DNA from: Takakia lepidozioides | Lineage: Eukaryota > Plantae > Bryophyta | DNA: 64,000 nucleotides | Reading direction: 5' to 3' | Assembly: GCA_030704615.1 (NCBI GenBank) | Contig: CM060732.1 | Span: forward strand, 37,262,001-37,326,000 | Part shown: in pieces, positions 1-64,000 of the stretch | Layout of the letters: every line of letters begins with the position of its first letter | Position numbering within the stretch: the first letter of the stretch is position 1 | Position numbers and translations under genes: made by a program | Notes under the pieces: generated by a model | Database searches by the model: none | The model's input: the letters and a program-made list of their open reading frames with translations, nothing else | Told to the model about the DNA's origin: nothing

Positions 1-1568
1 TTTGTTGCCTCCGTCCTCGGGGCCGAATTGTTCATTCCACCATACTCTATGATCGTCAGTATTCTCAGCTTTTGGTGGGCTCATTACCACAACTTTCTTG
101 CTCTTTGGAGTGCACCAACACTTCCTTCCTCGACCACATAATGCCCATGGCTTGTCTTTCAGTCCTTGCAGCTCACCATCGTCGAGGGTGACGAGCTCAG
201 TTATCCTGCAAGTCAGTTGTTCTTCCAGGAATCGTGCTGCTCGTTTAGTTGTGTGTCCCTTCATTGATACTGCTTCAGCCCATTCAGAGAAGTGGCAAAG
301 GGTGATCATCACATATTGTTTGTCCTCCTTGCTGAATGGAACGAGTTCTGTTGCATCCATCGAAGTTCGAAAGGATAGATCATGGATAGGTACTCTGAAC
401 ATTACCTTCCTTCTTTCCATCGGGCAATGTCTGTTCCGCCGGTGTACCCTCCTTGCTCCCTTATTTGTGAGGTATTCCCTAATGACTCCAAATGGTAAGT
501 AGTGCATGGATTGCACATCATCAAGCAGGTCAGGCTGGTACTCTTCCTGTTTGCCGTCTCTGGTATGGGTTTCCTTTGGCCAGTCATCATGAGTGTCTTC
601 TACAGCTTCCCCGATCCTCAACGTGAAGCATGTTGCAGCTGCGGATCTCCACATGCTTTGGCAGCAAACCGCATTCATACTCATTGGTGATATGATCCAA
701 CTAGTAAAAATCAGAAGCATCATCACTTCCTTTTTCCAGTTGTGCTTCCAATGCGTTAACTCCTCCTTATTAGTTTTTCTCGGTACAATATGCCCTTGGA
801 AGATTAGGTGTGCACCCTTCATCTGGTTGTGGCTCGAACAACCCATTTTGTCACCAGTAAAGTGATGTATGGTTTGTGGATCGTCAAACACATCAGGTTT
901 GTTTTCTCCCTTATTTTCTGCTTTGCCCGTTGGCCACTTGAGGTCTCCCATGAGCTTGCACTCCTGCTATTGTTCACGTCCTTGCAGCCTCCTCAATTTC
1001 ATTTGCAGTCACTGCTCAAAGCTGGCTGAGTTTTCAAGTTTGATTTTCTTTGCGTGATCATGCCAGAATAAACACCCATAGCTGGTTTGTTCCTGGATGC
1101 TTCTTACTCCAAAGTGTCTTATCCCTGCATGCACTTTGCTGATGATCGCTCCCTTTTTCAAGCTCCTTGGTACCACAAGACCTTTGTAAAACCAATGTCG
1201 AACTTTCCACTGGTTATTTCTGGCCCTGCTTTGTACTCTCCTGCATTCCCTTCCAATCAAATCATTATTGATGAACCTGAAAGCTATGCGATGTATGACT
1301 GGCACATCATTGAACACATCATTGAACACATTAGGTTGGTGCTCCCCCTTGCTCGTTTTGCAAACACCCAGGGCTTCCTATTCCTTTTGGCAAACATTCT
1401 TCAGCGGCCATTTGCAGCAACTCTCGCTTCTGTCCTTCAGTTGTCCATGAATCCTCCTCACAATAAAGTGGGTCGTCCTCTCTTTGCAAATCTGCCTCTT
1501 CAGGCTCCTCAACGCTTGTGTCATCATCAGTAATGCGGTGCTTCGTAATGCGGTCTCCGTTCGTCACA
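1..1568 (-). mobile_element. Degenerate Ty3/gypsy-type integrase remnant (runs off the left edge)
   Basis: Frameshifted minus-strand peptides resemble the integrase H2C2 region (WFYKGLVVPR..GAIISKVHAGIRHFGVR, 1009-1329) and core (KQYVMITLCHFSEWAEAVSMKGHTTKRAARFLEE, ~225-330). The remnant begins with TGT at 1568 on the minus strand, as LTR termini do. Confidence 0.7.
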
Positions 1569-2188
1569 TGAAATCCGAGCTTGAAAATATTTTGGTTCTC
1601 TAGCAAAAGGAACAGAAAACACAATGAATCATTTACCTTCCATTGTTTAGTCTCCGACTTCGTTGTGAGATCGTTGTACTTTTTCGGCCTCCCCCTCAGC
1701 TCGAAGAAATTTCGGGCATGTGCAACTTTCTCGGGAAATGTTGTGTCAAATTTCTACGCCTTATTCGGGTCGTTTAGGAGCTTAGATAGTTTCATGAGCC
1801 TCATCAAATCCTTTGACCATATAATCTTTGAGGGCTAGTCAGTGTAATACTTCTTAAGATTGTCGTCGTCCACGTCTTGCACAAGTTCCTGCGACAGAAT
1901 TGAATAAGGTCAGAAATGATATCGACCTAACAAGCATGTTGTTTAAAGTTCATGAACCTCCACTGTCCAGTGGAGGTTCATTTTGTCACAAAAATTGGAA
2001 TTTGTTGAGAAATATACCTTGGTAGCAATGATCGTGTGTTGTCCATCGATGACGAAGAATCTGGAATTTTCCACCTCCTTCCAGTTTCGAGGTTTCGAAC
2101 TAGAAACCTCCATAGGTTTCTCGGGGTTTGCAGGAATCAAATAAACTGGAAACGAGCAAATGATGCGAGAATGCTCTACCTGAACCAA
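1569..2188 (-). pseudogene. Spliced ParB/Srx-like gene fragment (FFVIDGQHT), assigned to outer element C
   Basis: The exon PVYLIPANPEKP..ENSRFFVIDGQHTIIATK is followed by a GT..AG intron and an exon ELVQDVDDDNLKKYY..KQWK with in-frame stops. The intron holds the same palindrome as the 35.9-41.7 kb region. Confidence 0.65.
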
Positions 2189-2409
2189 AGATGTTTGTTT
2201 GTTTTTGCAATGCTAACAAGCCTGTGAGCTCCGCAAAACACTAAATAGATTGAAGGAACAATCCGGGCAGTCCATGCAACCCCCATCTCCAACGATAGTC
2301 TGTTCCCATAAATTTGCATCCCACGCACACATTGCAAACAGGACAACAGGGACACACAACCATCCCATTTCCAAATTGGCCCCGAATAAAAGCAAAAGAA
2401 AACTTCATA

Positions 2410-5400
2410 TTAAGTGTCACAGTCATCAGAATCAGTATCGACCTCATGTGCTATGTCATCCACAAAGATTCCGGCCCCAACACCACGTCTTCTACCACGA
2501 CCGTCGATTGTTGGACTGCGAGTGCCATGAACGGACATGCTTGTTGTGAGTGCCTCCGCATAGACAGGTAGCACGTAAGACTGAGGAGGACTTGAAAGAA
2601 GTCCAAAAAGGTGTGATAGCCCTGGAGAGTCAGTGGAAGCACGCGGACTCCTGCACAAGTCGACAAAACCCCATTTTGAACACAATGATGCAATGCACAA
2701 GTCCAACGAAGAGGATGTCTCCCATGTGCACTTCGCCTTAAGAACTGTGATTCTGGGTATTGAAACAACAATGCAAGCATCCACAGGTTGAACTTACTCA
2801 CAGACAAAGTCGGAGTCGAGCCTTGTCGGAAGTCTCCCCTATATCAATATCAGCGGGTAGGGGCTTCGGAAGGACTTGAGAAGTGTGTCCACCCAAACCC
2901 ATCAGGAGGTTCTTGTAAATCTCAACATCTCCTTCAATCCCAAAGAGATGTCGCGCACTGGCCTTGCAAGCATGGTACGAGGCACCTGCAGTGGAATACA
3001 ATGAAAGAAACAGACATTGAAGACACATTTGGAACGATCGGAAGAGCTGAAAGTGCAAGCTCAAACAAACCTCATGAAATATGAATGTTGAAGAGACGAA
3101 CTTGTGCCCATTGACAAATCCAGAACTCTAGCGTCTGTGTAGGTGCAGCACTCCACAATCGTCTGAATGAAAGTCGGGCTCCTCTCCTTGGCCCCTCTCC
3201 AAGGAACCCCATTCCCCCTTCGCAAGCACACGTTGCTGTCCATGTAGTTGTGGTGCATGTCATCCGTGGGAGGATCTGTCGTCTCGTCTATGAACTTGCC
3301 CCCATGAGTGATGGCGAACTCTCTAATGATGGCTGGAGTCGTAGGTGGATGCACTCGGACGAGACAAACAACTTCAAACAAACGAGTCTGCGAACATGAC
3401 ATACACAAGGAACTAAGAAGCTTGAAAACCAGGCCCCTACATATTCATTTGAGCGACTTCTGCAACTCCATCCGAAGAGGAATAAGAAGGCAGATTTACG
3501 ATCTCTCCGGGACGATCCCCCTTCATCAGGTACATGCTGTTAACACAATTTCATGTCTTCACGACCCTCATACCGGAGGCTTTCAAATAGCTGGCAAGTG
3601 CACGGCGACAGCGAAGGTCGATGGACTGGATGAACACCAAAACACCTGCATCGGATAGAAAGAAATTGCAAAAGGAGAAAATCCACCGCCAGTAACGCTC
3701 ATCAAAAGCATTCCAACCTGGACAAGCACCCGATGGAGGGACATCCGGGACTGACAACCCATCAGGGATGTCCAAGATGATGAGTTCGGCTGCATATGGC
3801 TTCTCCTTCCCGTTGACCCAGGATTTGGTCATTTTAGCCTGCAAACAAGCATGCAATGGAATGCTCAAGAGGATTGAAACGATCCATGCCCACAACAGAC
3901 AAGAAGCGAAAGACAACACGCACCGTGCCGAGGAACTCCACAATCCTCTCCCACACTAGTGATGGTTCGCCCTTGTTATCAGATTTCTTGGACTCCATCA
4001 TGGCAAGGAACCCGATGTTGGCCGTCTCCAACCTGGTAGGGCGAATGACCCTCGTGGGATGCTCCACTGCATGGTACGGGTCCTTGGGATCAACCACCCC
4101 CTTGTTCTTTCTCCCGGATTCCCTACCATGCGGTGGAGTTTGCTGGACATCCACCAGAGGGCCAGTATCTACAATACTTCCATGCCCACCTACCTGCCCT
4201 TGTGCCCCCTTCCCCCTACCCCTTCCTTTCCCTTTGCCTTTCTACCTTTACCCGGTGTATCCTGAGCGGGAGGCTCCTTCTCTGCAAGAGTCCTCAAATT
4301 TCTATTATAAATGTCGAGGTCGGCTGCTGCGGCGCTGGCTGCTATACGCTCATTCTCTCTCCTCAAAGACACCTCCTGAGCTGGGGTCTGCAGAGCAATC
4401 CAAATACCAACCACAAGCAGAAAGATGGTCTGGGCCCCAGTCATGCAAGATCCCCGTAGTAAACATGGTCTGGTTGCCAGCAGGGACAAGCCAAAGGTCC
4501 ACAAAATCAGGATGTTTGTCCAAGCAGTTCTCTGCCATGAGAACATACTTTATGTACCTGCAGGAATAGAGACAGCCTCATTATGCAATGCAAATATTGT
4601 CTCCCAGCTTTTCCACCCCATCACAAAGACCCCTTAAAAGAGTATGCGGAACAGTACACTCCACCACAAACTCATATGAGCCAGCCAAAAACAGGTTGGA
4701 TGGAGGAGAGTGTGTCTATGCAAAACAAAAGAAGCACAATCCATTTCGCACCTGTAGGCATCGTTTCCAGGCTTCCTCTCCTTTCTCTTGCTGGTCAAGC
4801 TCATTTGTTCGACTGATGCCAGCATCCTTGCTGAACTCTCTGAAGAAACAAGATTGCCACACTGTGGCTCTCCATTTCCTCATGTATGCTTGGAAGGAGA
4901 CCTTCGGTTCTGTCATGGTGATCCCATAGTTAGCCAGCTGCGTATGTAGAACTGACCGGGCCCTTTCCTCTAACTACAGACCAATACAAAAGCAAGAATG
5001 AACCCAAAAACAATCACAACCAATGTAACATGGAAAGAGAATGACAGAAAAAGCGAAAAGAAAGTGACACATCAAAGGACATCATACCTGGCTCCAGTAA
5101 GTGGCCTTGTGAAGCCATGTGTCCAGCACATTGTCACTGACAGGAATGACACGTTGGGTCTTCTTCTCTTTCTCCGGCCTGGGGAACATGTGGGTATCCC
5201 TAACAGTGGGATCGGAGTTCCATATCTGTAGCCACTTCACCTTCTGTTCTGAAGACCCAAGGGCAGTAGACAACCTGTGTAACTTCTCCTGGGCCATCTC
5301 CAGCTTGCCTGGCTTGTTGTAATGGTTTTTCACCTCTTGAAGGAACTATGCTCCGAAGGTTGGGTCTGCAATTCTCAGTTGTTTCACAAAAGCACTCATA

Positions 5401-8400
5401 ATAGTCCTTCTTGTGGCGGTCATCTCTTTCTGGATGTGACTCTCAACACCCTTTGCTGTCTTTCTCTCCTCAGGGGTAGAGCTGTAGTATTACAGTTTGT
5501 CACGCTCTCCTGCATCTACAATGTCTTGCTGCAAGGGAATGCACAAGAGTTGCATCAACCTAAGGGCAAGGGAAACAAACAGAAACAAACATATGGAAGC
5601 AGGAATATCGAAAGGCCAGATGATGGAAGATGTATCTCACCGCGTACATATACTCCATGAAAGCCTCACGGGTCAACGAGTACCACGTTTCTGATGTCTT
5701 GGAGCTTTCACACTTCTTGTACGTCTCTGCTGAAAGGATGGTCTTGAAGTTGGTCAAGGGCATCTGCCCGATCCTTTGTATCATGTACAGTGTGTGAAGC
5801 AGACTTGTTTTGACATGCGATGTCTCCGTCTCTCTGCAGAATGATGTGTGAAAGTCAAAATGAAATTCAAGGACCATCAACAGGGAACTGGAACCAAAGA
5901 ACCACGGAACCACAAGTGGAACATGTAGAATGAGAAACCAACCTGTTCATATCATTCATTGCCATCAGAAGACCCATCATGTCCCGTCACAATCCAACAC
6001 CATCGATCGAACAGAATAATGTCACTCTTCCTCCTATGAGTGCAGCCTCCCAATGACAGCCATCCATGCAAGCAACCGGTGGTTGCCATCCCAAACGTGA
6101 AACATCTTCCTGAGAATGCCTGGGTGGAAGGTTTCCTAGAGAGAAGAAGTTCGAAGGATTTGTTCACCTGTCTCCAAATGGGATCCCAGGAGTCCACGAT
6201 TGACTCATCCACAAGGAGCTCATTGCCTCTGGAATCCCTTGTAGAAACGTAAAAGACTACGGATCCATCCAAATACCCATGAACAAACTCGGCCTCCAGC
6301 TTCAGGATGTCCTTGATGAGGGGTGGACGAACGACGGGCATGGAAACCAACCTACACAGGGGAATCTTCAACCTCCCACCCGGGGCAAGCATACTTTGCA
6401 CCACAAGCTGAGAGTTTACCTTCTGACCACCCAGCATCTCAGCGGCTTTGTTTTCATAGAACTCATCGTCCACATCAACAATGATCTCCTTCCCCTGCCC
6501 CGAAGAGATCTCATCCGCCACACTTTGTATCTTCTCCTGCAGGGTTGTTCATTCAAATTGATATAAGAGAGAGGCATGAAACGATGGTGTTTTGAGCATG
6601 GCAGACAGGCCCTGTGTGGCCCAATTTCTCATCAGAAAACAAGCATTGTGGGGGCCGAAAACACTGTGCGTTGCCGCACAATGTTTCAGCTTCCAAATAG
6701 TGGTGTTTTGAACATGATATTTGGCCCTATGTGGCACATTTCCACAAAAAAAAACAAGCAGAGAGGGGGCGAAAAAGGGGGCAAAAACAGTGTGCGTTGC
6801 CGCACACTCTTCGTGCTTCCAACTGTGTGAGTTTTGAGCATGCATACTAGCCCTGTTTGGCCCAATTTCACATAGAAAAACAAGCATAGAGGGGGCTCAA
6901 AACAGTGTGCGTTGCCGCACACTATCTGAGCTTCCAATAAGGGTTGGATTCAACCTACCAGAGTGGCCCTAGGTGCCCGATTTTCACACCAAAAAACAAG
7001 CAGATAAGGGGGATCAAACAGTGTGCGTTGCCGCACACTATTTGAGCTTGCAATAAGGTGTGATTTTAACAAGGCACAGTGGCCATGAGTGGCCGATTTT
7101 GAAATAAAAGAAAAGGCAGTGAAGGGGGCTCAAACAGTGTGCGTTGGCGCACACTGTTTGAGCTTCCATTTCGGCGTGGATTCAACCTGCCAGATTGGCC
7201 CTAGGTGCACAATATTCATGTCCAAAAACAAGCAAATCAGGGGGCTCAAACAGTGGGGGCTCAAACATTGTGCGTTGACGCACACTATTTGAGCTGCCAG
7301 GTAAGTGTGCATTGAACCTCAAAGACATGCCCTATGTGGCCGATTTTCACATGAAAAAACAATGACAAGGTGGGCTCAAACAGTGTGCGTTGACGCATAC
7401 TGTTTGAGCTGCCAGGTAAGTGTGCATTGAAGCTGAAAGAGATGCCCTATGTGGCCGATTTTCACTTGAAAAAAACAATGACAAGGTGGGCTCAAACAGT
7501 GTGCGTTGACGCATACTGTTTGAGCTGCTAGGTAAGTGTGCATTGAACCTCAAAGACATGCCCTATGTGGCCGATTTTCACATGAAAAAAACAATGACAA
7601 GGTGGGCTCAAACAGTGTGCGTTGACGCACACTGTTTGAGCTGCCAGGTAAGTGTGCATTGAACCTCAAAGAGATGCCCTATGTGGCCGATTTTCAAATG
7701 AAAAAAACAACGACAAGGTGGGCTCAAACAGTGTGCGTTGACGCACACTGCTGGAGCTGCCAGGAAATTATTGATTGAACCTCATAGAGATACCCTGTCT
7801 GGACGATTTTATTGTGAAAAAAACAATGAGAATGGGGGCTCGAACAATGTGCGTTGGCGCACACTGTTGGAGCTTCGAAATAGGGGTGGATTGAACCGGA
7901 CAGAGAGGCCCATGTGTGCACCATTTCGACACCAAAAAACAAGGCATAAGGGGGGCTCAAATAGTGTGCGTTGATCCACACTGTTTGAGCTTCCAATTCG
8001 GGGTGGATTGAACCTGCCATAGTGGCCCTATGTGGCCGTTGGCACATCAAAAAACAAGCAAAATGGGGGGCTCAAACAATGTGCGTTGCCGCACACTGTT
8101 TGAGCTTCCAATTCGGGGTGGATTCAACCTGCCAGAGATGCCGTGTGTAGGCTATTTTCATATCAAAATACAAGCACAACTGGGGTTCACATCACCAATG
8201 AAGCACAAAGGTGGGTCTCAAACATTTTACCTTTTTTTTTTGCTGCTCCAGAAGACTCCCCAATCGCCAGATACCCTTTGCGCTTTGGACTGCTCTGTAC
8301 GCCGAGCATGTTGTGGAGCATCTCCCCCATCCCCTTTTCCACTATCTGGTTCTTCGTGAGTCCAGCATCAACATCATCTTCGGCGTCCGTCTCTCCCTCG

Positions 8401-8603
8401 GATGTAGTCTCCTCCTCACCTGTTCTTGGAAGTATGGCGGGCTGCTGTTCTTCTCCAGAATCCTGCTCTTCCATCGCCAGACTTTCCTCTTTGCCCTCTT
8501 CTTCCTTCTACTCTACTCTTTCCATCTCATTCTATCTCTGGCTCTATTCCTGTCCCTAGTGCTCGTGAAGTATAACGACTTCCTTCTCTTCCTCCTCCGG
8601 TGG
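2410..8603 (-). pseudogene. Element A multi-exon ParB-like + beta-class DNA amino-methyltransferase-fold gene (5' part continues at 23568-~23630)
   Basis: Acidic N-terminus (8231-8603), ParB-like exon (5952-6536; IPLCRLVSMPVVRP, and WDGNHR after a frameshift), middle exons, motif-IV-like LIILDIPDG (~3760-3786), KERSPTFIQTIVECCTYTDARVLDLSMGT (motif X/I, ~3102-3190) and ASYHACKASARHLFGIEGD (from 2985). Contains stops and frameshifts. Confidence 0.8.
6590..8170. repeat. Tandem array of ~13 x ~116-bp units, each with a 36-bp palindrome, inside an intron (6537-8230) of the element A ParB-MTase gene
   Basis: GCTCAAACAGTGTGCGT-TG-ACGCACACTGTTTGAGC has perfect arms at 7606-7641. Variants recur near 6658, 6785, 6900, 7015, 7131, 7262, 7377, 7494, 7725, 7842, 7958 and 8073. 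Confidence 0.95.
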
Positions 8604-8611
8604 AAACAAGG

Positions 8612-8720
8612 GAGGTTTACTATTTCATGAGCAGAAACCATGAGCCATGAGCCATGAGCCGCATGAGCCGCATGAGCGGTGAGCCGAAGTCTAAGATACG
8701 CGGATTTCATGAGCGGACTC
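8612..8720 (+). repeat. Left TIR and subterminal (C)CATGAGC repeats of element B
   Basis: TATTTCATGAGC..CCATGAGCCATGAGCCATGAGCCGCATGAGCCGCATGAGC; the inverted counterpart is at 23478-23559. Confidence 0.9.
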
Positions 8721-9462
8721 CTCCAAATTTGGAAATGCGGCAGATTAAACAAGTATTAAAATAATAGTTTTTTATTTGACCTTGCCGTTTTTGGACGTTC
8801 CAGATCATGTAATGCGGCGAAGATATGTCGTCAGTAACAAGTCCGCTCATGGTTTTTTAGATCCGCTCATGGAAATAAGTGACCGTGCAACGGGAAATCC
8901 AGTATACCACTGCAAAAGGACGTCGCATACTGGCCTGTATAGAGTATTCCGCGGTTTTACATGCCTTAACATTGGAATGAAGCTGACCCTTTTGCCGCGA
9001 TTGAACCAATGGAGTCTGCACCAATACAGTCTGCAGTACTTTCAACAATTCTGTCTTCTTCGGGTATTCGGCGGGAAAGGTTTGCAACTGAACTGGGAAA
9101 TAAGGTGCCGCATTAGGGTTCGCACGTGCGAAATTTCGGAGCGGTTTGGTGTTGGCGAAGGCCGCCTCTACCAGTACCTACGACGATACTTGGAAATGCG
9201 GCGCCGCATTTCCTTGTCGGAGGTCGAATGAGGAAAGCAAGTTTTCGGAAAGCAGAAAAACATGAACCCTCCAACATACAAAAATACATGCACGTGGAAA
9301 CAAGTGAACGATATAGTATATCTTAGTTCGAGCAAAACAGGTTACTGGTAGGCAAGACATATGTCGGACCTTTCTGTGGCCAGAGTCTGAGGTACTGGCA
9401 GCAGTACAGTTCTACTATCCGAAAAGGATGGGCGTACCATTGTATGGGACCGCAAGCCAAGC

Positions 9463-12400
9463 TCACTGGTCCCCTGGATCCATATTCAGAAGAGTGTGAA
9501 CCTCCTGGGGGGCTCAACCCTGGTGCATGTATGAAGTGATGAGTTGTGGAATTACAACGGAGTCTCTTTAGGTACACGTAGTACAAATGCTTGCAAGGGC
9601 AGTATGATGCCCCCTTGTTCGCCATGATCTGGAAGTCGGTGCAATTGCAGGTGGGTAATTCTGAAATGGTGATGGTGTACACCTCATTGCGAACAGCTGA
9701 GCCTGCCGTGGCCATCTGATACACACGCCCGAATCCTGGTGGGGCACTTCTGTCGAGCTCTGGATTGTACAGTTCATCCGAAGTGCATTCCCATCCTTGT
9801 CTCGTTCACTTTTGAGGGAGGTCGCCGCCTCTTCGGTTTCCCCCAACGGTGTGTAGGATGCTTAGAGCTGTCGTGTCCCATTGTTCTTGCTCTCACAGGG
9901 GTCGGTGGTGGAGGCTGTGGAAGCGGAAATGGTTGTCTGGGGACGTCAGTGCGCGCTGCACCATCCGAAATCCTGCGGCGGTAAGGGCGTCGGCCTCAAC
10001 CTGACTCAGATCGCAGCCTGGTTCCACCGGCCACACCGGGGGAGCCTCTGGCATTGTTTGTATGCCGTACTGGGCTTTCCATACACGCAAGTCATAATGT
10101 CGTGCCTGCAGAACCAGAACTGGGTGGTTGTCGCCTCCGCAAACTTTGCATGGACAAATCTTCCTGTAAAAGTAGGAGCAGGGACAGCCCCATCTGGATT
10201 CCTCCTTATCATCTCTAAACAACGTTGCCGTGTATCCACACGAATTGCGGAACACCTTCCTCGAAACGACGGCTTTGTGCGAGCAATTCTCCACTGTGAT
10301 GCAGACACAGTCGTCCACAATGGCTTGGCCATACTGCATAACAGCGGGCGGAATCTGGGGCAAGGGAGCGGTGGGAATTTTGCACGAAATCCCCGGTTGA
10401 AGGCGACGGCGATCTGGAATTTCTTGGGCTTCCACTGCTGGAAGACACATTGTGCGGCAACATGACGGGACCTCGAGGTGCTGTCCGAATGTTCCTGTCG
10501 GATCTCCAGGAATCCTCTTCGCACCCGGGTTCCTCTTCAATCCTCCGCCTGACAGGGCGAGTCCGGACGTCCCCTCTAGGTGTTCACCTCTGCGGTGCAG
10601 AGGCGTCCCTTTGATCTTCTCTCGCAATGCTGTCGCCCATTTCACTGGATTCTTGGACCTCGAAGCTGTTCGTACCAACAATTCCTCCCTGTCCGGCCCA
10701 AAGCCCCATTGTTTGCCGCTCAGGAACTTGTAGTACGTGGCTTGCTGCATGATTGCTCTGTCGATGTCCTCCGTTGTGGCCGTCACTACGTCCACCAGAT
10801 GTGCGGCAGAAGACGCTCGCCAGGAGGAGTGGACCGATTCTGCCATATTCGTGTTCGGCATGTCCGTGTCGGAATCCAAGCACCGCTCCTAGAAGGACAC
10901 AAACAATGGTGAGGGACCAATCGAAATGTCCGTAACAGAAAGACAAATGAACGAAAAATGACAGCAGCCTACCTCCCGCATGTACTGTCCGAACTGTCGA
11001 TACCGAAAATGCCACCACCCCAACCAGCTGTGCAATGCTCCCAGATTGGTTGTCTCCACTGCACCTGACGTGTTCCACCAAGCCTCGATGATAGCAAACT
11101 TAACCTCCGCGTCATCAAATGTGGGTGCATCCTTCCACGCCGTACAAAGGACACGGTGTTCAGCCTGGAATGAGCTAGCAACAAATTTGGTAGTGTAGTG
11201 GGATAGACTCTGCATCCAATGGAATCCACAGGATCTCTCTTTCCCTCCATTGGAACATTGGGGTCCTCACCGTACACACGCCGCACCGCTGCCCAGTTGG
11301 CCTGAGCGTTGTCTGCCATGAATCCCCTGAAATTGGGCTCTGGCAATCCCGCCCTTGCCATCTGCTCGTTTATGCCCTCCCACAGATGCATCTCGGACTG
11401 TGTGTCCTCCCCTTTCATCTCGCAGATTGCAATCGTCATGAGCCTCTTGGAGTGATAGTCATAAACATGCGCACCCATAGTCACCCACTGATGGTTTGTA
11501 ATTCGCTTGATGTGATCAAACATCACCCAAGCATTCGACAAGTTTCCAGTTGTCATGCGAGTGACCAAGTCGACTCCACTCCCAGGCCCACACGTCGACA
11601 TTTTGAAAATGTAACAACGATCGGATTCGCTGCCTTGCCCTGGAAAAACCTGCTACCTTGGATGTAGTCATATCCAGTCATTCGTTTCACCTCCAGGATT
11701 GAGTACATGTCCGACCCCCTGCCGAACTCCTGCTTGCAAGATACGATGTGATTCCGCACATTCGGACTACAAACGTGCGAGACGGACTCCAAGAGGTCAC
11801 GCATCTCGTCTTCGTCAAGGGCTCTCGGTCGGAACCATCTTCAGACATGATTTTGCCAAGAGCAATCTTGTGGGCTGCCTTCAGCTGAATCTGCTTTGGT
11901 CTGGCTCCGGGGCTCAATTTCACCTCCTCTTTTATGATGTCGTGTGCTTCCTGCACAGCCTCACGCATGTTGCCTCTCGCCAAGGGGTGGCAGTGGACCC
12001 CAACGTGTATGCAAGCTCTAGTCAAGTCCGGGAGCAAATGGATTACGTAATATTGCTTGGCTCTGCACATGGACATGCACGTCGGTGGTTCTTTGCAATG
12101 TGCACACTTGAAAGAACCCGCAGGAGCTTGGCTGGAGACAATGAATGGATGATGCGTTGTGCCAGTCCAATCCGTCTCGTTTCTCCGCCCTCCTTTGGAG
12201 AGAAAGTGGAAGCAGGGGATTGAGGCACCTCAGCTTCCCCGCACAGAGGACATATCGTACACGAACACCATCAGCAATTTTCGTGCTACTGGTCTTCGTC
12301 ACACACCAGGGTGTCCGTCATGCTTTCGATCCATGTCTGTTAACATCCGGAGGCTTTGTTTGACGAAGAAACAGGTGGAAACTCGAAGATGACATTGCCA

Positions 12401-13062
12401 TCGACTTCGGGAGGCAGAAACGTTACCTTTCTGACTGGGAATTTGGCATAGTCGAGAGCAGCCAGCTCGGAGCGAGAACCATCGAGGTGATGTTGTCGTA
12501 GGAGCTGCACAATGGACCGGGTTGGAGTTATGCTCGAGGGCACATGCGTAGCACCTACAGAGACGTCCATGCCGGATTTGAACGACCGTGTGGAGGACAT
12601 GGGTACCTCAATGCAATCATCTTCCTCGTCGGAAATGTCGAATACGTCCACACGAGAAGCTATGGAGGGTCTTGACGGTCCAGGTCGGGAATGATTATCG
12701 TTGCATACCTCTCTGTTGGCAGTGGCCGCCTGTCGGTTTCCGGACTCCTTTGTGGATGGTGTGGGCAGCGACTGATTCGGAAAGGGAATGGGCATTCCCA
12801 CAGCTCGGTACAGGATGGTGTCTGACGGGGGAACGTGCCATTCGATTCCGCAACCTCCGTCGTTACCTAGCACGACAATGGTCTCGTCAACCTGTCCAGG
12901 AACATCCTTCCTTTCTTCTTCCAAATAAACTGTGCCCGGTTTGAGCTTGAATTTGGAACAAAGGTAAGTTTCAGTCACTCTGCAAAGTCCTCCCTCGTTT
13001 GGGATCCAGGCTCTCCCAAGTTGCGGAGGACAGCAAACTATAGCGTAGGAATTCGGAGCCAT
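9463..13062 (-). pseudogene. Element B MULE-type DDE transposase with GCM-like N-terminal domain and C-terminal SWIM finger (frameshifted as assembled)
   Basis: WVMFDHIKR (D1), FMADNAQAN (D2), TNMAESVHSSW (E); SWIM CNCTDF..CPCKHLYYV; N-terminal CAGKLRCLN..CRAKQY..CIHVGVHCHP. One intron at ~10873-10970. Confidence 0.85.
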
Positions 13063-13469
13063 CGAACACCGCACGAGTTGGCAAGTGCGAGGTTCAGTAT
13101 AGCGACAGACCAAGGCTCACAGGCACCATGCGGAGTCCATCGACGATTGGAAGTCGCACATTGAAGTGGAAAGTATTGTTTCAAGCTACATGCATGAAGG
13201 TGGAGGTTTGATTCCATAGCCAGTAAGTATGACAATGATGGCCGATTCGGCGACGAAATAACATCTCTGACAGTTTCTCCTGAGGGTGGATCCAGCAGTA
13301 TTCTCGGTGCAGACAGGAACGTTCGCACTGACAAGTGCCAGGACTTAGTTAAAACGGTCAGACCAAGTTGTGCTCATCAAGACTGGCCGCAATTGTGTTG
13401 TTTCGGAACAATGCAACCCATTGAGGTTCCAGATTTCCCGTCCCGAGTGATTCTTTCGATTGCTGGTGG

Positions 13470-14900
13470 ACGGAAATACGGCGCCGCATTTCCGTATTGC
13501 ATCTTGGTCATGCACCAGAGCGACGGAAATGCGGCACCGAGTTTCCGTCCGGGGAACCTTTATACTCTCCAGAACGGAAATGCGGTAACGCATTTCCATC
13601 CAGCAAGCACCATGGAACGTGGAACGGAAAGTACCGCATTTCCGTTCTGATTGAGAATTATGAACAACGGGAACAGAAATGCGGCACCGCATTTCCGTCC
13701 GAGTCGCACTTTCCGACATTCCTTTTGAGTCTCCAGAACGGAAATGCACGCATTTTCCAACAAGCACGGTATGTGAAGGTGGAACGGAAATGCGGTACCG
13801 CATTTCCGTTCTGATTGAGAATTATGAACAACGGGAACAGAAATGCGGCACCGCATTTCCGTCCGAGTCGCACTTTTCGACATTCCAGAACGGAAATGCG
13901 GCGCCGCATTTCCATTTTGTATCTGATTGGAGCCGGTTCCGACCGCTTGCGCAATTCCGACCAGACATTCATCCAGAACGGAAATGCGGTACCGCATTTC
14001 CGTTCTGACTGAAAATCGTGAACCATCGGAACTGAAATGCGGCAGCGCATTTCCATCCGAGTCGCACCTCCCAACATTCCAGAACGAAATGCGGCACCGC
14101 ATTTCCGTTCTGATGAAAAATGAAACATCGGAACTGAAATGCGGTACCGCATTTCCGTCGGAGTCGCACCTTCCGACATTCCAAAACGGAAATGCGGCGC
14201 CGCATTTCCGTTTTGTATGTGAGGCATGGAGCTGTGGAACGAAAATGCGGCACCGCATTTCCGCCAGCGTCAGACCTTAATACTCTACAGAACGGAAATG
14301 CGGTACCGCATTTCCGTTCTGACTGAAAATCGTGCGCAACGGGAACAGAAATGCGGCACCGCATTTCCGTCCGAGTCGCACCTTCCGACATTCTCGAACG
14401 GAAATGCGGCGCCGCATTTCCGTTTTGTATGCCTGGAACGGAAATGCCGCATTTCCATCCATGTGAGACCTTCAAACTTTCCAGACGGAAATGCGGCACC
14501 GCATTTCTGTCCAGGTGAGACCTCTATACTTTCCGAACGGAAATGTGGCACGGCATTTTTTCATCAACAGGGAACGGAAAACCGCATTTCCGTTCACATT
14601 GAAAATCATGAACCACGGGAACTGAAATTTGTGCCTTCCGTCCGAATCGCACCTTTCGACATTCCAGAACGGAAATGCGGCGCCGCATTTCCCTTTGTAT
14701 CTCATACATGGAGCTGTGGGACGGAAATGCGGCACCGTATTTCCGTTCAACAACTAAGGTATGTGAAGGTGGAACGGAAATGCGGTGCCGCATTTTCTTC
14801 CAACAAGTACGGATGTGTAGCTTCGTGATGGTACTTAACGGAAATGCGGCGCCGCATTCGCATTTTCACTCCAACTCATCAGACGCTGGGACGGAAATGC
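13470..14900. repeat. Array of ~25-30 copies (~52-bp spacing) of the palindrome GGAAATGCGG-NN-CCGCATTTCC between the two divergent genes of element B
   Basis: A perfect 22-mer at 13892-13913 and a perfect 34-bp palindrome at 14182-14215. The linkers fall into a few recurring types. Confidence 0.95.
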
Positions 14901-15204
14901 CTTGAAATGTGAACACGTGGAGCAACGGAATTGGCACATGTCGGCACTCTATCTGACTGAAGGGCATGAGGCGGCGCGGCCTGACCGTTGGATAATGATG
15001 TTTGTTTTTCGGACGGCAGGCGTACCTGAACGATTCGAATTTCGTAATGACGCAAACTCCACGAGGAGACACTTTTCGTCCAACCCTTTCGAACCCAAGT
15101 GGTGCATCACCGCCGTTTCATCTACTTTTGTCGTGTCTCCTCAGTCACCCCTCTCGCGCCCTTTCCATCTGCACTCTTTGCCCCTTTTCCCTCTCTCTGT
15201 TCTT

Positions 15205-18200
15205 ATGCTCGAACCTGAGAGGGGGGGAGTTCGTGCACCAGACAGGAGACCTCGTCGCAAGCTCCGAAAATTATACTTCGGACGTAGGCCAATGCCGAAG
15301 GGGAGGAAGCAGATGCGTCTACAGGAGGAGATTGCCATCTCCGAGCAGCAGGCCACTCAGGCAACCCAGCCACCAGTGAGAGCTCCATGCGATCGGGGCT
15401 GCGCGCAGCTGATCGAGCACCGAACCCCCCATTTTGCTTCTGTAATTCTTACTGAATGCTAGGAGACTTGAATGCAGAACATGTTTGCATGCCTAACAGG
15501 AAAGGTGGACGTGCTGGAGGGATCGCAGGAATCCGAAGAGCCGCAGGAAGAGTCCGAGGAGCTAGCTGCAGCACGTACACCCACCCGATCCCCGAGCGCG
15601 GGTATTCCTGCCGGGCCTAGCCCTGTGCGATTCAAAGACGCGTCTTCGAAGGGCAAGTTCAAAGCCCAGAGATCGACTCGCGTTTCGGTCATGGAGAATC
15701 GCCAGCAGGGGTCGGGCCCTTCTCCAGCAAAGTCGAAGAAGAAGCAGCCCGTCCCTCTACTGGCTTCTGAACCGGCTCAGGCCGATTCACCCCCCAACGC
15801 GAATGAAGCAGGAAGACAGATTCAATTGCAGCAGACACCTTCACCTGCAAGGATGAGGAAGCAGAAGGCAATCAGGGCGACGGCCGAACAATCTCCCGCA
15901 AAACCGCTTCCACGAGCTGAAGCTCAGTTCCTGGAGGATTTCCCGCCTGCAGATGTTGGGGCCGACTCTGCTGCAGCGAAAGGCAATGGGATCGACCGTT
16001 GATCTCGATTTGGTACCGGAGGAGGGTGCTGCCGCTGAACGTTCGGCAGACCTCACCACCGATGAGCAAGCAGGCCCGGAGGAGGCCTCTGCAATGGCAG
16101 AATTGCCCGCACACAGGCCCCAGAGTGCAGCTCCAGTTGAGGATGCTCCAGCTGCTCAGCCACTACCGGCACCTACAGACATGTCTCCGGAGGATTTCAA
16201 AAGTGCAGCGGATAAAATGTTGGAGGAGACACACAGTAGCATTGGCAGAGTTCTGGGCAGCAGGGTATTCCAGCGGACTCTTCGAATCCCACTCTGTCGC
16301 ATGGTCTCCCTTCCCATCGTCAGGCAGGCCCTTCCCGGAGATGTGGATAAGCTCAAGTTCGCATTTCGAGAAGGGTACCGTCTGGGATCGGCAGCGTTTT
16401 ACGTTTCCATTGAGAATGAGGACGGCGAAACTCGTGGACCCACTGCCGATGAATTGTCAACGTGGGATACCCACTGGCACACTCGCAACCACGAATTCGA
16501 GGCGACGCAATCCGACTTCGGCCATATGTCGGGTAAAATGTTCTTTGTGTGGGACGGGAATCACCGACTTCTCGCCTGGTGGGAGTACATCAAGCAGAAC
16601 CATGCCAAGCACATTGGCTGGCATTACATGGTGGAGTGTGTCATCCTCAAGGTGAAGGCGGCAGACTCCTCCCTCAAGAATGCCATGGCGGACCTCAACT
16701 CGTAAGATACTCATACCCTCCCTAGCACGTTCGAAATGCGGTGCCGCATTTCGGTTTCCATTCTGGTTTGTTTCCGTGCTTCCGTGTACTGAACTGGAGA
16801 GTGTGCCTTGCAGGGTCACTGAGAATGCGTACGTGCATACCCACATGGCACATATGCTGTACAGGGTGAGGAAAACTGGTCTCACTGATCCGCAGATGTT
16901 TGCGGAAATGCTGGAGCCCGAGCTCATTCAGAAAGCCGTTGCAAAAACAGACCGGACATGGTATCGTCTCACTATGGATGGAATGGTGGAGGTGATATAC
17001 GAAGTAAGTCGTCCTCCAATTTCCCTCTGCTCATCCTTCCCCAATTTCCAGTAATCTTTCCACATGAATCGAATGTAACGCTTCTGCATGTTTTTGTTGG
17101 CAGTCAAACATCAAGCTGGATTTGGCCCATGCCAAACGCTTCTTCATGGAAAGTGAGGGGCAGGTCAAAACGTTGCAGTCATTGACTGAGCACTTGAAGG
17201 AAGCCGGTGTCAAGTCCAGAACCAAATACAAGTCAAAGCTTGTGAAGCTGGTGGCAATTGCAGATCGGCACTTGGAAAGGACTTCATCCCCGAGATTGCA
17301 AAACACTATTCTCGGGCCATGCAGCCGACCATGCAATTGGAGAAACTGCATCACCTCTCAACGGCATGTGTGGAGGCGAAAGAGAAGGTGAGGTTTCAAT
17401 GCACTGAAGTTCCTTCCTAGCAATAGCCACTCTCTTCCACTGACATTGGATCGGAAATGGCAGACACGGTGGCTGTCGATCTGGAATGCATCCGAGAGCA
17501 TAAGGACAATGTGGTCTTTTCCACTGGAAGTTTCCGACCCTGCAGTGGATGTGTGGCTCAACCGCATGACTTGGTGGTTCCAGGTAATTCAAGGTACTTC
17601 CCCAGATTTGCTTTTCTGACATGAATTCCCTGAACTGCTACGTGACAATGCATTTGGGAATCGCAGGTAATGTCGAATGCGAAGGAGCAAGTCGTAATGC
17701 ACACAAATTCGTTCGGCTTGTACGTCAAATGGGATGGAACACAGACATTGGAAGACTACGTGACACGTTTCAGATGTGCGTACAAGGACAACCTTTTCGC
17801 CAGAGCTACAGACAGCAAGAAGGAGCGTGGAGTTTACACATCAGGAGGGAGCGGGGAAAGCTGCAATGCGAATTGTTTACAGGTGAAGCACAGCTGCCCT
17901 TGTATGCGAAGCCTGGTTACGAGGTTTGTCTCGGAAATGCGGCACCGCATTCGCATTTTATGTTTTCGGTGGCACTCTGCCAGTAGGTTGGTCTCAATTT
18001 TGCTCACGCATGCTGACTGCCTTGCAGGTATATGAAATACGTGCTCCTTCAGACAGGGGCCCTGGCTCAAGAGCCCCCGTTCTTCATGGCTTGGACCGTG
18101 GCGGGCCCAAGCTGTGTCTACACACCCGAGATGCAGAAACAATGGCATCCCGCGCATCTCGTTGGATGCCCGTGGTACCTGGATGTCTGGCGGTTGTTGA

Positions 18201-20331
18201 CGAGTCTGAGAAAAGATCTGCACGCCTTGGCAGAAGAGAAGAGAAAGGAAAGACGTGTCCCTGCTGGCCAAAGTCGGCAAAGGATCTGCTGCTCTGGAAG
18301 AATCAGAAAGGCAGCTGAGATGGCACAAAAGAGGTGGATGCAGCTGTGCAGGCCCAACAGAAGGGGTCGAAGAAGAGGACTCGCCAGCAAGGAGCAGCTG
18401 TTGTGACCCCGCCAAAACGAAGAAGCAGAAAAACAGCTGTTCAGGAAGAGGGTGACGAAGAGGACTCCGATGGAGATTTGCAACCAGCCACCCCAAACGC
18501 AGGCTGCCTCCCTGTCCTACAGTTGTCACGAGAGGCACGAGAACTGGCTCGGCAAAGAAAGCATCTTCAACCCCCAGGGGCGCACCCTTTGAGCCGGTGG
18601 AAATGAGGAGGCGAAGTGGCTCCCGAAACAGTAGTCCAGTGTGTAAATGAGAGTTTCTTGGCGCTTTGTGATGGACGGGCAGCCAAGTTGGCATACATGA
18701 AGACCATGGAGGGTCTGAAGGGCAGAGCACTGAAGAAGGCGACTGCCGAAGAGCCTTCCGACACCCCAGGATTTCAGGAATATGGTCTCGTTCTTTGTGA
18801 GGGTGTGTGCAGACAAGGATTGTAGGAGGGGCGGAATGCCACCCGAGGTGGTCTTGCGATATGATCATCTTGGATATTCCGGACGGAGAGCCTGTGGAAG
18901 GACTGCAAGCTTTGCCCATCTTGGAACAGGAAGGTACTCGGAGGACTTTTGGAAGAAAGGATTCGGGCTTGCCCGCATGGTGTTGGACGACAGAAGGCTG
19001 TGTGGTTGTCTTGGCGAGCAGAGGAAAAAACACTCAGACAGGAATTGCGAAGTGGACCCGCAAGAGCGCCGTCCGATGCATCAACACACGGGCTTCGGTC
19101 GGAAGGAAGAAGGTGATTACGACAATGGCACTCGTCCATTGTTTGCTTGGGGGTTTTCAAATGCGGGCCGCATTCGGTTCTAATCGTTCCCCCCTGTGTA
19201 TGCAGACGAAGCAGTTCGATGCATACTGCTTTGTGAAGGAGAACTCCACCTTTGCTTCCGGAAGGAGGGAGGAAAGGTGACCCGAATGCACCCCCGATTA
19301 CGACGTTCTGTCAACAACGTTCCCAAGGAACTTCCCCTCATAGCCTCACTCAACGGAACCCCTGCGGTACTCACGGACTCGGAGCCCTGCCTTCATTCAG
19401 ACAATTATGGGGACATGCAACAGACGTGGAGGGCCAGTGCTGGACCTCATCTGTGGGACGGGTATGAAGAATCTTGATCTATGCTGTTCTGAAATTTCTC
19501 GTTATGATGTAGTTCGCACATCTGAAGCGCCATTTGTAATGTGTGGATGGCATTGTAACAGGTGCCTCAAATGTGGGCTGGGCGGTTTCCGACCGGCACC
19601 TCTTGCCTACGGGAGGATTCATCCGTGTGGGGATCCCATCGGGAAGGCTGCAACGGAATGTTAAGGCTCCCAACAGAGCGGAAGTCTCCTCGGATTCGTC
19701 GGAGTCCGAGGAAGACACAGTGAACATGATGCGGAGGAGAACCCGGAATACGAGAGTGAGTGCAAACATTGTAAGTTTGCAAAAGCTTCTGGGTCATTTT
19801 TATCAAACGAATTTCCGGACTGTGGTTCTCATTAGTCTCGTTGTGATGATTGTCATGTGCAGGATTACAGGGTCCGGGTCGAAATATGTAGGGCCTACAC
19901 TTCCTGTAGGAAGAATGTCCCGTTCTTTGCGAAGGCCGACTTTCATGACGAGCCCGGTGAGGGACTACTCCCTTCCTAGTTATGCAGCTAAACTCGCAAA
20001 TACAGCGATTAGAAGAAGTGAGAATCCAGTAAAGTAGAGCAGATTTTGGAGGGGGGCTAGGAGGACAGAAGGATAAGGAAAGAGTTGGCAGCAGCTCAGA
20101 CAGGTAGACGGGTACGAAAGTACATATGTGATTCAGCGGATGAGAGCGACGCAGACAGGGCGGAAGACGACCCAAACGGAGGTGAGATGGACAGTTCCGC
20201 AAGGGGAAGATGGGATTTTTGAAAGCCAAGCCAACGAGCAGTCCGCTGGAGATGAGAAAGGCAATGAGGGGGTGGAGGCGGAGCAGGATAGTCTAGAACA
20301 GGATGAGGATTCGGATGATTTTCAAGATTAA
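15205..20331 (+). pseudogene. Element B multi-exon ParB-like + beta-class DNA amino-methyltransferase-fold gene (frameshifted as assembled; start approximate)
   Basis: Low-complexity N-terminus; IPLCRMVSLPIVRQ..MFFVWDGNHRLLAW (16280-16580); middle exons homologous to A (RWLSIWN/KWLQIWN; WHPAHLVGCPWYLD/WGPDHLSACGWYLD); DMIILDIPDG (~18858-18887); RSPAFIQTIMGTCNRRGGPVLDLICGTG (19380-19461); intron 19462-19561; GASNVGWAVSDRHL; acidic tail. Confidence 0.8.
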
Positions 20332-20464
20332 TAGAATTTTAATGAAGTCTCTGTAAATGTAAATTCTCTTCCAGAGTATATAAAGGAAATTCTCCCCGAC
20401 ATTCGTGACCCCTCTCCAGTGTGCATTCCAGCCACACAATCGCCCAAACCACGACGCTCCCAAA

Positions 20465-21190
20465 ATCAGAAATGGGGCACCGCATTTCCAAAATTTTGGC
20501 AACTCTAAAAACCTCTTTTGGAAATGCGGCACCGCATTTCCAAAACAGGGGAGGGACTAAATTTTCCATTTCAATGTTGGCATAGTAAAAAGTAATCGGC
20601 CGATTGGAAATTCGGTGCCGCATTTCCAAAATTTCCTTTGTCCACACGCCAGTTTAGGCCTCTCCCGCTCATTTCATGGATGCCACCACGCTTACAGAGG
20701 TCGAACAAGGAGGTCGAGATGGCGGAATTGGAAATGCGGTGCCGCATTTCCATATTGGGGATGGTCGTTGTTCGAACTGCAGGCCCATCAGCAAAAATTG
20801 GCACCGCATTCCATTGTCAAAAAAAAGTCGATGACGGACATGGAAATGCGGCGCCGCATTTCCAGAACGGACATCGCAATTTGTCCATTTGCAGACCCTC
20901 TACGGAAATGCGGCAACGCATTCCATCGCGCTGGTCGGAAAGTCACACTTTCCGAAGTGTTTGGACGGAAATGCGGCACCACATTCCCTTGTCAAAAAGA
21001 AGTTTCCATTGCCAAGCTGGAAATGCGTCGCCGCATTTGCAATGCCAACCTCGTTGTCTGTCCAATTTATAGACCCGTGTTGGTATTTCGTGTACCTGGA
21101 CGGAAATGATGCACCGCATTCCATTGTCCGACACTGAAATGCGGTTCATACATTTCCATGTCGGCATTGGAATGCGGCACCGCATTTCCT
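20465..21190. repeat. Second cluster (~12 degenerate copies) of the element B palindrome, downstream of the ParB-MTase gene
   Basis: GGAAATGCGGCACCGCATTTCC and variants near 20520, 20606, 20729, 20842, 20904, 20967, 21019, 21102 and 21170. Confidence 0.92.
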
Positions 21191-21417
21191 TGTCCGACAT
21201 GGCGTTACTCTGGTATATTCTTGACACATGACTCTCATACCGGTTACTCTGGTATATTCATCCGGACACACAAATTGTAGAAATGAGACGTCAAATTGTA
21301 AACAGTGGGCCAATTCCGACAGTTATTCAACAGAATGAAACACAATCACACAGAAGTGAGGTACGATGGGTTTATTGATCGGACACGATGTCTCACATTT
21401 ACCAACTGCAGACAAAA

Positions 21418-22064
21418 CTAAGCCCTTCCTCCTTCTACATGGGCTTCACCAAGTCGACGGAACTTCGATACCCTCAAAACAAGCTCATTACTGCTGCGGC
21501 ACCTCGAGGTAAACTGCAATTTGGTCATTCTGCTGCCCTTGCTGGAGCCGACGACAATGTCATGTCCATCAATGATACCACCATCATACATTGACAAGGT
21601 CACTGTGGGCCTCATGTGCCCGTGCGATTCATCTTCGCAACTCAGCCAAATGTCTCCATACACTGGAAGAGCGGAGTGATCTGCACGTGTATAGTTTTCC
21701 CCGGTGCTGTCCTCCCTGGTCCACTGGCAGAGCGCCAAAGCGAGGCCGTGCGTGATCTGTCCGGCATCCTATTCCAGCTTGGTATATCGAGGTCAACAAT
21801 TTTCAGGACCCACGGACCGCATTGACCCTCGCCCTCACCTCGCTCAAAGCGGTAATAGCCCTCCAGATACTCCATTGCGCGCAAAGACTCTTGCTTGATT
21901 CCAGCAGCGTCTGTGAAAACAGAGAGCCAGACAATGATGTCTCCTGATTCTGGTTTGAACATAGCATAATCGTGGCCATGATAAGGGCAGTCGGCTGGAG
22001 TATGCTGGAAAAAGAGTAGCGGAGTACGCTCAATGACAGCAGCTCCCGGATGGAGGAGGAGCAC
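21418..22064 (-). pseudogene. Unknown cargo protein, paralog 1 (one frameshift near 21740)
   Basis: DCPYHGHDYAMFKPESGDIIVW..EYLEGYYRFERG..PWVLKIVDLDIPSW..PVYGDI..YDGGIIDGHDIVV aligns with ORF 22387-23049. Confidence 0.75.
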
Positions 22065-22386
22065 CGCGGTGGCTGGAAAAGTTCAAGCTAACGCTGCAAT
22101 TCCTCACAAACACTCCAGGGCACATTTAAATTTCCCCCCTACAGGATCCTGGACCGATGAAGATTGGCTGCTGCATGAATGTAGTCGTTTCAGTTTCCTA
22201 CCCTGCCATGCAAACTATGGGCAGTCACTGCCAGGTGGGCCGATAGCCACTGGACACGACGAAGTCCATCCCCTCTTCGATGTAAATGCGGCGCCGAATT
22301 TCCATCCGGGGGGATGGACTTCGGTGGCAGATCTCAAACTATAACTTGTTGATGAGAAAGATGTATGGGTTCATCCACCTTCGTCG

Positions 22387-23049
22387 GTGGGTACGTGGGA
22401 CCCAGATGCTCCATTATTGGAGGCCGGACTGCTCTTCCGCTTCGCATCATTTCCAAAATCTAAGGGCTTCGTAGCTGTCCGCAAGGTCATTGTCATCGGC
22501 ATCCAAGTCGTCCTCAGGTCCTCCTTTGCAAGGATGCCGTGCTTCCGGAACCGGGACGACTGCCCATTTGGAGGCATCGATTATGCAATGTATTCGGCCA
22601 CATCGGGAGACATTGTTATCTGGTACACAGATTACAGAGAAGATACTGGTTCGATTGTGGGAACATTGGTGGCTTTTGAGTATATCCTAGGCCACTACGC
22701 CTTTGAGCGGGGTGACGATCTTGGTCTGAGGAGTCCGTGGCTCCTGTGCATCCTCGATTCCGATTTTCCCAGCTACGACGGTCACCCATGCAGAAGAAGG
22801 CGCACTGCTATGCTGTTGCGGTGGAACTGCTGCCACTGGACGTGGGTGGACTCCATCGGAGAGACCTATTCTCCTGAAGGAGTGCGCTCCTCTTCTCCAT
22901 TGTATGGGGACATTCGCATTGGTGTGGATGACGAAAACGTGAAGATTTCCATATTCGATGGTGGTATGATTGAAGGGCAGGACATTGTGGTGAACATCAC
23001 TAGGGGCGGTACAACGGCTGCAATCGACTTTACCTGGAGAAGCCCATGA
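22387..23049 (+). CDS. Unknown cargo protein, paralog 2 (true start probably ~22535)
   Basis: Open frame DCPFGGIDYAMYSATSGDIVIW..EYILGHYAFERG..PWLLCILDSDFPSY..PLYGDI..FDGGMIEGQDIVV, homologous to the divergent neighbour. Confidence 0.75.
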   Translation: MGTWDPDAPLLEAGLLFRFASFPKSKGFVAVRKVIVIGIQVVLRSSFARMPCFRNRDDCPFGGIDYAMYSATSGDIVIWYTDYREDTGSIVGTLVAFEYILGHYAFERGDDLGLRSPWLLCILDSDFPSYDGHPCRRRRTAMLLRWNCCHWTWVDSIGETYSPEGVRSSSPLYGDIRIGVDDENVKISIFDGGMIEGQDIVVNITRGGTTAAIDFTWRSP

Positions 23050-23477
23050 CTCATGAGCTAGTTCTGAGAGCAGTCGGAGTCCCATTGACAACGTGACTTG
23101 TATTCAGTAGGCACAGGGCTAAAGATTTGATTGCACAATCAGCACAGTAGACGTGCTTCAAATGCAATTCATGTGGATCAATAAAAACCTCATTGTGCCC
23201 TCTTTTTATTCTATTCTGTGTCCATCGTTCCGAGAATGCGTCATTGCTCATTTCGTTTGGGATTGGGAGTGTGGGTGGATTTTGCAAGTGGCTGGTAGGC
23301 TGAAATGGGCCCCCATTGTACAGAGCAGTACCACCCTTCCATTCGCGAAACATTGCCTTTCAATATATAATTCTAAATAACATTGCCGAACCTCCTTCAT
23401 CGGGAGGTCCTTCTCCCCCTATGACTGTGGCACCCTAAACCCTATTCCCGCGGACACTCATTTCCGGAAAATAGTGC

Positions 23478-23559
23478 TGCTCATGTTTTTTTCCACACTT
23501 ACGACTCTGCTCATGGCTCATGCCGCTCATGGCTCATGGCTCATGAAATAGCAGCCCCC
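23478..23559 (-). repeat. Right TIR and subterminal GCTCATG repeats of element B
   Basis: GCTCATGGCTCATGCCGCTCATGGCTCATGGCTCATGAAATAGCAGCCCCC. Confidence 0.9.
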
Positions 23560-26500
23560 AAACAAGGGCTCCCCACGCTGCCTCTAGAGCTCTCCAGTTT
23601 GACGTTTGCAACAAGGGTTGCTATGGCATGTAACCAAAATAAAAATTGGACATTGTTAACCGTATTTGGATGCGGGTGTCATCATTGTGTGCGAACGGAA
23701 TTCATCCATTTTCGGCGTCTTTGTATTATCCAAGAAATAAAGTGGTAGAAAAAAAGTAGATCCATTGCATGTACTTGTGATATATGTCAGATGTACTTCG
23801 CCGCCTGCTAATACATGGCAGCCTTCTTGCATTCTTTCAAATTCGGAAGTGCCGTAGAAATCTAATGCTAGTTCAATTTCGAGCAGTACTTGCAGATTCG
23901 CAATAATTGTTATGCTTCACATTTGCATCCACGTGTGTTGTACTGCCTACCCTGTGGTTTGTATTTCGCTGTCACCATCGCAATGGGGTCATTCGGTGTA
24001 AAGGGTTGTGTCGGCAATGGTCATGTGTTGCACACATTCATGCGAGGTGTCTCCCGGAGTGTCACTATTTGTGCTGTGCTCTTCTGGCACAACACAACCT
24101 CATTAGATTCGGGGTCTTCCTCTTTACTGCTCTCCAGGGTTGTTGCCGTCTTTCCATAATGGATGGTTTTATGTCATGTTCAGGGTTTGTTTTTCATCCA
24201 CATACAGCACGGCTTCTTGTGGCTTCTTGTCTTAGAAAACAGTTTTTCTGGTTGGTGTCTCTCAGCGTGGTTGTCTGCGAAGTTCGGTGCATGTCATTCC
24301 TACATCCTTTGCATGCATCGCCCGCAGTCTTTGGGTCAGTGCTACCCTTATTGACCTCAGTTTGTTTGGGGTGGATCCCCTTTCGAGAATTACGGGCTAT
24401 CAATTCAGGGATTCCGTTGTGAATCGCAACTTTCGGTCAGTGTAAGAAAACATGTCCAGGGAGCGAGATAGACTCGCTCGATTTCATTCCAGTGCAGGTA
24501 GTCTTCCACTGACTACCACAGCAGATGACGATGGGTTTGCAGTTGTTCATGAGGATGAGCTGGTTACAGTGTTCCCGCTGGAATTGGGTTCTCTGCTTGT
24601 TCAAAAAGAGGTGTATGACGAGGATGGGAATTTAGATTCTGGGCACTTGGAGAAACCATTGGTTGGCGAGTGTGGAAGGAAGTGGAGAGTCCTTCCAGGC
24701 ACATACCGGGTCCTTGGAAAAGAGAGAAGACAATCAGTAGGATCAGTAGCTACCCCTGGCACTGCAGCATCGGTCGTGCAGCAGAAGGGCACAGTTCATG
24801 TGAAACAAGAGATGAATACATCCACTACATTCATGACTCTTTCAGACTCGTCCTCGGAGGATGTTTCTGAGATTCCTCCGCCAGTGCAGACTCCATTCTT
24901 GGATGATGACGAATTGCAGGAGATAACGAGTGTCATTCCGAAATTGAAAGCCCTCGCATGGGTGCCTGGGTGCAAGAGCGAGCTGCGTTTTGTTGATTGG
25001 GAGTCCCTTCGTGTGCAGCGGGCTCAATACGTGCCAGCAGAGTTTGATGGGGACATCTTGTTTGAGCTCAACCCTCCCACATCTTCCAGTGGACTAGCTG
25101 GGCTTCTGCAGGGCATGGACAAGAAACATGACGGACACCCTTGGTGCAGGACAAAAACGTCGAACATCCACAACGACATTGGATTGAAATTTCGAAGATC
25201 GGTTTGCATTGGGCATTGCAAATGCGTGAATATTTCTTGCCCTCGCCTGAGAAACAACGCTAAACCAAACGAAAGTGAGTGGGAAGGTGTGCCCCTGAAT
25301 CCTTTCACCCCAGGGCTTGCCCCTCCCAAGACCAATACTTTTGTATGCAGGTTCTGCAAACTTTCCTCGTCCTGTGTTTATGTGTGCCACGCTCGTATGT
25401 ACCAGGTGGCACACCGATGCAAGACAATGACTCGTGCCTGCATTCATATGGGTATACACGAGCATCTTGTGTCCAAAGGAAGTTGCAGGGATAGCGTGGA
25501 CATCACTAGAAATCTGCTGAAGCGGGAGTTCCACAATGCCCCTTGTGCAACACCTTCTGCTATAGCGCTTGCAGCTAGCAAGGCATTCCTGGAAAAACAC
25601 ATACTGGGTGAAGGGGATGCGACACAACCAATGCTGGATGTAGATTTGCTTGATGCAGTGATGGACCATTTCTCCGTGTTGAGCTCTCCCAATATTCGAA
25701 ACCAAGTGAATGCACTCAGAATGGGCACAAGTACTGCTGGATTCATAGACAACATTATGGACCTCAAACGGAGGAGTCGCTATGAATTCATTCAAAACAG
25801 TATGTTCTCTGGCCAGGGCTCGTCCAAGGTGTATTTGTTCAAGATGTCCACAGTGGGCGAAGGCAGTGGTGTGAGCATTGTCCGCAGAATGCAACCTGGA
25901 GGAGATTTGGCAAAATGTTGGTTAATGTTTGATCACTGCAAACGGGTGAAGGGTTGGACAACCATGGCGTGTCATGTGTACGATCCAGCGTACCAGCGTG
26001 TGCTCTCCATAGCAATTTGTGATATGAAGTCGGAGGACACTGAATCCCAAATGCTCATGTGGAATTCGCTCCTGGCCATCATGCAGCGCAATGGAATACA
26101 AAACACAAATTTTGCGGGCTTCATGGCTGATAGTGCACAGGAAAATTTCAATGCAGTGCGGCGCGTGTTTGGTTCGGGGGATCCTAAGGTCCCAATGGAA
26201 AATAGGGAGCGCACATGCCTCTTCCATTGGAGTCAATCTTTGGCACGTCATACAAAGCGCTACATTCGCCCTGACCTTCAGTTGGAGCACAGAAGGCTCT
26301 GCCTCAAGTACAAAAATGCCACCTCAATGGGAGAAGCTGAGAGCACTTACTAAGCAATCCGGGCTTGGTGGTTCTCCTCTAGTGCTGCTACTGGTATCCA
26401 CCTGAAGGAGTTGGAGGACTGGTTGGTTTTCTGGCACTTCAGGTACAGACAGTGGGGAGCTTTCATGACGACGGTAAGCCTCTTCAATCCCAGAAATAGA

Positions 26501-27194
26501 AATTTCACTTTGCATCGTGCCTGTTCATTTGGGGTTGTTGGATTGTCACTTACAGAACCTCTTCCATTTCCTTTCGTTCCTCACATTTCCATGCGATGCC
26601 TCCTGCAAGACATGTCATTGGAGGACTTGGCCGACATGCCATCCTGTAATTTGGCGGAGACTATTCACAACGCCTGGATGCAGCAGTCTACCAAAGCAGG
26701 ACGTGACTTGTATGTGGCCACTGCTGATGACATGGTGCAGGCACTTACACAACAAACCAGGTACCGCAATTTTCTTATAGGACGGGTTGGAGGCAAGGGC
26801 CCTGATACAACTTTGTTGATGCTAAGGGCTGCGAGTAGGTCCGGAGACCCATCGAAGATGGCCAGAGCTTTGAACAGGTGCATTGAAGGCTCCCCTTTGC
26901 AATCCAGACTCCCCCAAGGAAAAGGAAGGCGAGGAAAGATTTGGATCATGCAAAAGGAAATTGAACACTCCTCCAGGGTCGGATGGAGATTCCCATCGGC
27001 CGGACAGGGTCAATTTCTCTGTACCAAAGGTGTCTCTAGTGCAGACTAAGTCGTGTGCCCGCCCCTTCCTAGGTGGGTCCTCCTCTAGTGGAGCAGGTGC
27101 AGATCATGCAAGCACGGCAGCAGGAATCCCATTGGAGGAGGTGGTGGCCATGGTGCATGAATCTGATTGCATTGATAGTGAGTGGCATATAGAA

Positions 27195-27901
27195 CGCACC
27201 TCCCTTCGATAAGCTCCCCTTCACGTCATAGTTACTCGCTTTGATGCGCGCGCCTGACTCCCAACCTGGCCGCCGGGCCAACTTGGAGCTTCGGCTGCTC
27301 ACCGGGACATAACGGTCCCCCCTTCGCTTCTCCCAAAGAACCCTCCACCGATTTGGAACCAACGGGAATTCCCTTTGGTAGTTGGCAGTCCGGAACAACT
27401 CCCCACTCTTTGGTCGCTTTCCGGCTCGCTCGCTTACTCGCTAGTTTTTGGTCATCAACGGGCTTGCACCGTTCTCGAGGTTACTACTCCCTATATATAC
27501 TTCTGTAGCTGTCCGTGGGGGTTTCACAACCAGCCATGCCATTTTATGGCGAACCACCATGAAGACCCTCGATTCCCGGTGGTGAGTCGCGGTGAGTCTT
27601 GGCCCACTCACCGCGGCCCCAATGGACCGTGATGAGTCCCAAGACTCCCCACGACTCCCACCTCGAGGTCTCCACCCCATGGTGAGTCCTATGTCACCCC
27701 CACTAAGTCCCGCTAAGCTACCACCACCCCTTGTGGAGCCACCCCCACCGCAACCCGATGTGCGGGGCTCCACCTAGTGAGCGCATCCGCCTCCTTGAGT
27801 GCCTTGGGCACTCAAGGGTGCTTCAGCCCCCGTACCTATCGCTACTACTGCCCCCACCACAGGGGCAGCCCCTCTTGTGTCCCGACCCCCCCCTGTCCTC
27901 A
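27195..27901 (-). repeat. 3' LTR, clipped at both ends
   Basis: Near-identical to 33395-~34085. Lacks the first 5 bp (TGTCG) and the last ~18 bp; no adjacent polypurine tract. Confidence 0.92.
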
Positions 27902-28771
27902 TCGACTTGTCCATTTTGTAGAAACGAACATCCAAGTTGTGGCGTCCCACATCAAGGAGTTTGTTTCCGTACCATGGCGTCCCATGGCAAAGAACCAAAC
28001 CCCACACTTGACTCTACTCTCCACTAGCTAGTTCGGCCGACTTCCTCCAAGTCCCGGCCAAGGGTGGAGCCTCTCAAGCTCCTCCCAGTGCACTCTTCTT
28101 GGCCTACTTCAAGGCCAAGGAACGATCCTCCCCGAGGATCGAATCGCCTTACTGCAACAACATTGCTTGCGACCGCTCATGATGCCGCTTTTGGCATCAC
28201 CTTGAGCAAGGGTTCCCCGGAACCCTCTTTGACTAGGAAGAGAACCTTGAACCAACCGTGCGCCCCAATCACTACAATTGGGTCCGCCTTGGAATGCTGG
28301 CCTGAGGTACGAGAACACGCCGAAGCCGCACTACGACTTCGTCCCGAGGCTACACGATTATAGTATGTGAACAGAAGCACGTAGCTTCCGCGTTAGCCCG
28401 CACTGCAAGGCAACCCCCTCGGTAGCGCAGTTATAGTATGCGCACGCGCCAGGTGTGCACTAGCACATGAACTCCCAAAGAAGGCGCAAGTTTCCTTGCC
28501 CTTGGATGGGGGTCACCCGATTTCGGCACTACGCAAACACACGATTAACCCAATTTACCTCTCCCACTTTTATAAGCTAGCATGCATTCTACACACTAGC
28601 CAACCACACCATGCATCACCATTCCAAACAAAATAGGACGCACAACATTTGGAATCCATTTCATTTATAGCACGTTTTGTACAATACAAGTTTTTGCAAT
28701 CGGATTCCTAAGCTAGCTAAGCCGGGCTAAGCATGCATTTCCTCCCCCACGCTCCAAGGTTGATGTCCCCA

Positions 28772-31700
28772 TCAACGCTTCTTCCGCTTTTGAGGTCGCC
28801 CTTCGAAAGCTGCAACCGCCTCGGATGCGTTTCCCATTTCTGAGGCACGCACCCAAGATGCCTCCATATGATGATAGCCCTTCCATTTGACGAGATACTC
28901 CGTTTCTCGGTTCCTGAACCTCCTCGACTTAAGTATTGCCTCCACCTCGTACTCAGGTTCATTTTCATGATCCAACAGCATAGGTGGCGGACGCAACACT
29001 TGATGCCGATTCGGACGCGCTTCATCTTTGAAGTAAGGCTTCAAAAGGGAGACATGGAATACTAGGTGCACTTTGCTGTTTGCCGGCAGCTCCAATTCAT
29101 ACACATCCTTATTCATAACCTTCCGAATGCGAAAGGGTCCCGCATACGGAGGTACGAACTTCGGACTCACTTCCGGAGGTAGTCGGAAATTCTTGATGTT
29201 CGACCAGACCTCTGTGCCTGCATCAAACTTCACTTCCCTCCGCTTCCGATTCGCCTGCCTTTCATACCTTTTCCTAGCTTTGGCAATATTGTACTTTGCG
29301 AGCTTCAACAAACGTTCGCGTTCTTCCAGTACCGCCGCTACTGCCGGTTCCTCAACGTCCTGGGCGGCCCAACTTGTCGGCACCAGAGGTGCTTTTCCAT
29401 AGACCAATACGAAAGGGGAAACTCCCGTTGCGGAGTGTTATGTGTTATTATAACAGAACTCAGCCGCGTCTAAGTGTTCCATCCAGTCTGATTGGTCTGC
29501 CGACACGTAATTCCGCAAGAATTGCTTCACTACGGAATTCACTCTTTCCGTTTGGCCGTCCGTCGTAGGTTGGAAGGCGGTGCTCATCATCAGCCTCGTC
29601 CCCATCTTCTTCCAAAGTGTCCTCCAAAATTTACTCGTAAACTTTGGGTCGCGATCCGAGACAATATCCTTCGGGACTCCATGATGCTTTAAGACGTGGG
29701 CGAAGTAAAGTCACCCTGTCTCCTGCGCCGTTGCCGTCTCCTTGGTGGGGATGAAATGGCCCATTTTACTGAACCTATCCACCACCACCATGATTGCATC
29801 GAATCCTTTTGACAGCGGCATAGCAGTCATGAAATCCATCGAGACGCTTTCCCAAGTCCCCTCTGGAATCGGCAAGGGTTGTAACAGCCCCGCTTGCTTT
29901 TTGTACTCACTCCGGTTTTGTTGGCATGTGGTGCATGTCTTGACATACTCCTCTGCCTCCTCCCTCAGTTTGGGCCAGAAATACTCTTTCTTCAGGAGTG
30001 CCGCAGTGCGCTTGGCTCCGCCGTGGCCCGCAAGCGGGCTATCATGGCATTCTCTCAAGAGGCTGTCTCTGATCCCTCCCTTCGGCACGTAGAGACGCTT
30101 TTGCTTATACCGGAGCAGTCCATTTTGCAAGTGGAACTGCGATTTAACCCCCATCCTCAAGTCCTGCATCACGGACTTCGCCAGCTCATCCTTCTGGTAA
30201 GCCTTCCGGATCTTCCTTTGGAGCGCCGTCTCGCCCTTGTACACCAACAAGAGCTGCTGCTTTCTACTTAAAGCATCGGCCACCACGTTGTCTCGTCCCG
30301 GTTTGTACTGGATATCCACGTCGAACACCGCCAAAGTATCTTGTCACCTAAGTTGTTTTGGGGATAACTTGGGCTGCGTGGCAAAATACTTCACCGTGAC
30401 ATTGTCCGTGAACACCTTCACTGGGTTGGAACCAACATAGTGGCGCCAAAGCTCAAGACAGTGCACCACCGCCTTCATCTCTTTTTCGTGCGTCGGCCAC
30501 CGTCGCTCCACTTCATTCAGTTTCTTACTTTCGTAAGCCACTGGACGTTCATCTTGCATAAGTACACCCCCAATCGCGAAGTCCGACGCATCTGTATGAA
30601 TCTCAAATGGACGATCGAACTCCGGGATTTTCAAGACTGGAGCTTCCGCCATCCGCTGCTTCAATTCAGCAAAAGCTTGGCCACAAAAGGTGTTCCATAC
30701 CCAGACTTTGGATTTACACAGAAGGTCTGACAGCGGCCCCGCAATCTTGGCGAAATTTCTCACATACTTCCGGTAATAGGAGGCGAGTCCTAGGAAGGAT
30801 CGCACTCCCGGGACCAAAGTCGGAGGCTCCCAGTCCAAGATCGCCCTCACCTTTCTGTCATCCATTTTGATCCCATCCTATGTAATCACATGCCCCAAGA
30901 ACTCCACTTTTGTGACCCCGAATTTGCACTTTGAAGTTTTGGCATATAGCATCCCTTCCCGCAATTTTTGGAACACCTTTTTCAGGTGCTCCAGGTGCTC
31001 CTCCTTTGTTTTTGAGTACACCAAGATGTCGTCGATGTACACGATCAAAAAGTCATCCAACCACTCCTGGAAAAGGTTGTTCATCAACGTGCTAAATGTT
31101 GCTGGTGCATTGGTGAGCCCAAAAGGCATCACCAAGAACTCATATGAACCATACCTTGTCTTGCACGCGGTCTTCTCCTCATCTCCTTCCGCCACCCGAA
31201 TTTGGTGATAGCCGTAGCGCAAGTCGATCCGGCTGAAATACTTCGCTCCTGCCAACCGATCGAAGAGGTCGTCGATCCTTGGCAAAGGGTACCGGTTTTT
31301 GATAGTCACCTTATTCAGAGCCTTGTAATCGACACACATCCGCAGCGTCCCATCCTTCTTGTCTGCAAATAGCACCGGGGCTCCGTAAGGTGACTTACTC
31401 GGCCGGATGTACCCCTTTGACATTAGATCCTTGAGCTGAGTCTTCAGCTCGACCAACTCCCTGTGGCTCAACCGGTAGGGTGCCTTGGCAGGCGGTTCCG
31501 ATCCTGGTATCACCTCAATCTTGTGGTCAACTCCTCTTCGCGGTGGCAAGCCGCTTGGTAAATCCTCCGGCATCACATCTTGGTATTTCTCCAAGATCCC
31601 CTTGATCCAATCTGGGCTCGGCTCCCCATCGCCTTTTCCCTTCACTTCTCTAATGTAAAGCAAAAACTGGGGCTCGTGTGCCTCCTCCACGGCCCACTCC

Positions 31701-33334
31701 CTTGCTGACAGAAGGTTTATTCGCCCTCCCACGGATTTGGGCGTTTCCGACACTCTTAAAACCTCGCCACCATTCCCACATGGCAGCGTGACCACTCTCT
31801 TGCGGCCATCTACGACCGCTCTGGATTTGCTCAAAAAGGTCATCCCCAAAATGAGATCCACTCCATCGATCTCGCAGATGGTGAAGTTCTCACGTCCCTC
31901 CCAACTCCCCAGTTGAAGAGGAACATCAAACGCCAACCTTGTCGCCAACTGTGGTTCTCCTTTGGCAGAACGCACCTCAATAGAGGCCCCCACGTCACTT
32001 GTCGGGAGTCCCAACTTTTGCGCCGTCACCGGCGTCATGAAGGAGTGCGACGCTCCTGTGTCCACCAACAACGACACGTTAGTTCCGGATATTATCCCAT
32101 CCACGAACAATAATTGACTCCCTTTACGCAGGGCGCCAGTTTCCTGATACAACTCACAAGAATAGTTGCCTACCTTGCAAGTCCTGGCGACCACCGCTTC
32201 CACCAAGCGACTGATGGTATCTTCCGACAGCTCCGTGGTTGCCCGAGTCATGTTCAATTGACGAGGTTTTGTGCACTTCTTGGCCATGTGCCCGGGCTCC
32301 CCGCAATTGAAACACACTCCATCAAAGGTCGCCTTCTGTCCGCCATAAGCCGCTCCACCCGCTTTTCCTTTCGAAGCACCGGGTGCCGCCTTGACGTGTG
32401 AAGGCCCTCCCTTCGATTTCCACGTGCCATTGTCGCCGCGTGGCCTATCCCACTTCTTTTCCGGTCGGAAGGTGTCACCTTCCTGCCGGGTCTTCTTGTG
32501 GTTCAGCTCCGTACGGCCTTGTCTCTCACCCCTAGGGACATCCGAGAAACATTCAGCCCTCTCAATTGCCTCGTTCAAAGTCTTGGGTGGCTTCTCCTCC
32601 AACTTCCGCCTGGCCCATGGGGCCAGTCCCGCCACAAAGTTGAAGACCATTTTTGGTTCAGCCATGTCCGTGACTTCGAGCAACAGCACATTGAAAGCCT
32701 GGACATACCCCCGAATGTCATCTGTTTGCTTCAAATTCCTCATCTTGTCCCAGGCAAGCCAGGACGCGTTGAGGGGCACAAACTGTCTCTTCATCAATTC
32801 CTTGAACCCACTCCAGTTCAAGGTTTCCGGGCTTGGGCCTCGGTCGTGAAGGCGTTTCTGCCACCATTGTTGAGCATAGCCCCTCAAATAGGTGGGAGCC
32901 ACTTCCACCCGATCCTCGTCACTCAACTTGGCCGCCCGGAAATACTACTCTAGCTCCAGGAGCCAGGTGTTGAGTGCCTTCCGATTTCGGACGCCCTTGA
33001 AGGTGCCGGGTTCCTTAGGCTTCACCTTAAACTTTGCCTTAGTGGAAGTGGCATTAGCCGCCTTCAACACGTCTTTCAACGTCCCGCCAAACTGCGCCAA
33101 CAACCCTTCCCGAAAGGCTGCCGGCATGGGAGGCATCTCTTGGTTTGTCGGAACTCTCAAGGATTCCTCGGGCTCCGACTCCTCGGATTCCTCCCGCTCT
33201 TGAGCGGCCTCGTTTTCGGAAACATGCATCGCTTCCTCAAACGGCCGCCTCGGTGACACGTCGCCCCCATCGGGCTCACCAGGATCATCGTCTTTTGGGC
33301 CGTTCCGCTTTCGCTTCGGCTTGCCCGACCCCAT
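28772..33334 (-). pseudogene. gag-pol polyprotein with chromodomain, broken by nonsense mutations
   Basis: CCHC knuckle [14 protein letters not shown], protease [19 protein letters not shown], RNase H TDASDFAIG, integrase H..H/C..C, GPF motif, chromodomain YEVEAIL..YLVKWKGY. In-frame stops at 32945, 30878, 30344 and 29711. Confidence 0.96.
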
Positions 33335-33389
33335 GATGAGGCCAATCCCAAGGACGATCGCGTACTGAACTCTAAGCTCTGATACCAAG

Positions 33390-34103
33390 TGTCGCGCACC
33401 TCCCTTCGGTAAGTTCCCCTTCACGTCATAGTTACTCGCTTTGATGCGCGCGCCTGACTCCCAACCTGGCCGCCGGGCCAACTTGGAGCTTCGGCTGCTC
33501 ACCGGGACATAACGGTCCCCCCTTCGCTTCTCCCAAAGAACCCTCCACCGATTTGGAACCATCGGGAATTCCCTTTGGTAGTTGGCAGTCCGGAACAGCT
33601 CCCCACTCTTTGGTCGCTTTCCGGCTCGCTCGCTTACTCACTAGTTTTTGGTCACCAACGAGCTTGCACCGTTCTCGGGGTTACTACTCCCTATATATAC
33701 TTCTGTAGCTGTCCGCGGGGGTTTCACAACCAGCCATGCCATTTTATGGCGAACCACCACGAAGACCCTCGATTCCCGGTGGTGAGTCGCGGTGAGTCTT
33801 GGCCCCTCACCGCGGCCCCAATGGACTGTGATGAGTCCCAAGACTCCCCACGACTCCCACCTCGAGGTCTCCACCCCATGGTGAGTCCTATGCCACCCCC
33901 ACTAAGTCCCGCTAAGCTACCACCACCTCTTGTGGAGCCACCCCCACCGCAACCCGATGTGCGGGGCTCCGCCTCCTTGAGTGCCTTGGGCACTCAAGGG
34001 TGCTTCAGCCCCCGTACCTATCGCTGCTACTGCCCCCACCACAGGGGCAGCCCCTCTTGTGTCCCGACCCCCCCCCCTGCCCTCAAGGCAAAGGGCCGCG
34101 ACA
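33390..34103 (-). repeat. 5' LTR (714 bp)
   Basis: TGTCGCG...CGCGACA inverted termini; PBS 2 bp inside. Confidence 0.96.
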
Positions 34104-35401
34104 GTGGTGGCCATGGTGCATGAATCTGATTGCATTGATAGTGAGTGGCATATAGAACGCACCCCACCAGGATCTAGAGTGGCTTGCATGGCAATTTGGA
34201 CCCCCTCTTTCAAGAAATGCAAATAAAAAATATGCAAAGGCTCCAGGGGGACTCCAGCTCCAACATTCACAGGGTTGTTCCGACCTTATCATAGTGGGGA
34301 GTCAAAGAACCACAAGTTTTGGTTCTGCCCAGACGATATGGCACGATCCGTCAAGGGAATAGTTCCTTCGGTGATAATGAAGCCCCCTCCCCCCGCAATT
34401 TGGCCTGTGAAACTTGGGACGTCGCTGTCATCAACCGAGATAAGCATGTTGGAGGAGGGAGGGTTCTGTCTTGCACGGTCCCGGGTGGTGCCCTCATGCA
34501 CTGTCGGCACAGATGTGCCACATGCTCCGGCAATGCCTCCACCCGGTGCCGACTCCCACCCAACAAAAAAAGATGGAAAAACAGTGCGCCGTGTCGCTTC
34601 GGGTACAGATCACGAATGCAAGATGGAATCGGCTAGAATTTTGCAGGCTCGGGTGACTCGTATCACCGAAGTCCCTGCCCCGGGTATGGACGGATTTACA
34701 CAGTGTTGTCTATTGGCTTAGTTCTTCATGGCAAAGAATAACAGGTTACCGTGGGGAATTTCCCTGCGTGCACTTGTCCGGATTTTGTAACGATGCGTGA
34801 GGGCGCTCTCGGCATGAGAGGGAAGTGGGTCCCCTGCAAGCATCAATATTACATATACCTTGTAATTATGTGCTACGACGGTAAGAGAGACCAATTCATT
34901 CACCAAGCCACACTAGGCTACGAAGAAGTCATCACCCTTCTGCAGCGGGACACCTCACGTAGGGCTCCGCCAAATTCTCTTTGAACACATACGAGCCATG
35001 CCCGCTTCCCATGCTGGTTTCCAGGTTACCGTGTGAAGACTTTGCATTCAGGACAAACACATACATTTTGTTCACGGAACCAGGGAAAATGCACATGCCA
35101 TTCATTGTAAGCGTCTATCTGTGAATTGAAATAAAGTGTGTCAATCATTCTGAGCTCAAATCTGCCATATTTTCATATTCATCTTTTTGTGCAGGCATTG
35201 CAGACATGGTGCATGGTGGCCCCTTTTGTTTTGTCCACGGTAATAGGCCCTCTTCCTGCAATCCTCGCCTATAGGACCTGCTTCTCCAGCAGATTTGTGC
35301 CGCTCACGCTTCCCTGAAGCGTGAGCTCAGCTCACACTTTGCAGCTACAACGTGAGCTCAGCTCCCAGGCTCACGGGGCTGGGCTCACGCCGTAGCTACG
35401 C

Positions 35402-35890
35402 TGAGAATCAGCGGCGACATATTCTGGAGAAATTACAAGGACAGATACTGGATACTGAGGAGAGTCGGGACTGTATCCGGGAGAGGACGGAAGGACGGAT
35501 CCCGAGGACTGTTCACTATCTCCTACAGAAATGTCATTATCTGAATCAGACTGAAGATTGCACTCATCACTTTCATCTTTTTCTCTTCCTCTGTTTCCTC
35601 CGTTGTCTCCCGTTGAATAACTCCCTCAAACATTGATTCGTCAGTGCCCGGATTTATGAAGGTTCGCACGTCAGAGCCCACATCTGATATTTTGATTCTC
35701 AGATCTCTTCTTGAAGGTTTTTGTTTTTGATAAAACCAGTGATGCGTCTTGGTTTTCAGCTTCGTTGATGTTTACTGGATTATGTCTCCTTGGCCTCTTA
35801 CAGATGTCGACGACAGTCTCAGAACCATCTTTGGCCACCGTGTGCACTCCTACGCACCTACTTTTTATACTGATAGAACAAAAAATCAAC
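35402..35890 (-). pseudogene. Acidic, low-complexity N-terminal coding fragment; probable 5' part of the element C ParB-like gene
   Basis: A minus-strand frame reads EKDESDECNLQSDSDNDISVGDSEQSSGSVLPSSPGYSPDSPQYPVSVLVISPEYVAADS up to the A boundary. Same strand as 1569-2188, with the C palindrome at 35961. Confidence 0.45.
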
Positions 35891-38339
35891 GCAAGGGAGG
35901 CACCGACATAAGTCTATCTCAAAACATCCTTATGTTGTGCCTTGGCATAGTAACACGCAGGAACCTCCACTGGGCAGGCGAGGTTCGTGTGGTTTGTCAT
36001 GCCGAAGTTTATGGAGGTCTACTAGAGGTCTAGTGGTCTACGGAGACTAGTCTACTAGAGTAGCCTAGGCCCGAAGAAAAACCCGTTTTCAAATATCGGA
36101 AATTCGAAAAACCAATCGCAAAAAACCATGATCCTAACCCGCCATAACTCTAATCCATAACCCTAATAATCCAGCCGCACCAGTAAACTAGGACCACAAA
36201 CCACCCATACCAACCACCCTTACAAACCACCATACAAACCACCAGCAGAGAAGCAACAATGCATTGAAACACCTAAACAACTTTAATCAATTCAAACTAA
36301 TTGAAACAGCTTTGGAACCAATGAATTGACATGAGATGCTCCGCATCAGACAAGACAACACACTCACGAAATGTGACATGCAAGAAACAAATGGTGCTCT
36401 ATAACCTCTGGAACGAAAGCGAGTGAAGAAACAGAAGCAAACCAACAGCGACTTGGGCAATGCTGACCAACAAAAGCAACAACAAAACAACAGCAAACCA
36501 ACATATCAAAACAAGCCAGAGCGAGCCAGAGAGAACAAACATCAAACCAGATAGAAACTGTAAACGAGAACATTACCTGCTGGATGCCTGAGCCATTTTC
36601 GGTGCCCCTGTTGCTGACCTGAAACGTCTGACCCTTAAGCTTCCACCGCTCCGCTCCGCTCTTCTTTACGCTCTGCTTCCCTCCCGTCTCCTGTCTGCAC
36701 TTGAATCCGCTGTCTGCTTGCTTTCCTCCACTACACTCTCGTGCTGCACTGAACTGCACGCTCTCTTCTCTTTGCTCTCATGGCACCCTGCACAACATGC
36801 TCTTTGTTCTTCACGCTCTCCCCTCTTCAAAACTCTCTCTTTTCTAGCGCTAGTCTCTCTAAACATTTCCACAGCGCTTCCGCATACACAATGGAGTGCC
36901 GAAAGGGTGGGCTGAACGACCACACCCCTTATATGGTGCCGTCGCAAAGGATCTGAATCATCGCGTCCTTTCGAAATCGAACAGTCGCGCGTGTTCCATC
37001 CAACATCCATGCAAATATCATCCAATTCATCTTTTCCATTCTGTCCATCCATTTTACGAATGATTAGATGAAATAAAAAAAACACATGAATGAACGAGAA
37101 AATATGTCATTAATGATCCCTTGTACAGGATCATCAATTATAACCCCGCGGGATATTTCCCACACCCCATACATGACGATAAATGAAATGTATAAGTCAG
37201 ATCCTCCTATGGCATTTTGCCGCTTGGAATTATTGCTCCTGACCATGTCTACGTTCGACGGATTAAGGCTTGGAATATTTCCTCTCTCATTCATTTACGC
37301 CCGCTGCATTCTCGGCCGAGTGTCATAGCTGCACGATTTCATGAAATGCTTATCAACGGCGTCAGGCCTTGATCCACTTGGACAACATTGAATGCGAAAT
37401 ACGTACTGCTTTATAAGCACGAGTACGAAACCATTGAACCACCGTTATCGGTTGTTATCATTCTGGCATCATAATTGTTACATAGGGTTCTACCAGTAAA
37501 GGACACTCATTTCCGAAATCAGTCAAAGAGTGCACTCCTGCACCATCCAGAACCGTTCGATTGTGGCCATATCGGATATCAACGGCGCTGGAAATTGATC
37601 TGCGAGACAATGTATCGCACTATCCCATTGGAGGAGTTCCAGCGGGAACCTGGTCTCCACATGTATATAAGGTCTGAGTGCAAACTGTTCAAACTTCTAT
37701 CTCCATACCTCTCACTTGCAGATTGTGTTTCCCGCACCTCTCTGGTCATCTCCCACCTCACTGCCCATAGTGCACCTCTCTGAGCATCTTGTACCTCTGT
37801 GGCCATCGCAGGTGTACCTCTCTGAATTTCCATAATCTCTCGTGTGAACTGCATTTTCTCCTGTAAAAAATGTTATGTCATCTGTGTGTTTTCGATAGTC
37901 TACAGGAAAATCTACTTATTTCTCATCTGCATGTTTAGAAATTACAGTCCAATACTCTCCTTTCGCTGTATTTGTCCATCTCTCCAATTCGTCATCCCTA
38001 AAGTCGTGGACCTCCACTGGACAGTCGCGTCAATGCTCACATTCATCCATCATTACAATTATTCATCCACGTAACCATATTCATCCACTAGTATTCATCC
38101 GTCCGATTTTTTTTCATCTGTATCTCATCCAACCTCCACTGTACAAGAGGTTATATAATTAGACTCAATCTTCACATGACATGTTCCATCAAACAATAAT
38201 TCCATTTATATTCTACTTCTCTGAAACGTTCATACGCGAGTGTATTTCCTTTTATTGTATTGATTCATCTTTGAATATAGTCTTAACTCATACTGCTTAT
38301 TACTCTGAGTAAGGTCGTCATGGAGGGGTTTTCAGTTTC

Positions 38340-41300
38340 TTGAACCGCACGTGTACAGTGGAGGTTCCGGTGATCATGAGCTTAGAGACGGGTCAAAGAG
38401 TGTTTCTTACTCTTTCCGGGTCTTCATCTCCAGTACCAACTGGGGACTGCCTTAATGTCTCCGGGGTTGGGACCTGTCATGGACACCAATTATCTTCCTC
38501 AACCATTTCAGTGGTTCTCATCTCATGTGATGAAGCACACTCATTGTGTCATTTTTCTTATGGACATATGGATGCTGACACCTTGAAGGAAGCCATTGGG
38601 ACCCCGGTGGTGTGGAATGTTGGCGAAGTTCATGCGGAGAATAACGAGTATCAAGGATGGCTTGACATGAATCCTGATTTTACGCCGGAGACAAGGTATA
38701 TTGTCGAAAATTTTAACGTTGACGAGGATGAATCAAACCACAGACCATCGAAGAGTTCCGGGAATCCGAGCGGAGGACTTGGAAGAAACAACTGGAGAAA
38801 CTTGCAGTGCGTATTGTTGGGTGATGATGGGGATGCACTGTTCGAGGGGAGGATTCAAGCCTGCATTCCGGACGAGGTGATCCTCAATGACAAATTGGGA
38901 GAGGACGATGTTGGAGTTCTTGTCACCAGAATACTTTCTGGAGGATCTGGATCTTTGATGTCTCTTGTAAAATGACATTTAATAAAAACACAACTTTTGG
39001 AAAGTAGGAAACTACTCTCAAATGATCTGGAGAATTTTATTAGATCTTCTGACAGTATCTTGTACGAAGGCGTATCGGCATTTTACGAGGAAGAAGAGGG
39101 ATCGAGATTTGGAACACTCCAAAAAATAAAATGAAGAATCTTACTCTGGAGGAAGTCTAGTCCGTGAGCAGCAAACCTTGCTGCAGACTTCAATGCTGTC
39201 AATATTTCGATTGGCGAAAAACCTTGGTTATCCGTACTTCGTTTTGGGGATCCACTTTCGATGAGAGGAGCGAACATGGACTAAATGTTTCAATACGACT
39301 TCACATGCTGGAAGGGACCTGTCGCAGGGCATACGTTACGATTGAGGGTGTAGATGTTTGTGAGACTTCTTGGTGGACAATTCATGGAATTGGCAGGTCC
39401 ACATACATGGAGTACAAAAAGTTGAGTAAACAGGGTTGGTTGACAAGTCTCCATGGGAACTGTGGAGTGAAGAGGCCACGCCCACGGACGCTTCAGGCAG
39501 AGGGTAACATTATGTCCATTATCAACGGAAATACTGACCTCATGCCCCATAAGACAAGATGCATTGGGGAGGGAAGGAGGGATACTTTGAGAGTCTTACC
39601 ACCTGAAATGAGCTGGAAGCGAATATGAGACGAGTCCAACGAGGTATAAAATCTCCATTCTTCAATTTCTTTCCTGGAAGTTTTTTCTGATTCAATGTGG
39701 ATGATCCTCCCTTCGATTTTGTCTCTTTCAACTGTGGTTCTAGTTTCATGAACCTCCACTGTCCAGTGGGCATTCCTTTCCTGACCCTTCCTTATTGTAA
39801 CAGACGAACAAACTTTTCGGGTTGGAATGAGTCTCACAGTCGGCTGTTAGCCGCATCCGGAGTCAGATATTTCCTAACGTGGAGGTTCGTAAAACTGGGA
39901 GCACATTTGTGAAGTGCACGGAGTGTGAGATGTTAAAGGACCTGATCAGAAAGTCTGTCAAGAGAAGTGCGGAACGGGTGACACACAAACGAGCGCTTGA
40001 TAAACATTTGAGGCACCAAGAGTCGTGCAGAAGACTGTACCATAGCTGGAGGAATAAGTCTGTTATGATTTCGGAGGAGTTTCTCTGTATTATTCATGGC
40101 AAAATGGATCATAGGAAAACAGCTGTTCCAAGGATCCAGACTCCAAACAAGATGATTTCTGGATTGGGTCAGCTTCCAGTTTCACTAACGGGAATGGTCA
40201 CACACGGACACGGTGATGGAGCTTACGGTCAGTATTCTCTTGAGTTTTGGAAGGGAAATTCAAACTTTACAATTGGTTCTTTGGCACGTTGCTTGCACCA
40301 GCTGGAGAAGCCAACCTGTCGCGAGTCTAGGAACATTTTCGATTACCGACTCAAAACGAGTTTTTTGAATCACTTTTAAGAGGTAAATCGAGATGTTTGG
40401 ATGTTCTTAAACCATGCAGGCCGGAAGACAAACATGATGCTCGTCCACTTTCGAGAAGACTGTACTTGCAAATGGACAACTCCGCGAAGGACAATAAGAA
40501 TAGATGGATGCTTGCTTTTCTATCCCTCGTGACCGCCAAAGATCTTTTTGAAGAGATCCAGCTAGGGTTCTTAATGGTCGGACACACCCATGAGGACATC
40601 GACGGATTCTTCAGCTACCTTTCGAAGAAGCTGAAGGAACAAAGCACCTACATTCTTTCGGATTTGATGGGGTCATTTATGACCTCACAAGATCTGCAAT
40701 TCATTCCACAGATTATTCATGAGGTTCCCGACTTCAAGAATTTTGTAAAGGGCTTTATTCTGATGGAAATGAGGCGTTGGTTGGGATTTCGGAGATGCAC
40801 GTCTTCCGTTTTTTTAAGGATGCGGAGGGCTGGCCCATCATGAAGTACAAGAAGTCTTCTACTGATTCGGATTGGCTTCCAACAAACAATAGTGTGAAGA
40901 TGTGGAAGTCCAATCCTGACGGGACTCCCAAGCTCCCTGAAGGAGACCCAGACGCCATTCCAAGGAGACCTATATGGGGAGTCAGGGACGACTCCTCCGA
41001 AAAACAGTCATTCATTAAGAATGGAATGTGGAAGAAAAAGATGAAATCCTAGAACCTTACTGTGGCCCGAGGTGTGAGCGACCAAGAATATCCTTGAATC
41101 CGTTCAAGGATATTGAGAAAGGGGTTTTTGTGCTCGTTCGCCCTCATGACCCAAGTACGTACCCGGTCTGGATGGGGGTGGCAATATCTGACGTGATCCG
41201 TGAAAGGGAGGATCCTAATTTTAAGAAGGTGAAGGTGGAGTGGTGGAGACCGAGAAAATGTGATAACCCAACAGACTTGGAAAGGTACAGGGACTGTTGG

Positions 41301-41507
41301 TCAAAACTTTGGGAGTATAACTCGTCAGATCCTCCTCAATGGATCCACGTGAACAATGTTGTGTGGACAATGCCTCCACGAAAAAATACGACAAGAAATA
41401 ACACTAAGAAAATTACTGCCGCCGAAGCTGTGAAGGCGCGCGCTAATTTGGAGGAGGCTAATCGTCAGTCAGAAAACGAGTCGTGCAAGCGAGTTCCAGA
41501 CCAATGA
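38340..41507 (+). pseudogene. Element C DDD/E transposase-like gene (Sola1-like), degenerate
   Basis: Cys-rich segments (CCRLQCC, KCTEC), FLCIIHGKMD, LYLQMDNSAKDNKNRW, FLMVGHTHEDIDGFFS; several stops and frameshifts; intron ~39644-39850. The superfamily assignment is from recalled motifs only. Confidence 0.7.
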
Positions 41508-42329
41508 CATATTGTTGAGGTCAACTCCAGTATTTCGATTTAAGAAATAAATTTTTTCTTCTCTATATGGCCCTTCTTGTTTGCGTTGGGGGATCATTTT
41601 TGTTATCTTCTTATGTCACACTGAACCTCGAATGTCCAGTGGACGTTCTCATCCTTTGTTTCTGGTGTGCTGGATTCTGGCCTGTTGTACGTTCTGGTCA
41701 ACAAAGAAAACCCTGTGGGGGAGTTTCGCCTACATAACATATAGATCACAAGAACAAAAATGGCGGGCACGACTACTGGAGTCTTCAAATTCGGTCAAAG
41801 AGGTTTTTAACAACGAAAGAAAATAGCCCATTTCCAGTCCTTCTCTGAAACATTGGACTTGCTTTTCGCATAACCAATTCTCCCACTAAAGCCTCCCACT
41901 AGGAAGAGCCTTACTCAATCGTTGTTGACATGCTTTTCAATTTGTCAGTCCTGAAAATTTTTCTCTGAGGTTTTCTTCCATTTTCCCTCTAAGCTCTACG
42001 ACTTTTCTACACCAAATTTTCATTTCATTTCATTTTCATACTTCTCAGCTTTGGCCCTGGTTTAAGAGGGAATTTCATATGTCCTTTTCCGTTGTTCAAA
42101 TTTTAAGCAATTTTCATTTCTCTTAGTTTTTATTTGGTGGTCTGACTTTTTATCCTCTCTCATGTTTTCTTCAGATCCATTTTCTCCCATGAGATCCAGA
42201 CGCTTCCCAAAAGTCGTTATTTAACGCCATTTTCTTTCCAAATCTCATAGTGTGTATTTTTATTTTTTTATTTTTTTGGCAATTTAGGATTTTGGATTGA
42301 CATACCTTTTTTTATAGTACCTTGCTTTT

Positions 42330-44750
42330 TATGTTAGCATTACCCCTAACCTTTACCCTTTTCTGCAAATGGCCCATGAACGATTCATACCATAACCATA
42401 GCCATAACCATAACCATTATGGTTATTGAAATGTCTTCTCCCTTCACATTTGCGCTAGCTGTTTCCTTTGTTTTGGATTGACATGCATTTAGGCATGTTA
42501 CAGTTTGTTTTTTATGTTACATCTTAATACCAGGTTCCAACGACAAGTCTTTCATTTAAATACTTCATAATATTAGGTTCTTCATTTTTTTTTGGCTTAC
42601 TAGTACCCTACTAACAACACTAAGTTCTAGCAAAGTTTGGAGTTTTCCATAAGTGTTTGTCTATTTTGTAACTTAAACAAAAACCCTAAACCCTTACCCT
42701 AAACCCTTACTATAAAACCCTAAATATTTACCCTTAACCCAATACCCCAGAATCCTTTCCTTTCCCTTTGCAAATGAGAATCAACTATCCATACCATAAC
42801 CATAACCATTTTGGTTATCCAAATCTCTTCAATGTATCCAAATTTCCATTGTACCCTACTAACACACACTAAGTTGTAGCGAGTGCGAGTCTTCCGACAT
42901 GTATGCTCACCATTTATGCCTTCAATCCAAGCCCTAAACTGTCGCGGCCCTTTGCCTTGAGGGCAGGGGGTCGGGACGCAAAGGGGCTGCCCCTGTGGTG
43001 GGGGCGGTGGCAGCAATAGGTACGGGGGGCTGAAGCACCCTTGAGTGCCCAAGGCACTCAAGGAGGCGGAGGCACTCACTAGGTGGAGCCCCGCACACCG
43101 GGTTGCGGTGGAGGTGGCTCCACAAGGGGGTGGTGGTAGCTTAGTGGGGCTTAGTGGGGGTGGCATAAGACTCACCATGGGGCGGAGACCTAGTGGTGGG
43201 AGTCGTGGGGAGTCTTGGGACTCACCACGGTCCAATGAGGCCGTGGTGGGTGGGCCAAGACTCACCGCGACTCATCACCGGGAATCAAGGGTCTTCGTGG
43301 TGGTTCGCCATAAAATGGCATGGTTGTTTGTGAAACCCCCGCGGACAGTCACAGAAGTATATATAGGGAGTAGTAACCCCAAGAACGGTGCAAGCCCGTT
43401 GGTGACCAAAAACTAGTGAGTAAGCGAACGAGCCGGAAAGCGACTAAGGAGTGGGGAGCTATTCCGGACTGCCATCTACCAAAAGGGAATTTCCACTAGG
43501 CCCAAATCGGTGGAGGGTCTGTTGGGGAAAGAAAGGGGGGACCGTTATGTCCCGGTGAGCAGCCGAAGCTCCGGGTAGGCCCGGCGGCCAGATTGGGAGT
43601 TAGGCGCGCGCATCAAAGCGAGTGACTATGACTTGAAGGGGGAGCTTACCGAAGTGAGGTACGCGACATAAACCCTCGTCGAAAACCCTAAGCAAAACCC
43701 TACGCCATTGTTACGTCTAAACCCTTACCCTTCCCCTGCAAATGAGAATGAAGTATCCATACTATTATGGTTATTCAAATCTCTTCGCCCTTCACCTTGC
43801 TCAAGGTTTTGCCTTTGGTTTGGATTGACATGCACTTACCTTTTTTTACGAACTTTGCTTTCTATGTATCTTAATACCAGGTTCCAAGGACAAGTCTTTC
43901 ATTTAAATACTTGTCCGATGCAATGTCTACACTTCCATAATATTAGGTTCTTCATTTTTATTTTGCTTACTACCTTACTAACAACACTAAGTTGTAGCGA
44001 GTGCGAGTCTTCCGGCATATATGCTCACCATTTCTGCCTTCAACCCAAACCCTAAACCCTCGTCGGGAACCCTAAACAAAACCCTACACCATTGTTACGT
44101 CTAAACCCTTACCCTTCCCCTGCAAATGGGGATGAAGTATCCATACCATAACCATATGTATCTTAATACAAGGTTCCAAGGACGAATCCTCAATCTAAAT
44201 ACTTCTCCGGCCCAATGACTCTTCCATAATATTTGTTTCTCCATTTATTTTTTTATTTTTTTATCCTACTAACACACACCAAGTTCTAGCGACTGTGAGT
44301 CTTCCATATTTGTTTGTCCAATAGTATTCTTAAACCCAAACCCGAAAACCCTACCTTTACCATCACCCCTAAACCATTAATCTTACCATAAACCAATAAC
44401 TTTAGTGTACTACCCTAGTTACACTCCAAACCTTATTGTACTACCATGTTACTTCTTCTCAATGTTTCATGTTTTTTTAATACTTTCTTTTGTTGGATAA
44501 GGTATGATAGAATGATTATAAGGATATCAAATTCCTCAACCATTTCTTAATTCTACCGAGTGTGAGTCCATCATATTTGTTTGTCCTTTTGTACCCTAAA
44601 TCCAAACCCTAAACCCTTACCTTTACTGTAAACCCAAACCTTATTACACTTCTCTAGAGTTACACCCCAAACCTTATTGTACTACCCTAGTACCTCTTCC
44701 GAATGTTTCATGCTATTCTAATATTTTACTGCCATGTCACATCCAAAACA
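42330..44750. repeat. Degenerate AT-rich tandem repeat region (units of a few hundred bp) with AAACCCT/CCATAA motifs; contains the solo LTR
   Basis: Recurring TAATACCAGGTTCCAA (~42526, 43872, 44164), TACCCTACTAACA..AAGTT.TAGC and AAACCCTAAACCC blocks. Confidence 0.75.
42940..43668 (+). mobile_element. Solo LTR of the same chromovirus family
   Basis: Reverse-complement homolog of 33390-34103 with TGTCGCG..CGCGACA ends; 5-bp TSD TAAAC at 42935-42939 and 43669-43673. Confidence 0.95.
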
Positions 44751-47321
44751 TCATTCATTTCAATGGCGTGGTATGTGAACATTGTGCTTGATATGAAGAT
44801 TCAATCAATAAAATTACTAGCAAGTTGTATCGAGTATGGTAGAGTATGAGTCTGGCCCATGTTCGATGCGACCCATTTGTTTATCGTGATCCTGCAATGA
44901 AATATTACTTTATTCGACTTCCAAGTGGACGTTCAATGAATTGTTCAATACTGCTACTTCACATTGAGCACTTCAATGTCAAATGGACCTCTTATATGAC
45001 ACATTTTGAAACAAGTATGACATCACCTGAAATTTCACAAAGTTCAATCACACATTACACCATGATATTATTAATATCTCAATTAATTTTAATACAAATA
45101 TATATTAAGTTTAGTCCAGATTTAAGCCAAAAGTCCAGAATTAATTAAAATAGTATTCGAAGGATGTAACGTCACAAGTGAGTGCGACACAGAAGTTCTA
45201 TGGTTTGAAAATGACGAAAACGTTGGACTGCCCTATCTAGGCAGCGCCCCGTGCCTTTGTTTTGTGGCACATAATATGGAAAATTCGGTGCTCCTCCCTG
45301 TTTGACAGCATTATGCTAGACTGTAGTTAACAGAGCTCACTTAATTAGACTTGCAATCTGAAGCTCGGAAGGCTTAGGAATTGTGGTTGCAGCTTTTCAC
45401 AGAAGCTCTGCAGACAAGCGACAACAACCGCTCGCTCGCTTTGGCTCGACTTGGGGAAAAAGTCCTCTGCACCAGAATTGCCGAACTTCGAGTTTCATGG
45501 AGCAACACCTTCCTTGGAGTTCAATTAGCATGAAAACCTCTCCTCTTGATGGCGAGGAGCCGGAGGTCAATTGGCGCAACAGGCGCAACTTTAGGAAAAC
45601 TAAATCTAGGATTCACCTTTCTTTTGAGCCCTGCAAAAGGAAGCATGGTCGCTGCTAGTTTTGTCTCACCGTCTTTGTCTCTTAGCGTCTTGATAGGATC
45701 TACCTTAGAGAACTCTGGCTCGGAGCAGTGCCTTATCTGTTGGTCTCCATGGCTCCCGTACCAGGTTATTTTTTCCTTGTGTATCTTCCGCTTTTCAGCA
45801 TTTATTTTATTTTTTTCTTAAAAAAATTTACAAAACAAGGGACAGTGTCTGCCAGAAATTTTATTAATAAGGTAAGGAAAAAATAATCTTACAAAGGGAG
45901 CCATGAGGCAGTTGATTGAGGTATCACTCGTAGCCAAAAGAACTAAGTAGAGAAATGACCAGATGAATAAAGCAACGTCCAACATGAGCATAACAATCAC
46001 TAAGCGCGGAAGACAATCAGCCAAACCTGCGAGAGACTACAAAAGTCTAACTACAAGTAATTCTGAAATCGAGAAGAAGAAGAAACAACTAAGAGCTACC
46101 CCGCTTTCTTTTAGGGCTCTCAAAAGACATATGAGTTTTCGATTGCCCCTTCCTAAGTCTTCTCTTGCTTTTCCAAATGACCTCTTCATCACCAGCCGGC
46201 TGAGGGGAGCTTCTGGCACTAGCTAAGCTACTAGCAGGGTAGGAGGCATTCATTTCATTGTACTTTGGAATCCAAAATTCGCCTGCAGAACATCCCCCTT
46301 TTTCCCCAAGAGCTATCGAACTTGGAAGAGAGGAGCCGGGCTCTCTTCCTGGATCCACACTTTGGCAAAGCTGTAGCAATTGTCAACCAACATTTACGAG
46401 ATTTAGACATGAAGTCTCACAGAGCCATGTGCAAGATAGGCTTATGAAGACAGGGCATAGAATTTTGAAAGACCACAACAATTTAAATAAAGTTTTTCTG
46501 GGCCGCCCTCTGTCCCCCGTTCCCCAAAAAATAAAAATAAAAATATATTGACATGATGTATCTAGACAGCGAAGGTGGCCAACGCATAGGATGGAACGAA
46601 TGGCAATGCCATTTGGAACACTAAGGCTAGGTGTATTCTGGTCATTGTCCATGGATGACCCTACTTTCAATTCCTCCCCAATATTACCTTGTGACCGGAG
46701 ATGTGGTGCGTGAGGAAGCGATCATGACATCACCATGAACCGCTCTAGCAAGATATGTTGCTTGATGCAACTCACATGTTGAATTACGTAATGCATGTTG
46801 GATCACAAAAATTGAGTCGACTGGGCATGAGACTCAAAACTCAGGATCAAGCGGTGCGACTAGAAAAAAACATGGGACCAAACTGCCAGGACTAGGGAAA
46901 TGGTCGTGGCAGGAGTTTGGACCCGAGTTCTGTTCCTCGTCGAGGCGGAGGCAGTCAGAGCTCACGAGCTCGCGCCCTCATCCCGTTGCCCTCGTCCCCA
47001 GTTTTTGATTTGGTTCCCTCTTTTCTGACTTCATGCCCAGTCTTCTGCACTTTACGGATTTACTCAAACTCAGGATGAAACCCGTAACTCGGGTCCCAAA
47101 CAGGGTACCAAACTCAGGCTCACTTTACGAATAACTCTGATCACTCTGATAACACTGATAACTCTGATCATCTCGACTGCAATACTTCAGGTCCTCTTCA
47201 ATATTACATCACAAAATACGTAGGAGCGGTCAAGTTGGAGTCGTTCCGTCGGAGCGGTAGTTTTCACTTTGTCGATTTTCAAAGAACTTGTTCAATATTG
47301 TGTCGGGGTGGTGGATTGTAG

Positions 47322-47543
47322 GAGCTTCGATGGTTGCGGCTCGAGTTGCGGGCCGCAATTTGTATGCCATGGAGGCTGAGAGAGCTGTGTTGGAAGGTTG
47401 CAAATGTGCGCCCAATTTGCGGCGGGCATTCACGGCGAGGACATACCGTAGATGTTCTGGGGTTTATTGACGAGTATGCGGAGAATGAAGGTGACAAGTC
47501 GCATTCAGGGTCTCCTACGCATTCTGGAGGCAGCTCTTTCTGA
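47322..47543 (+). pseudogene. Isolated exon of a third ParB-MTase-family gene
   Basis: After an AG acceptor (phase 1) it reads GASMVAARVAGRNLYAMEAERAVLEG, matching the A exon (x)ASYHACKASARHLFGIEGD and the B exon GASNVGWAVSDRHL at the same intron position. Confidence 0.55.
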
Positions 47544-48010
47544 GGCCATGCAGTATCAGTTGTAGAGGCTTAGGTTGTGGTTGCTAATAGTGTATCGACG
47601 GAGGATTGTTGACATTGGGGACATTACGGACACAATCTTTGGTTTTCGATCATGATTGTGCATGACGTGATCTGATTTTATGACTAAGGTTGTTGACAAA
47701 GATGGTAGTGTGCAATTGCATAGTAAGATGTTTAGTCTATCCTCAGATTGTGGTAGGCATAACGAGATATAGTGCATGACCAAAACATGATGCCAAAGAC
47801 AAAGTACAGTAGCAAGCTAAGATCAAAGCCATGTAGGTATGAGCAAACTTGATAAGCATTGTCGGAAAGGTGGCCCGAAACAAACTGATATGCAGACCTG
47901 CCATTTCGGCTGCTCGAAGTTGAAATTGCTGAAAGTTCCTGCAACTTTCAAGTGATGACATCCCAACACTGAAGGGGCGAGGCAGGTGCGCATAGCTTCT
48001 CCTGTCGTCA

Positions 48011-50623
48011 ATGGCTCTCCATTGCCCTACTTTTCTCTTATCTGCAGACTCATCGAGAGCCTTCACTGCCATCCCTGTTGTGCCGACCGTTCGGTGGAGA
48101 TTGTCGAAGCAGCATACCAAGCTCTTGGTGCGCAACTTCTTGCGGAGCCAAGAACCTGAGGTCGAAATTACAGACACAGGTGCTGCGAGTGGTGGAATTC
48201 TCAGCAAATGTGTCAAATTTTGGACGATGGGAAGAAAAGGGGCTTTGACTTGGGCTGTCACCAGCCTATTTTGTGTTGGGGTCGTCAACGTCCTTCCACA
48301 CCCTGAAGTTGGTGGATGGGAGATGCTATCGGGCTCCTTGATCGATGGAGCACAGACGTTCAACTTGCGTGTCAGTCCTGCTCATGCGGGTGGTTTGCTT
48401 CTAATGCCTCCCGTGAAACTCAACAATCGGTACAACTCCTACGCCCTTAACGCACCGATATCTCAAGAATCACATCGCAATATCCGAAACAATAACAATC
48501 AGACTGATACCAAATTTAGAAGTATTTTTTTTTCTCCCAGCTCAACTACAGTCAGCCTGATGAGATAGCTGGGATTGGGTAATAGAAGCATGCATGATGG
48601 TGGAAACTGGATATTCAATAGCTGAAAATACTGTGCCGTAAATTGTACTTCACCGTCTAATCCATGCTTTTAAGATCCTGAAGATAGACAGGACCTACTG
48701 CTTTGCTAACTCCTGTGGCCTTGCGAGCAGAGGAATTCATGTTGTGGGTGTGAACTCTGTCATTTCCCTAGAACACGTTATTACCTACCAGATGATCCAC
48801 TTTACTGACCTGATGATCCTATCCTTATCCGTGGTCGGCTGCCCCTGATGAAAACCAACCCTGTGCTTAATGTGGCATTTATGTTCTTTAGTTCCTGAAT
48901 GTGGCCGTCTGTCTGGACAGTTACTATCTGGTGAGAGCGGGGGAATCAGAATTTGAAACCAGAGGTATCATTAACACCAATCCTGTAGCCAAGACCTCAA
49001 TTGACAATGGGCTATCGGAGGAGGGGAAGAGACAGACGGCTCGAGCTGCCAAGCAGCTGAAGGCTCTAGGTGCTTGTGATGGAAGCTGTTGGATCTGGGC
49101 ATCCATCACCCAACGAGCATATCAGACAGCTGAAATCATTGCATACTTCAGCAACATAACTCGCAGGTTTGTCTTTTTCTAGTGTATTTTCCAACTTCCA
49201 ACACTGGTCAGATTTCATTCCTAGGATGGATGGGTCTATGATGGTCCTACTGCAACGCATACTGAAGCCTGAAAATCATGGACGGCTAGATTTTGCAGAA
49301 CCAAGTTTTTCTTAAGTCAATGCGTGCCCTGGGAGAATGCAACACATCAAGACATAAGTACTAGCCCCAGCAGGGAGGACAGGCTGCCACCTGGGACACG
49401 CTTTGAAGCCCAGGGTCTCCCATCGAATGGTTTTGCTCAGTGTCGCTTAAGAGCCTCATGAATGACTGGTGCATTCTTTTGGGCTACTGGATTTGCTGGT
49501 ATCCACATAAAGTTCGGCTTGGGGAAAGAACCCTGCTCGTACTTTGGCGCTTACTCCTTAGCTCACATGTGGCATGACTAGCCCGTTAGTCTGTTGACCT
49601 GTATATCATTGCATGGCATCTAAATTGACTTGTTTGTCTTCATGCCTTGCATTTCAAGGTGAAGGGAATTGATGGTGAATGCCGTGTTGGGTGGTTGATG
49701 TGCGTAAACAGTCGTATAGTACCCGAGTACAGCTTTTTGGATGCACGTGGGCTTGGGGCATATGAGGGGAGGCAACTAGCATCTGCGACAGAGGTATTGT
49801 ACTACATTACAGAGGGACTTGATTGACTAATTAGTGGCTCACAGGATTTGAAATGAGTTGATTTGTATTGCAAAAAGCTACCTACAAGGCACCTGCCCTG
49901 TGACAATGCTTGTTGTGGTAACCTCAGTTTGACTAGTGGTGCACGGTTACACCAACTTTGTGTGATTCTTTCACCTACTTTAAAACTGCCTCCTTGAGTG
50001 CAATGCCATTTTCCTGAAGTTAGAAAACCCAGCAAGTTTAGTTTTCCAACAGGTGGTAAACTATTTCACCTGCAGACAAGTCGGTTCTGTTTTTGGCAGG
50101 TTTATGATACAGATGCACTGTCCACAAACTTACGGCCTCCTCCTTTCACGGATGGCACCCCTAATGAGAGTGTGGCTGATGTGTTGGTTCGGGTCACACA
50201 ACTCATGTCGATTCTAGAGACACAGTATTTTGGTGAAACTATTGTCATAGTCTCACCTGACTCCGACAATTTGTCAGTGCTTCAGGCTGGCTTGACTGGC
50301 CTTGATCTTCGCAGGTATGCATGAGTGTTCCATGTGATTTTATTTTGCATGGGTTGGGACTGTTTTGGTGATTTTAAGCGGTGAAGCGGCCACACTTGGG
50401 CCTGGAGGTGGCATGTAGGACATTGTCTGGTAGCTGTATGAACTATGGATTTACTTACTGCTTGTTGTGAAGAAAATGCAATAAGTTCAGATTGGTTGGC
50501 AGGCACAGCCAGCTTGCATTTGTGCCAGGTGAAGTGAGGCTTCTGGACCCTGGCAGCCTGCCTCCTCCGCGGCCACCTGTTTCAGGTTTGATCAAGTGTA
50601 CTGGCAAACCTCCTGTTTGCTAG
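48011..50623 (+). CDS. Phosphoglycerate mutase (histidine phosphatase)-like protein, probably plastid-targeted; exons 48011-48429, 48921-49166, 49712-49793, 50100-50314, 50503-50623
   Basis: GT-AG introns give one open frame: NRYYLVRAGESE..GLSEEGKRQ..QRAYQTAEII..IVPEYSFLDARGLGAYEG..PNESVADVLVRV..IVIVSPDSD; transit-peptide-like N-terminus. Confidence 0.92.
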
Positions 50624-51399
50624 TTCATGCCTTACTAACAGATGTACCAACTTCTCATCCTGGATGCCAGGTGGGTTTAAAGAGTGCACGGTGAAAATTT
50701 GTCTGTGTGACAGCAATGTTGCCTTGTATGTCGAGATTCATGCATCCCTTATGGTATCTCTCTTTCATTTTCTTTGCATGACCTGTGTCATACAGTCTTG
50801 TTCTATTTAACAATCACGGTCACTCTTATGTGTATTAGCCTCACTCCTAAGGGTCTTTCTCCGCTGCAAGGAATAGGGCAGTTGTAACATTTTTGATGTA
50901 TCATTCACAGCCATGTGCTCTTAATCGCACATTGTACCTGCTTGCAGCTGAGCTATTGCTGACATGCTGACAACTGTGAAGTTGTACTAATATGGTCATG
51001 CGATAGTGTGAGGAATCTCTTGAATAATTTGATTTGTACAAAATAAGCTATGGATGTGGGGAGTAATTTCGTTTTAAAGTCTAAGGGTGTACCATGAAAG
51101 AGAACTCTGCCTGCAGCGTTCATACATATAACTGCTAAACTTGATGCATTGGAGATGATGTGAAATTGTAACAACTTGGTAAGGCTTCTTGAGGTGGATA
51201 TTATAGTTTGTGGTTGAAGAAAAGCTGTAAACCCAGGATTGGAAGGATTAGGAACATCTTGCGAGTGGTCAGTATCAACCGCAATCCCGAAAGCTTTGGC
51301 TTCATTAAGCCAGAAAGGCAAGGTTTTGGAATGGAGTCAAATGGTAGAAAGACATGGTTTGATCACGGGGGACAGGACCCCGTCCACTGGAACCGATGG

Positions 51400-51960
51400 T
51401 CCATGCTGCCATCACAAAAATTGGAATTGTAGCAATGGAAACTGCCCTCTTGGATGTGCATGCCAAATGTGGGAGCATCAAGGAAGCTGAACCAGTGTTC
51501 CACAATATACCACATGATATCATGATGATCACACCATGGTGTGAGATAGTGGCAAGACATGCCCAGCATGGTCGTCAGAGGAATGCACGGCAAGTATTTG
51601 GAGGAATGCAAATGGGGACTTGAAGGCGAACAGTATCACTTATTATATGTGTTTTCTCTTGGATCTCGGAGTCAATATCGTGGCCTCAGTCCAACCGTGG
51701 AGCACATTGGTTCCATGGTGGACTTTCTTGACAAGGCAAATGGATGAAGCAGAATACTTCAATAGCAAATTGGCAAATCCCAACTAGTGCTGTGGCATGT
51801 AGCCAGGTTGCTTGGTGCCTGCAGAATCCATGGCGCTGTGGAGGTGGCAGAACTTGGGGGGAAATCTGTTGTCTAGTGGGAACTGCAGGATGCTGGAACT
51901 CATGTTTTGCTGTCAAACATGTATGTTGTGGCTTGCCGGTTGATCTCATCATGGGAACCA
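51400..51960 (+). pseudogene. PLS/E-class PPR pseudogene fragment
   Basis: TALLDVHAKCGSIKEAEPVFHNI, GLSPTVEHIGSMVDFL and LLGACRIHGAVEVAELG in shifting frames. Confidence 0.8.
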
Positions 51961-52886
51961 CCTTCTCTATGGCTCAAACTCAGACAAGTAGTTCCTGAAA
52001 ACTGAAAGGAACTAATCTTCGCATTTCCATGTCAAAACAGGCAGTGTAAAGAAGAGTTCAATATTTCTGAGGGCATTCATGCTGCACTGGGAAAACGTAC
52101 TTCATAGAAAGGAGGGGTTGGAAATGACCTCCAGAATGTGAGAGCATACATGCTCCAGCTGCTCTGATGAAATCCTTCTCCTGTTTCCTCATATCCAGGA
52201 AGTTCAATGGCTACACACTGCAGTGTTTCAGATAACGTCATCTGCTGCAGGGGCTTGGGCCGTTGCCATCATGAGGCTGCTATCGAAGTCTTGTGCTGTG
52301 GTCAAGGGGTTCCTTTTTGTTGGGGGTATGGGAGATGTATCGGCCAAGATCCTTACTCACCCCCCTGGATAATTTTTTGTCTGGAAAAGATTCACTTAGT
52401 ATGCTGCAGGGTTCATAGAGTCTTCTGGCTTGAAGCTACGTTCATGTAACTATATCCCCGGAGACAAAACACAAACCAACAACTGGTTTCTGAAGATACC
52501 AGAAGATAATGGGGCACTGTGCCCAAAGATTTCTGTGAGATAAGTTACATTGAATGCTCAAAATCAGATGCAGTCAAACTGTTTTCCTCCTAAAGAGCAG
52601 TGGCCTAGATCTGTGCACCAAGGCCTGCGCTGTCTTCTAGAGTAAAGTGATTAATTGATTGATGCTTGATTGGACTGCCCATTTGAAGCTATGTCAACCA
52701 TGCCAAGGTTTAGAGCTGACCTCACACAACTGCAGGATTGGAGGTATTAACACCCGATTGCATGAGGTAAAAAGCTGATTAAGGAATCAACTGCCAAAAC
52801 ATAGAGACTGGAGGTTGTAGGTGTAATCGGATAGGTGGTGAATCCTAAAATGATATCCTTGAAGACCTAGCCAGTTGGTCTGCGAA

Positions 52887-54109
52887 TCAAGGAGCAGCCA
52901 CATTCGCCTTGGCTTTGGGAGCAATCTCCTCACCTTCCTGACCTGCACTGCTACCCTCGACTTGCAATGCCAACAACGCTTCCTCCCAATTTCTTGCAGG
53001 ACCCTGTCACCAATAATTGAGGGACAGGTCTTTCACTTATGAGTGTGACGGGGGAGAGAGAACGCAACTTTGTTATCTCCACAGGAAACACACAGAGCGT
53101 ATGGGACAAACAAAAGAGAGCAGATAGAACACATGGACCCCAGCAACCATTTCCCCACCATGACCATAAAGCTAATTGACTTGAGTCAGACAGTTTCTTT
53201 CTTTCATTGTTCCATGGATGTTATAGAGCACCATTTCATTCAATTTCATTGTTTCTATCTCTAATTTGGAGAGCACATATGTACGCTGCAAGGATCTCTA
53301 CTCTTCATAACGTAGCTATCCCTAAAAATGCAGAAACGAGTCAGAATTTCAAGAATTCTGTCTTCAAGCCCATGTGATTGGACAGGGTAGAATGATGAGA
53401 ACACACCTTCCATGATAGGTCCTGCGCCATGCATACTTTGATCATTTTGTTAAATGCTGGTGTTCCATACACCTTGACTGCCCTCTTCACAGTGGTGGCC
53501 AGCGCCTCCACATCCACCGGGTCAACAGCTTCACACTGCCAGGCCACCAGATGGTCACACTTAGATTCCTATATCCCTCTGTTTTTCTTGTGTGACTGTT
53601 CATTACACACATTGCTGACTGGATTAAGATAGTAATGTGAATTGCCTTCATGTATGTAAGTGGAACCTCAAGTCTGTGAGCCTCCCTCGCTCAAGTAGAG
53701 ACCCTGCACTCCCAAGCTGGAAAAGGCTGTGAGATATGTCCATAGTTGTAACTTACATCAACATTGAATGCTGTTCCAATCTGGAAGCCAGTTACACCAT
53801 CTTCCACTGTGTCTACGAGTCCACCTGTTGAAGCAACAATCGGCACCTGCACAGCATGCACAGAATATACTCACATTTATTTTGCTGTGGTCAAGTATGG
53901 CAAGCTTAGCGGTTTCTTACAGAAGTTGAATACCCCGAGGGTGCTGAAGCAATTAGCCCCAGGCAATAACCAAGGGTTTCTTTAACTGCTGGCTGCACAA
54001 ATGATTTGGTAAGCAATGGACTTTATTACAGGAAAAATGTGCAATGCGAAAGAGGTGTGGAGGTCTGTGATTAAGTGAGGATGTTCAGAATGTTTCTGTA
54101 TACAAGAGA

Positions 54110-54141
<32 letters not shown>

Positions 54142-57100
54142 CGTTCCATAGCGCATGGCATGGAGTTGAATGAGGCCACATGGTTCAAATCGACTGGGAA
54201 CCAAAAGAAAGTCTGCTCCAGCTGTAATCATGTGCGCCAATGGAACATTGAACTTCACTATACCCCGCGCTTTATCAGGAAACTCAGTCTCAAGCTGCTC
54301 CAGCTGCTTCTCCAATTCTTTCTTTCCTGTGCCCTGTCCAAGACCACTGAATTGAGTCTCTACAACTTGGCCAACACATCACATGGAGGAACATCAACAT
54401 ATCTACTCCAACAGGGGGTTTGACCAACTTTACAATTTGTGCAATTTCTGGTTTGCCTCCTAACTATAGCTAATTGTTGAGAGAAATGCCATAAACTAAT
54501 CATTACAAAAATGTGCCATGAACAATGTGCCCCTCCAGTTGGTATAACAATTTACACCACAATGGAGCTCATGTCAGACACCAGGGCCCAATTTCACGAA
54601 TGGAACAAACATACAATAGTCCCCACTCTCGATAACTTTCCCCCTATGTTTCATTTTTGGGGAGAGAGAACATGAGCCATCATAGATGTAGCAAATCTCG
54701 CCTAATCTGGCCTTGATGCTCAACAAACTTTAGCCACAACCAAGAACAGATTAACGGCTGACTTGTGAGACTCCAGGAGCACTATGTCCCTTGCAAAGTG
54801 ATATCAGAAGGGATGTCGCTCCCAGGTGTTTCCCTTTCTAAAATTTAAAAAAAGAAAAAGAAAAGAAGAAGGGATGAAAATGTCAACAACACATCAGCTT
54901 CTGGAACTCTTGGCACCACAACCAAGACACAATCAATACTATATAAGGCTCCCCACTTGAGTTCTGGCCATTGGAGAGGAAAGGTGGTCTTGACATGCAC
55001 AGTATACAGAGCTAGTACATTGCATTTAGAGACACACAGAGGTAAGTAGGGAAGGGAGGGGAGGTAAGTTACCAGCACAATCAGTTGAATATCTTCTTGT
55101 AGAAATTCAGCAACAGCTTCCGCAAGAATGTCGGATCCCTTTTGCTCCTCTAATCTACCGATGAAGCCAATGAGGGGGACATCTGGATTTACAGGCAATC
55201 CAACCTCTGCTTGCAATGACTCCTTTAACACAGGCTTTGCATCAGAGACCTGCATTGCAAACATTATCAACGTGCATAAGGGGAATTCCTTCCATCAAAT
55301 CCTGAGATTACAAACTTATGACAGCACATAATTGCACTCAGCCTTCATGAATGAGCACAAAGGCATGCACATGGATGAGTTATATGAATAGGCACTCACT
55401 CACCGGTTCCTTGTGTTAGAATGTAAACTCTGCTCCCCACTTACTATGAAACAAGAAATCAGGTAGAGATGGTAACAAGATACATGTCTACACAGTGAAA
55501 CCGCGGCCATGCTCTTCAACAGTCAGTTTAGACAAAAAAGTGAGCCAATTTCAGGATTTAGCTGTGGCATTGAATGTTATTTCACAGATAAATCTCAGAC
55601 TCACTCGGTCCTTTCCCTGAATGGATACATAGGATTGCCCAACCACAGCTATCTTGCCTTGACAGTTAGGATGTCATTTCTGCCCGTTACAACACATGGG
55701 CTTTTAGTCACTTGAATATGACAATCTTCAGTCATTTCAGCCATGAGAGAGTAAGTAGGTGGATAGGGGCTTCCTGACACAACCGGTCAACAGAGGACTT
55801 AAAATCTCTGATTCGGAAAGTTCGCTCATAGAAGAAACCAAATCAAAATGCCAGACATCAGCAAAAGAGAGTATATACCGTGTTAATGTCATAAGGAACA
55901 TCAAGGTGCTTGTCAGCTGAGGGGTCCCACTCTTGCACGTCCATGCCATTCACAATACCAAGGATGCCAGTTTTCCGTACTATATTATCGAGCTCCACTC
56001 CTTTGTCAGGCCCTTCAGTCAACTCTTTTGCATAGTTTGGGCTGACTGTCAAAACCAAGTCTGATTCTAGAAAGGCTGCCTTCATCCAGTTGATTTTGCG
56101 CCCTTTCACTGGTTTAGCATAACTGAACCAAAGAAAACGAAAATATTGATGTGAGCCCAAGTAGTTGAATTCACAGATCGCCTCTGGGAAAAGGATACCT
56201 TTTGAAGCTTCCTGATCCATCCTTCATCTCTTTAACTTACCATTGCTCCTGGTTGTGGAGGTTCCACTCTTTCGTACTGAACATTTTAATAATTTCTGTA
56301 GCAATATCATTTACCTCATGGGTATCACACATCTGTTTAGACTTAACTAAGATATCTGATCATTGCCAAAGACTGAGCTCTAAGTGTTGCTTGGCTACAT
56401 CAAAAGCTTTTAATTGCACATATTAAGATTCAACTTCCAAAAAGGGTAGGAGCCCACAAGCAGACAAGAACATCATAACCAGTTAGGTGAATTCCAATCT
56501 AATTGGCGAGAATCTAAAATGGCTGGATTAATCTAGCTTATCTCTGAAGAGGTCAACTCAAATATGCTCTTCATCAAATCTGAATGCCCCATCACGTTGC
56601 AGTTAAAATTTCTGTGACTAGTTTTTCAAGGAAATAGCTTAGTCTGTTACCATCTTCTGGTCTCTGGTTATGGCTTTGCAAATGACAGGAAAAAGCTGTC
56701 ACAAAGTAGGAAGTGTTTCCTCATCTTATGCCTACTTGAAAATCAATTATCAATAATCAATTATCAATTTAATTACTGTTTTGCATTCAAAGAAGTCGGG
56801 CATAAGTTTCAAAAGTGTGTACCCATCAAAAAAGTCAAATGAGCTGCGGAATTCGTCCGGAAGATTCAATCGCTGATAGTCAGCAAAGGAAAATCTGCCT
56901 TGGTAGGCTATGTTATGCACGCAAAAGGCTACCTGCCATCCACAAATACAATTCCTTGTTTCAACTCATCCAGACACAAAACACCGGATGGCTGACAAAA
57001 AGATGTAACTATACACACATTCAGGATTGGGGACATATTTCCTCAAGAAATTTCTGTTCTTTTCAGTCATTCTTAGACTAGATATCCCACCACCCACACT

Positions 57101-60100
57101 TGAGGTCTTCAGTTTTGCCCCATTACAGATTTTGGATTACTTAGTGAATGCTGATAGGGAAAGCAACTTTTGTTCCTGTTGGTACTTGCAAATCCAAAAA
57201 TTAACAGCTTTCCTTTTGCCCTCTCTTGACATGAGGCACTGTTGCATGTATCTTCATAAGCTTCGTCTCCGAGGATGATGCACCAGATACAGCATCTACA
57301 GCATACTACATTGATCACTTTGCAAATCTTGGCAAAGATATTCCCTCTGAAGTAGATGCTAGAACTTGCATAACACTCACCTTAGCTTTTGTGAAGGATC
57401 CAGTAGCCTTATACATACTCTTCAAGTAGCAGGGAAGTAGAGCTGTGTGCCAATCATTTGCTACAAAGACAACATTCTCACCTGTGCAAGAGAGGCCACT
57501 GGGCAGTCAGACTTTTAAATGTGGCTACGTGTTTTGAGCAGATCAGACTGATTGAGAATGTATTATGAGTTGGAATCCATGAGCAGTTCTGTTGCCTTTC
57601 ATAAAAGCATTAGATGAGCACATATGTAGGAGGGATGTTCACTAGAATTCACTTGTCCGATCCTTCTGGCCATACACTCCCAACACTGGGGACAGGCCGT
57701 GCATAAGAGAACAAAATTAGGCAACCTACCACATCAAGCTGAGGAATGAATAAACAATTTGCTGGAGCACACTATAGAACACAAAGAAAGAAGAAGGAAC
57801 ACATGCATTCCCTGCCTTTTCCTTAGAATGAGAAATCCAAGATACTGACCGTAAGGCCCACTGAAGTACTCATTACTGTTGAGGTCTAAGACACGCGTTG
57901 CTTCAATGGCTGCCTGTACACACAGCACCACAGGAAATTGCATTAAATTCAGCTACATATGAACAATCTCGAGACTGCAGAGTACCAAAACAATAACAAG
58001 ACTGATGTGGAGAAATGTCCATGACAAGGCGACAATTGTAAATAGAAATTTACCTGCGCTAAAAGACAGAAGCGAAGCTGGTTGTCCTCATAGTCAGTTC
58101 CCGAAACAGGACCATAGATCTTGCTTCCTGTCTTACCCCAAACCTGCAGATACCCAAATTTTGGTTCAACCAACTCACTCTAGCTCAGTGCTCATTATTC
58201 ATCACACAGTGTCCATAACAAGTTTACCAGGCAACTAATTTCTAACCTGTGGTAGACAAGTCTGAGCATGCACAAGGATAACCTTTGATTATTCACATAC
58301 TCAGTGCTGATCTGAGCACTCTCTGAATATTCCAGATATCCCTGTAACTTGTGAATAGTCCATGTATTGTCCATGTGATCTCAACCTAATAGTTCTTGTT
58401 ATTTACTTCTGATATTCTTGGCCCACCATCAGAGAGCTCATGAGAACAGGAGTTTGAAAGAGAGCCGGCCCACCTTAGCAAGAAAGAGTGGGTGGTCGAT
58501 AAAGACACGGTCAACCCCCCGCTTGAAGCAATGGAAGAAACGTACTATTTCTTTCGTGTCTCCAACTGTTATCTGCGAGTCAGGCATGTGTACGATTTAA
58601 ACAAACACGCTCCCTCAAGGGAGATCTAACCCACACAGTCCTACTCTTGAGAATCTAATCAGTACTTCCGAATGCCTCACCCGCTGAGCATTGGAAAACA
58701 ACACCTTCGAAGTTCTGAGGCTTCTTTCTCTATCTCAAGTAAATTCCAACATGTAATGGTCTGACAGGGATTCAGAAACCGGACAGCTTCAACTGTAGTA
58801 AATAAAGGACCGGTAAAATATTATCACATAATGTGCAGCCTTGACAAAGTACCAAGTGCTCAAGAACTGTGAGCTAGGTAAATCATGAGTGAATGTCCAC
58901 CTGTGTGAACGAAATCATCACTCAACATGGATCTGAGTGCATAGACAGATCAGCAAAACTGACACAGAATTGCCATAGGCAGGAGCTTCCGTCCAACTCA
59001 TCAACGCTTATCACTACTTAGGCGAACCTAAATCCACAGGATCAGGTCGACATAACTATGTATGCACTGGGCTCACAGTATCGAGAAGGTTTGGATGGAT
59101 GGTCTTTGTGATATCAACAGAGAGTGTAAGCATGGCAACCTCAATTGATGTGTCGGTATCCCATGCATCCTTGTACTGGTCATAGCGAGGTGACACTGTC
59201 ATCACACGATGCCCACGCGCCTGCCTCAAAACATGCACCACGTTCAGTCAATTCACTCTCCCCAAATACAACACTCATCATTGTGCACAATGCCCATGAT
59301 CTGCCTCCTTTCCATTCTCCCCACCCTGCCCTCGGAGGCTCTTCGTGTTAGTTTTACTTGGGGCTACCAAAAGGTGTGGTGGGACTTGGGGACCGGCACT
59401 GGACAAGGCAGAGCACAACCGCAGAGGAATGTCGAGTAGTGCTATTCACGTTAAATGCCAATTAAGCTGTCATTTGAGCTATCTGTGGGCATGTAATCCG
59501 TGGACATACTATAGTGGTCGATGTGAGTTCTGTTTACAGTAAGTACAGAGTCAAGCTAGGGAAACCTAGTGCACCATCCAGGTCCGACCTTGATGAAGCA
59601 AGCTATGAAGACTGAAGTCGACTAGCTTTGAGGTTAATTTAAAAGGGAGGAGGAATAGTGTGTAAGGGTGACAAAATTATGAAGCGGGCAGTAATCAATG
59701 ATACAAACGGAGAGCGGAATGTTAAATTGGATAGTAGCAGTAGCATACAATCAAGTGGTATACTCTCAACTTGTTTGCATGTCAGGCCACCTCTTTGGAA
59801 GAGATACATAAATACTGGCTACAATGGTGGCTCATTGCAGATTTTCTTTTGATTGCGCACTTGCACTAAGCATTAGTACTGCTGACGAGGCTTACTGGGT
59901 AAGATCTTCCGAATCTGAATTGACAAATCTGCAGGTTGCTGCTACTTCAAATCTAATTGTCAGGATTCAACAATACAGCTTCCAGAGGAAAATCCAGGCA
60001 GACGGTAGTCGTAGAGTTGTTGAGGTAATGAGTTTACAGCGAGAGCGGGGGGAAGGCCACCAAGCACATCGCCAAGCCCTCCAGTTTTGCTCCATGGAGA

Positions 60101-60397
60101 CACCTCGGCTGCCACGAACACAATGTTCATGCCCTCGCAAACAGTCACAGCCCGGTGCCCTCGACTCACGCTCGATTGCAGGGCCCTGTTCAAATCCTGC
60201 TTGAACCTCACCTCCAGGCTCTGCTTTTGACCAATCCGATGCGCCACACTAGCAGCCCGAAGGCCTTGGAACATTGCCACACTGCCGCCTAACGCTCTGG
60301 CGCATTGCGCCGATGTGGACGGCACAGCCTTCTTCTCCGTATGCGAAATCGGGGAGGATCTGGAGGGCACAATATGTTGCGCAACCGCCATTGCCAT
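52887..60397 (-). CDS. GBSS: Granule-bound starch synthase (waxy); exons 60397-60038, 59220-59140, 58572-58474, 58143-58054, 57913-57850, 57481-57381, 56932-56823, 56122-55879, 55249-55073, 54333-54142, 53846-53757, 53535-53407, 53003-52887
   Basis: Transit peptide, [38 protein letters not shown]-terminal [14 protein letters not shown]. Canonical splice sites; exon sizes 81/99/90/64/101/110/244/177/192/90/129/117 are typical of waxy genes. Confidence 0.98.
54113..54141. repeat. (CA)n microsatellite at a GBSS splice donor
   Basis: A run of CA dinucleotides abutting the exon end at 54142. Confidence 0.95.
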
Positions 60398-61203
60398 CGC
60401 GCAATGCAGCAGTTGAAAGGCCCTCGCTACTGTCCCGAAATTCCTTCGTCCTCCTTCAAAATTCTCACAAAGACCACAAACAACATATGATATTCGGGAG
60501 CATGATTGGTGAGCAAGGATGCAACCGCTTATTTTACTGGTGATCTCCGGCTATCTGCAATCTAGAGCTTTGTATGCACAATCACAGAGACAGACAGACA
60601 CACAGAGACAGAGCAGGCGAGGCAGGGCCTCGTTTTTCATGTGTTCCGCTGCAGGGAAACGGTACTTGTGTCGGGCCCGGAGATGGAGGCATGTGAGCCG
60701 TTGGCGGCGAAAGATGTTGCGGGAAAGTAAATGAGCAGCTCGGGACTACTGGGATCCTCTGCCACTCTCTCTCTCTCGTACAACTTACACGTGGCTCGTT
60801 ACACTTAGCCAGACAAACAGCAGGGATAATGGTCGGTCTTTTACAGCTTTTTCATTTTTGTTTTTTAATATCTTTTTAGAAAACTTATGAAAAGGGGATG
60901 GAAGCCCTGAGATCTTTTTTATTTGTTGGCTCCTCTTTATTGTAAAGAGGAGACTACGTACCCATGCTAAGCCCTGTTGTGCCTTTCCCACGCGTTACTC
61001 CTCTCTTTTGCTCATAAATACTTCCTCCCATGCTTCGCAAGCTAATACCTCCCTCAGATAGCATCTTTCTTATTGAACAACTTATGAGAAATAAATGGAT
61101 GAACTTTCAGGTTTTTTTTTTATTATTATTTTTATATAAATTATGAAAAGGAAACCTGGGAGCTACTGCTCACAATTCAGGCCCTTGAGGAGGGGAAAAA
61201 AAT

Positions 61204-62055
61204 AACCCCCTTTCAGATAAGCCATTAGGCACACAGGTGGAAACGTCACCGCCAGACCAACCGGTCCTTTCAGTGGACATAAGCGTCTAGCCGCTTGTTT
61301 TTATTATAAGATTATTTCAAAAGAGGGCCAAGCACAAAGCTCATGGGGCACGCAAGGGGAGAAGATAATACCAGTGGGCTCAGAAATCGTAATGAGGCTG
61401 GTCCGACGATGGGGCCCGCCGTCTCATTAATATAGGAGCAAACTACCTTCATGCAGCGAGGACTTTGAATTTTTTTGGCATATGAAATTTACAACTACCT
61501 CCATGCAGGTAGTTTTAGGATTTTCTACGTGAAGGTAGTTGCAAAACCAAGCTGAAAACTACCTGCATGAGAGTAGTTACATACACACCTCCATGGAGGG
61601 AGATGGTTGTAGTAAGCCACTACAATGAACCCCCTTTCAGATAAGCCATTAGGCACACAGGTGGAAACGTCACCGCCAGACCAACCGGTCCTTTCAGTGG
61701 ACATAAGCGTCTAGCCGCTTGTTTTTATTATAAGATTATTTCAAAAGAGGGCCAAGCACAAAGCTCATGGGGCACGCAAGGGGAGAAGATAATACCAGTG
61801 GGCTCAGAAATCGTAATGAGGCTGGTCCGACGATGGGGCCCGCCGTCTCATTAATATAGGAGCAAACTACCTTCATGCAGCGAGGACTTTGAATTTTTTT
61901 GGCATATGAAATTTACAACTACCTCCATGCAGGTAGTTTTAGGATTTTCTACGTGAAGGTAGTTGCAAAACCAAGCTGAAAACTACCTGCATGAGAGTAG
62001 TTACATACACACCTCCATGGAGGGAGGTGGTTGTAGTAAGCCACTACAATGAACC
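61204..62055. repeat. Near-perfect 2 x 424-bp tandem duplication upstream of GBSS
   Basis: 61204-61627 repeats at 61628-62051 with one visible mismatch (AGATGG/AGGTGG); AACC at the junctions. Confidence 0.95.
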
Positions 62056-64000
62056 ACGTTCAGGAAATGGAACCCGAGATCTTAACTGACACTTCTTCAT
62101 CAACCTACCACCAGACCACAACCTCCACCACGCCAAACAAACGGAGTTTTCTGCATATATAAGAGAAACGAGGAATAGGGATCGTTTTAATGTAGCGGGG
62201 CCGCTGTCAGGTCCCTGTCCCTGCACCCTGCGGCCTCCTTACGACGAGGCCACACAAAATTCTGAGGCATACCAGTGGCCGGTTATTTGAATTGGCAAGT
62301 AACTGCAGGTTATACCTATCTAGCCATAAAAAGTTTAATAACCGCAACCGGAACCGCCGGTTACGAAAAAAACCAAATAACCGCCCACAACCCCAAAGTG
62401 GACAGGAGCCGAAAGGTGAAGTGACTCTTAGTTATGCTGGCTCTGCAAAAAGACTGTGCTGGCTTGGCCAGAGTCTTCTCTCTACCACACGCCACAAGGT
62501 AACAAAGATTTCAACCCAGACTCAGGATGCACTATCCATTGAGAGCATAAATTCACTACAAAATGTATTATGTAAAGCACTTGTTTGTAGCTATTATAGA
62601 AAATAGGTGCAACTTTCAAACCCAGCTACTTAAAAAAAATCAGGCAGGTATTCAGGAGAAGTTGAATGAGAAGAAAAAAGGGTTGAAGAAAAGGACGCGG
62701 AAACAGGGGACTAAAAAAAAAACCAGCTAGGATTGTATCTAAGATCCAAATAAGCTAAATCAAGTACCCAATCTCACTCATCGCCTGGCCCACCACAACT
62801 GATCAGCAACCAGTCTGTTGCTCCAGACTGCGCTCCAAGCTACCCATCTTTTTTTCTTTTTCTTTTTAATATATGTTTTTAGTCCAACTCTTTTTCTTTT
62901 TTTTACTTCTTATAACAGGAAGGTGGACACCTTCATGACACACCAGACGGTGGTTTGAACCCAACCCCCCATCTTCAGATGTGAATCTTTTCTTTTTTGC
63001 CCTTTTAATCAAATTAAAAAATAAATGTTAACAGCAGTGGAAAAAATAACCAATGAGGGAGGCCGTGGAGGCCAAACTGGGAGAAAAACTTGCTTGTTAG
63101 AGCAGATCAGCCATCTCCACAGCCTCATGTGATACTTGTGGTGTCTCATCAGTCAGGGATGTTTCCAAAGCTCATAAGGCTTCAGTTGTTGGCTGCAGAG
63201 GTTGCTGATTATGAAGCTAATACAGAAAAATATCCCAGTCATTTGCAATGTGACCAACGACTCTGTTGTTGAATGAGTACTCCCTCGTATCTTTCGCCAT
63301 TTTGAGCATAAGAAAAGAAGGGGGACTCCTCCCCAAGGAAATGTACGTTATATCGTGTCGTCTCTTTGTCTCGAAGGATTACTGCCTTCCCTTGGACCTA
63401 TGGCTGATCTGGGAAGAGGCGGTTTGTCTTTGGGTGCAGACTCGCAAGGCAGGGTGTATCACGTGGGTAAGACCCCACCAGCCCTATATGGAAACCGAGG
63501 CCTACATCTCGCTTTTGAAAGAAAGAAACTGAAGGACGGCCCTTGAAGAGACAACATACCACAGATGTGTTTGTGGTTCAAACTAAAAGAAGTGGGTGGG
63601 GCCCTGGACAATCATCTGCTTGACATAAGAGGTGGGAATGTCTAGCGCAATTTCATGGCACGCAGAAAGTTGAATGCATGACGATCTTGCAAGCACGGAC
63701 CAAATCAGGAAGAGGGACAAGGGACGGTGGGTCCTGCTGCAAAGTCAGTCGGTGCAGGCATATCCATGTTGGGGATGCTCTGAATATGGTGGGCAAGCAG
63801 CAGTACATTGGGAGGCGGCAGCTTGGTGGGTCCACTAGCACAGAGCATTTTTGGGGGACCAGAATCTTCATAATGGGATGTCTTGATTCCCTTCCATGTA
63901 ATCTGAACGCTTGCACCCATATGTAATACATTGACCTGGCCTCGTCCACCCGATCCCCTTGACACACTTCAGTACTGCTGCTGATTGCACAGTAAACACT

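Follow-up and report, generated by a model that had tools for sequence, protein, structure and literature searches.

ParB-like accessory genes have been described in algal transposons. In Ectocarpus, the accessory gene of Sola1-1_Ec32 encodes a protein of ~1,100-1,200 aa with a ParB-like and an N4C-N6A methyltransferase domain, the proposal being that it binds its own element and modifies it (PMC12477816). PAG3 is a ParB accessory gene of red algal Plavaka (EnSpm) elements (bioRxiv 10.1101/2025.02.11.637652). Arabidopsis VANDAL MULEs carry VANC, for which anti-silencing has been shown and whose motifs are asymmetric, 8-9 nt long (YAGTATTAY, AGTTGTCC/AC) and wholly different between families (PMC5735166). 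VirB, whose site is virS, is an anti-silencer that opposes H-NS, and ParB-N6N4-MTase fusions are known in phages (PMC12704722, PMC10676424). A survey of the ParB fold gives sulfiredoxin as its main eukaryotic representative, and its main text contains neither 'plant' nor 'transpos' (PMC12704722).

The window analysed here, 64,000 nucleotides of the moss Takakia lepidozioides, contains two nested transposons, A and B, with a layout like that of the algal ParB genes: the ParB-like gene lies on the strand opposite the transposase (A, B and 7/7 related loci), with inverted-repeat arrays adjacent. Searches of the literature for a ParB gene of this type, or its motif, in transposons of land plants, covering texts other than supplements and the 2011 chapter cited as reference 50 in PMC12477816, yielded algal reports only. 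Algal transposons with ParB accessory genes and inverted-repeat arrays are already known; these searches turned up neither a land-plant counterpart nor the conserved core described below.

Organization of the nested elements

Element A is a high-copy MULE-like transposon. The GTGAGC motif at its likely right end differs from the intronic palindrome, and no matching left end was found. Element B ends in ~20-bp imperfect TIRs with CATGAG subterminal repeats. The 8-9-bp TSD of B, a CxxH-like 'CLFHW' and the SWIM-like C-terminus of the A transposase (E=0.073, below the cut-off) agree with MULE features. A Pfam scan of 23 ORFs in the window returned neither a ParB nor a MULE match, the ORFs in the tail of B (21600-23050) gave no informative match, and the scanned ORFs of A and B comprise just a transposase and a ParB-like gene, with no ParA-like gene among them. 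A third element, C, has a more distant ParB-like exon, and its palindrome lacks the CG-N4-CG core. B is inserted in the ParB-like gene of A, 380 bp from the array, and A is apparently inserted in that of element C; these are two events, possibly due to chance. The features are collected in Table 1.

Table 1. Features of elements A and B in the window (a dot marks a feature given without strand)
Feature	Position	Strand	Remarks
Downstream exons of A's ParB-like gene	2410..5946	-	predicted helical HTH-like domain, then MTase-like domain
Motif-I-like region of A's MTase-like domain	3103-3204	-	
Motif-IV-like ILDIPDG of A's MTase-like domain	3758-3796	-	
ParB/Srx-fold exon of A	5955..6536	-	PLCR..VRP..WDGNHR; frameshift near 6108-6111 in this copy
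Predicted first intron of A's ParB-like gene	6537..8230	-	1,694 bp; GT at 8230, AG at 6537
Tandem array of A	6585..8230	.	13 complete ~116-bp units and a degenerate 14th
Conserved 16-bp cores of A (13)	6665..8095	.	TGTGCG-TTG[C/A/G]-CGCACA; candidate parS-like sites
Core starts of A	6665, 6791, 6906, 7022, 7138, 7269, 7384, 7500, 7616, 7732, 7848, 7965, 8080		
Recently amplified block, units 7-10	7305-7767	.	91-99% identical
Sole perfect 17-2-17 palindrome	7606..7641	.	unit 9
Acidic exon 1 of A's ParB-like gene	8231..8611	-	in-frame stops in this copy
TSD of B	8604-8611 and 23560-23567		AAACAAGG
Element B	8612..23559	.	paralogous family, ~40% protein identity; inserted into A's exon 1
Main array of B	13470..14870	.	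AATGCG-GYRC-CGCATT; between transposase and ParB-like gene
ParB-like/MTase-like gene of B	15289..20331	+	ParB exon 15857-16702
Single sites in introns of B's ParB-like gene	16735, 17936		introns read from sequence
Second palindrome cluster of B	20468-21190		
MULE-like transposase of A	24446..34984	+	divergent from the ParB-like gene
LTR retrotransposon splitting A's transposase	27195-34105		
Likely right end of A	35300..35400	.	GTGAGC-rich subterminal repeats

An array in a predicted intron, with a constrained core

The array of element A takes up 1,646 bp of its predicted intron, and each complete unit contains one palindrome. The preliminary description of this DNA had counted ~13 units of ~116 bp, of which the central ones (7260-7790) were the most homogeneous, and both observations are borne out. 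TRF reports a period of 116 with 12.0 copies and 73% matches over 6775-8176, along with a second call, a 126-bp pair at 6651-6896, and the 13 palindrome cores are spaced 115-131 bp apart. In a tree of the units, suggested by the same description, units 7-10 form a single clade; other pairs of units are 58-83% alike. The degenerate 14th unit reaches the predicted splice donor and the array stops 48 bp short of the ParB exon acceptor; neither edge shows a terminal inverted repeat or TSD belonging to the array. Its placement in an intron just before the ParB exon is upheld as a prediction, since the GT..AG intron on the minus strand is read from the sequence. The copy in the window is itself broken. 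In other A copies the splice phase is restored by the lack of a single T at 8232, and exon 1 is split by element B and resumes beyond 23567, with contigs of the empty site joining 8612 directly to the sequence from 23569 onward.

In read contigs from other A copies, the palindrome is linked with the exon on each side. The contigs come from 4/10 runs and cover 2400-7173 and 7768-8700, on either side of units 6-10 (7174-7767). The joint 6592>7128 has a summed depth of 876, a figure distinct from copy number, with ~60 for long single contigs; further joints occur at 6542>6776 and 6330>7013, and some contigs span exon 1 to the array. Run X1 also has 53-87 contigs at each junction whose match covers the palindrome alone and which continue into other flanks. 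Judged from these contigs, the array is not a stray satellite, nor the independent satellite or MITE, missing from other A copies, that had been considered at the outset; it belongs to transposon family A as an integral component. The nearest A-like protein record translates through two upstream 'CVNA' peptides, which are the core of A translated; one of them is compatible with a perfect 10-bp-arm palindrome, as are 3/400 background peptides.

The palindrome was originally given as 17-2-17. A palindrome is present in all 13 units, but it is perfect in only one; the remaining 12 match at 10-16 of 17 arm positions, and the constraint is limited to a 6-4-6 core of 16 bp, TGTGCG-N4-CGCACA. Elsewhere on the window's + strand no A-type core occurs. 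With units 7, 8 and 10 dropped as recent duplicates, 10 roughly independent units remain, in which 7/160 core cells (4%) depart from the majority base, compared with 174/797 (22%) outside the palindrome (p=1.5e-8 in a Fisher test and p=0.005 in a best-window permutation). Core CpGs are intact at 25/26 positions, against a CpG o/e of 0.28 in the rest of the array, and the spacers between palindromes diverge while the palindrome stays constrained.

This pattern bears on whether the array is a neutral minisatellite or hairpin-driven repeat, maintained by slippage, arm-to-arm repair or small RNAs and read by no protein. The recent local homogenisation of units 7-10, the strong DNA hairpin that unit 9 can form (-19.3 kcal/mol) and the tandem repeats common in the loci of relatives would all be expected from such a repeat. 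Retention of hypermutable CpGs would not, nor would an enrichment that, in many loci and for dispersed non-tandem sites too, is restricted to a single spacer length and a single location with respect to the homologous exon. Because the TTG at the core centre is unpaired, non-palindromic and invariant, protein read-out fits better than hairpin formation, and a purely neutral origin, already disfavoured, is very unlikely.

Sites in element B and in plant relatives

On the gene strand, 5/13 A cores read TGCGGCAACGCA and B reads TGCGGCACCGCA, the same at 11/12 bases, and the B site at 20907 is identical to the 12-mer of A. The earlier statement that A and B have at most a TGCG..CGCA core in common was thus an understatement, though beyond the core their units show no similarity. 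B-type matches in the window lie inside B in 39/41 cases, with none inside A. Sites of A form an intronic array, while those of B are intergenic, downstream and intronic, with 2 weak matches of the 39 in predicted exons. The different place that had been described holds in part: the corresponding first intron of B is free of sites, and the main arrays of B lie on either side of the gene, but single sites do occur in introns of its ParB-like gene.

The CG-N4-CG core, with family consensus CGGYRCCG, is common to A, B and distant relatives in other plants. Relatives numbered 80 loci, or 54 after de-duplication (two near-identical pairs stayed among them), of which 22 GC-rich and 30 AT-rich loci have >100 bp upstream; the motif geometry was picked after A, B and some TRF units had been seen. 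Upstream of the homologous exon, GC-rich loci contain 23 palindromic CG-N4-CG sites in 13/22 loci (0.5 in shuffled sequence), most of these loci belonging to one 17-row clade and so not being independent. AT-rich loci contain 75 CpG-decayed sites in 25/30 loci (11 shuffled). An exact-palindrome family count had made long AT-rich loci appear to lack arrays, a result overturned once CpG decay was allowed. The upstream enrichment is found at spacer 4 only, among spacers 0-8; a downstream excess of 10 sites at spacer 8 was dropped, as it looked like shared homologous, probably coding, positions.

The sites of relatives include dispersed, non-tandem ones. Their flanks are palindromic and largely clade-specific, with symmetry that reaches 4-13 bp past the core. 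Agreement between flanks and the ParB-exon tree, which was built on the N-domain and not on the DNA-binding domain, has exceptions: L021, which the tree places as sister to A with a long branch, carries the GTCT flank that belongs to a different clade, and L003 has GTTT although it lies inside the GTCT clade. In L001, the locus nearest to A, the upstream part is short (427 bp) and contains no site, and L056 and L058 have no clear sites. A motif comparison across A-like and B-like subfamilies, suggested in the preliminary description, thus finds flanks that differ around a common core. That description had also proposed that binding sites turn over rapidly by tandem amplification. Units do amplify in tandem, and spacers and flanks diverge, but since the core is common to A, B and distant plant relatives, the putative binding site itself is not fast-turning. 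The core is old, and change affects the 4-8 bp on its flanks, the spacer and where the sites lie.

A core kept as CGGYRCCG across species and subfamilies, at sites in the first intron or promoter region, is also what a conserved host factor would give. The core could in that case be bound by a host factor acting in transcription or on chromatin, which the elements would use as an intronic enhancer, and the ParB-like protein would act otherwise. Symmetry that extends 4-13 bp past the core in a clade-dependent manner, even between A and B in one genome, argues against a host factor, as does the site count across the window's host genes (15.8 kb), which is no higher than expected (3 sites vs 2.7 shuffled; 0 under strict matching). 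A host factor as the reader of these sites is accordingly judged quite unlikely.

The position of the sites bears on which protein of the element would read them. In 27 hand-picked AT-rich loci, cores are densest at -1500..-300 relative to the PLCR motif (2.23/kb, 23/26 loci), and their density falls to ~0.3/kb more than 2.5 kb upstream, and a second cluster lies within the ParB-like gene. That the palindromes are instead internal transposase sites, serving synapsis or transcriptional self-activation, fits this distribution less well; A has no sites near its transposase or right end, the termini of B and A repeat other motifs (CATGAG and GTGAGC), and a 16-bp palindrome suits an HTH dimer. The main array of B does lie between both genes, and the Arabidopsis AtMu1 transposase is described as activating cognate copies sequence-specifically (bioRxiv 2026.08.24.746577). 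A transposase was detected in 7 of the 27 loci that extend >=5 kb upstream, and in each of the 7 it is divergent from the ParB-like gene; as it travels with that gene wherever it is found, co-occurrence does not speak against a transposase role. On balance, transposase sites are an unlikely explanation.

A predicted ParB-fold, HTH-like and methyltransferase-like protein

Structural models predict that the gene product has a ParB-CTPase-fold domain followed by an HTH-like domain; it also has a degenerate N4/N6 methyltransferase-like domain. For an AF2 model of an A-like exon (pLDDT 77), the match to ParB 7bm8 scores Z 8.6, with 93 aligned at rmsd 2.2; sulfiredoxin scores lower, at Z 5-6, and the top 13 rows of a VIA comparison are all ParB-type. 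Overall the structural matches are modest. Foldseek of the exon models gave E values of 0.02-0.1, with none <=0.001, and 4/5 exon models have a pLDDT of ~41. Residues 171-543 of a 901-aa homolog model align with KorB 51-259 (Z 7.6, rmsd 4.0, 164 aligned). The helical domain, compared as part of these longer models, aligns with the DNA-binding domains of KorB, Noc and ParB, at rmsd 6-14 apart from KorB, and most full-length ParB alignments have an rmsd of ~12. The GxxR motif (box II), G141-N-H-R144, has invariant G, N and H and a nearly invariant R in 18 sequences, and is also found in A and B. D186 and N188 are conserved; N188, judged from the ends of the alignment range, corresponds to about residue 112 of 6sdk, presumably the box III Asn that contacts CTP. 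PDB sequence searches gave chance or low-complexity matches only, a search for a longer homolog found nothing among 7,056 candidates, and none of 42 pattern matches in viral contigs is a relative.

A C-terminal N6_N4_Mtase match in the full-length liverwort homolog P0160 (E=5e-5, below the curated cut-off) is the sole meaningful Pfam match on exons and full-length homologs; P0209 has a precomputed PF01555 assignment, and the corresponding exons are present in A and B. The domain is kept from liverworts to ferns. Motif IV of beta-class N4C/N6A methyltransferases is (D/N/S)PP(Y/F/W). In A, B and homologs this motif is degenerate, D-[LIVF]-P-[T/S/D/E/F/I/W], and the DPPY aromatic is missing. The candidate SAM-binding motif I (consensus FxGxG), which comes after motif IV, reads DFAGGWG in liverwort homologs and DLSMGT and DLICGT at the exon ends of A and B, respectively.

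A degenerate motif IV could mean that the ParB-like protein binds the palindromes for DNA handling and not to counter silencing, such as bridging of ends, retention of excised circles or steering of insertions near relatives. Canonical ParB is known to organise and partition DNA (PMC12704722), and such steering would match the nesting of B in the ParB-like gene of A and, apparently, of A in that of element C. The elements show no ParA-like gene, and the two insertions may be coincidental; moreover, the retained MTase-like domain and the fusion of algal counterparts to DNA-modifying domains point away from mere handling, which makes this an improbable role.

Proposed mechanism

The favoured reading is that the CG-N4-CG palindromes are probably parS-like binding sites of the element's own ParB-fold protein, used for self-protection from silencing. 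A dimer would load at palindromes within the predicted intron of its own gene, and its HTH-like domain quite likely reads both half-sites. Binding of a nucleotide, probably CTP, would then shut the clamp, which would slide across the 10-15 kb element. Such a nucleotide-closed sliding clamp is only somewhat favoured; ParB-fold proteins may bind ATP or GTP, or have no clamp function (PMC12704722). The MTase-like domain would mark, mask or read cytosines and so counter 5mC silencing of its own family, a step for which the case is evenly balanced. Tandem amplification would provide more loading sites, and divergence of the flanks would keep subfamilies from cross-activation. Taken as a whole, a land-plant eukaryotic ParB-parS system, in which a nucleotide-switched clamp loaded at family-specific CG-N4-CG sites carries an MTase-like domain for kilobase-range, subfamily-specific anti-silencing, is a tentative proposal.

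The locus provides matched pairs of protein and site, from A, B and at least 4 more flank classes in relatives, with a common core, which make cross-binding, nucleotide dependence and methylation sensitivity directly testable. If the proposal is true, a sliding clamp would provide an answer to a question posed by VANC, namely how a short motif can bring about demethylation across several kilobases. It would be a rare eukaryotic case of the ParB-CTPase fold serving as a DNA clamp, and a possible tool for targeted epigenome editing. The conserved CpG core and variable flanks would form a natural programmable specificity code, and the CpGs in the core could render loading methylation-sensitive, creating a bistable on/off switch.

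Comparison with known systems

VirB-virS, KorB, Noc and ParB-parS have the same order of elements, a ParB-CTPase fold with GxxR followed by a DNA-binding domain, here predicted to be HTH-like, and palindromic sites. Unlike these bacterial clamps, the A/B protein is eukaryotic, intron-split and transposon-borne; its N-domain contains an insertion, its helical domain is larger, and no ParA accompanies it.

VANDAL elements share with A and B a transposon of MULE type (putatively so in A and B), an accessory protein, intronic or intergenic motifs multiplied in tandem, and targets that in A and B would likewise be subfamily-specific. The turnover described for VANC targets, to which the array was initially likened, is an analogy only: a ParB-fold/HTH-like/MTase-like fusion with no VANC-type Pfam match stands in place of VANC, 16-bp palindromes built on an old, conserved core replace the asymmetric motifs of 8-9 nt, and anti-silencing, shown for VANC, is inferred for A and B.

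The algal elements are closest in layout. Like Sola1-1_Ec32, A and B have an accessory gene on the strand opposite the transposase that combines a ParB-like with an N4/N6 MTase-like domain. The likeness is one of description, and the passages on Sola1-1_Ec32 give no binding motif (PMC12477816); that element belongs to the Sola1 superfamily of a brown alga, whereas A and B are land-plant elements with a MULE-like transposase and a degenerate motif IV. PAG3 is fused to a 2OG oxygenase, with the MTase in a separate gene, PAG2, while in A and B the MTase-like domain is fused to the ParB fold. In further contrast to PAG3 as described, the array of A takes up a predicted intron, and the present analysis defines a core that subfamilies have in common, set within flanks specific to each clade.

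Organization of the Palindrome Array

The window is plant DNA containing nested transposons and spliced host genes. Within the ParB-like gene of element A, a high-copy MULE-like transposon, TRF finds a 126-bp repeat pair followed by a 116-bp tandem array (12.0 copies, 73%). Thirteen palindrome cores occupy positions 6665-8095, and no further A core occurs on the plus strand of the window outside that interval. The preliminary description of some 13 palindrome units in the intron before the ParB exon is borne out by these cores and by a predicted intron, but the 17-2-17 palindrome it gave to each unit is perfect only in unit 9 (7606-7641), the others matching at 10-16 of 17 positions. It rightly called the central units the most homogeneous and invoked tandem amplification: units 7-10 (7305-7767) are 91-99% alike and form a single clade, all other unit pairs are 58-83% alike, and unit number varies between A copies.

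Element B, a paralogous family with the same two genes at ~40% identity, lies in exon 1 of A at 8604-8612, 380 bp from the array, an insertion established by other A copies passing from 8612 directly to the sequence at 23569. The MULE-like label is based on three characters set beside those of the MULE family: the length of the TSD, a motif of CxxH-like form, and a SWIM match below threshold. Two unassigned ORFs in the right part of B (234 and 146 aa) gave nothing informative in Pfam and lack relatives in the other loci compared.

Coordinates of features in the window
Feature	Position	Strand	Remarks
116-bp array (TRF)	6775-8176
Predicted intron with array	8230..6537	minus	GT..AG; array 1,646 of 1,694 bp
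A ParB-like gene	about 8600 to 2410	minus	multi-exon
A transposase	24446-34984		divergent from ParB-like gene; split by LTR element 27195-34105
Element B	8612-23559		TSD AAACAAGG
B ORFs	21600-23050
Element C features	1946-2212	minus
Element C features	1952-1981, 35962, 38343, 39751, 41624
Transposase-like region with C motif around it	about 38300-41500
LTR-retrotransposon pieces	1-1530, 27195-34105, 42938-43668
Gypsy-type flanking duplication	27141-27200 / 34104-34163		60 bp
Host gene	48000-50630	plus	presumably phosphoglycerate-mutase family (by eye)
Host gene	about 53300-59300	minus	presumably granule-bound starch synthase (by eye)
Tandem duplication	61204-62055		exact, 424 bp, 99.8%; recent or assembly artefact

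In a third element, C, the ParB-like exon (VIDGQH, profile iE 0.019) is more distantly related, and the intron after it holds a perfect 14-2-14 palindrome of C's own. Copies of that motif, which has CTG-TC-CAG at its centre and lacks the CG-N4-CG core discussed below, also surround a separate region resembling a transposase. A seems to lie within C's ParB-like gene (about 2200-35400). That ParB-gene elements sit in one another's ParB genes, B in that of A and A apparently in that of C, may be due to chance or to a targeting bias. The LTR-retrotransposon pieces include an integrase-like fragment and a solo LTR related to a gypsy-type element, and a full gypsy-type element with LTRs 95% alike sits in A's transposase.

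The Array Belongs to Family A

Contigs from four of the ten listed sequencing runs were compared with A over 2400-7173 and 7768-8700. The family is large, with 11,570 matching contigs in one run, X1. Its other copies have one more C at 6108-6111 and are one T shorter at 8232, so only the window's copy suffers from the frameshift and the off-phase donor. Contig joints (6592>7128, 6542>6776, 6330>7013), together with contigs linking exon 1 to the array, show that other A copies have palindromes beside both exons, in differing unit numbers. This upholds the assignment of the array to the element and answers the competing case of a satellite or MITE absent from other copies. Summed depth, which is not copy number, reaches 1.0-1.3 million in the best palindrome bins of X1, ~8-10x that of the ParB exon, a ratio that fits about ten sites per A copy, a second unit type also being present. 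Dozens of contigs share only the 36-bp palindrome and then diverge into different spacers. In the second abundant type (loose ends 7128/7164 and 8070/8106), the A palindrome seems to have longer arms and is set among other spacers; this type may reside in another subfamily or a non-autonomous element.

Constraint on the Core

Among 10 of the 13 units, three recent duplicates being excluded, off-majority cells number 7/160 in the 16-bp core, 25/200 in the outer arms and 174/797 elsewhere (core versus rest of unit, Fisher p=1.5e-8; best 16-column window, p=0.005 after shuffling). One central position accounts for five of the seven core differences. Core CpGs are intact in 25 of 26 cases, versus a CpG o/e of 0.28 in the remainder of the array. 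The palindrome could form a DNA hairpin (-19.3 kcal/mol), yet repair of a hairpin would leave its loop free to change, and the unpaired TTG centre is invariant. The A array is a real, constrained feature, and a neutral repeat is a very improbable account of the palindromes.

A Core Common to A, B and Relatives

The site had been described as a different, rapidly replaced motif, a view that does not hold: the core is common to A, B and their relatives. Of the 13 A cores, 5 read TGCGGCAACGCA in the gene's orientation, near B's TGCGGCACCGCA; an A 12-mer is identical to the B site at 20907, and the units are unrelated outside the core. The window holds 41 B-type matches, 39 in B and none in A, those of B forming arrays on both sides of its ParB-like gene and single sites in its introns.

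A metagenome scan gave 80 plant-like loci, the best 80 of 249, to which all locus counts here refer. In several, a palindrome-bearing tandem repeat with units of 117-158 bp lies directly upstream of the exon. The CG-N4-CG geometry was picked after viewing A, B and some relatives' units, and many loci are related; with de-duplication, the 2 kb upstream holds 23 palindromic sites in 13/22 GC-rich loci (shuffled, 0.5) and, allowing CG to TG/CA decay, 75 in 25/30 AT-rich loci (shuffled, 11). Among spacers of 0-8, only 4 is enriched upstream in these best 80. Site density is highest at -1500..-300 (2.23/kb, 23/26 loci) and a second cluster lies at +2-3 kb; at greater distances, and in host genes, it drops close to background. 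Sites for a host factor are an improbable reading. Sites for the transposase are unlikely; among the 27 loci with ample upstream sequence it was detected in 7, and in 7/7 of these it accompanies the ParB-like gene.

The family-wide central consensus is CGGYRCCG. Its palindromic flanks mostly track the exon tree: GTCT in a 17-row clade, TGT in L022 and L045, CATT in L007, AATG in B, TGTG in A, and AACTTT, TACTTT or TTCTCT in the AT-rich clade, with L021, L003, L001 and L056/L058 as exceptions. In L026, L031 and L075, a 51-bp-period CAACTTT-CGGYRCCG-AAAGTTG cluster lies inside the gene region, some +2500 to +2800 relative to the exon's PLCR motif; being a second cluster, it indicates that single elements can bear two arrays, like B. 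The closest A-like protein record is 58% identical, and its cluster mate reads through two upstream CVNA peptides; A's array also encodes CVNA in one frame, a suggestive hint of an array upstream of that gene.

The ParB-like Protein and a Proposed Mechanism

Among representatives at 50% identity, 427 relatives of the array-adjacent exon were found at E up to 0.001, and named full-length homologs occur in Riccia sorocarpa and Adiantum. In the Atlas, the exon is connected with DUF3723 and ParB_N clusters (0.92-0.95). Of five AF2 exon models, four have pLDDT about 41; the best (pLDDT 77) resembles Noc, ParB and KorB at E 0.02-0.1 (Foldseek) and superposes on ParB 7bm8 with Z 8.6, rmsd 2.2 and 93 aligned residues (VIA; sulfiredoxin, Z 5-6); its conserved G-N-H-R corresponds to GxxR. 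The alignment of a 901-aa homolog model extends into the KorB DNA-binding domain (Z 7.6, rmsd 4.0, 164 aligned), with rmsd 6-14 against those of Noc and ParB. The homolog C-terminus resembles N6_N4_Mtase at E=5e-5, below cut-off, and motif IV, D-[LIVF]-P-x, lacks the aromatic residue, which makes methyl transfer doubtful. The nearest Atlas clusters of the ParB exon at 16184-16702 are fungal DUF3723 and cnidarian proteins, a hint that the DUF3723 domain has the ParB fold; fungal DUF3723 proteins are reported to be linked to Starship elements, and the literature searched yielded no paper joining DUF3723 and ParB.

The palindromes are most likely parS-like sites, to which the ParB-like protein that the element encodes would bind as a dimer. 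That the same protein serves DNA handling or targeting instead is improbable. From parS-like sites, the protein would load as a nucleotide-dependent clamp and then spread, a step we slightly favor, and the MTase-like domain could, with even chances, oppose host 5mC silencing. The three steps together, each of which we infer, form a reasonably probable mechanism.

Comparison with Known Systems

Several published systems offer parallels. The ParB fold binds CTP, ATP or GTP, and ParB-MTase fusions are listed from phages (PMC12704722); a Dam family of a chlorophyte and a chytrid is fused to a ParB-type HTH (PMC4738411), and VirB is a bacterial anti-silencer of ParB type (PMC10676424). VANC, the Arabidopsis MULE anti-silencing protein, is a functional analogue, but its motifs are short, asymmetric and unrelated to the A palindromes (PMC5735166). 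In the literature searched, main texts only, no report of a land-plant case or of the CG-N4-CG core was found. The Ectocarpus Sola1 element carries a 1,104-aa ParB and N4/N6-MTase gene opposite its transposase (PMC12477816), and in red algal Plavaka elements the ParB-like gene PAG3, for which self-binding was proposed, adjoins inverted repeats arranged in tandem (bioRxiv 2025.02.11.637652). This kind of system is already in print, recently recognized, and its function there, as here, is a proposal.

Follow-up and report, generated by a model that had tools for sequence, protein, structure and literature searches.

The question raised by this locus of Takakia lepidozioides is what reads a short palindrome that recurs many times within a single DNA transposon, and for what purpose. 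The window, i.e., the whole 64-kb stretch of DNA that was analyzed, is plant DNA, with a starch-synthase domain near 60 kb and a Ty3 retroelement at 27.2-34.1 kb. According to the original prediction, an array of palindromes in the shared promoter region of the transposon, here called element B, would be a series of sites for a dimeric protein, placed on one face of the DNA. The data presented below make it fairly probable that the 22-bp palindromes are cognate sites for the ParB-fold protein that the element itself encodes, which would bind them in a self-regulatory role.

With up to 3 mismatches, the palindrome GGAAATGCGG-NN-CCGCATTTCC has 34 matches in the window, against none in each of 100 shuffled versions of it. 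All 34 lie within element B and none in the remaining 49 kb of the window. The predicted array is real and comprises 21 palindromes at 13472..14861 (array 1; 22 palindromes at 4 mismatches), with a 53-bp unit and higher-order linker types. A second cluster, which the earlier description had not included, consists of 9 palindromes at 20468..21189 (array 2; 10 at 4 mismatches), with mostly unrelated linkers and whole-turn spacings. The four remaining sites are single copies, all of them noticed before near 9192, 16733, 17933, and 22284. One is found downstream of the transposase gene (9192..9213), another between two divergent paralogous ORFs (22282..22303), and two in GT..AG introns of the ParB-fold gene, namely the intron following the ParB exon (site 16732..16753, intron 16703-16813) and a later one (site 17933..17954, intron 17883-18027).

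That the arms are conserved and the linkers divergent was borne out by the frequency of the commonest base, which over the 21 units of array 1 is 0.96 for the arms, 0.78 for the 4 adjoining bases, and 0.50 for the linkers, and in array 2 is 0.93, 0.50, and 0.47, respectively. The single sites, whose flanks are unrelated, still have arms conserved at 0.93. Three arm mismatches of the window copy, at 20612, 20981, and 21170, have the consensus base in contigs of other samples, and the center of one array 2 site differs between the two sources (CA/TA). The central dinucleotide, on the other hand, is not free as had been supposed, since it is pyrimidine-purine in 34/34 sites (CA 15, CG 10, TA 5, TG 4); in array 1 it tends to go with the linker type of the higher-order repeat. 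CpG decay, a symmetrizing template switch, and a preference of the binding protein fit the data of element B alike, while the centers of two related arrays, in locus L017 (TA, TG, and CA, no CG) and in the older element A (TG in 13/13 copies), favor a protein preference. This type of center is not universal, as L006 has CT, TT, and AA, and L003 has GA. The CpGs of the arms have become TG/CA in only 1/68 cases; given that the linker CpGs of array 1 are also mostly intact (16/18), this low decay is partly a matter of youth. Youth alone can likewise explain the high observed/expected CpG ratio of element B (0.85, vs. 0.46 in the host part of the window).

Element B is a 14,948-bp transposon at 8612..23559, delimited by an 8-bp direct repeat, AAACAAGG, present as the left (8604..8611) and right (23560..23567) target-site duplications, inside which its termini match at 16/20 bases in inverted register. 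The left end (8612..8715, plus strand) combines this short imperfect inverted repeat with CATGAGC subterminal repeats, of which the right end (23479..23559, minus strand) carries the mirror set; these repeats are the likely sites of the transposase. Contigs of other samples span all of element B, with a depth that goes up at both ends. Between one such contig of 3,370 bp and the window there are 6 substitutions and 20 gap letters, and many of the frameshifts in element B must therefore be peculiar to the window copy or its assembly.

The transposase gene runs on the minus strand from 13116 to approximately 9326 and, frameshifts in the window copy aside, encodes a Zn-finger-like N-terminal part, a DDE-like core, and a C-terminal SWIM domain, the match to the latter being weak (E 0.017-0.024, short of the cut-off). 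The spacing of its D-D-CxxH-E motif, read by eye, is what we take to be Mutator-type. Its architecture corresponds to that given in PMC1702500, and the 8-bp target duplication and G-rich termini of element B are features of Mutator-like transposons, for which duplications of 8-11 bp are reported (bioRxiv 10.64898/2026.08.24.746577). The Pfam scan of the transposase gave no MULE match, the PDB sequence search yielded nothing useful, and the nearest Atlas clusters were hAT-type RNase H clusters at 0.85-0.86, to be taken as a lead only. The assignment of element B to the Mutator superfamily is therefore likely from its sequence features, but not proven. Two further ORFs, at 22345..23049 (plus strand) and 21502..22082 (minus strand), are 40-45% identical paralogs with no informative match in Pfam, PHROG, or NCBIfam. 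Among the scanned ORFs of element B, none matched a ParA family, and two had no family match. A CRISPR-like reading of the array was rejected in view of the eukaryotic context, the recurrence of linkers as a higher-order repeat, and the lack of any cas family among the scanned ORFs.

The candidate reader is the product of a multi-exon accessory gene at 15290..19463 (plus strand, start approximate), which is arranged head to head with the transposase gene and has frameshifts in the window copy. It encodes, in order, a disordered N-terminal part, a ParB/sulfiredoxin (Srx)-type domain with a DGNHR motif (16229..16702, plus strand), a helical region, and an amino-methyltransferase-like domain. The model of the 158-residue ParB exon product has a pLDDT of 78.6. 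All 34 Foldseek matches listed for it are chains of the ParB/Srx superfamily by title, including sulfiredoxin, PadC, Noc, ParB, KorB, SerK, SbnI, and their kin, none of them with E <0.001. Similarly, 12 of the 13 VIA-align matches listed belong to this superfamily by title, with middling scores that all stay below Z 8 (Z 7.1 for SerK, with an rmsd of 2.9 over 88 aligned residues, 7.0 for KorB, and 6.8 for PadC), and the Atlas also places the exon product near ParB/sulfiredoxin clusters. The front domain of the accessory protein is thus predicted, on the basis of its structural model, to have a ParB/sulfiredoxin-type fold. The DGNHR motif fits the GxxR signature (Box II), with GNHR nearly invariant in alignment A1 and DGNHR invariant in alignment A2. 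Within the superfamily, this motif is similar to that of the sulfiredoxin/SerK side, and the bound nucleotide may therefore not be CTP.

The Pfam scan of the ParB-fold N-terminal domain gave no match, and the PDB sequence search with the ParB profile gave nothing useful. The profile search retrieved 1,068 clusters (50% identity) at E <=0.001; ten were looked up, and the 6 that are named come from the liverwort Riccia sorocarpa and two ferns of the genus Adiantum. A Riccia homolog of 1,207 residues has the same domain layout, with a C-terminal PF01555 match (E 5e-5) that is slightly under the curated cut-off; Riccia homologs are also matched by PHROG methyltransferase families. In the model of a Riccia homolog, the region after the ParB domain is all-helical (pLDDT 77.8); fold searches with it returned generic helical matches and no clear helix-turn-helix, the best Z being 5.3 and a single winged-helix match reaching 4.2. 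No relatives were found in viral contigs.

How the sites multiplied and what keeps their arms can be considered together, since the strongest rival to a protein reader is that the palindrome is a self-amplifying minisatellite, spread by hairpin-driven template switching and unequal crossing-over. Array 1 is indeed a tandem repeat. Its intervals (22 sites, <=4 mismatches) are exactly 53 bp in 10/21 cases and 50-53 bp in 15/21, so that the predicted spacing of approximately 51-55 bp was right in its regularity but not in its range, no interval being of 54-55 bp. Its linkers fall into few recurring types (11/55 pairs alike), and array 1 must therefore have grown by tandem duplication with higher-order structure. 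Two of its neighboring gaps together measure 210 bp, of which approximately 157 bp are skipped in some copies seen in contigs of other samples, leaving 53. The four centers observed are also exactly those that symmetrizing or inverting a CA center would produce, and sites with self-complementary centers have fewer core mismatches (0.60 vs. 1.37) and longer perfect arms, so that some repair by template switching is conceivable.

Several observations nevertheless speak against a palindrome without a reader. Only 1/34 changed arm pairs is compensated, and the flanks pair no better than with shuffled partners, either in array 1 (p 0.16) or at the remaining 13 sites (p 0.21); the p of 0.0006 obtained by pooling reflects the mixture of the two groups. 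It is therefore the sequence that is kept, and not a hairpin. The single sites hold the same arms between unrelated flanks, as described above, and the center in element A remains asymmetric in every copy. A further argument is provided by array 2, whose sites keep whole-turn spacings although most of its linkers are unrelated (4/36 pairs alike). In the contig of run X7, the spacings of 52, 84, 137, 113, 63, 63, 53, and 83 bp give a mean cosine of 0.85 at 10.5 bp (p 5e-5), with p 0.003 if the period is left free between 8 and 13, and p 0.001 for the six distinct spacing values alone. The phase is also detected in run X5 (p 0.005) and in the window copy (p 0.014 at 10.5 bp), from which the 1,300-bp X7 contig is set apart by seven listed indels, these making up all of its 20 gap letters. 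Taken together, these data make the minisatellite explanation unlikely.

The helical phase has its limits. In array 1, the long gaps of 87-132 bp (n=6) are out of phase in 5/6 cases, and no common phase was found along the whole array (p 0.86). The proposal that the sites occupy one face of the DNA is thus supported for the non-tandem array 2, but the phase is local and, in the window copy, is not kept along array 1 as a whole. Across families, nine array periods gave p 0.006 at 10.5 bp, rising to 0.04 when the period was left free, in a test for which the periods were picked after they had been seen; without the two arrays of the window, these values become 0.04 and 0.28, respectively.

The position of array 1 bears on which protein might use it. 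It does lie between two divergent genes, as a shared promoter would, but its promoter nature is doubtful, because the corresponding arrays of element A and L017 are in intron 1. A candidate 5'-UTR intron, with candidate donor and acceptor, surrounds array 1 at 13223..15144 (plus strand): 13223 is the sole GT(A/G)AG donor in 13050-13480, and 15144 the sole pyrimidine-rich acceptor in 14900-15330. This donor leaves only approximately 110 bp to the transposase frame. Array 1 may therefore belong to a first intron, that of the ParB-fold gene, instead of a promoter.

Element A (2200-8611 and 23568-35400) is an older relative, into which element B has inserted, and the transposase of which is interrupted by the Ty3 retroelement. 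No left end could be located for it, whereas GCTCACG repeats similar to those of element B mark its right end, and its ParB-fold gene and transposase are also head to head. The homologous ParB-fold/methyltransferase-like gene of element A (3094..6548, minus strand) is 41-53% identical to that of element B in the ParB part, and its first intron contains 13 copies of a different palindrome in a 116-bp unit (6655..8105). The transposase at 24446-34918 was at first sight a separate, array-less element; this candidate was rejected, as the gene is element A's own, element B being inserted in A, and it therefore does not help to decide which protein uses the sites.

Among 23 related metagenome loci, 14 were usable after exclusion of the near-duplicates L007, L010, L014, and L019 and of those with <440 bp upstream (L001, L002, L004, L015, and L016). 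Six of the 14 have a palindrome array within the homologous gene or just upstream of it, with periods of 127 bp (L003), 106 bp (L005, one and a half copies at the contig end), 33 bp (L006), approximately 85 bp (L008 and L011), and 105 and 182 bp (L017, within the ParB-fold gene's intron 1). In the other 8/14, all with enough upstream DNA, no palindrome array was found near the gene; stops interrupt the ParB exon in 7 of these 8 array-less loci, but also in the array-bearing L008 and L011. In the table of motifs by elements, all matches except three stray single ones fall on the diagonal. Sister proteins have related palindromes, as for L003/L005 (support 98/95) and L008/L011 (in a tree using 17/25 rows), and a CG-N-NN-N-CG core is common to the palindromes of A, B, L003, L005, and L017. 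Other palindromes were noticed in these loci. A 29-bp perfect palindrome, with a small second one 128 bp downstream, occurs in L009 (7930-7958) and in L010 (6811-6839 and 11601-11629), where it flanks the ParB exon on either side and is perhaps a small inserted element or the site of that family. Three AT-rich palindromes, spaced by 94 and 72 bp, are found in L018 (4075-4263), 5.8 kb upstream of a ParB exon that has decayed; they were not counted as an array.

The prediction of sites for a dimeric protein is thus supported in part, though not as to the free center: the arms are kept independently of the flanks, each palindrome is confined to its own element, the spacings of array 2 are whole turns, and a ParB-fold candidate adjoins. 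This protein is the best candidate because the arrays lie in or before its gene, because the palindromes change with it, and because ParB proteins read palindromes (PMC12704722). A transposase is also encoded by both element A and element B, so that the sites cannot be attributed to a single protein from the window alone, and the Zn-finger part of the transposase might bind them for synapsis or autoregulation. The transposase gene does adjoin array 1 on its other side, and Mutator transposases can activate their own copies, according to the same report in which an Arabidopsis Mutator transposase binds terminal repeats (bioRxiv 10.64898/2026.08.24.746577). Element B, however, has a separate terminal motif, which is near-identical at the right end of element A despite their different internal palindromes. 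Together with the location of the arrays in or just before the ParB-fold gene, this leads us to prefer the ParB-fold protein and to regard recognition by the transposase as quite unlikely.

Recognition might also be catalytic, if the palindromes were the targets of an active element-encoded N4-cytosine/N6-adenine methyltransferase that marks its own copies, with the ParB fold as an accessory nucleotide-binding module. The window gene has the beta-type order of motifs, the equivalent of the SAM-binding motif I (19437..19463, plus strand) coming after that of motif IV (18873..18884, plus strand). ParB-N6_N4 fusions are described as common in phages (PMC12704722), and a methyltransferase role has been proposed for an Ectocarpus protein (PMC12477816). 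The canonical motif IV of the beta class, however, is DPPY/SPPY (PMC8885841), and the domain of element B departs from the catalytic motif (D/S/N)PP(Y/F/W), as DIPD stands in its place in the genes of both A and B. The catalytic aromatic residue is also missing in 15 of the 16 motif matches found among 311 proteins (DLPS 10, DLPT 4, DIPT 1, DVPF 1). The PDB sequence search with the methyltransferase piece gave nothing useful. Furthermore, a methyltransferase would not need 22-bp phased sites, and an active enzyme of this kind is very unlikely to be the reason for the palindromes. As for captured sites of a host transcription factor that drives the element's genes, the position of array 1 between two divergent genes would suit them, but the palindrome differs per family and none of these palindromes is present in the 22 kb of non-element window DNA, so that such an origin is highly improbable.

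Accessory proteins of a similar kind have recently been described in algae. In red-algal Plavaka (EnSpm/CACTA), Mutator, and Zisupton elements, Petroll et al. report an accessory gene, PAG3, with adjacent inverted-repeat arrays, and propose self-binding and self-modification (bioRxiv 10.1101/2025.02.11.637652). As in element B, the setting is a giant DNA transposon with an N-terminally ParB-like accessory protein and tandem inverted-repeat arrays next to its gene. In contrast, the C-terminus of PAG3 is a 2OG-oxygenase, with the N6-MTase encoded separately by PAG2, whereas the ParB fold and the methyltransferase-like domain are here in one gene, in a Mutator-like element of a land plant; neither a motif nor family specificity nor helical phasing is described in the accessible text of that preprint. 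The accessory protein of Sola1-1_Ec32 of Ectocarpus has both a ParB-like and an N4C/N6A methyltransferase domain (PMC12477816), also in one protein of approximately 1,100 aa encoded on the strand opposite to the transposase. It differs by its Sola transposase and brown-algal host, the likeness noted here is one of domain layout, and the available part of the article mentions no arrays and does not discuss the catalytic motif. Element B shows the features of this kind of element, namely a ParB-like accessory gene in a DNA transposon, inverted-repeat arrays alongside, and a C-terminal domain of N6/N4 methyltransferase type. With algal ParB-accessory transposons in print, the kind is therefore already known, and the land-plant system with phased palindromes is a variant of it, the design having been published for red and brown algae. 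The literature search found no land-plant case, family-specific palindrome code, or helical phasing; subscription journals and bioRxiv supplements were outside its reach and could hold one.

Two other systems invite comparison. In Arabidopsis VANDAL elements, the family-specific motifs linked to VANC accumulate by tandem duplication in introns, between genes, and in terminal non-coding parts (PMC5735166). Here too an accessory gene on a Mutator-like element goes with family-specific tandem motif arrays in non-coding parts, but VANC motifs are non-palindromic and 8-9 bp long, and the effect of VANC has been shown experimentally, whereas that of the accessory protein of element B is inferred. 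The Pfam scan of window pieces and long homologs gave nothing but PF01555, and no family that marks VANC. Bacterial ParB/parS and KorB and the phage ParB-N6_N4 methyltransferase fusions (PMC12704722; PMC4738411) share with element B the ParB/Srx fold with GxxR, clustered palindromes near the gene, and, for the phages, the fusion that is typical of them; ParB-linked methylases have also been noted in chlorophytes and phages by Iyer et al. (PMC4738411). Unlike ParB/parS, the gene of element B is eukaryotic and intron-containing, with no ParA-like gene recognized and no clear helix-turn-helix.

If the ParB-fold protein is the reader, the following mechanism can be envisioned. A two-fold symmetric dimer would read both arms and would need a bendable pyrimidine-purine step at the center. 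Neighboring sites in phase would let dimers docked on one DNA face cooperate or bridge, and the nucleotide-binding ParB fold might gate loading or spreading, as in ParB and KorB. The methyltransferase-like domain, devoid of the catalytic aromatic residue, could act as a DNA reader or shield, or be an atypical enzyme. The sites would multiply by tandem duplication of 53-bp units, with selection on the arms and the phase to maintain them. By analogy with VANC, the outcome would be family-specific self-regulation, of which protection from silencing by host methylation is the most likely form and autorepression of the KorB type an alternative. A bolder proposal, possible but on balance doubtful, is that seed-free land plants host a large and diversified transposon family that runs a bacterial-style ParB/parS machine on itself, in which a nucleotide-gated dimer loads cooperatively on phased, family-specific palindromes and spreads or bridges, while a disarmed methyltransferase domain occludes host cytosine methylation.

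Were this bolder proposal correct, the co-divergence of protein and palindrome would supply naturally occurring orthogonal protein-site pairs, and these elements would embody another solution, unrelated to VANC, to the problem of anti-silencing. The window offers putative pairs for two nested families, with more from the related loci, and the spacing rule predicts cooperative binding. With such pairs, the shared core, and this rule, family-specific escape from silencing becomes testable by swapping proteins, sites, and spacers. As the protein family is large and its N-terminal domain has no Pfam match, it may, without having been noticed, be shaping the genomes of many seed-free plants.

A third palindrome family, AACCTCCACTG-NN-CAGTGGAGGTT, occurs in the window at 1954, 35961, 38008, 38342, 39750, and 41623. 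It is dispersed over a DUF7869-bearing element at approximately 35.9-41.7 kb and is found once beside a ParB-like motif, IDGQHT (minus strand, near 2050); it is probably a more distant system on another transposon superfamily. The Ty3 element, a chromodomain retroelement at 27195-34075, has LTR pieces that are 96-97% identical, and an inverted solo-LTR-like copy lies at 42927-43641. Around this solo LTR, at 42347-44630, degenerate AACCCT-like repeats resemble interstitial telomere-type sequence. Finally, two 424-bp tandem copies at 61204-62055 are 99% identical, possibly as an assembly duplication.

Follow-up and report, generated by a model that had tools for sequence, protein, structure and literature searches.

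A fused ParB and methyltransferase-fold gene with an altered catalytic motif in a Mutator-like transposon of Takakia lepidozioides

Giant DNA transposons, Mutator elements included, have been described in red algae, and that report (bioRxiv 2025.02.11.637652) describes Plavaka/Mutator cassettes in which PAG3 is a ParB-domain accessory protein beside inverted-repeat arrays and PAG2 an N6_N4 methylase accessory gene; self-modification was proposed. In two separate genes, ParB is fused there to a 2OG oxygenase and the methylase, recognised as PF01555, to SET. In phages, ParB-N6_N4 methyltransferase fusions run in the order ParB, then beta-class methyltransferase (MTase) (bioRxiv 2025.10.10.680097, PMC4738411). 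Rotifer N4CMT and Marchantia DN4MT1 likewise place a prokaryotic-type beta-class fold in a eukaryote; they are host genes with SPPY and demonstrated activity, lack ParB and are not transposon cargo. Finally, VANC of the Arabidopsis VANDAL elements has family-specific tandem targets and a demonstrated anti-silencing activity (PMC5735166).

The gene described here lies in a 64,000-nucleotide stretch of Takakia lepidozioides (GCA_030704615.1, contig CM060732.1, positions 37,262,001 to 37,326,000; hereafter the window) and resembles each of these systems in part. By its description it has analogous components to the red-algal cassettes but joins ParB and MTase fold in one chain, with D-x-P-E/D as motif IV; it keeps the phage order and, unlike the phage fusions, has a long middle region, introns, a transposon context and non-canonical motifs IV and I. 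Accessory genes with ParB and methylase domains are already known in an analogous setting in red algae, and the fused land-plant form with its altered motif varies that arrangement.

The gene is the second ORF of a transposon, element B, that reaches far beyond the interval of the original prediction (16280..19620) and is nested inside a related one, element A, with which that prediction had compared it. The two elements are laid out as follows.

8613-23559: element B, a 15-kb Mutator-like DNA transposon with terminal inverted repeats (TIRs) and an 8-9 bp target site duplication (TSD)
8604..8612, no strand: left TSD AAACAAGGG, 8 bp if its last G is assigned to the TIR
8612..8680, no strand: left TIR, imperfect, with CATGAGC repeats
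9323..13116, minus: element B transposase, putatively Mutator-like, broken in pieces, head-to-head with the ParB-MTase gene
13470..14865, no strand: main array of the element B palindrome GGAAATGCGG-YR-CCGCATTTCC, period about 53 bp
9193, 16733, 17934, 20469-21190 and 22283: further element B palindrome sites (16733 and 17934 in introns)
21642..23049: two similar ORFs inside element B, one on the minus strand (21642-22082) and one on the plus strand (22345-23049)
23491..23568, no strand: right TIR (to 23559) and TSD (23560-23568)
2400..6548, minus: element A ParB-MTase-fold gene, diverged, with stops and frameshifts (DGNHR at 6090, DIPDG at 3772-3758)
6664..8102, no strand: element A array ACAGTGTGCG-TTGN-CGCACACTGT, 13 copies, 116-bp period
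24446..34950, plus: element A transposase in two parts (24446-27140; 34100-34950, the latter with the putative SWIM), separated by a Ty3/gypsy insertion

Mutator-like elements create TSDs of 9 bp (8-11), and element B has both TIRs and such a duplication: AAACAAGGG is the sole 9-mer common to the 120 and 140 bases compared at its two ends and adjoins both inverted repeats, whose first bases agree at 17 of 21 positions, and a 31-bp inverted match (97%) pairs 8639-8669 with 23545-23515. Because the TIRs and TSD could be located, the transposase at 24.4 kb was ruled out as part of element B; when element B is taken out, this element A transposase stands head-to-head with the element A ParB-MTase gene. 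The element B transposase appears to have a Cys/His N-terminal region, acidic motifs (MFDH, FMAD and E) and a SWIM motif, recognised by eye in the transposases of both elements (SWIM E 0.024, under the cut-off), and its core gave no Pfam, PHROG, NCBIfam or PDB match. A MULE transposase with a C-terminal SWIM is the architecture described in PMC1702500. The two similar ORFs on opposite strands had no credible Pfam or PHROG match.

The ParB-MTase gene itself comprises these parts.

15292..20331, plus: gene with ParB, middle domain, linker and beta-class MTase fold, about ten exons, frameshifted; start codon and last exon putative
16280..16701, plus: ParB/Srx-fold domain (PLCRM..VR; DGNHR at 16553-16567; the exon closes with M..LN)
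16814..18226, plus: middle region (exons from 16814, 17104, 17464, 17667 and 18028), also conserved among relatives and a candidate for DNA binding
18873-18887, plus: motif IV (DIPDG), which aligns with DPPYN in CcrM and M1.HpyAVI
19380..19461, plus: motifs X and I (RSPAFIQTIM...VLDLICGT; DLICGTG begins at 19443)
19562..19620, plus: exon encoding the final Gly of motif I, followed by motif II (GASNVGWAVSDRHLL, up to a frameshift; RHLL near 19590-19605)

All the motifs on which the original prediction rested (DGNHR, MIILDIPDG, RSPAFIQTIM, DLICGTG and a motif II-like RHLL) were thus found in place, the intron at 19462-19561 interrupting DLICGTG. The window copy is broken, with at least three frameshifts in the motif IV exon alone. 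A general assembly error as the source of these frameshifts finds no support in the LTR pair of the gypsy insertion, which differs by 14 transitions, 1 transversion and 3 indels; a local error is possible. At DIPDG no substitution reached 10% among those listed in the two DNA runs that cover the site. Two runs presumed to be RNA yielded one unspliced contig each, with no splice joint. The copies of elements A and B are colinear with each other and with intact relatives and share intron positions with relatives, so the ParB and MTase motifs are not there by chance. That they belong to one gene, as had been predicted, is borne out by two relatives whose predicted splicing gives single open frames of 983 aa from nine exons (L001) and 1018 aa from six (L081); we therefore regard the fusion as real.

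The ParB domain has a GxxR box with an upstream Arg and a downstream Asn. In the GNHR box, G126 and N127 are found in 114 of 114 sequences and H128 and R129 in 113, and R48 (111 of 114) and N173 (113 of 114) are taken here to form part of a ParB/Srx NTP-binding site. A model of the domain (pLDDT 86.7) had no fold match at E 0.001 in PDB or BFVD, and its weaker Foldseek matches were uniform: those listed from PDB (best E 0.016, prob 1.0) were ParB, Noc, PadC, KorB, SbnI, two uncharacterised proteins, and Srx and SerK, which are enzymes and not clamps, and in BFVD (best E 0.002) the second-ranked match was a phage 'DNA methylase'. Motif and matches together uphold the assignment to the ParB/Srx fold.

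The downstream part has the beta-class motif order, IV before X-I-II. Because the window copy is broken, the fold was modelled on a relative, P0065, and this model is a Rossmann MTase of the beta class, the outcome named beforehand as a check: Foldseek aligned it to CcrM at E 1.4e-13, and structural superposition gave Z 19.5 to M.BceJIV (rmsd 2.7, 220 residues aligned) and Z 18.2 to N4CMT. With CcrM, M.BceJIV, M1.HpyAVI, M.RsrI and M.PvuII the plant family shares fold and motif order but only 12-19% identity, DPPY/SPPY being replaced by DxPE/D and FxGxG mostly by T-A-S-T-G. Sequence searches of PDB returned nothing at E 0.001 (best E 0.0085, to M1.HpyAVI), and no fragment or relative exceeded the cut-off in Pfam, PHROG or NCBIfam; PF01555 reached at best 20.8 bits against a gathering score of 26.7, with 3 of 11 proteins matching at E <=0.02. 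Atlas matches for the MTase exon, at 0.83 or lower, serve as a lead only.

Motif IV does not conform to (D/N/S)PP(Y/F/W). Among 109 sequences, drawn from the best 150 of 883 matches to a profile that itself included DIPE and therefore biased towards it, the Asp is present in 88 and the Pro in 87, and position 4 is acidic in 88 (E 62, D 26) and aromatic in one; SPPY is absent. Within the 70 D-x-P members position 4 is acidic in 61 and never aromatic. The original prediction had taken DIPDG for a family trait, and this stands for the family-wide replacement of Tyr and falls for the literal DIPDG, the family motif being D-x-P-[E/D]. In the N4CMT model the Tyr stacks the target base (PMC10406627). 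The SAM-side segment X-I is conserved best of all (51% mean pairwise identity against 19% for the linker in 9 long members), the motif I Asp is found in 37 of 38 relatives, and motif II has its Glu in 9 of 10, a pattern that fits a live SAM site.

These features could be those of an active, ParB-guided DNA-modifying enzyme, whose self-written 4mC, 6mA or other mark would block 5mC silencing, with the amine of the target base still gripped by the motif IV Asp and Pro, and Tyr replaced in its role by the newly acquired acid or by one of two conserved Trp (W348 in 105 of 107, W403 in 100 of 107). The modelled fold is retained whole, the window copy keeps the GxG of motif I (DLICGTG), and phage ParB-N6N4 MTase fusions, ParB-activated phage dioxygenases and the red-algal PAG2 methylases offer precedents. 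However, substitution of the Tyr cripples DPPY enzymes, and here the aromatic is missing from every D-x-P member; motif I has Phe in 1 of 38 relatives, and its first Gly survives in 3, S or A taking its place in 33, whereas the last Gly is present in 32; and HPTQK faces GAREK in the profile alignment, so that the motif X His is lost. We consider an active enzyme rather unlikely. The most specific form of this reading, in which land-plant Mutator elements encode a parS-loaded, NTP-gated sliding clamp whose active D-x-P-E enzyme would deposit a mark other than 5mC over the length of the element, is slightly more doubtful still; if true, a prokaryote-type partition clamp would have been reused as a transposon-private epigenetic writer.

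We favor, at a little under an even chance, a protein that would bind the palindrome arrays of its own element and regulate the element's chromatin, and that would not be a canonical amino-methyltransferase. The element B palindrome has 37 sites inside element B and none elsewhere in the window (at most 1 in 50 shuffles), and palindromes differ among element B, element A and the L002 element (37, 13 and 6 sites). Among the 80 related loci, most of them old and degenerate, just 5 show clusters of perfect palindromes (7-bp arms, at least 3 copies). VANDAL elements offer a parallel: they are Mutator-like, carry an accessory gene and have repeated motifs, specific to each family, in their non-coding DNA, although anti-silencing is demonstrated for VANC (PMC5735166), and for the ParB-MTase protein it would be presumed by analogy. 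The red-algal PAG3 ParB protein beside its inverted-repeat arrays is a second precedent. On this reading the protein would be a VANC-like self-regulator that would load at palindromes and shield the element from silencing, with a non-canonical MTase domain. The middle region would recognise the palindromes as ParB does parS; the GNHR site would bind an NTP and close a dimeric clamp, which could spread over the 15-kb element; the MTase fold, with cofactor pocket and DNA-binding loops but no stacking aromatic, might bind or flip bases while carrying out no ordinary N4/N6 methylation; and local loss of host 5mC silencing would allow the divergent transposase to be expressed, as VANC does for VANDAL.

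The arrays equally could be transposase sites, and the protein might instead be a transposition helper, a clamp on the arrays that unites ends or transposase, as supposed for TnpA/MURB, with silencing unaffected. The tight head-to-head linkage and the position of the arrays, between both genes and 3' of the ParB-MTase gene, would suit such a role, and TnpA is a precedent, being needed for Spm transposition. However, most palindrome sites are kilobases away from either end of the element, with two falling inside introns, so that chromatin coverage would be expected rather than synapsis, and retention of the MTase fold is left unexplained; we consider a helper improbable.

The family is a testable candidate for anti-silencing in early land plants, built of prokaryote-type parts and with predicted protein-site pairs that differ by element; sequence-specific anti-silencing by transposons has been demonstrated mainly in flowering-plant elements (VANC, TnpA). 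Since Ceratodon has gene models, the test could be made in a tractable moss. Its members also number hundreds of naturally occurring beta-class MTase folds that lack the 'invariant' aromatic, which provides a test of the need for that residue. Taken with the red-algal cassette, the family points to the pairing of ParB and palindrome arrays as a design that recurs among giant eukaryotic transposons.

The original prediction derived the gene from bacteria or phages. A prokaryotic origin is plausible, but searches of viral contigs, prokaryotic genomes and phages found neither a donor nor a close relative: 41 and 30 pattern matches in viral contigs included 0 relatives, and phage tblastn gave nothing better than E 0.3 matches to DNA methylases. 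L081, the one relative among seven matches in prokaryotic genomes, was rejected as a prokaryotic donor: its five GT-AG introns sit at family positions, and the sequence is likely plant DNA that was binned into a MAG. The proposed link to the Marchantia and rotifer N4C enzymes was not sustained beyond a shared fold: SPPY is the motif of those enzymes, and the match to CcrM/BceJIV lies within 1.3 Z of that to N4CMT.

Relatives were found in Ceratodon and Calypogeia, and the transposon family with the ParB-MTase gene spans mosses, liverworts and Takakia lepidozioides. Stops or frameshifts in both window copies and in most of the 80 related loci could mark the gene as captured, functionless cargo whose motif changed by drift; we think this very improbable, since L001 and L081, both intact, are 30% identical over about 990 aa, relatives number 883 and 874 in two counts, and conserved columns stand out strongly against a variable linker. 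Among the 22 distinct locus groups with at least 5 kb of upstream DNA (no transposase match in 12, one on the same strand in 1), 9 have a divergent transposase upstream of the gene.

The ParB-MTase gene carried by element B, the ∼15-kb transposon nested inside the related element A, is a real feature of the window. Six-frame translation places DGNHR at 16553, DIPDG at 18873, RSPAF at 19380 and VLDLICGTG at 19437, the last three in the order originally noted; their counterparts in element A are minus-strand, at 6090, 3772 and 3183. The two copies are colinear in alignment, with matched segments ∼30–50% identical. GT-AG introns follow the ParB domain, the exon after it and W-x-Q, and another interrupts motif I, at positions that both copies share with L001 and L081, two related loci outside the window. 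Spliced by computation rather than from transcripts, L001 joins nine exons, all AG/GT-ended, into 983 aa with no internal stop and DIPE as motif IV, and L081 joins six into 1018 aa (DGNHR at 138, DVPE at 754, DITASTG at 940); the proteins are 30% identical. L081 (618-4160), an intact, intron-bearing member of plant type, lies within a cyanobacterial MAG, where it is likely contamination.

The copy in element B contains several frame switches. Contigs from four sequencing runs span all 30 bins of the stretch and, among the 12 of 129 rows listed, the best-supported indels of this copy are missing from a large share of contigs and, for the smaller runs, frequently from every one; many of the lesions thus look copy-specific, and either decay or local assembly error may account for them. 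No DIPDG substitution was among those listed for 18780-19780. Thousands of short contigs map onto the stretch, an abundance consistent with a multi-copy family but not a copy number.

Because an inverted match pairs 8639-8669 with 23545-23515 and the 9-mer AAACAAGGG stands directly outside it at 8604 and 23560, we set the limits of element B at 14.9 kb; its two ends match at 17 of their outermost 21 bases. Its transposase-like gene (minus strand, 13.1 to 9.3 kb) is head-to-head with the ParB-MTase gene, and taking element B out rejoins element A, where the same layout recurs: a ParB-MTase gene on the minus strand head-to-head with a plus-strand transposase that a gypsy insertion interrupts. 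Among metagenome relatives (the best 80 of 104 loci, forming 38 groups), the 22 groups with at least 5 kb of upstream DNA had a divergent transposase upstream in 9, one on the same strand in 1, and none in 12. The TIR, the TSD, motifs judged by eye and a sub-threshold SWIM match suggest a Mutator transposon, a class whose transposase architecture includes a C-terminal SWIM (PMC1702500); the transposase core had no library match confirming this class. Within element B (21642-23049), a pair of ORFs that resemble each other but are oppositely oriented had no credible library match and no match in the 80 loci.

The family is a large one: profile searches returned 883 representatives (MTase profile) and 874 proteins (ParB profile). 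Because only 2 of the 28 clusters looked up carry species names, the taxonomic range is thinly known: Ceratodon purpureus, with gene models that begin downstream of ParB (KAG0605740.1 and KAG0624017.1), and Calypogeia fissa, with the ParB part only (CAM6105413.1). The altered motif IV had been proposed to be a family trait, and the best 150 of the 883 matches, of which 109 span motif IV and 38 motif I, bear this out: with a bias from the query profiles, D occupies position 1 in 88 of 109 and P occupies position 3 in 87; at position 4 the counts are 62 E, 26 D, 9 K and 1 W. Subject to the same bias, the motif I Asp is present in 37 of 38 and the first Gly in 3, and the ParB box is near-invariant (n = 114 sequences). 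Profile alignment sets the family DIPEGL opposite DPPYNL. The MTase-fold assignment is upheld by the AlphaFold model of P0065, a relative (mean pLDDT 68; MTase part mostly 80–95), which matches beta-class amino-MTases (CcrM, E 1.4e-13), with Z scores of 19.5 for M.BceJIV, 19.4 for CcrM, 18.6 for PvuII, 18.2 for N4CMT and at most 13.6 for MT-A70 enzymes. The modeled ParB exon of the window (pLDDT 86.7) matched ParB/Srx-type structures in PDB (best E 0.016; BFVD best E 0.002). Atlas matches included ParB/Srx-like (0.94) and DUF3723 (0.91, 31% of members) clusters.

One palindrome occurs 37 times in element B and 0 times in the remainder of the window, and shuffles (n = 50) gave at most 1. Element A has 13 sites of a second palindrome and L002, another related locus, six of a third; a strict scan found such clusters in just 5 of the 80 loci, most of which are degenerate. 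The palindromes of element B (13470-14865) and L002 (1559-2455) have a common core, CGG-YR-CCG, which is CG/CHG-rich and a candidate methylation-sensitive site.

We tentatively favor a self-regulator resembling VANC, the Arabidopsis VANDAL accessory protein with family-specific tandem targets (PMC5735166), and we infer all of its functional steps: the ParB-type protein would load at the palindromes of its own element and then spread, presumably carrying an MTase fold minus the base-stacking residue. That the fold is an active writer we consider somewhat unlikely; evidence that the enzyme is not dead is that conservation peaks in X-I (mean pairwise identity 51%, compared with 38% for IV-VIII and 19% for the linker, in nine long members left after removal of three near-duplicates) and that the copy in element B retains GxG in motif I. 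The protein might, with still lower probability, serve as a transposition scaffold; TnpA is needed for Spm transposition (bioRxiv 2026.08.24.746577). That it is inert cargo strikes us as very improbable.

The literature searched, thin for subscription journals and exclusive of supplements, gave no description of this ParB-MTase transposon family; plant relatives could stand in Table 6 of 2025.02.11.637652 or in Aravind-group supplements. The closest precedent is a Bostrychia transposon ParB protein (bioRxiv 2025.02.11.637652), and because it is already proposed to bind adjoining inverted-repeat arrays and to modify its own element, the novelty of the present family is reduced. Other sources describe phage ParB-N6_N4 methyltransferase fusions (PMC4738411, bioRxiv 2025.10.10.680097), ParB-activated phage dioxygenases (PMC13229309), and the eukaryotic N4C MTases rotifer N4CMT and Marchantia DN4MT1 (bioRxiv 2021.02.12.428880, PMC10406627, PMC8885841).

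Just downstream of the element A gene, a broken ORF (1946-2212, minus strand, on to ∼1330) bears a second ParB-like motif, RFFVIDGQHT; it aligned to the family ParB profile with hhalign at 35% probability over 23 columns and may be a further accessory gene. ORFs at 38300-41510 resemble another DNA-transposon transposase (DKMD...KT..P, LYLQMDNSAKDNKN and HTHEDID motifs), which we take to be of DDE type. A host gene at 54845-60550 (minus strand; KTGGLGDV) is presumably granule-bound starch synthase-like; together with a Ty3/gypsy element it suggests that the host is a plant. Also in the window are:

27141-34100, Ty3/gypsy element with a chromodomain-like end, inside the element A transposase (LTR pair 95% alike)
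42938-43668, other strand, solo LTR related to the Ty3/gypsy element
1-900, minus strand, decayed integrase-like retroelement fragment
61204-62055, 424-bp unit duplicated in tandem, with one difference between the copies
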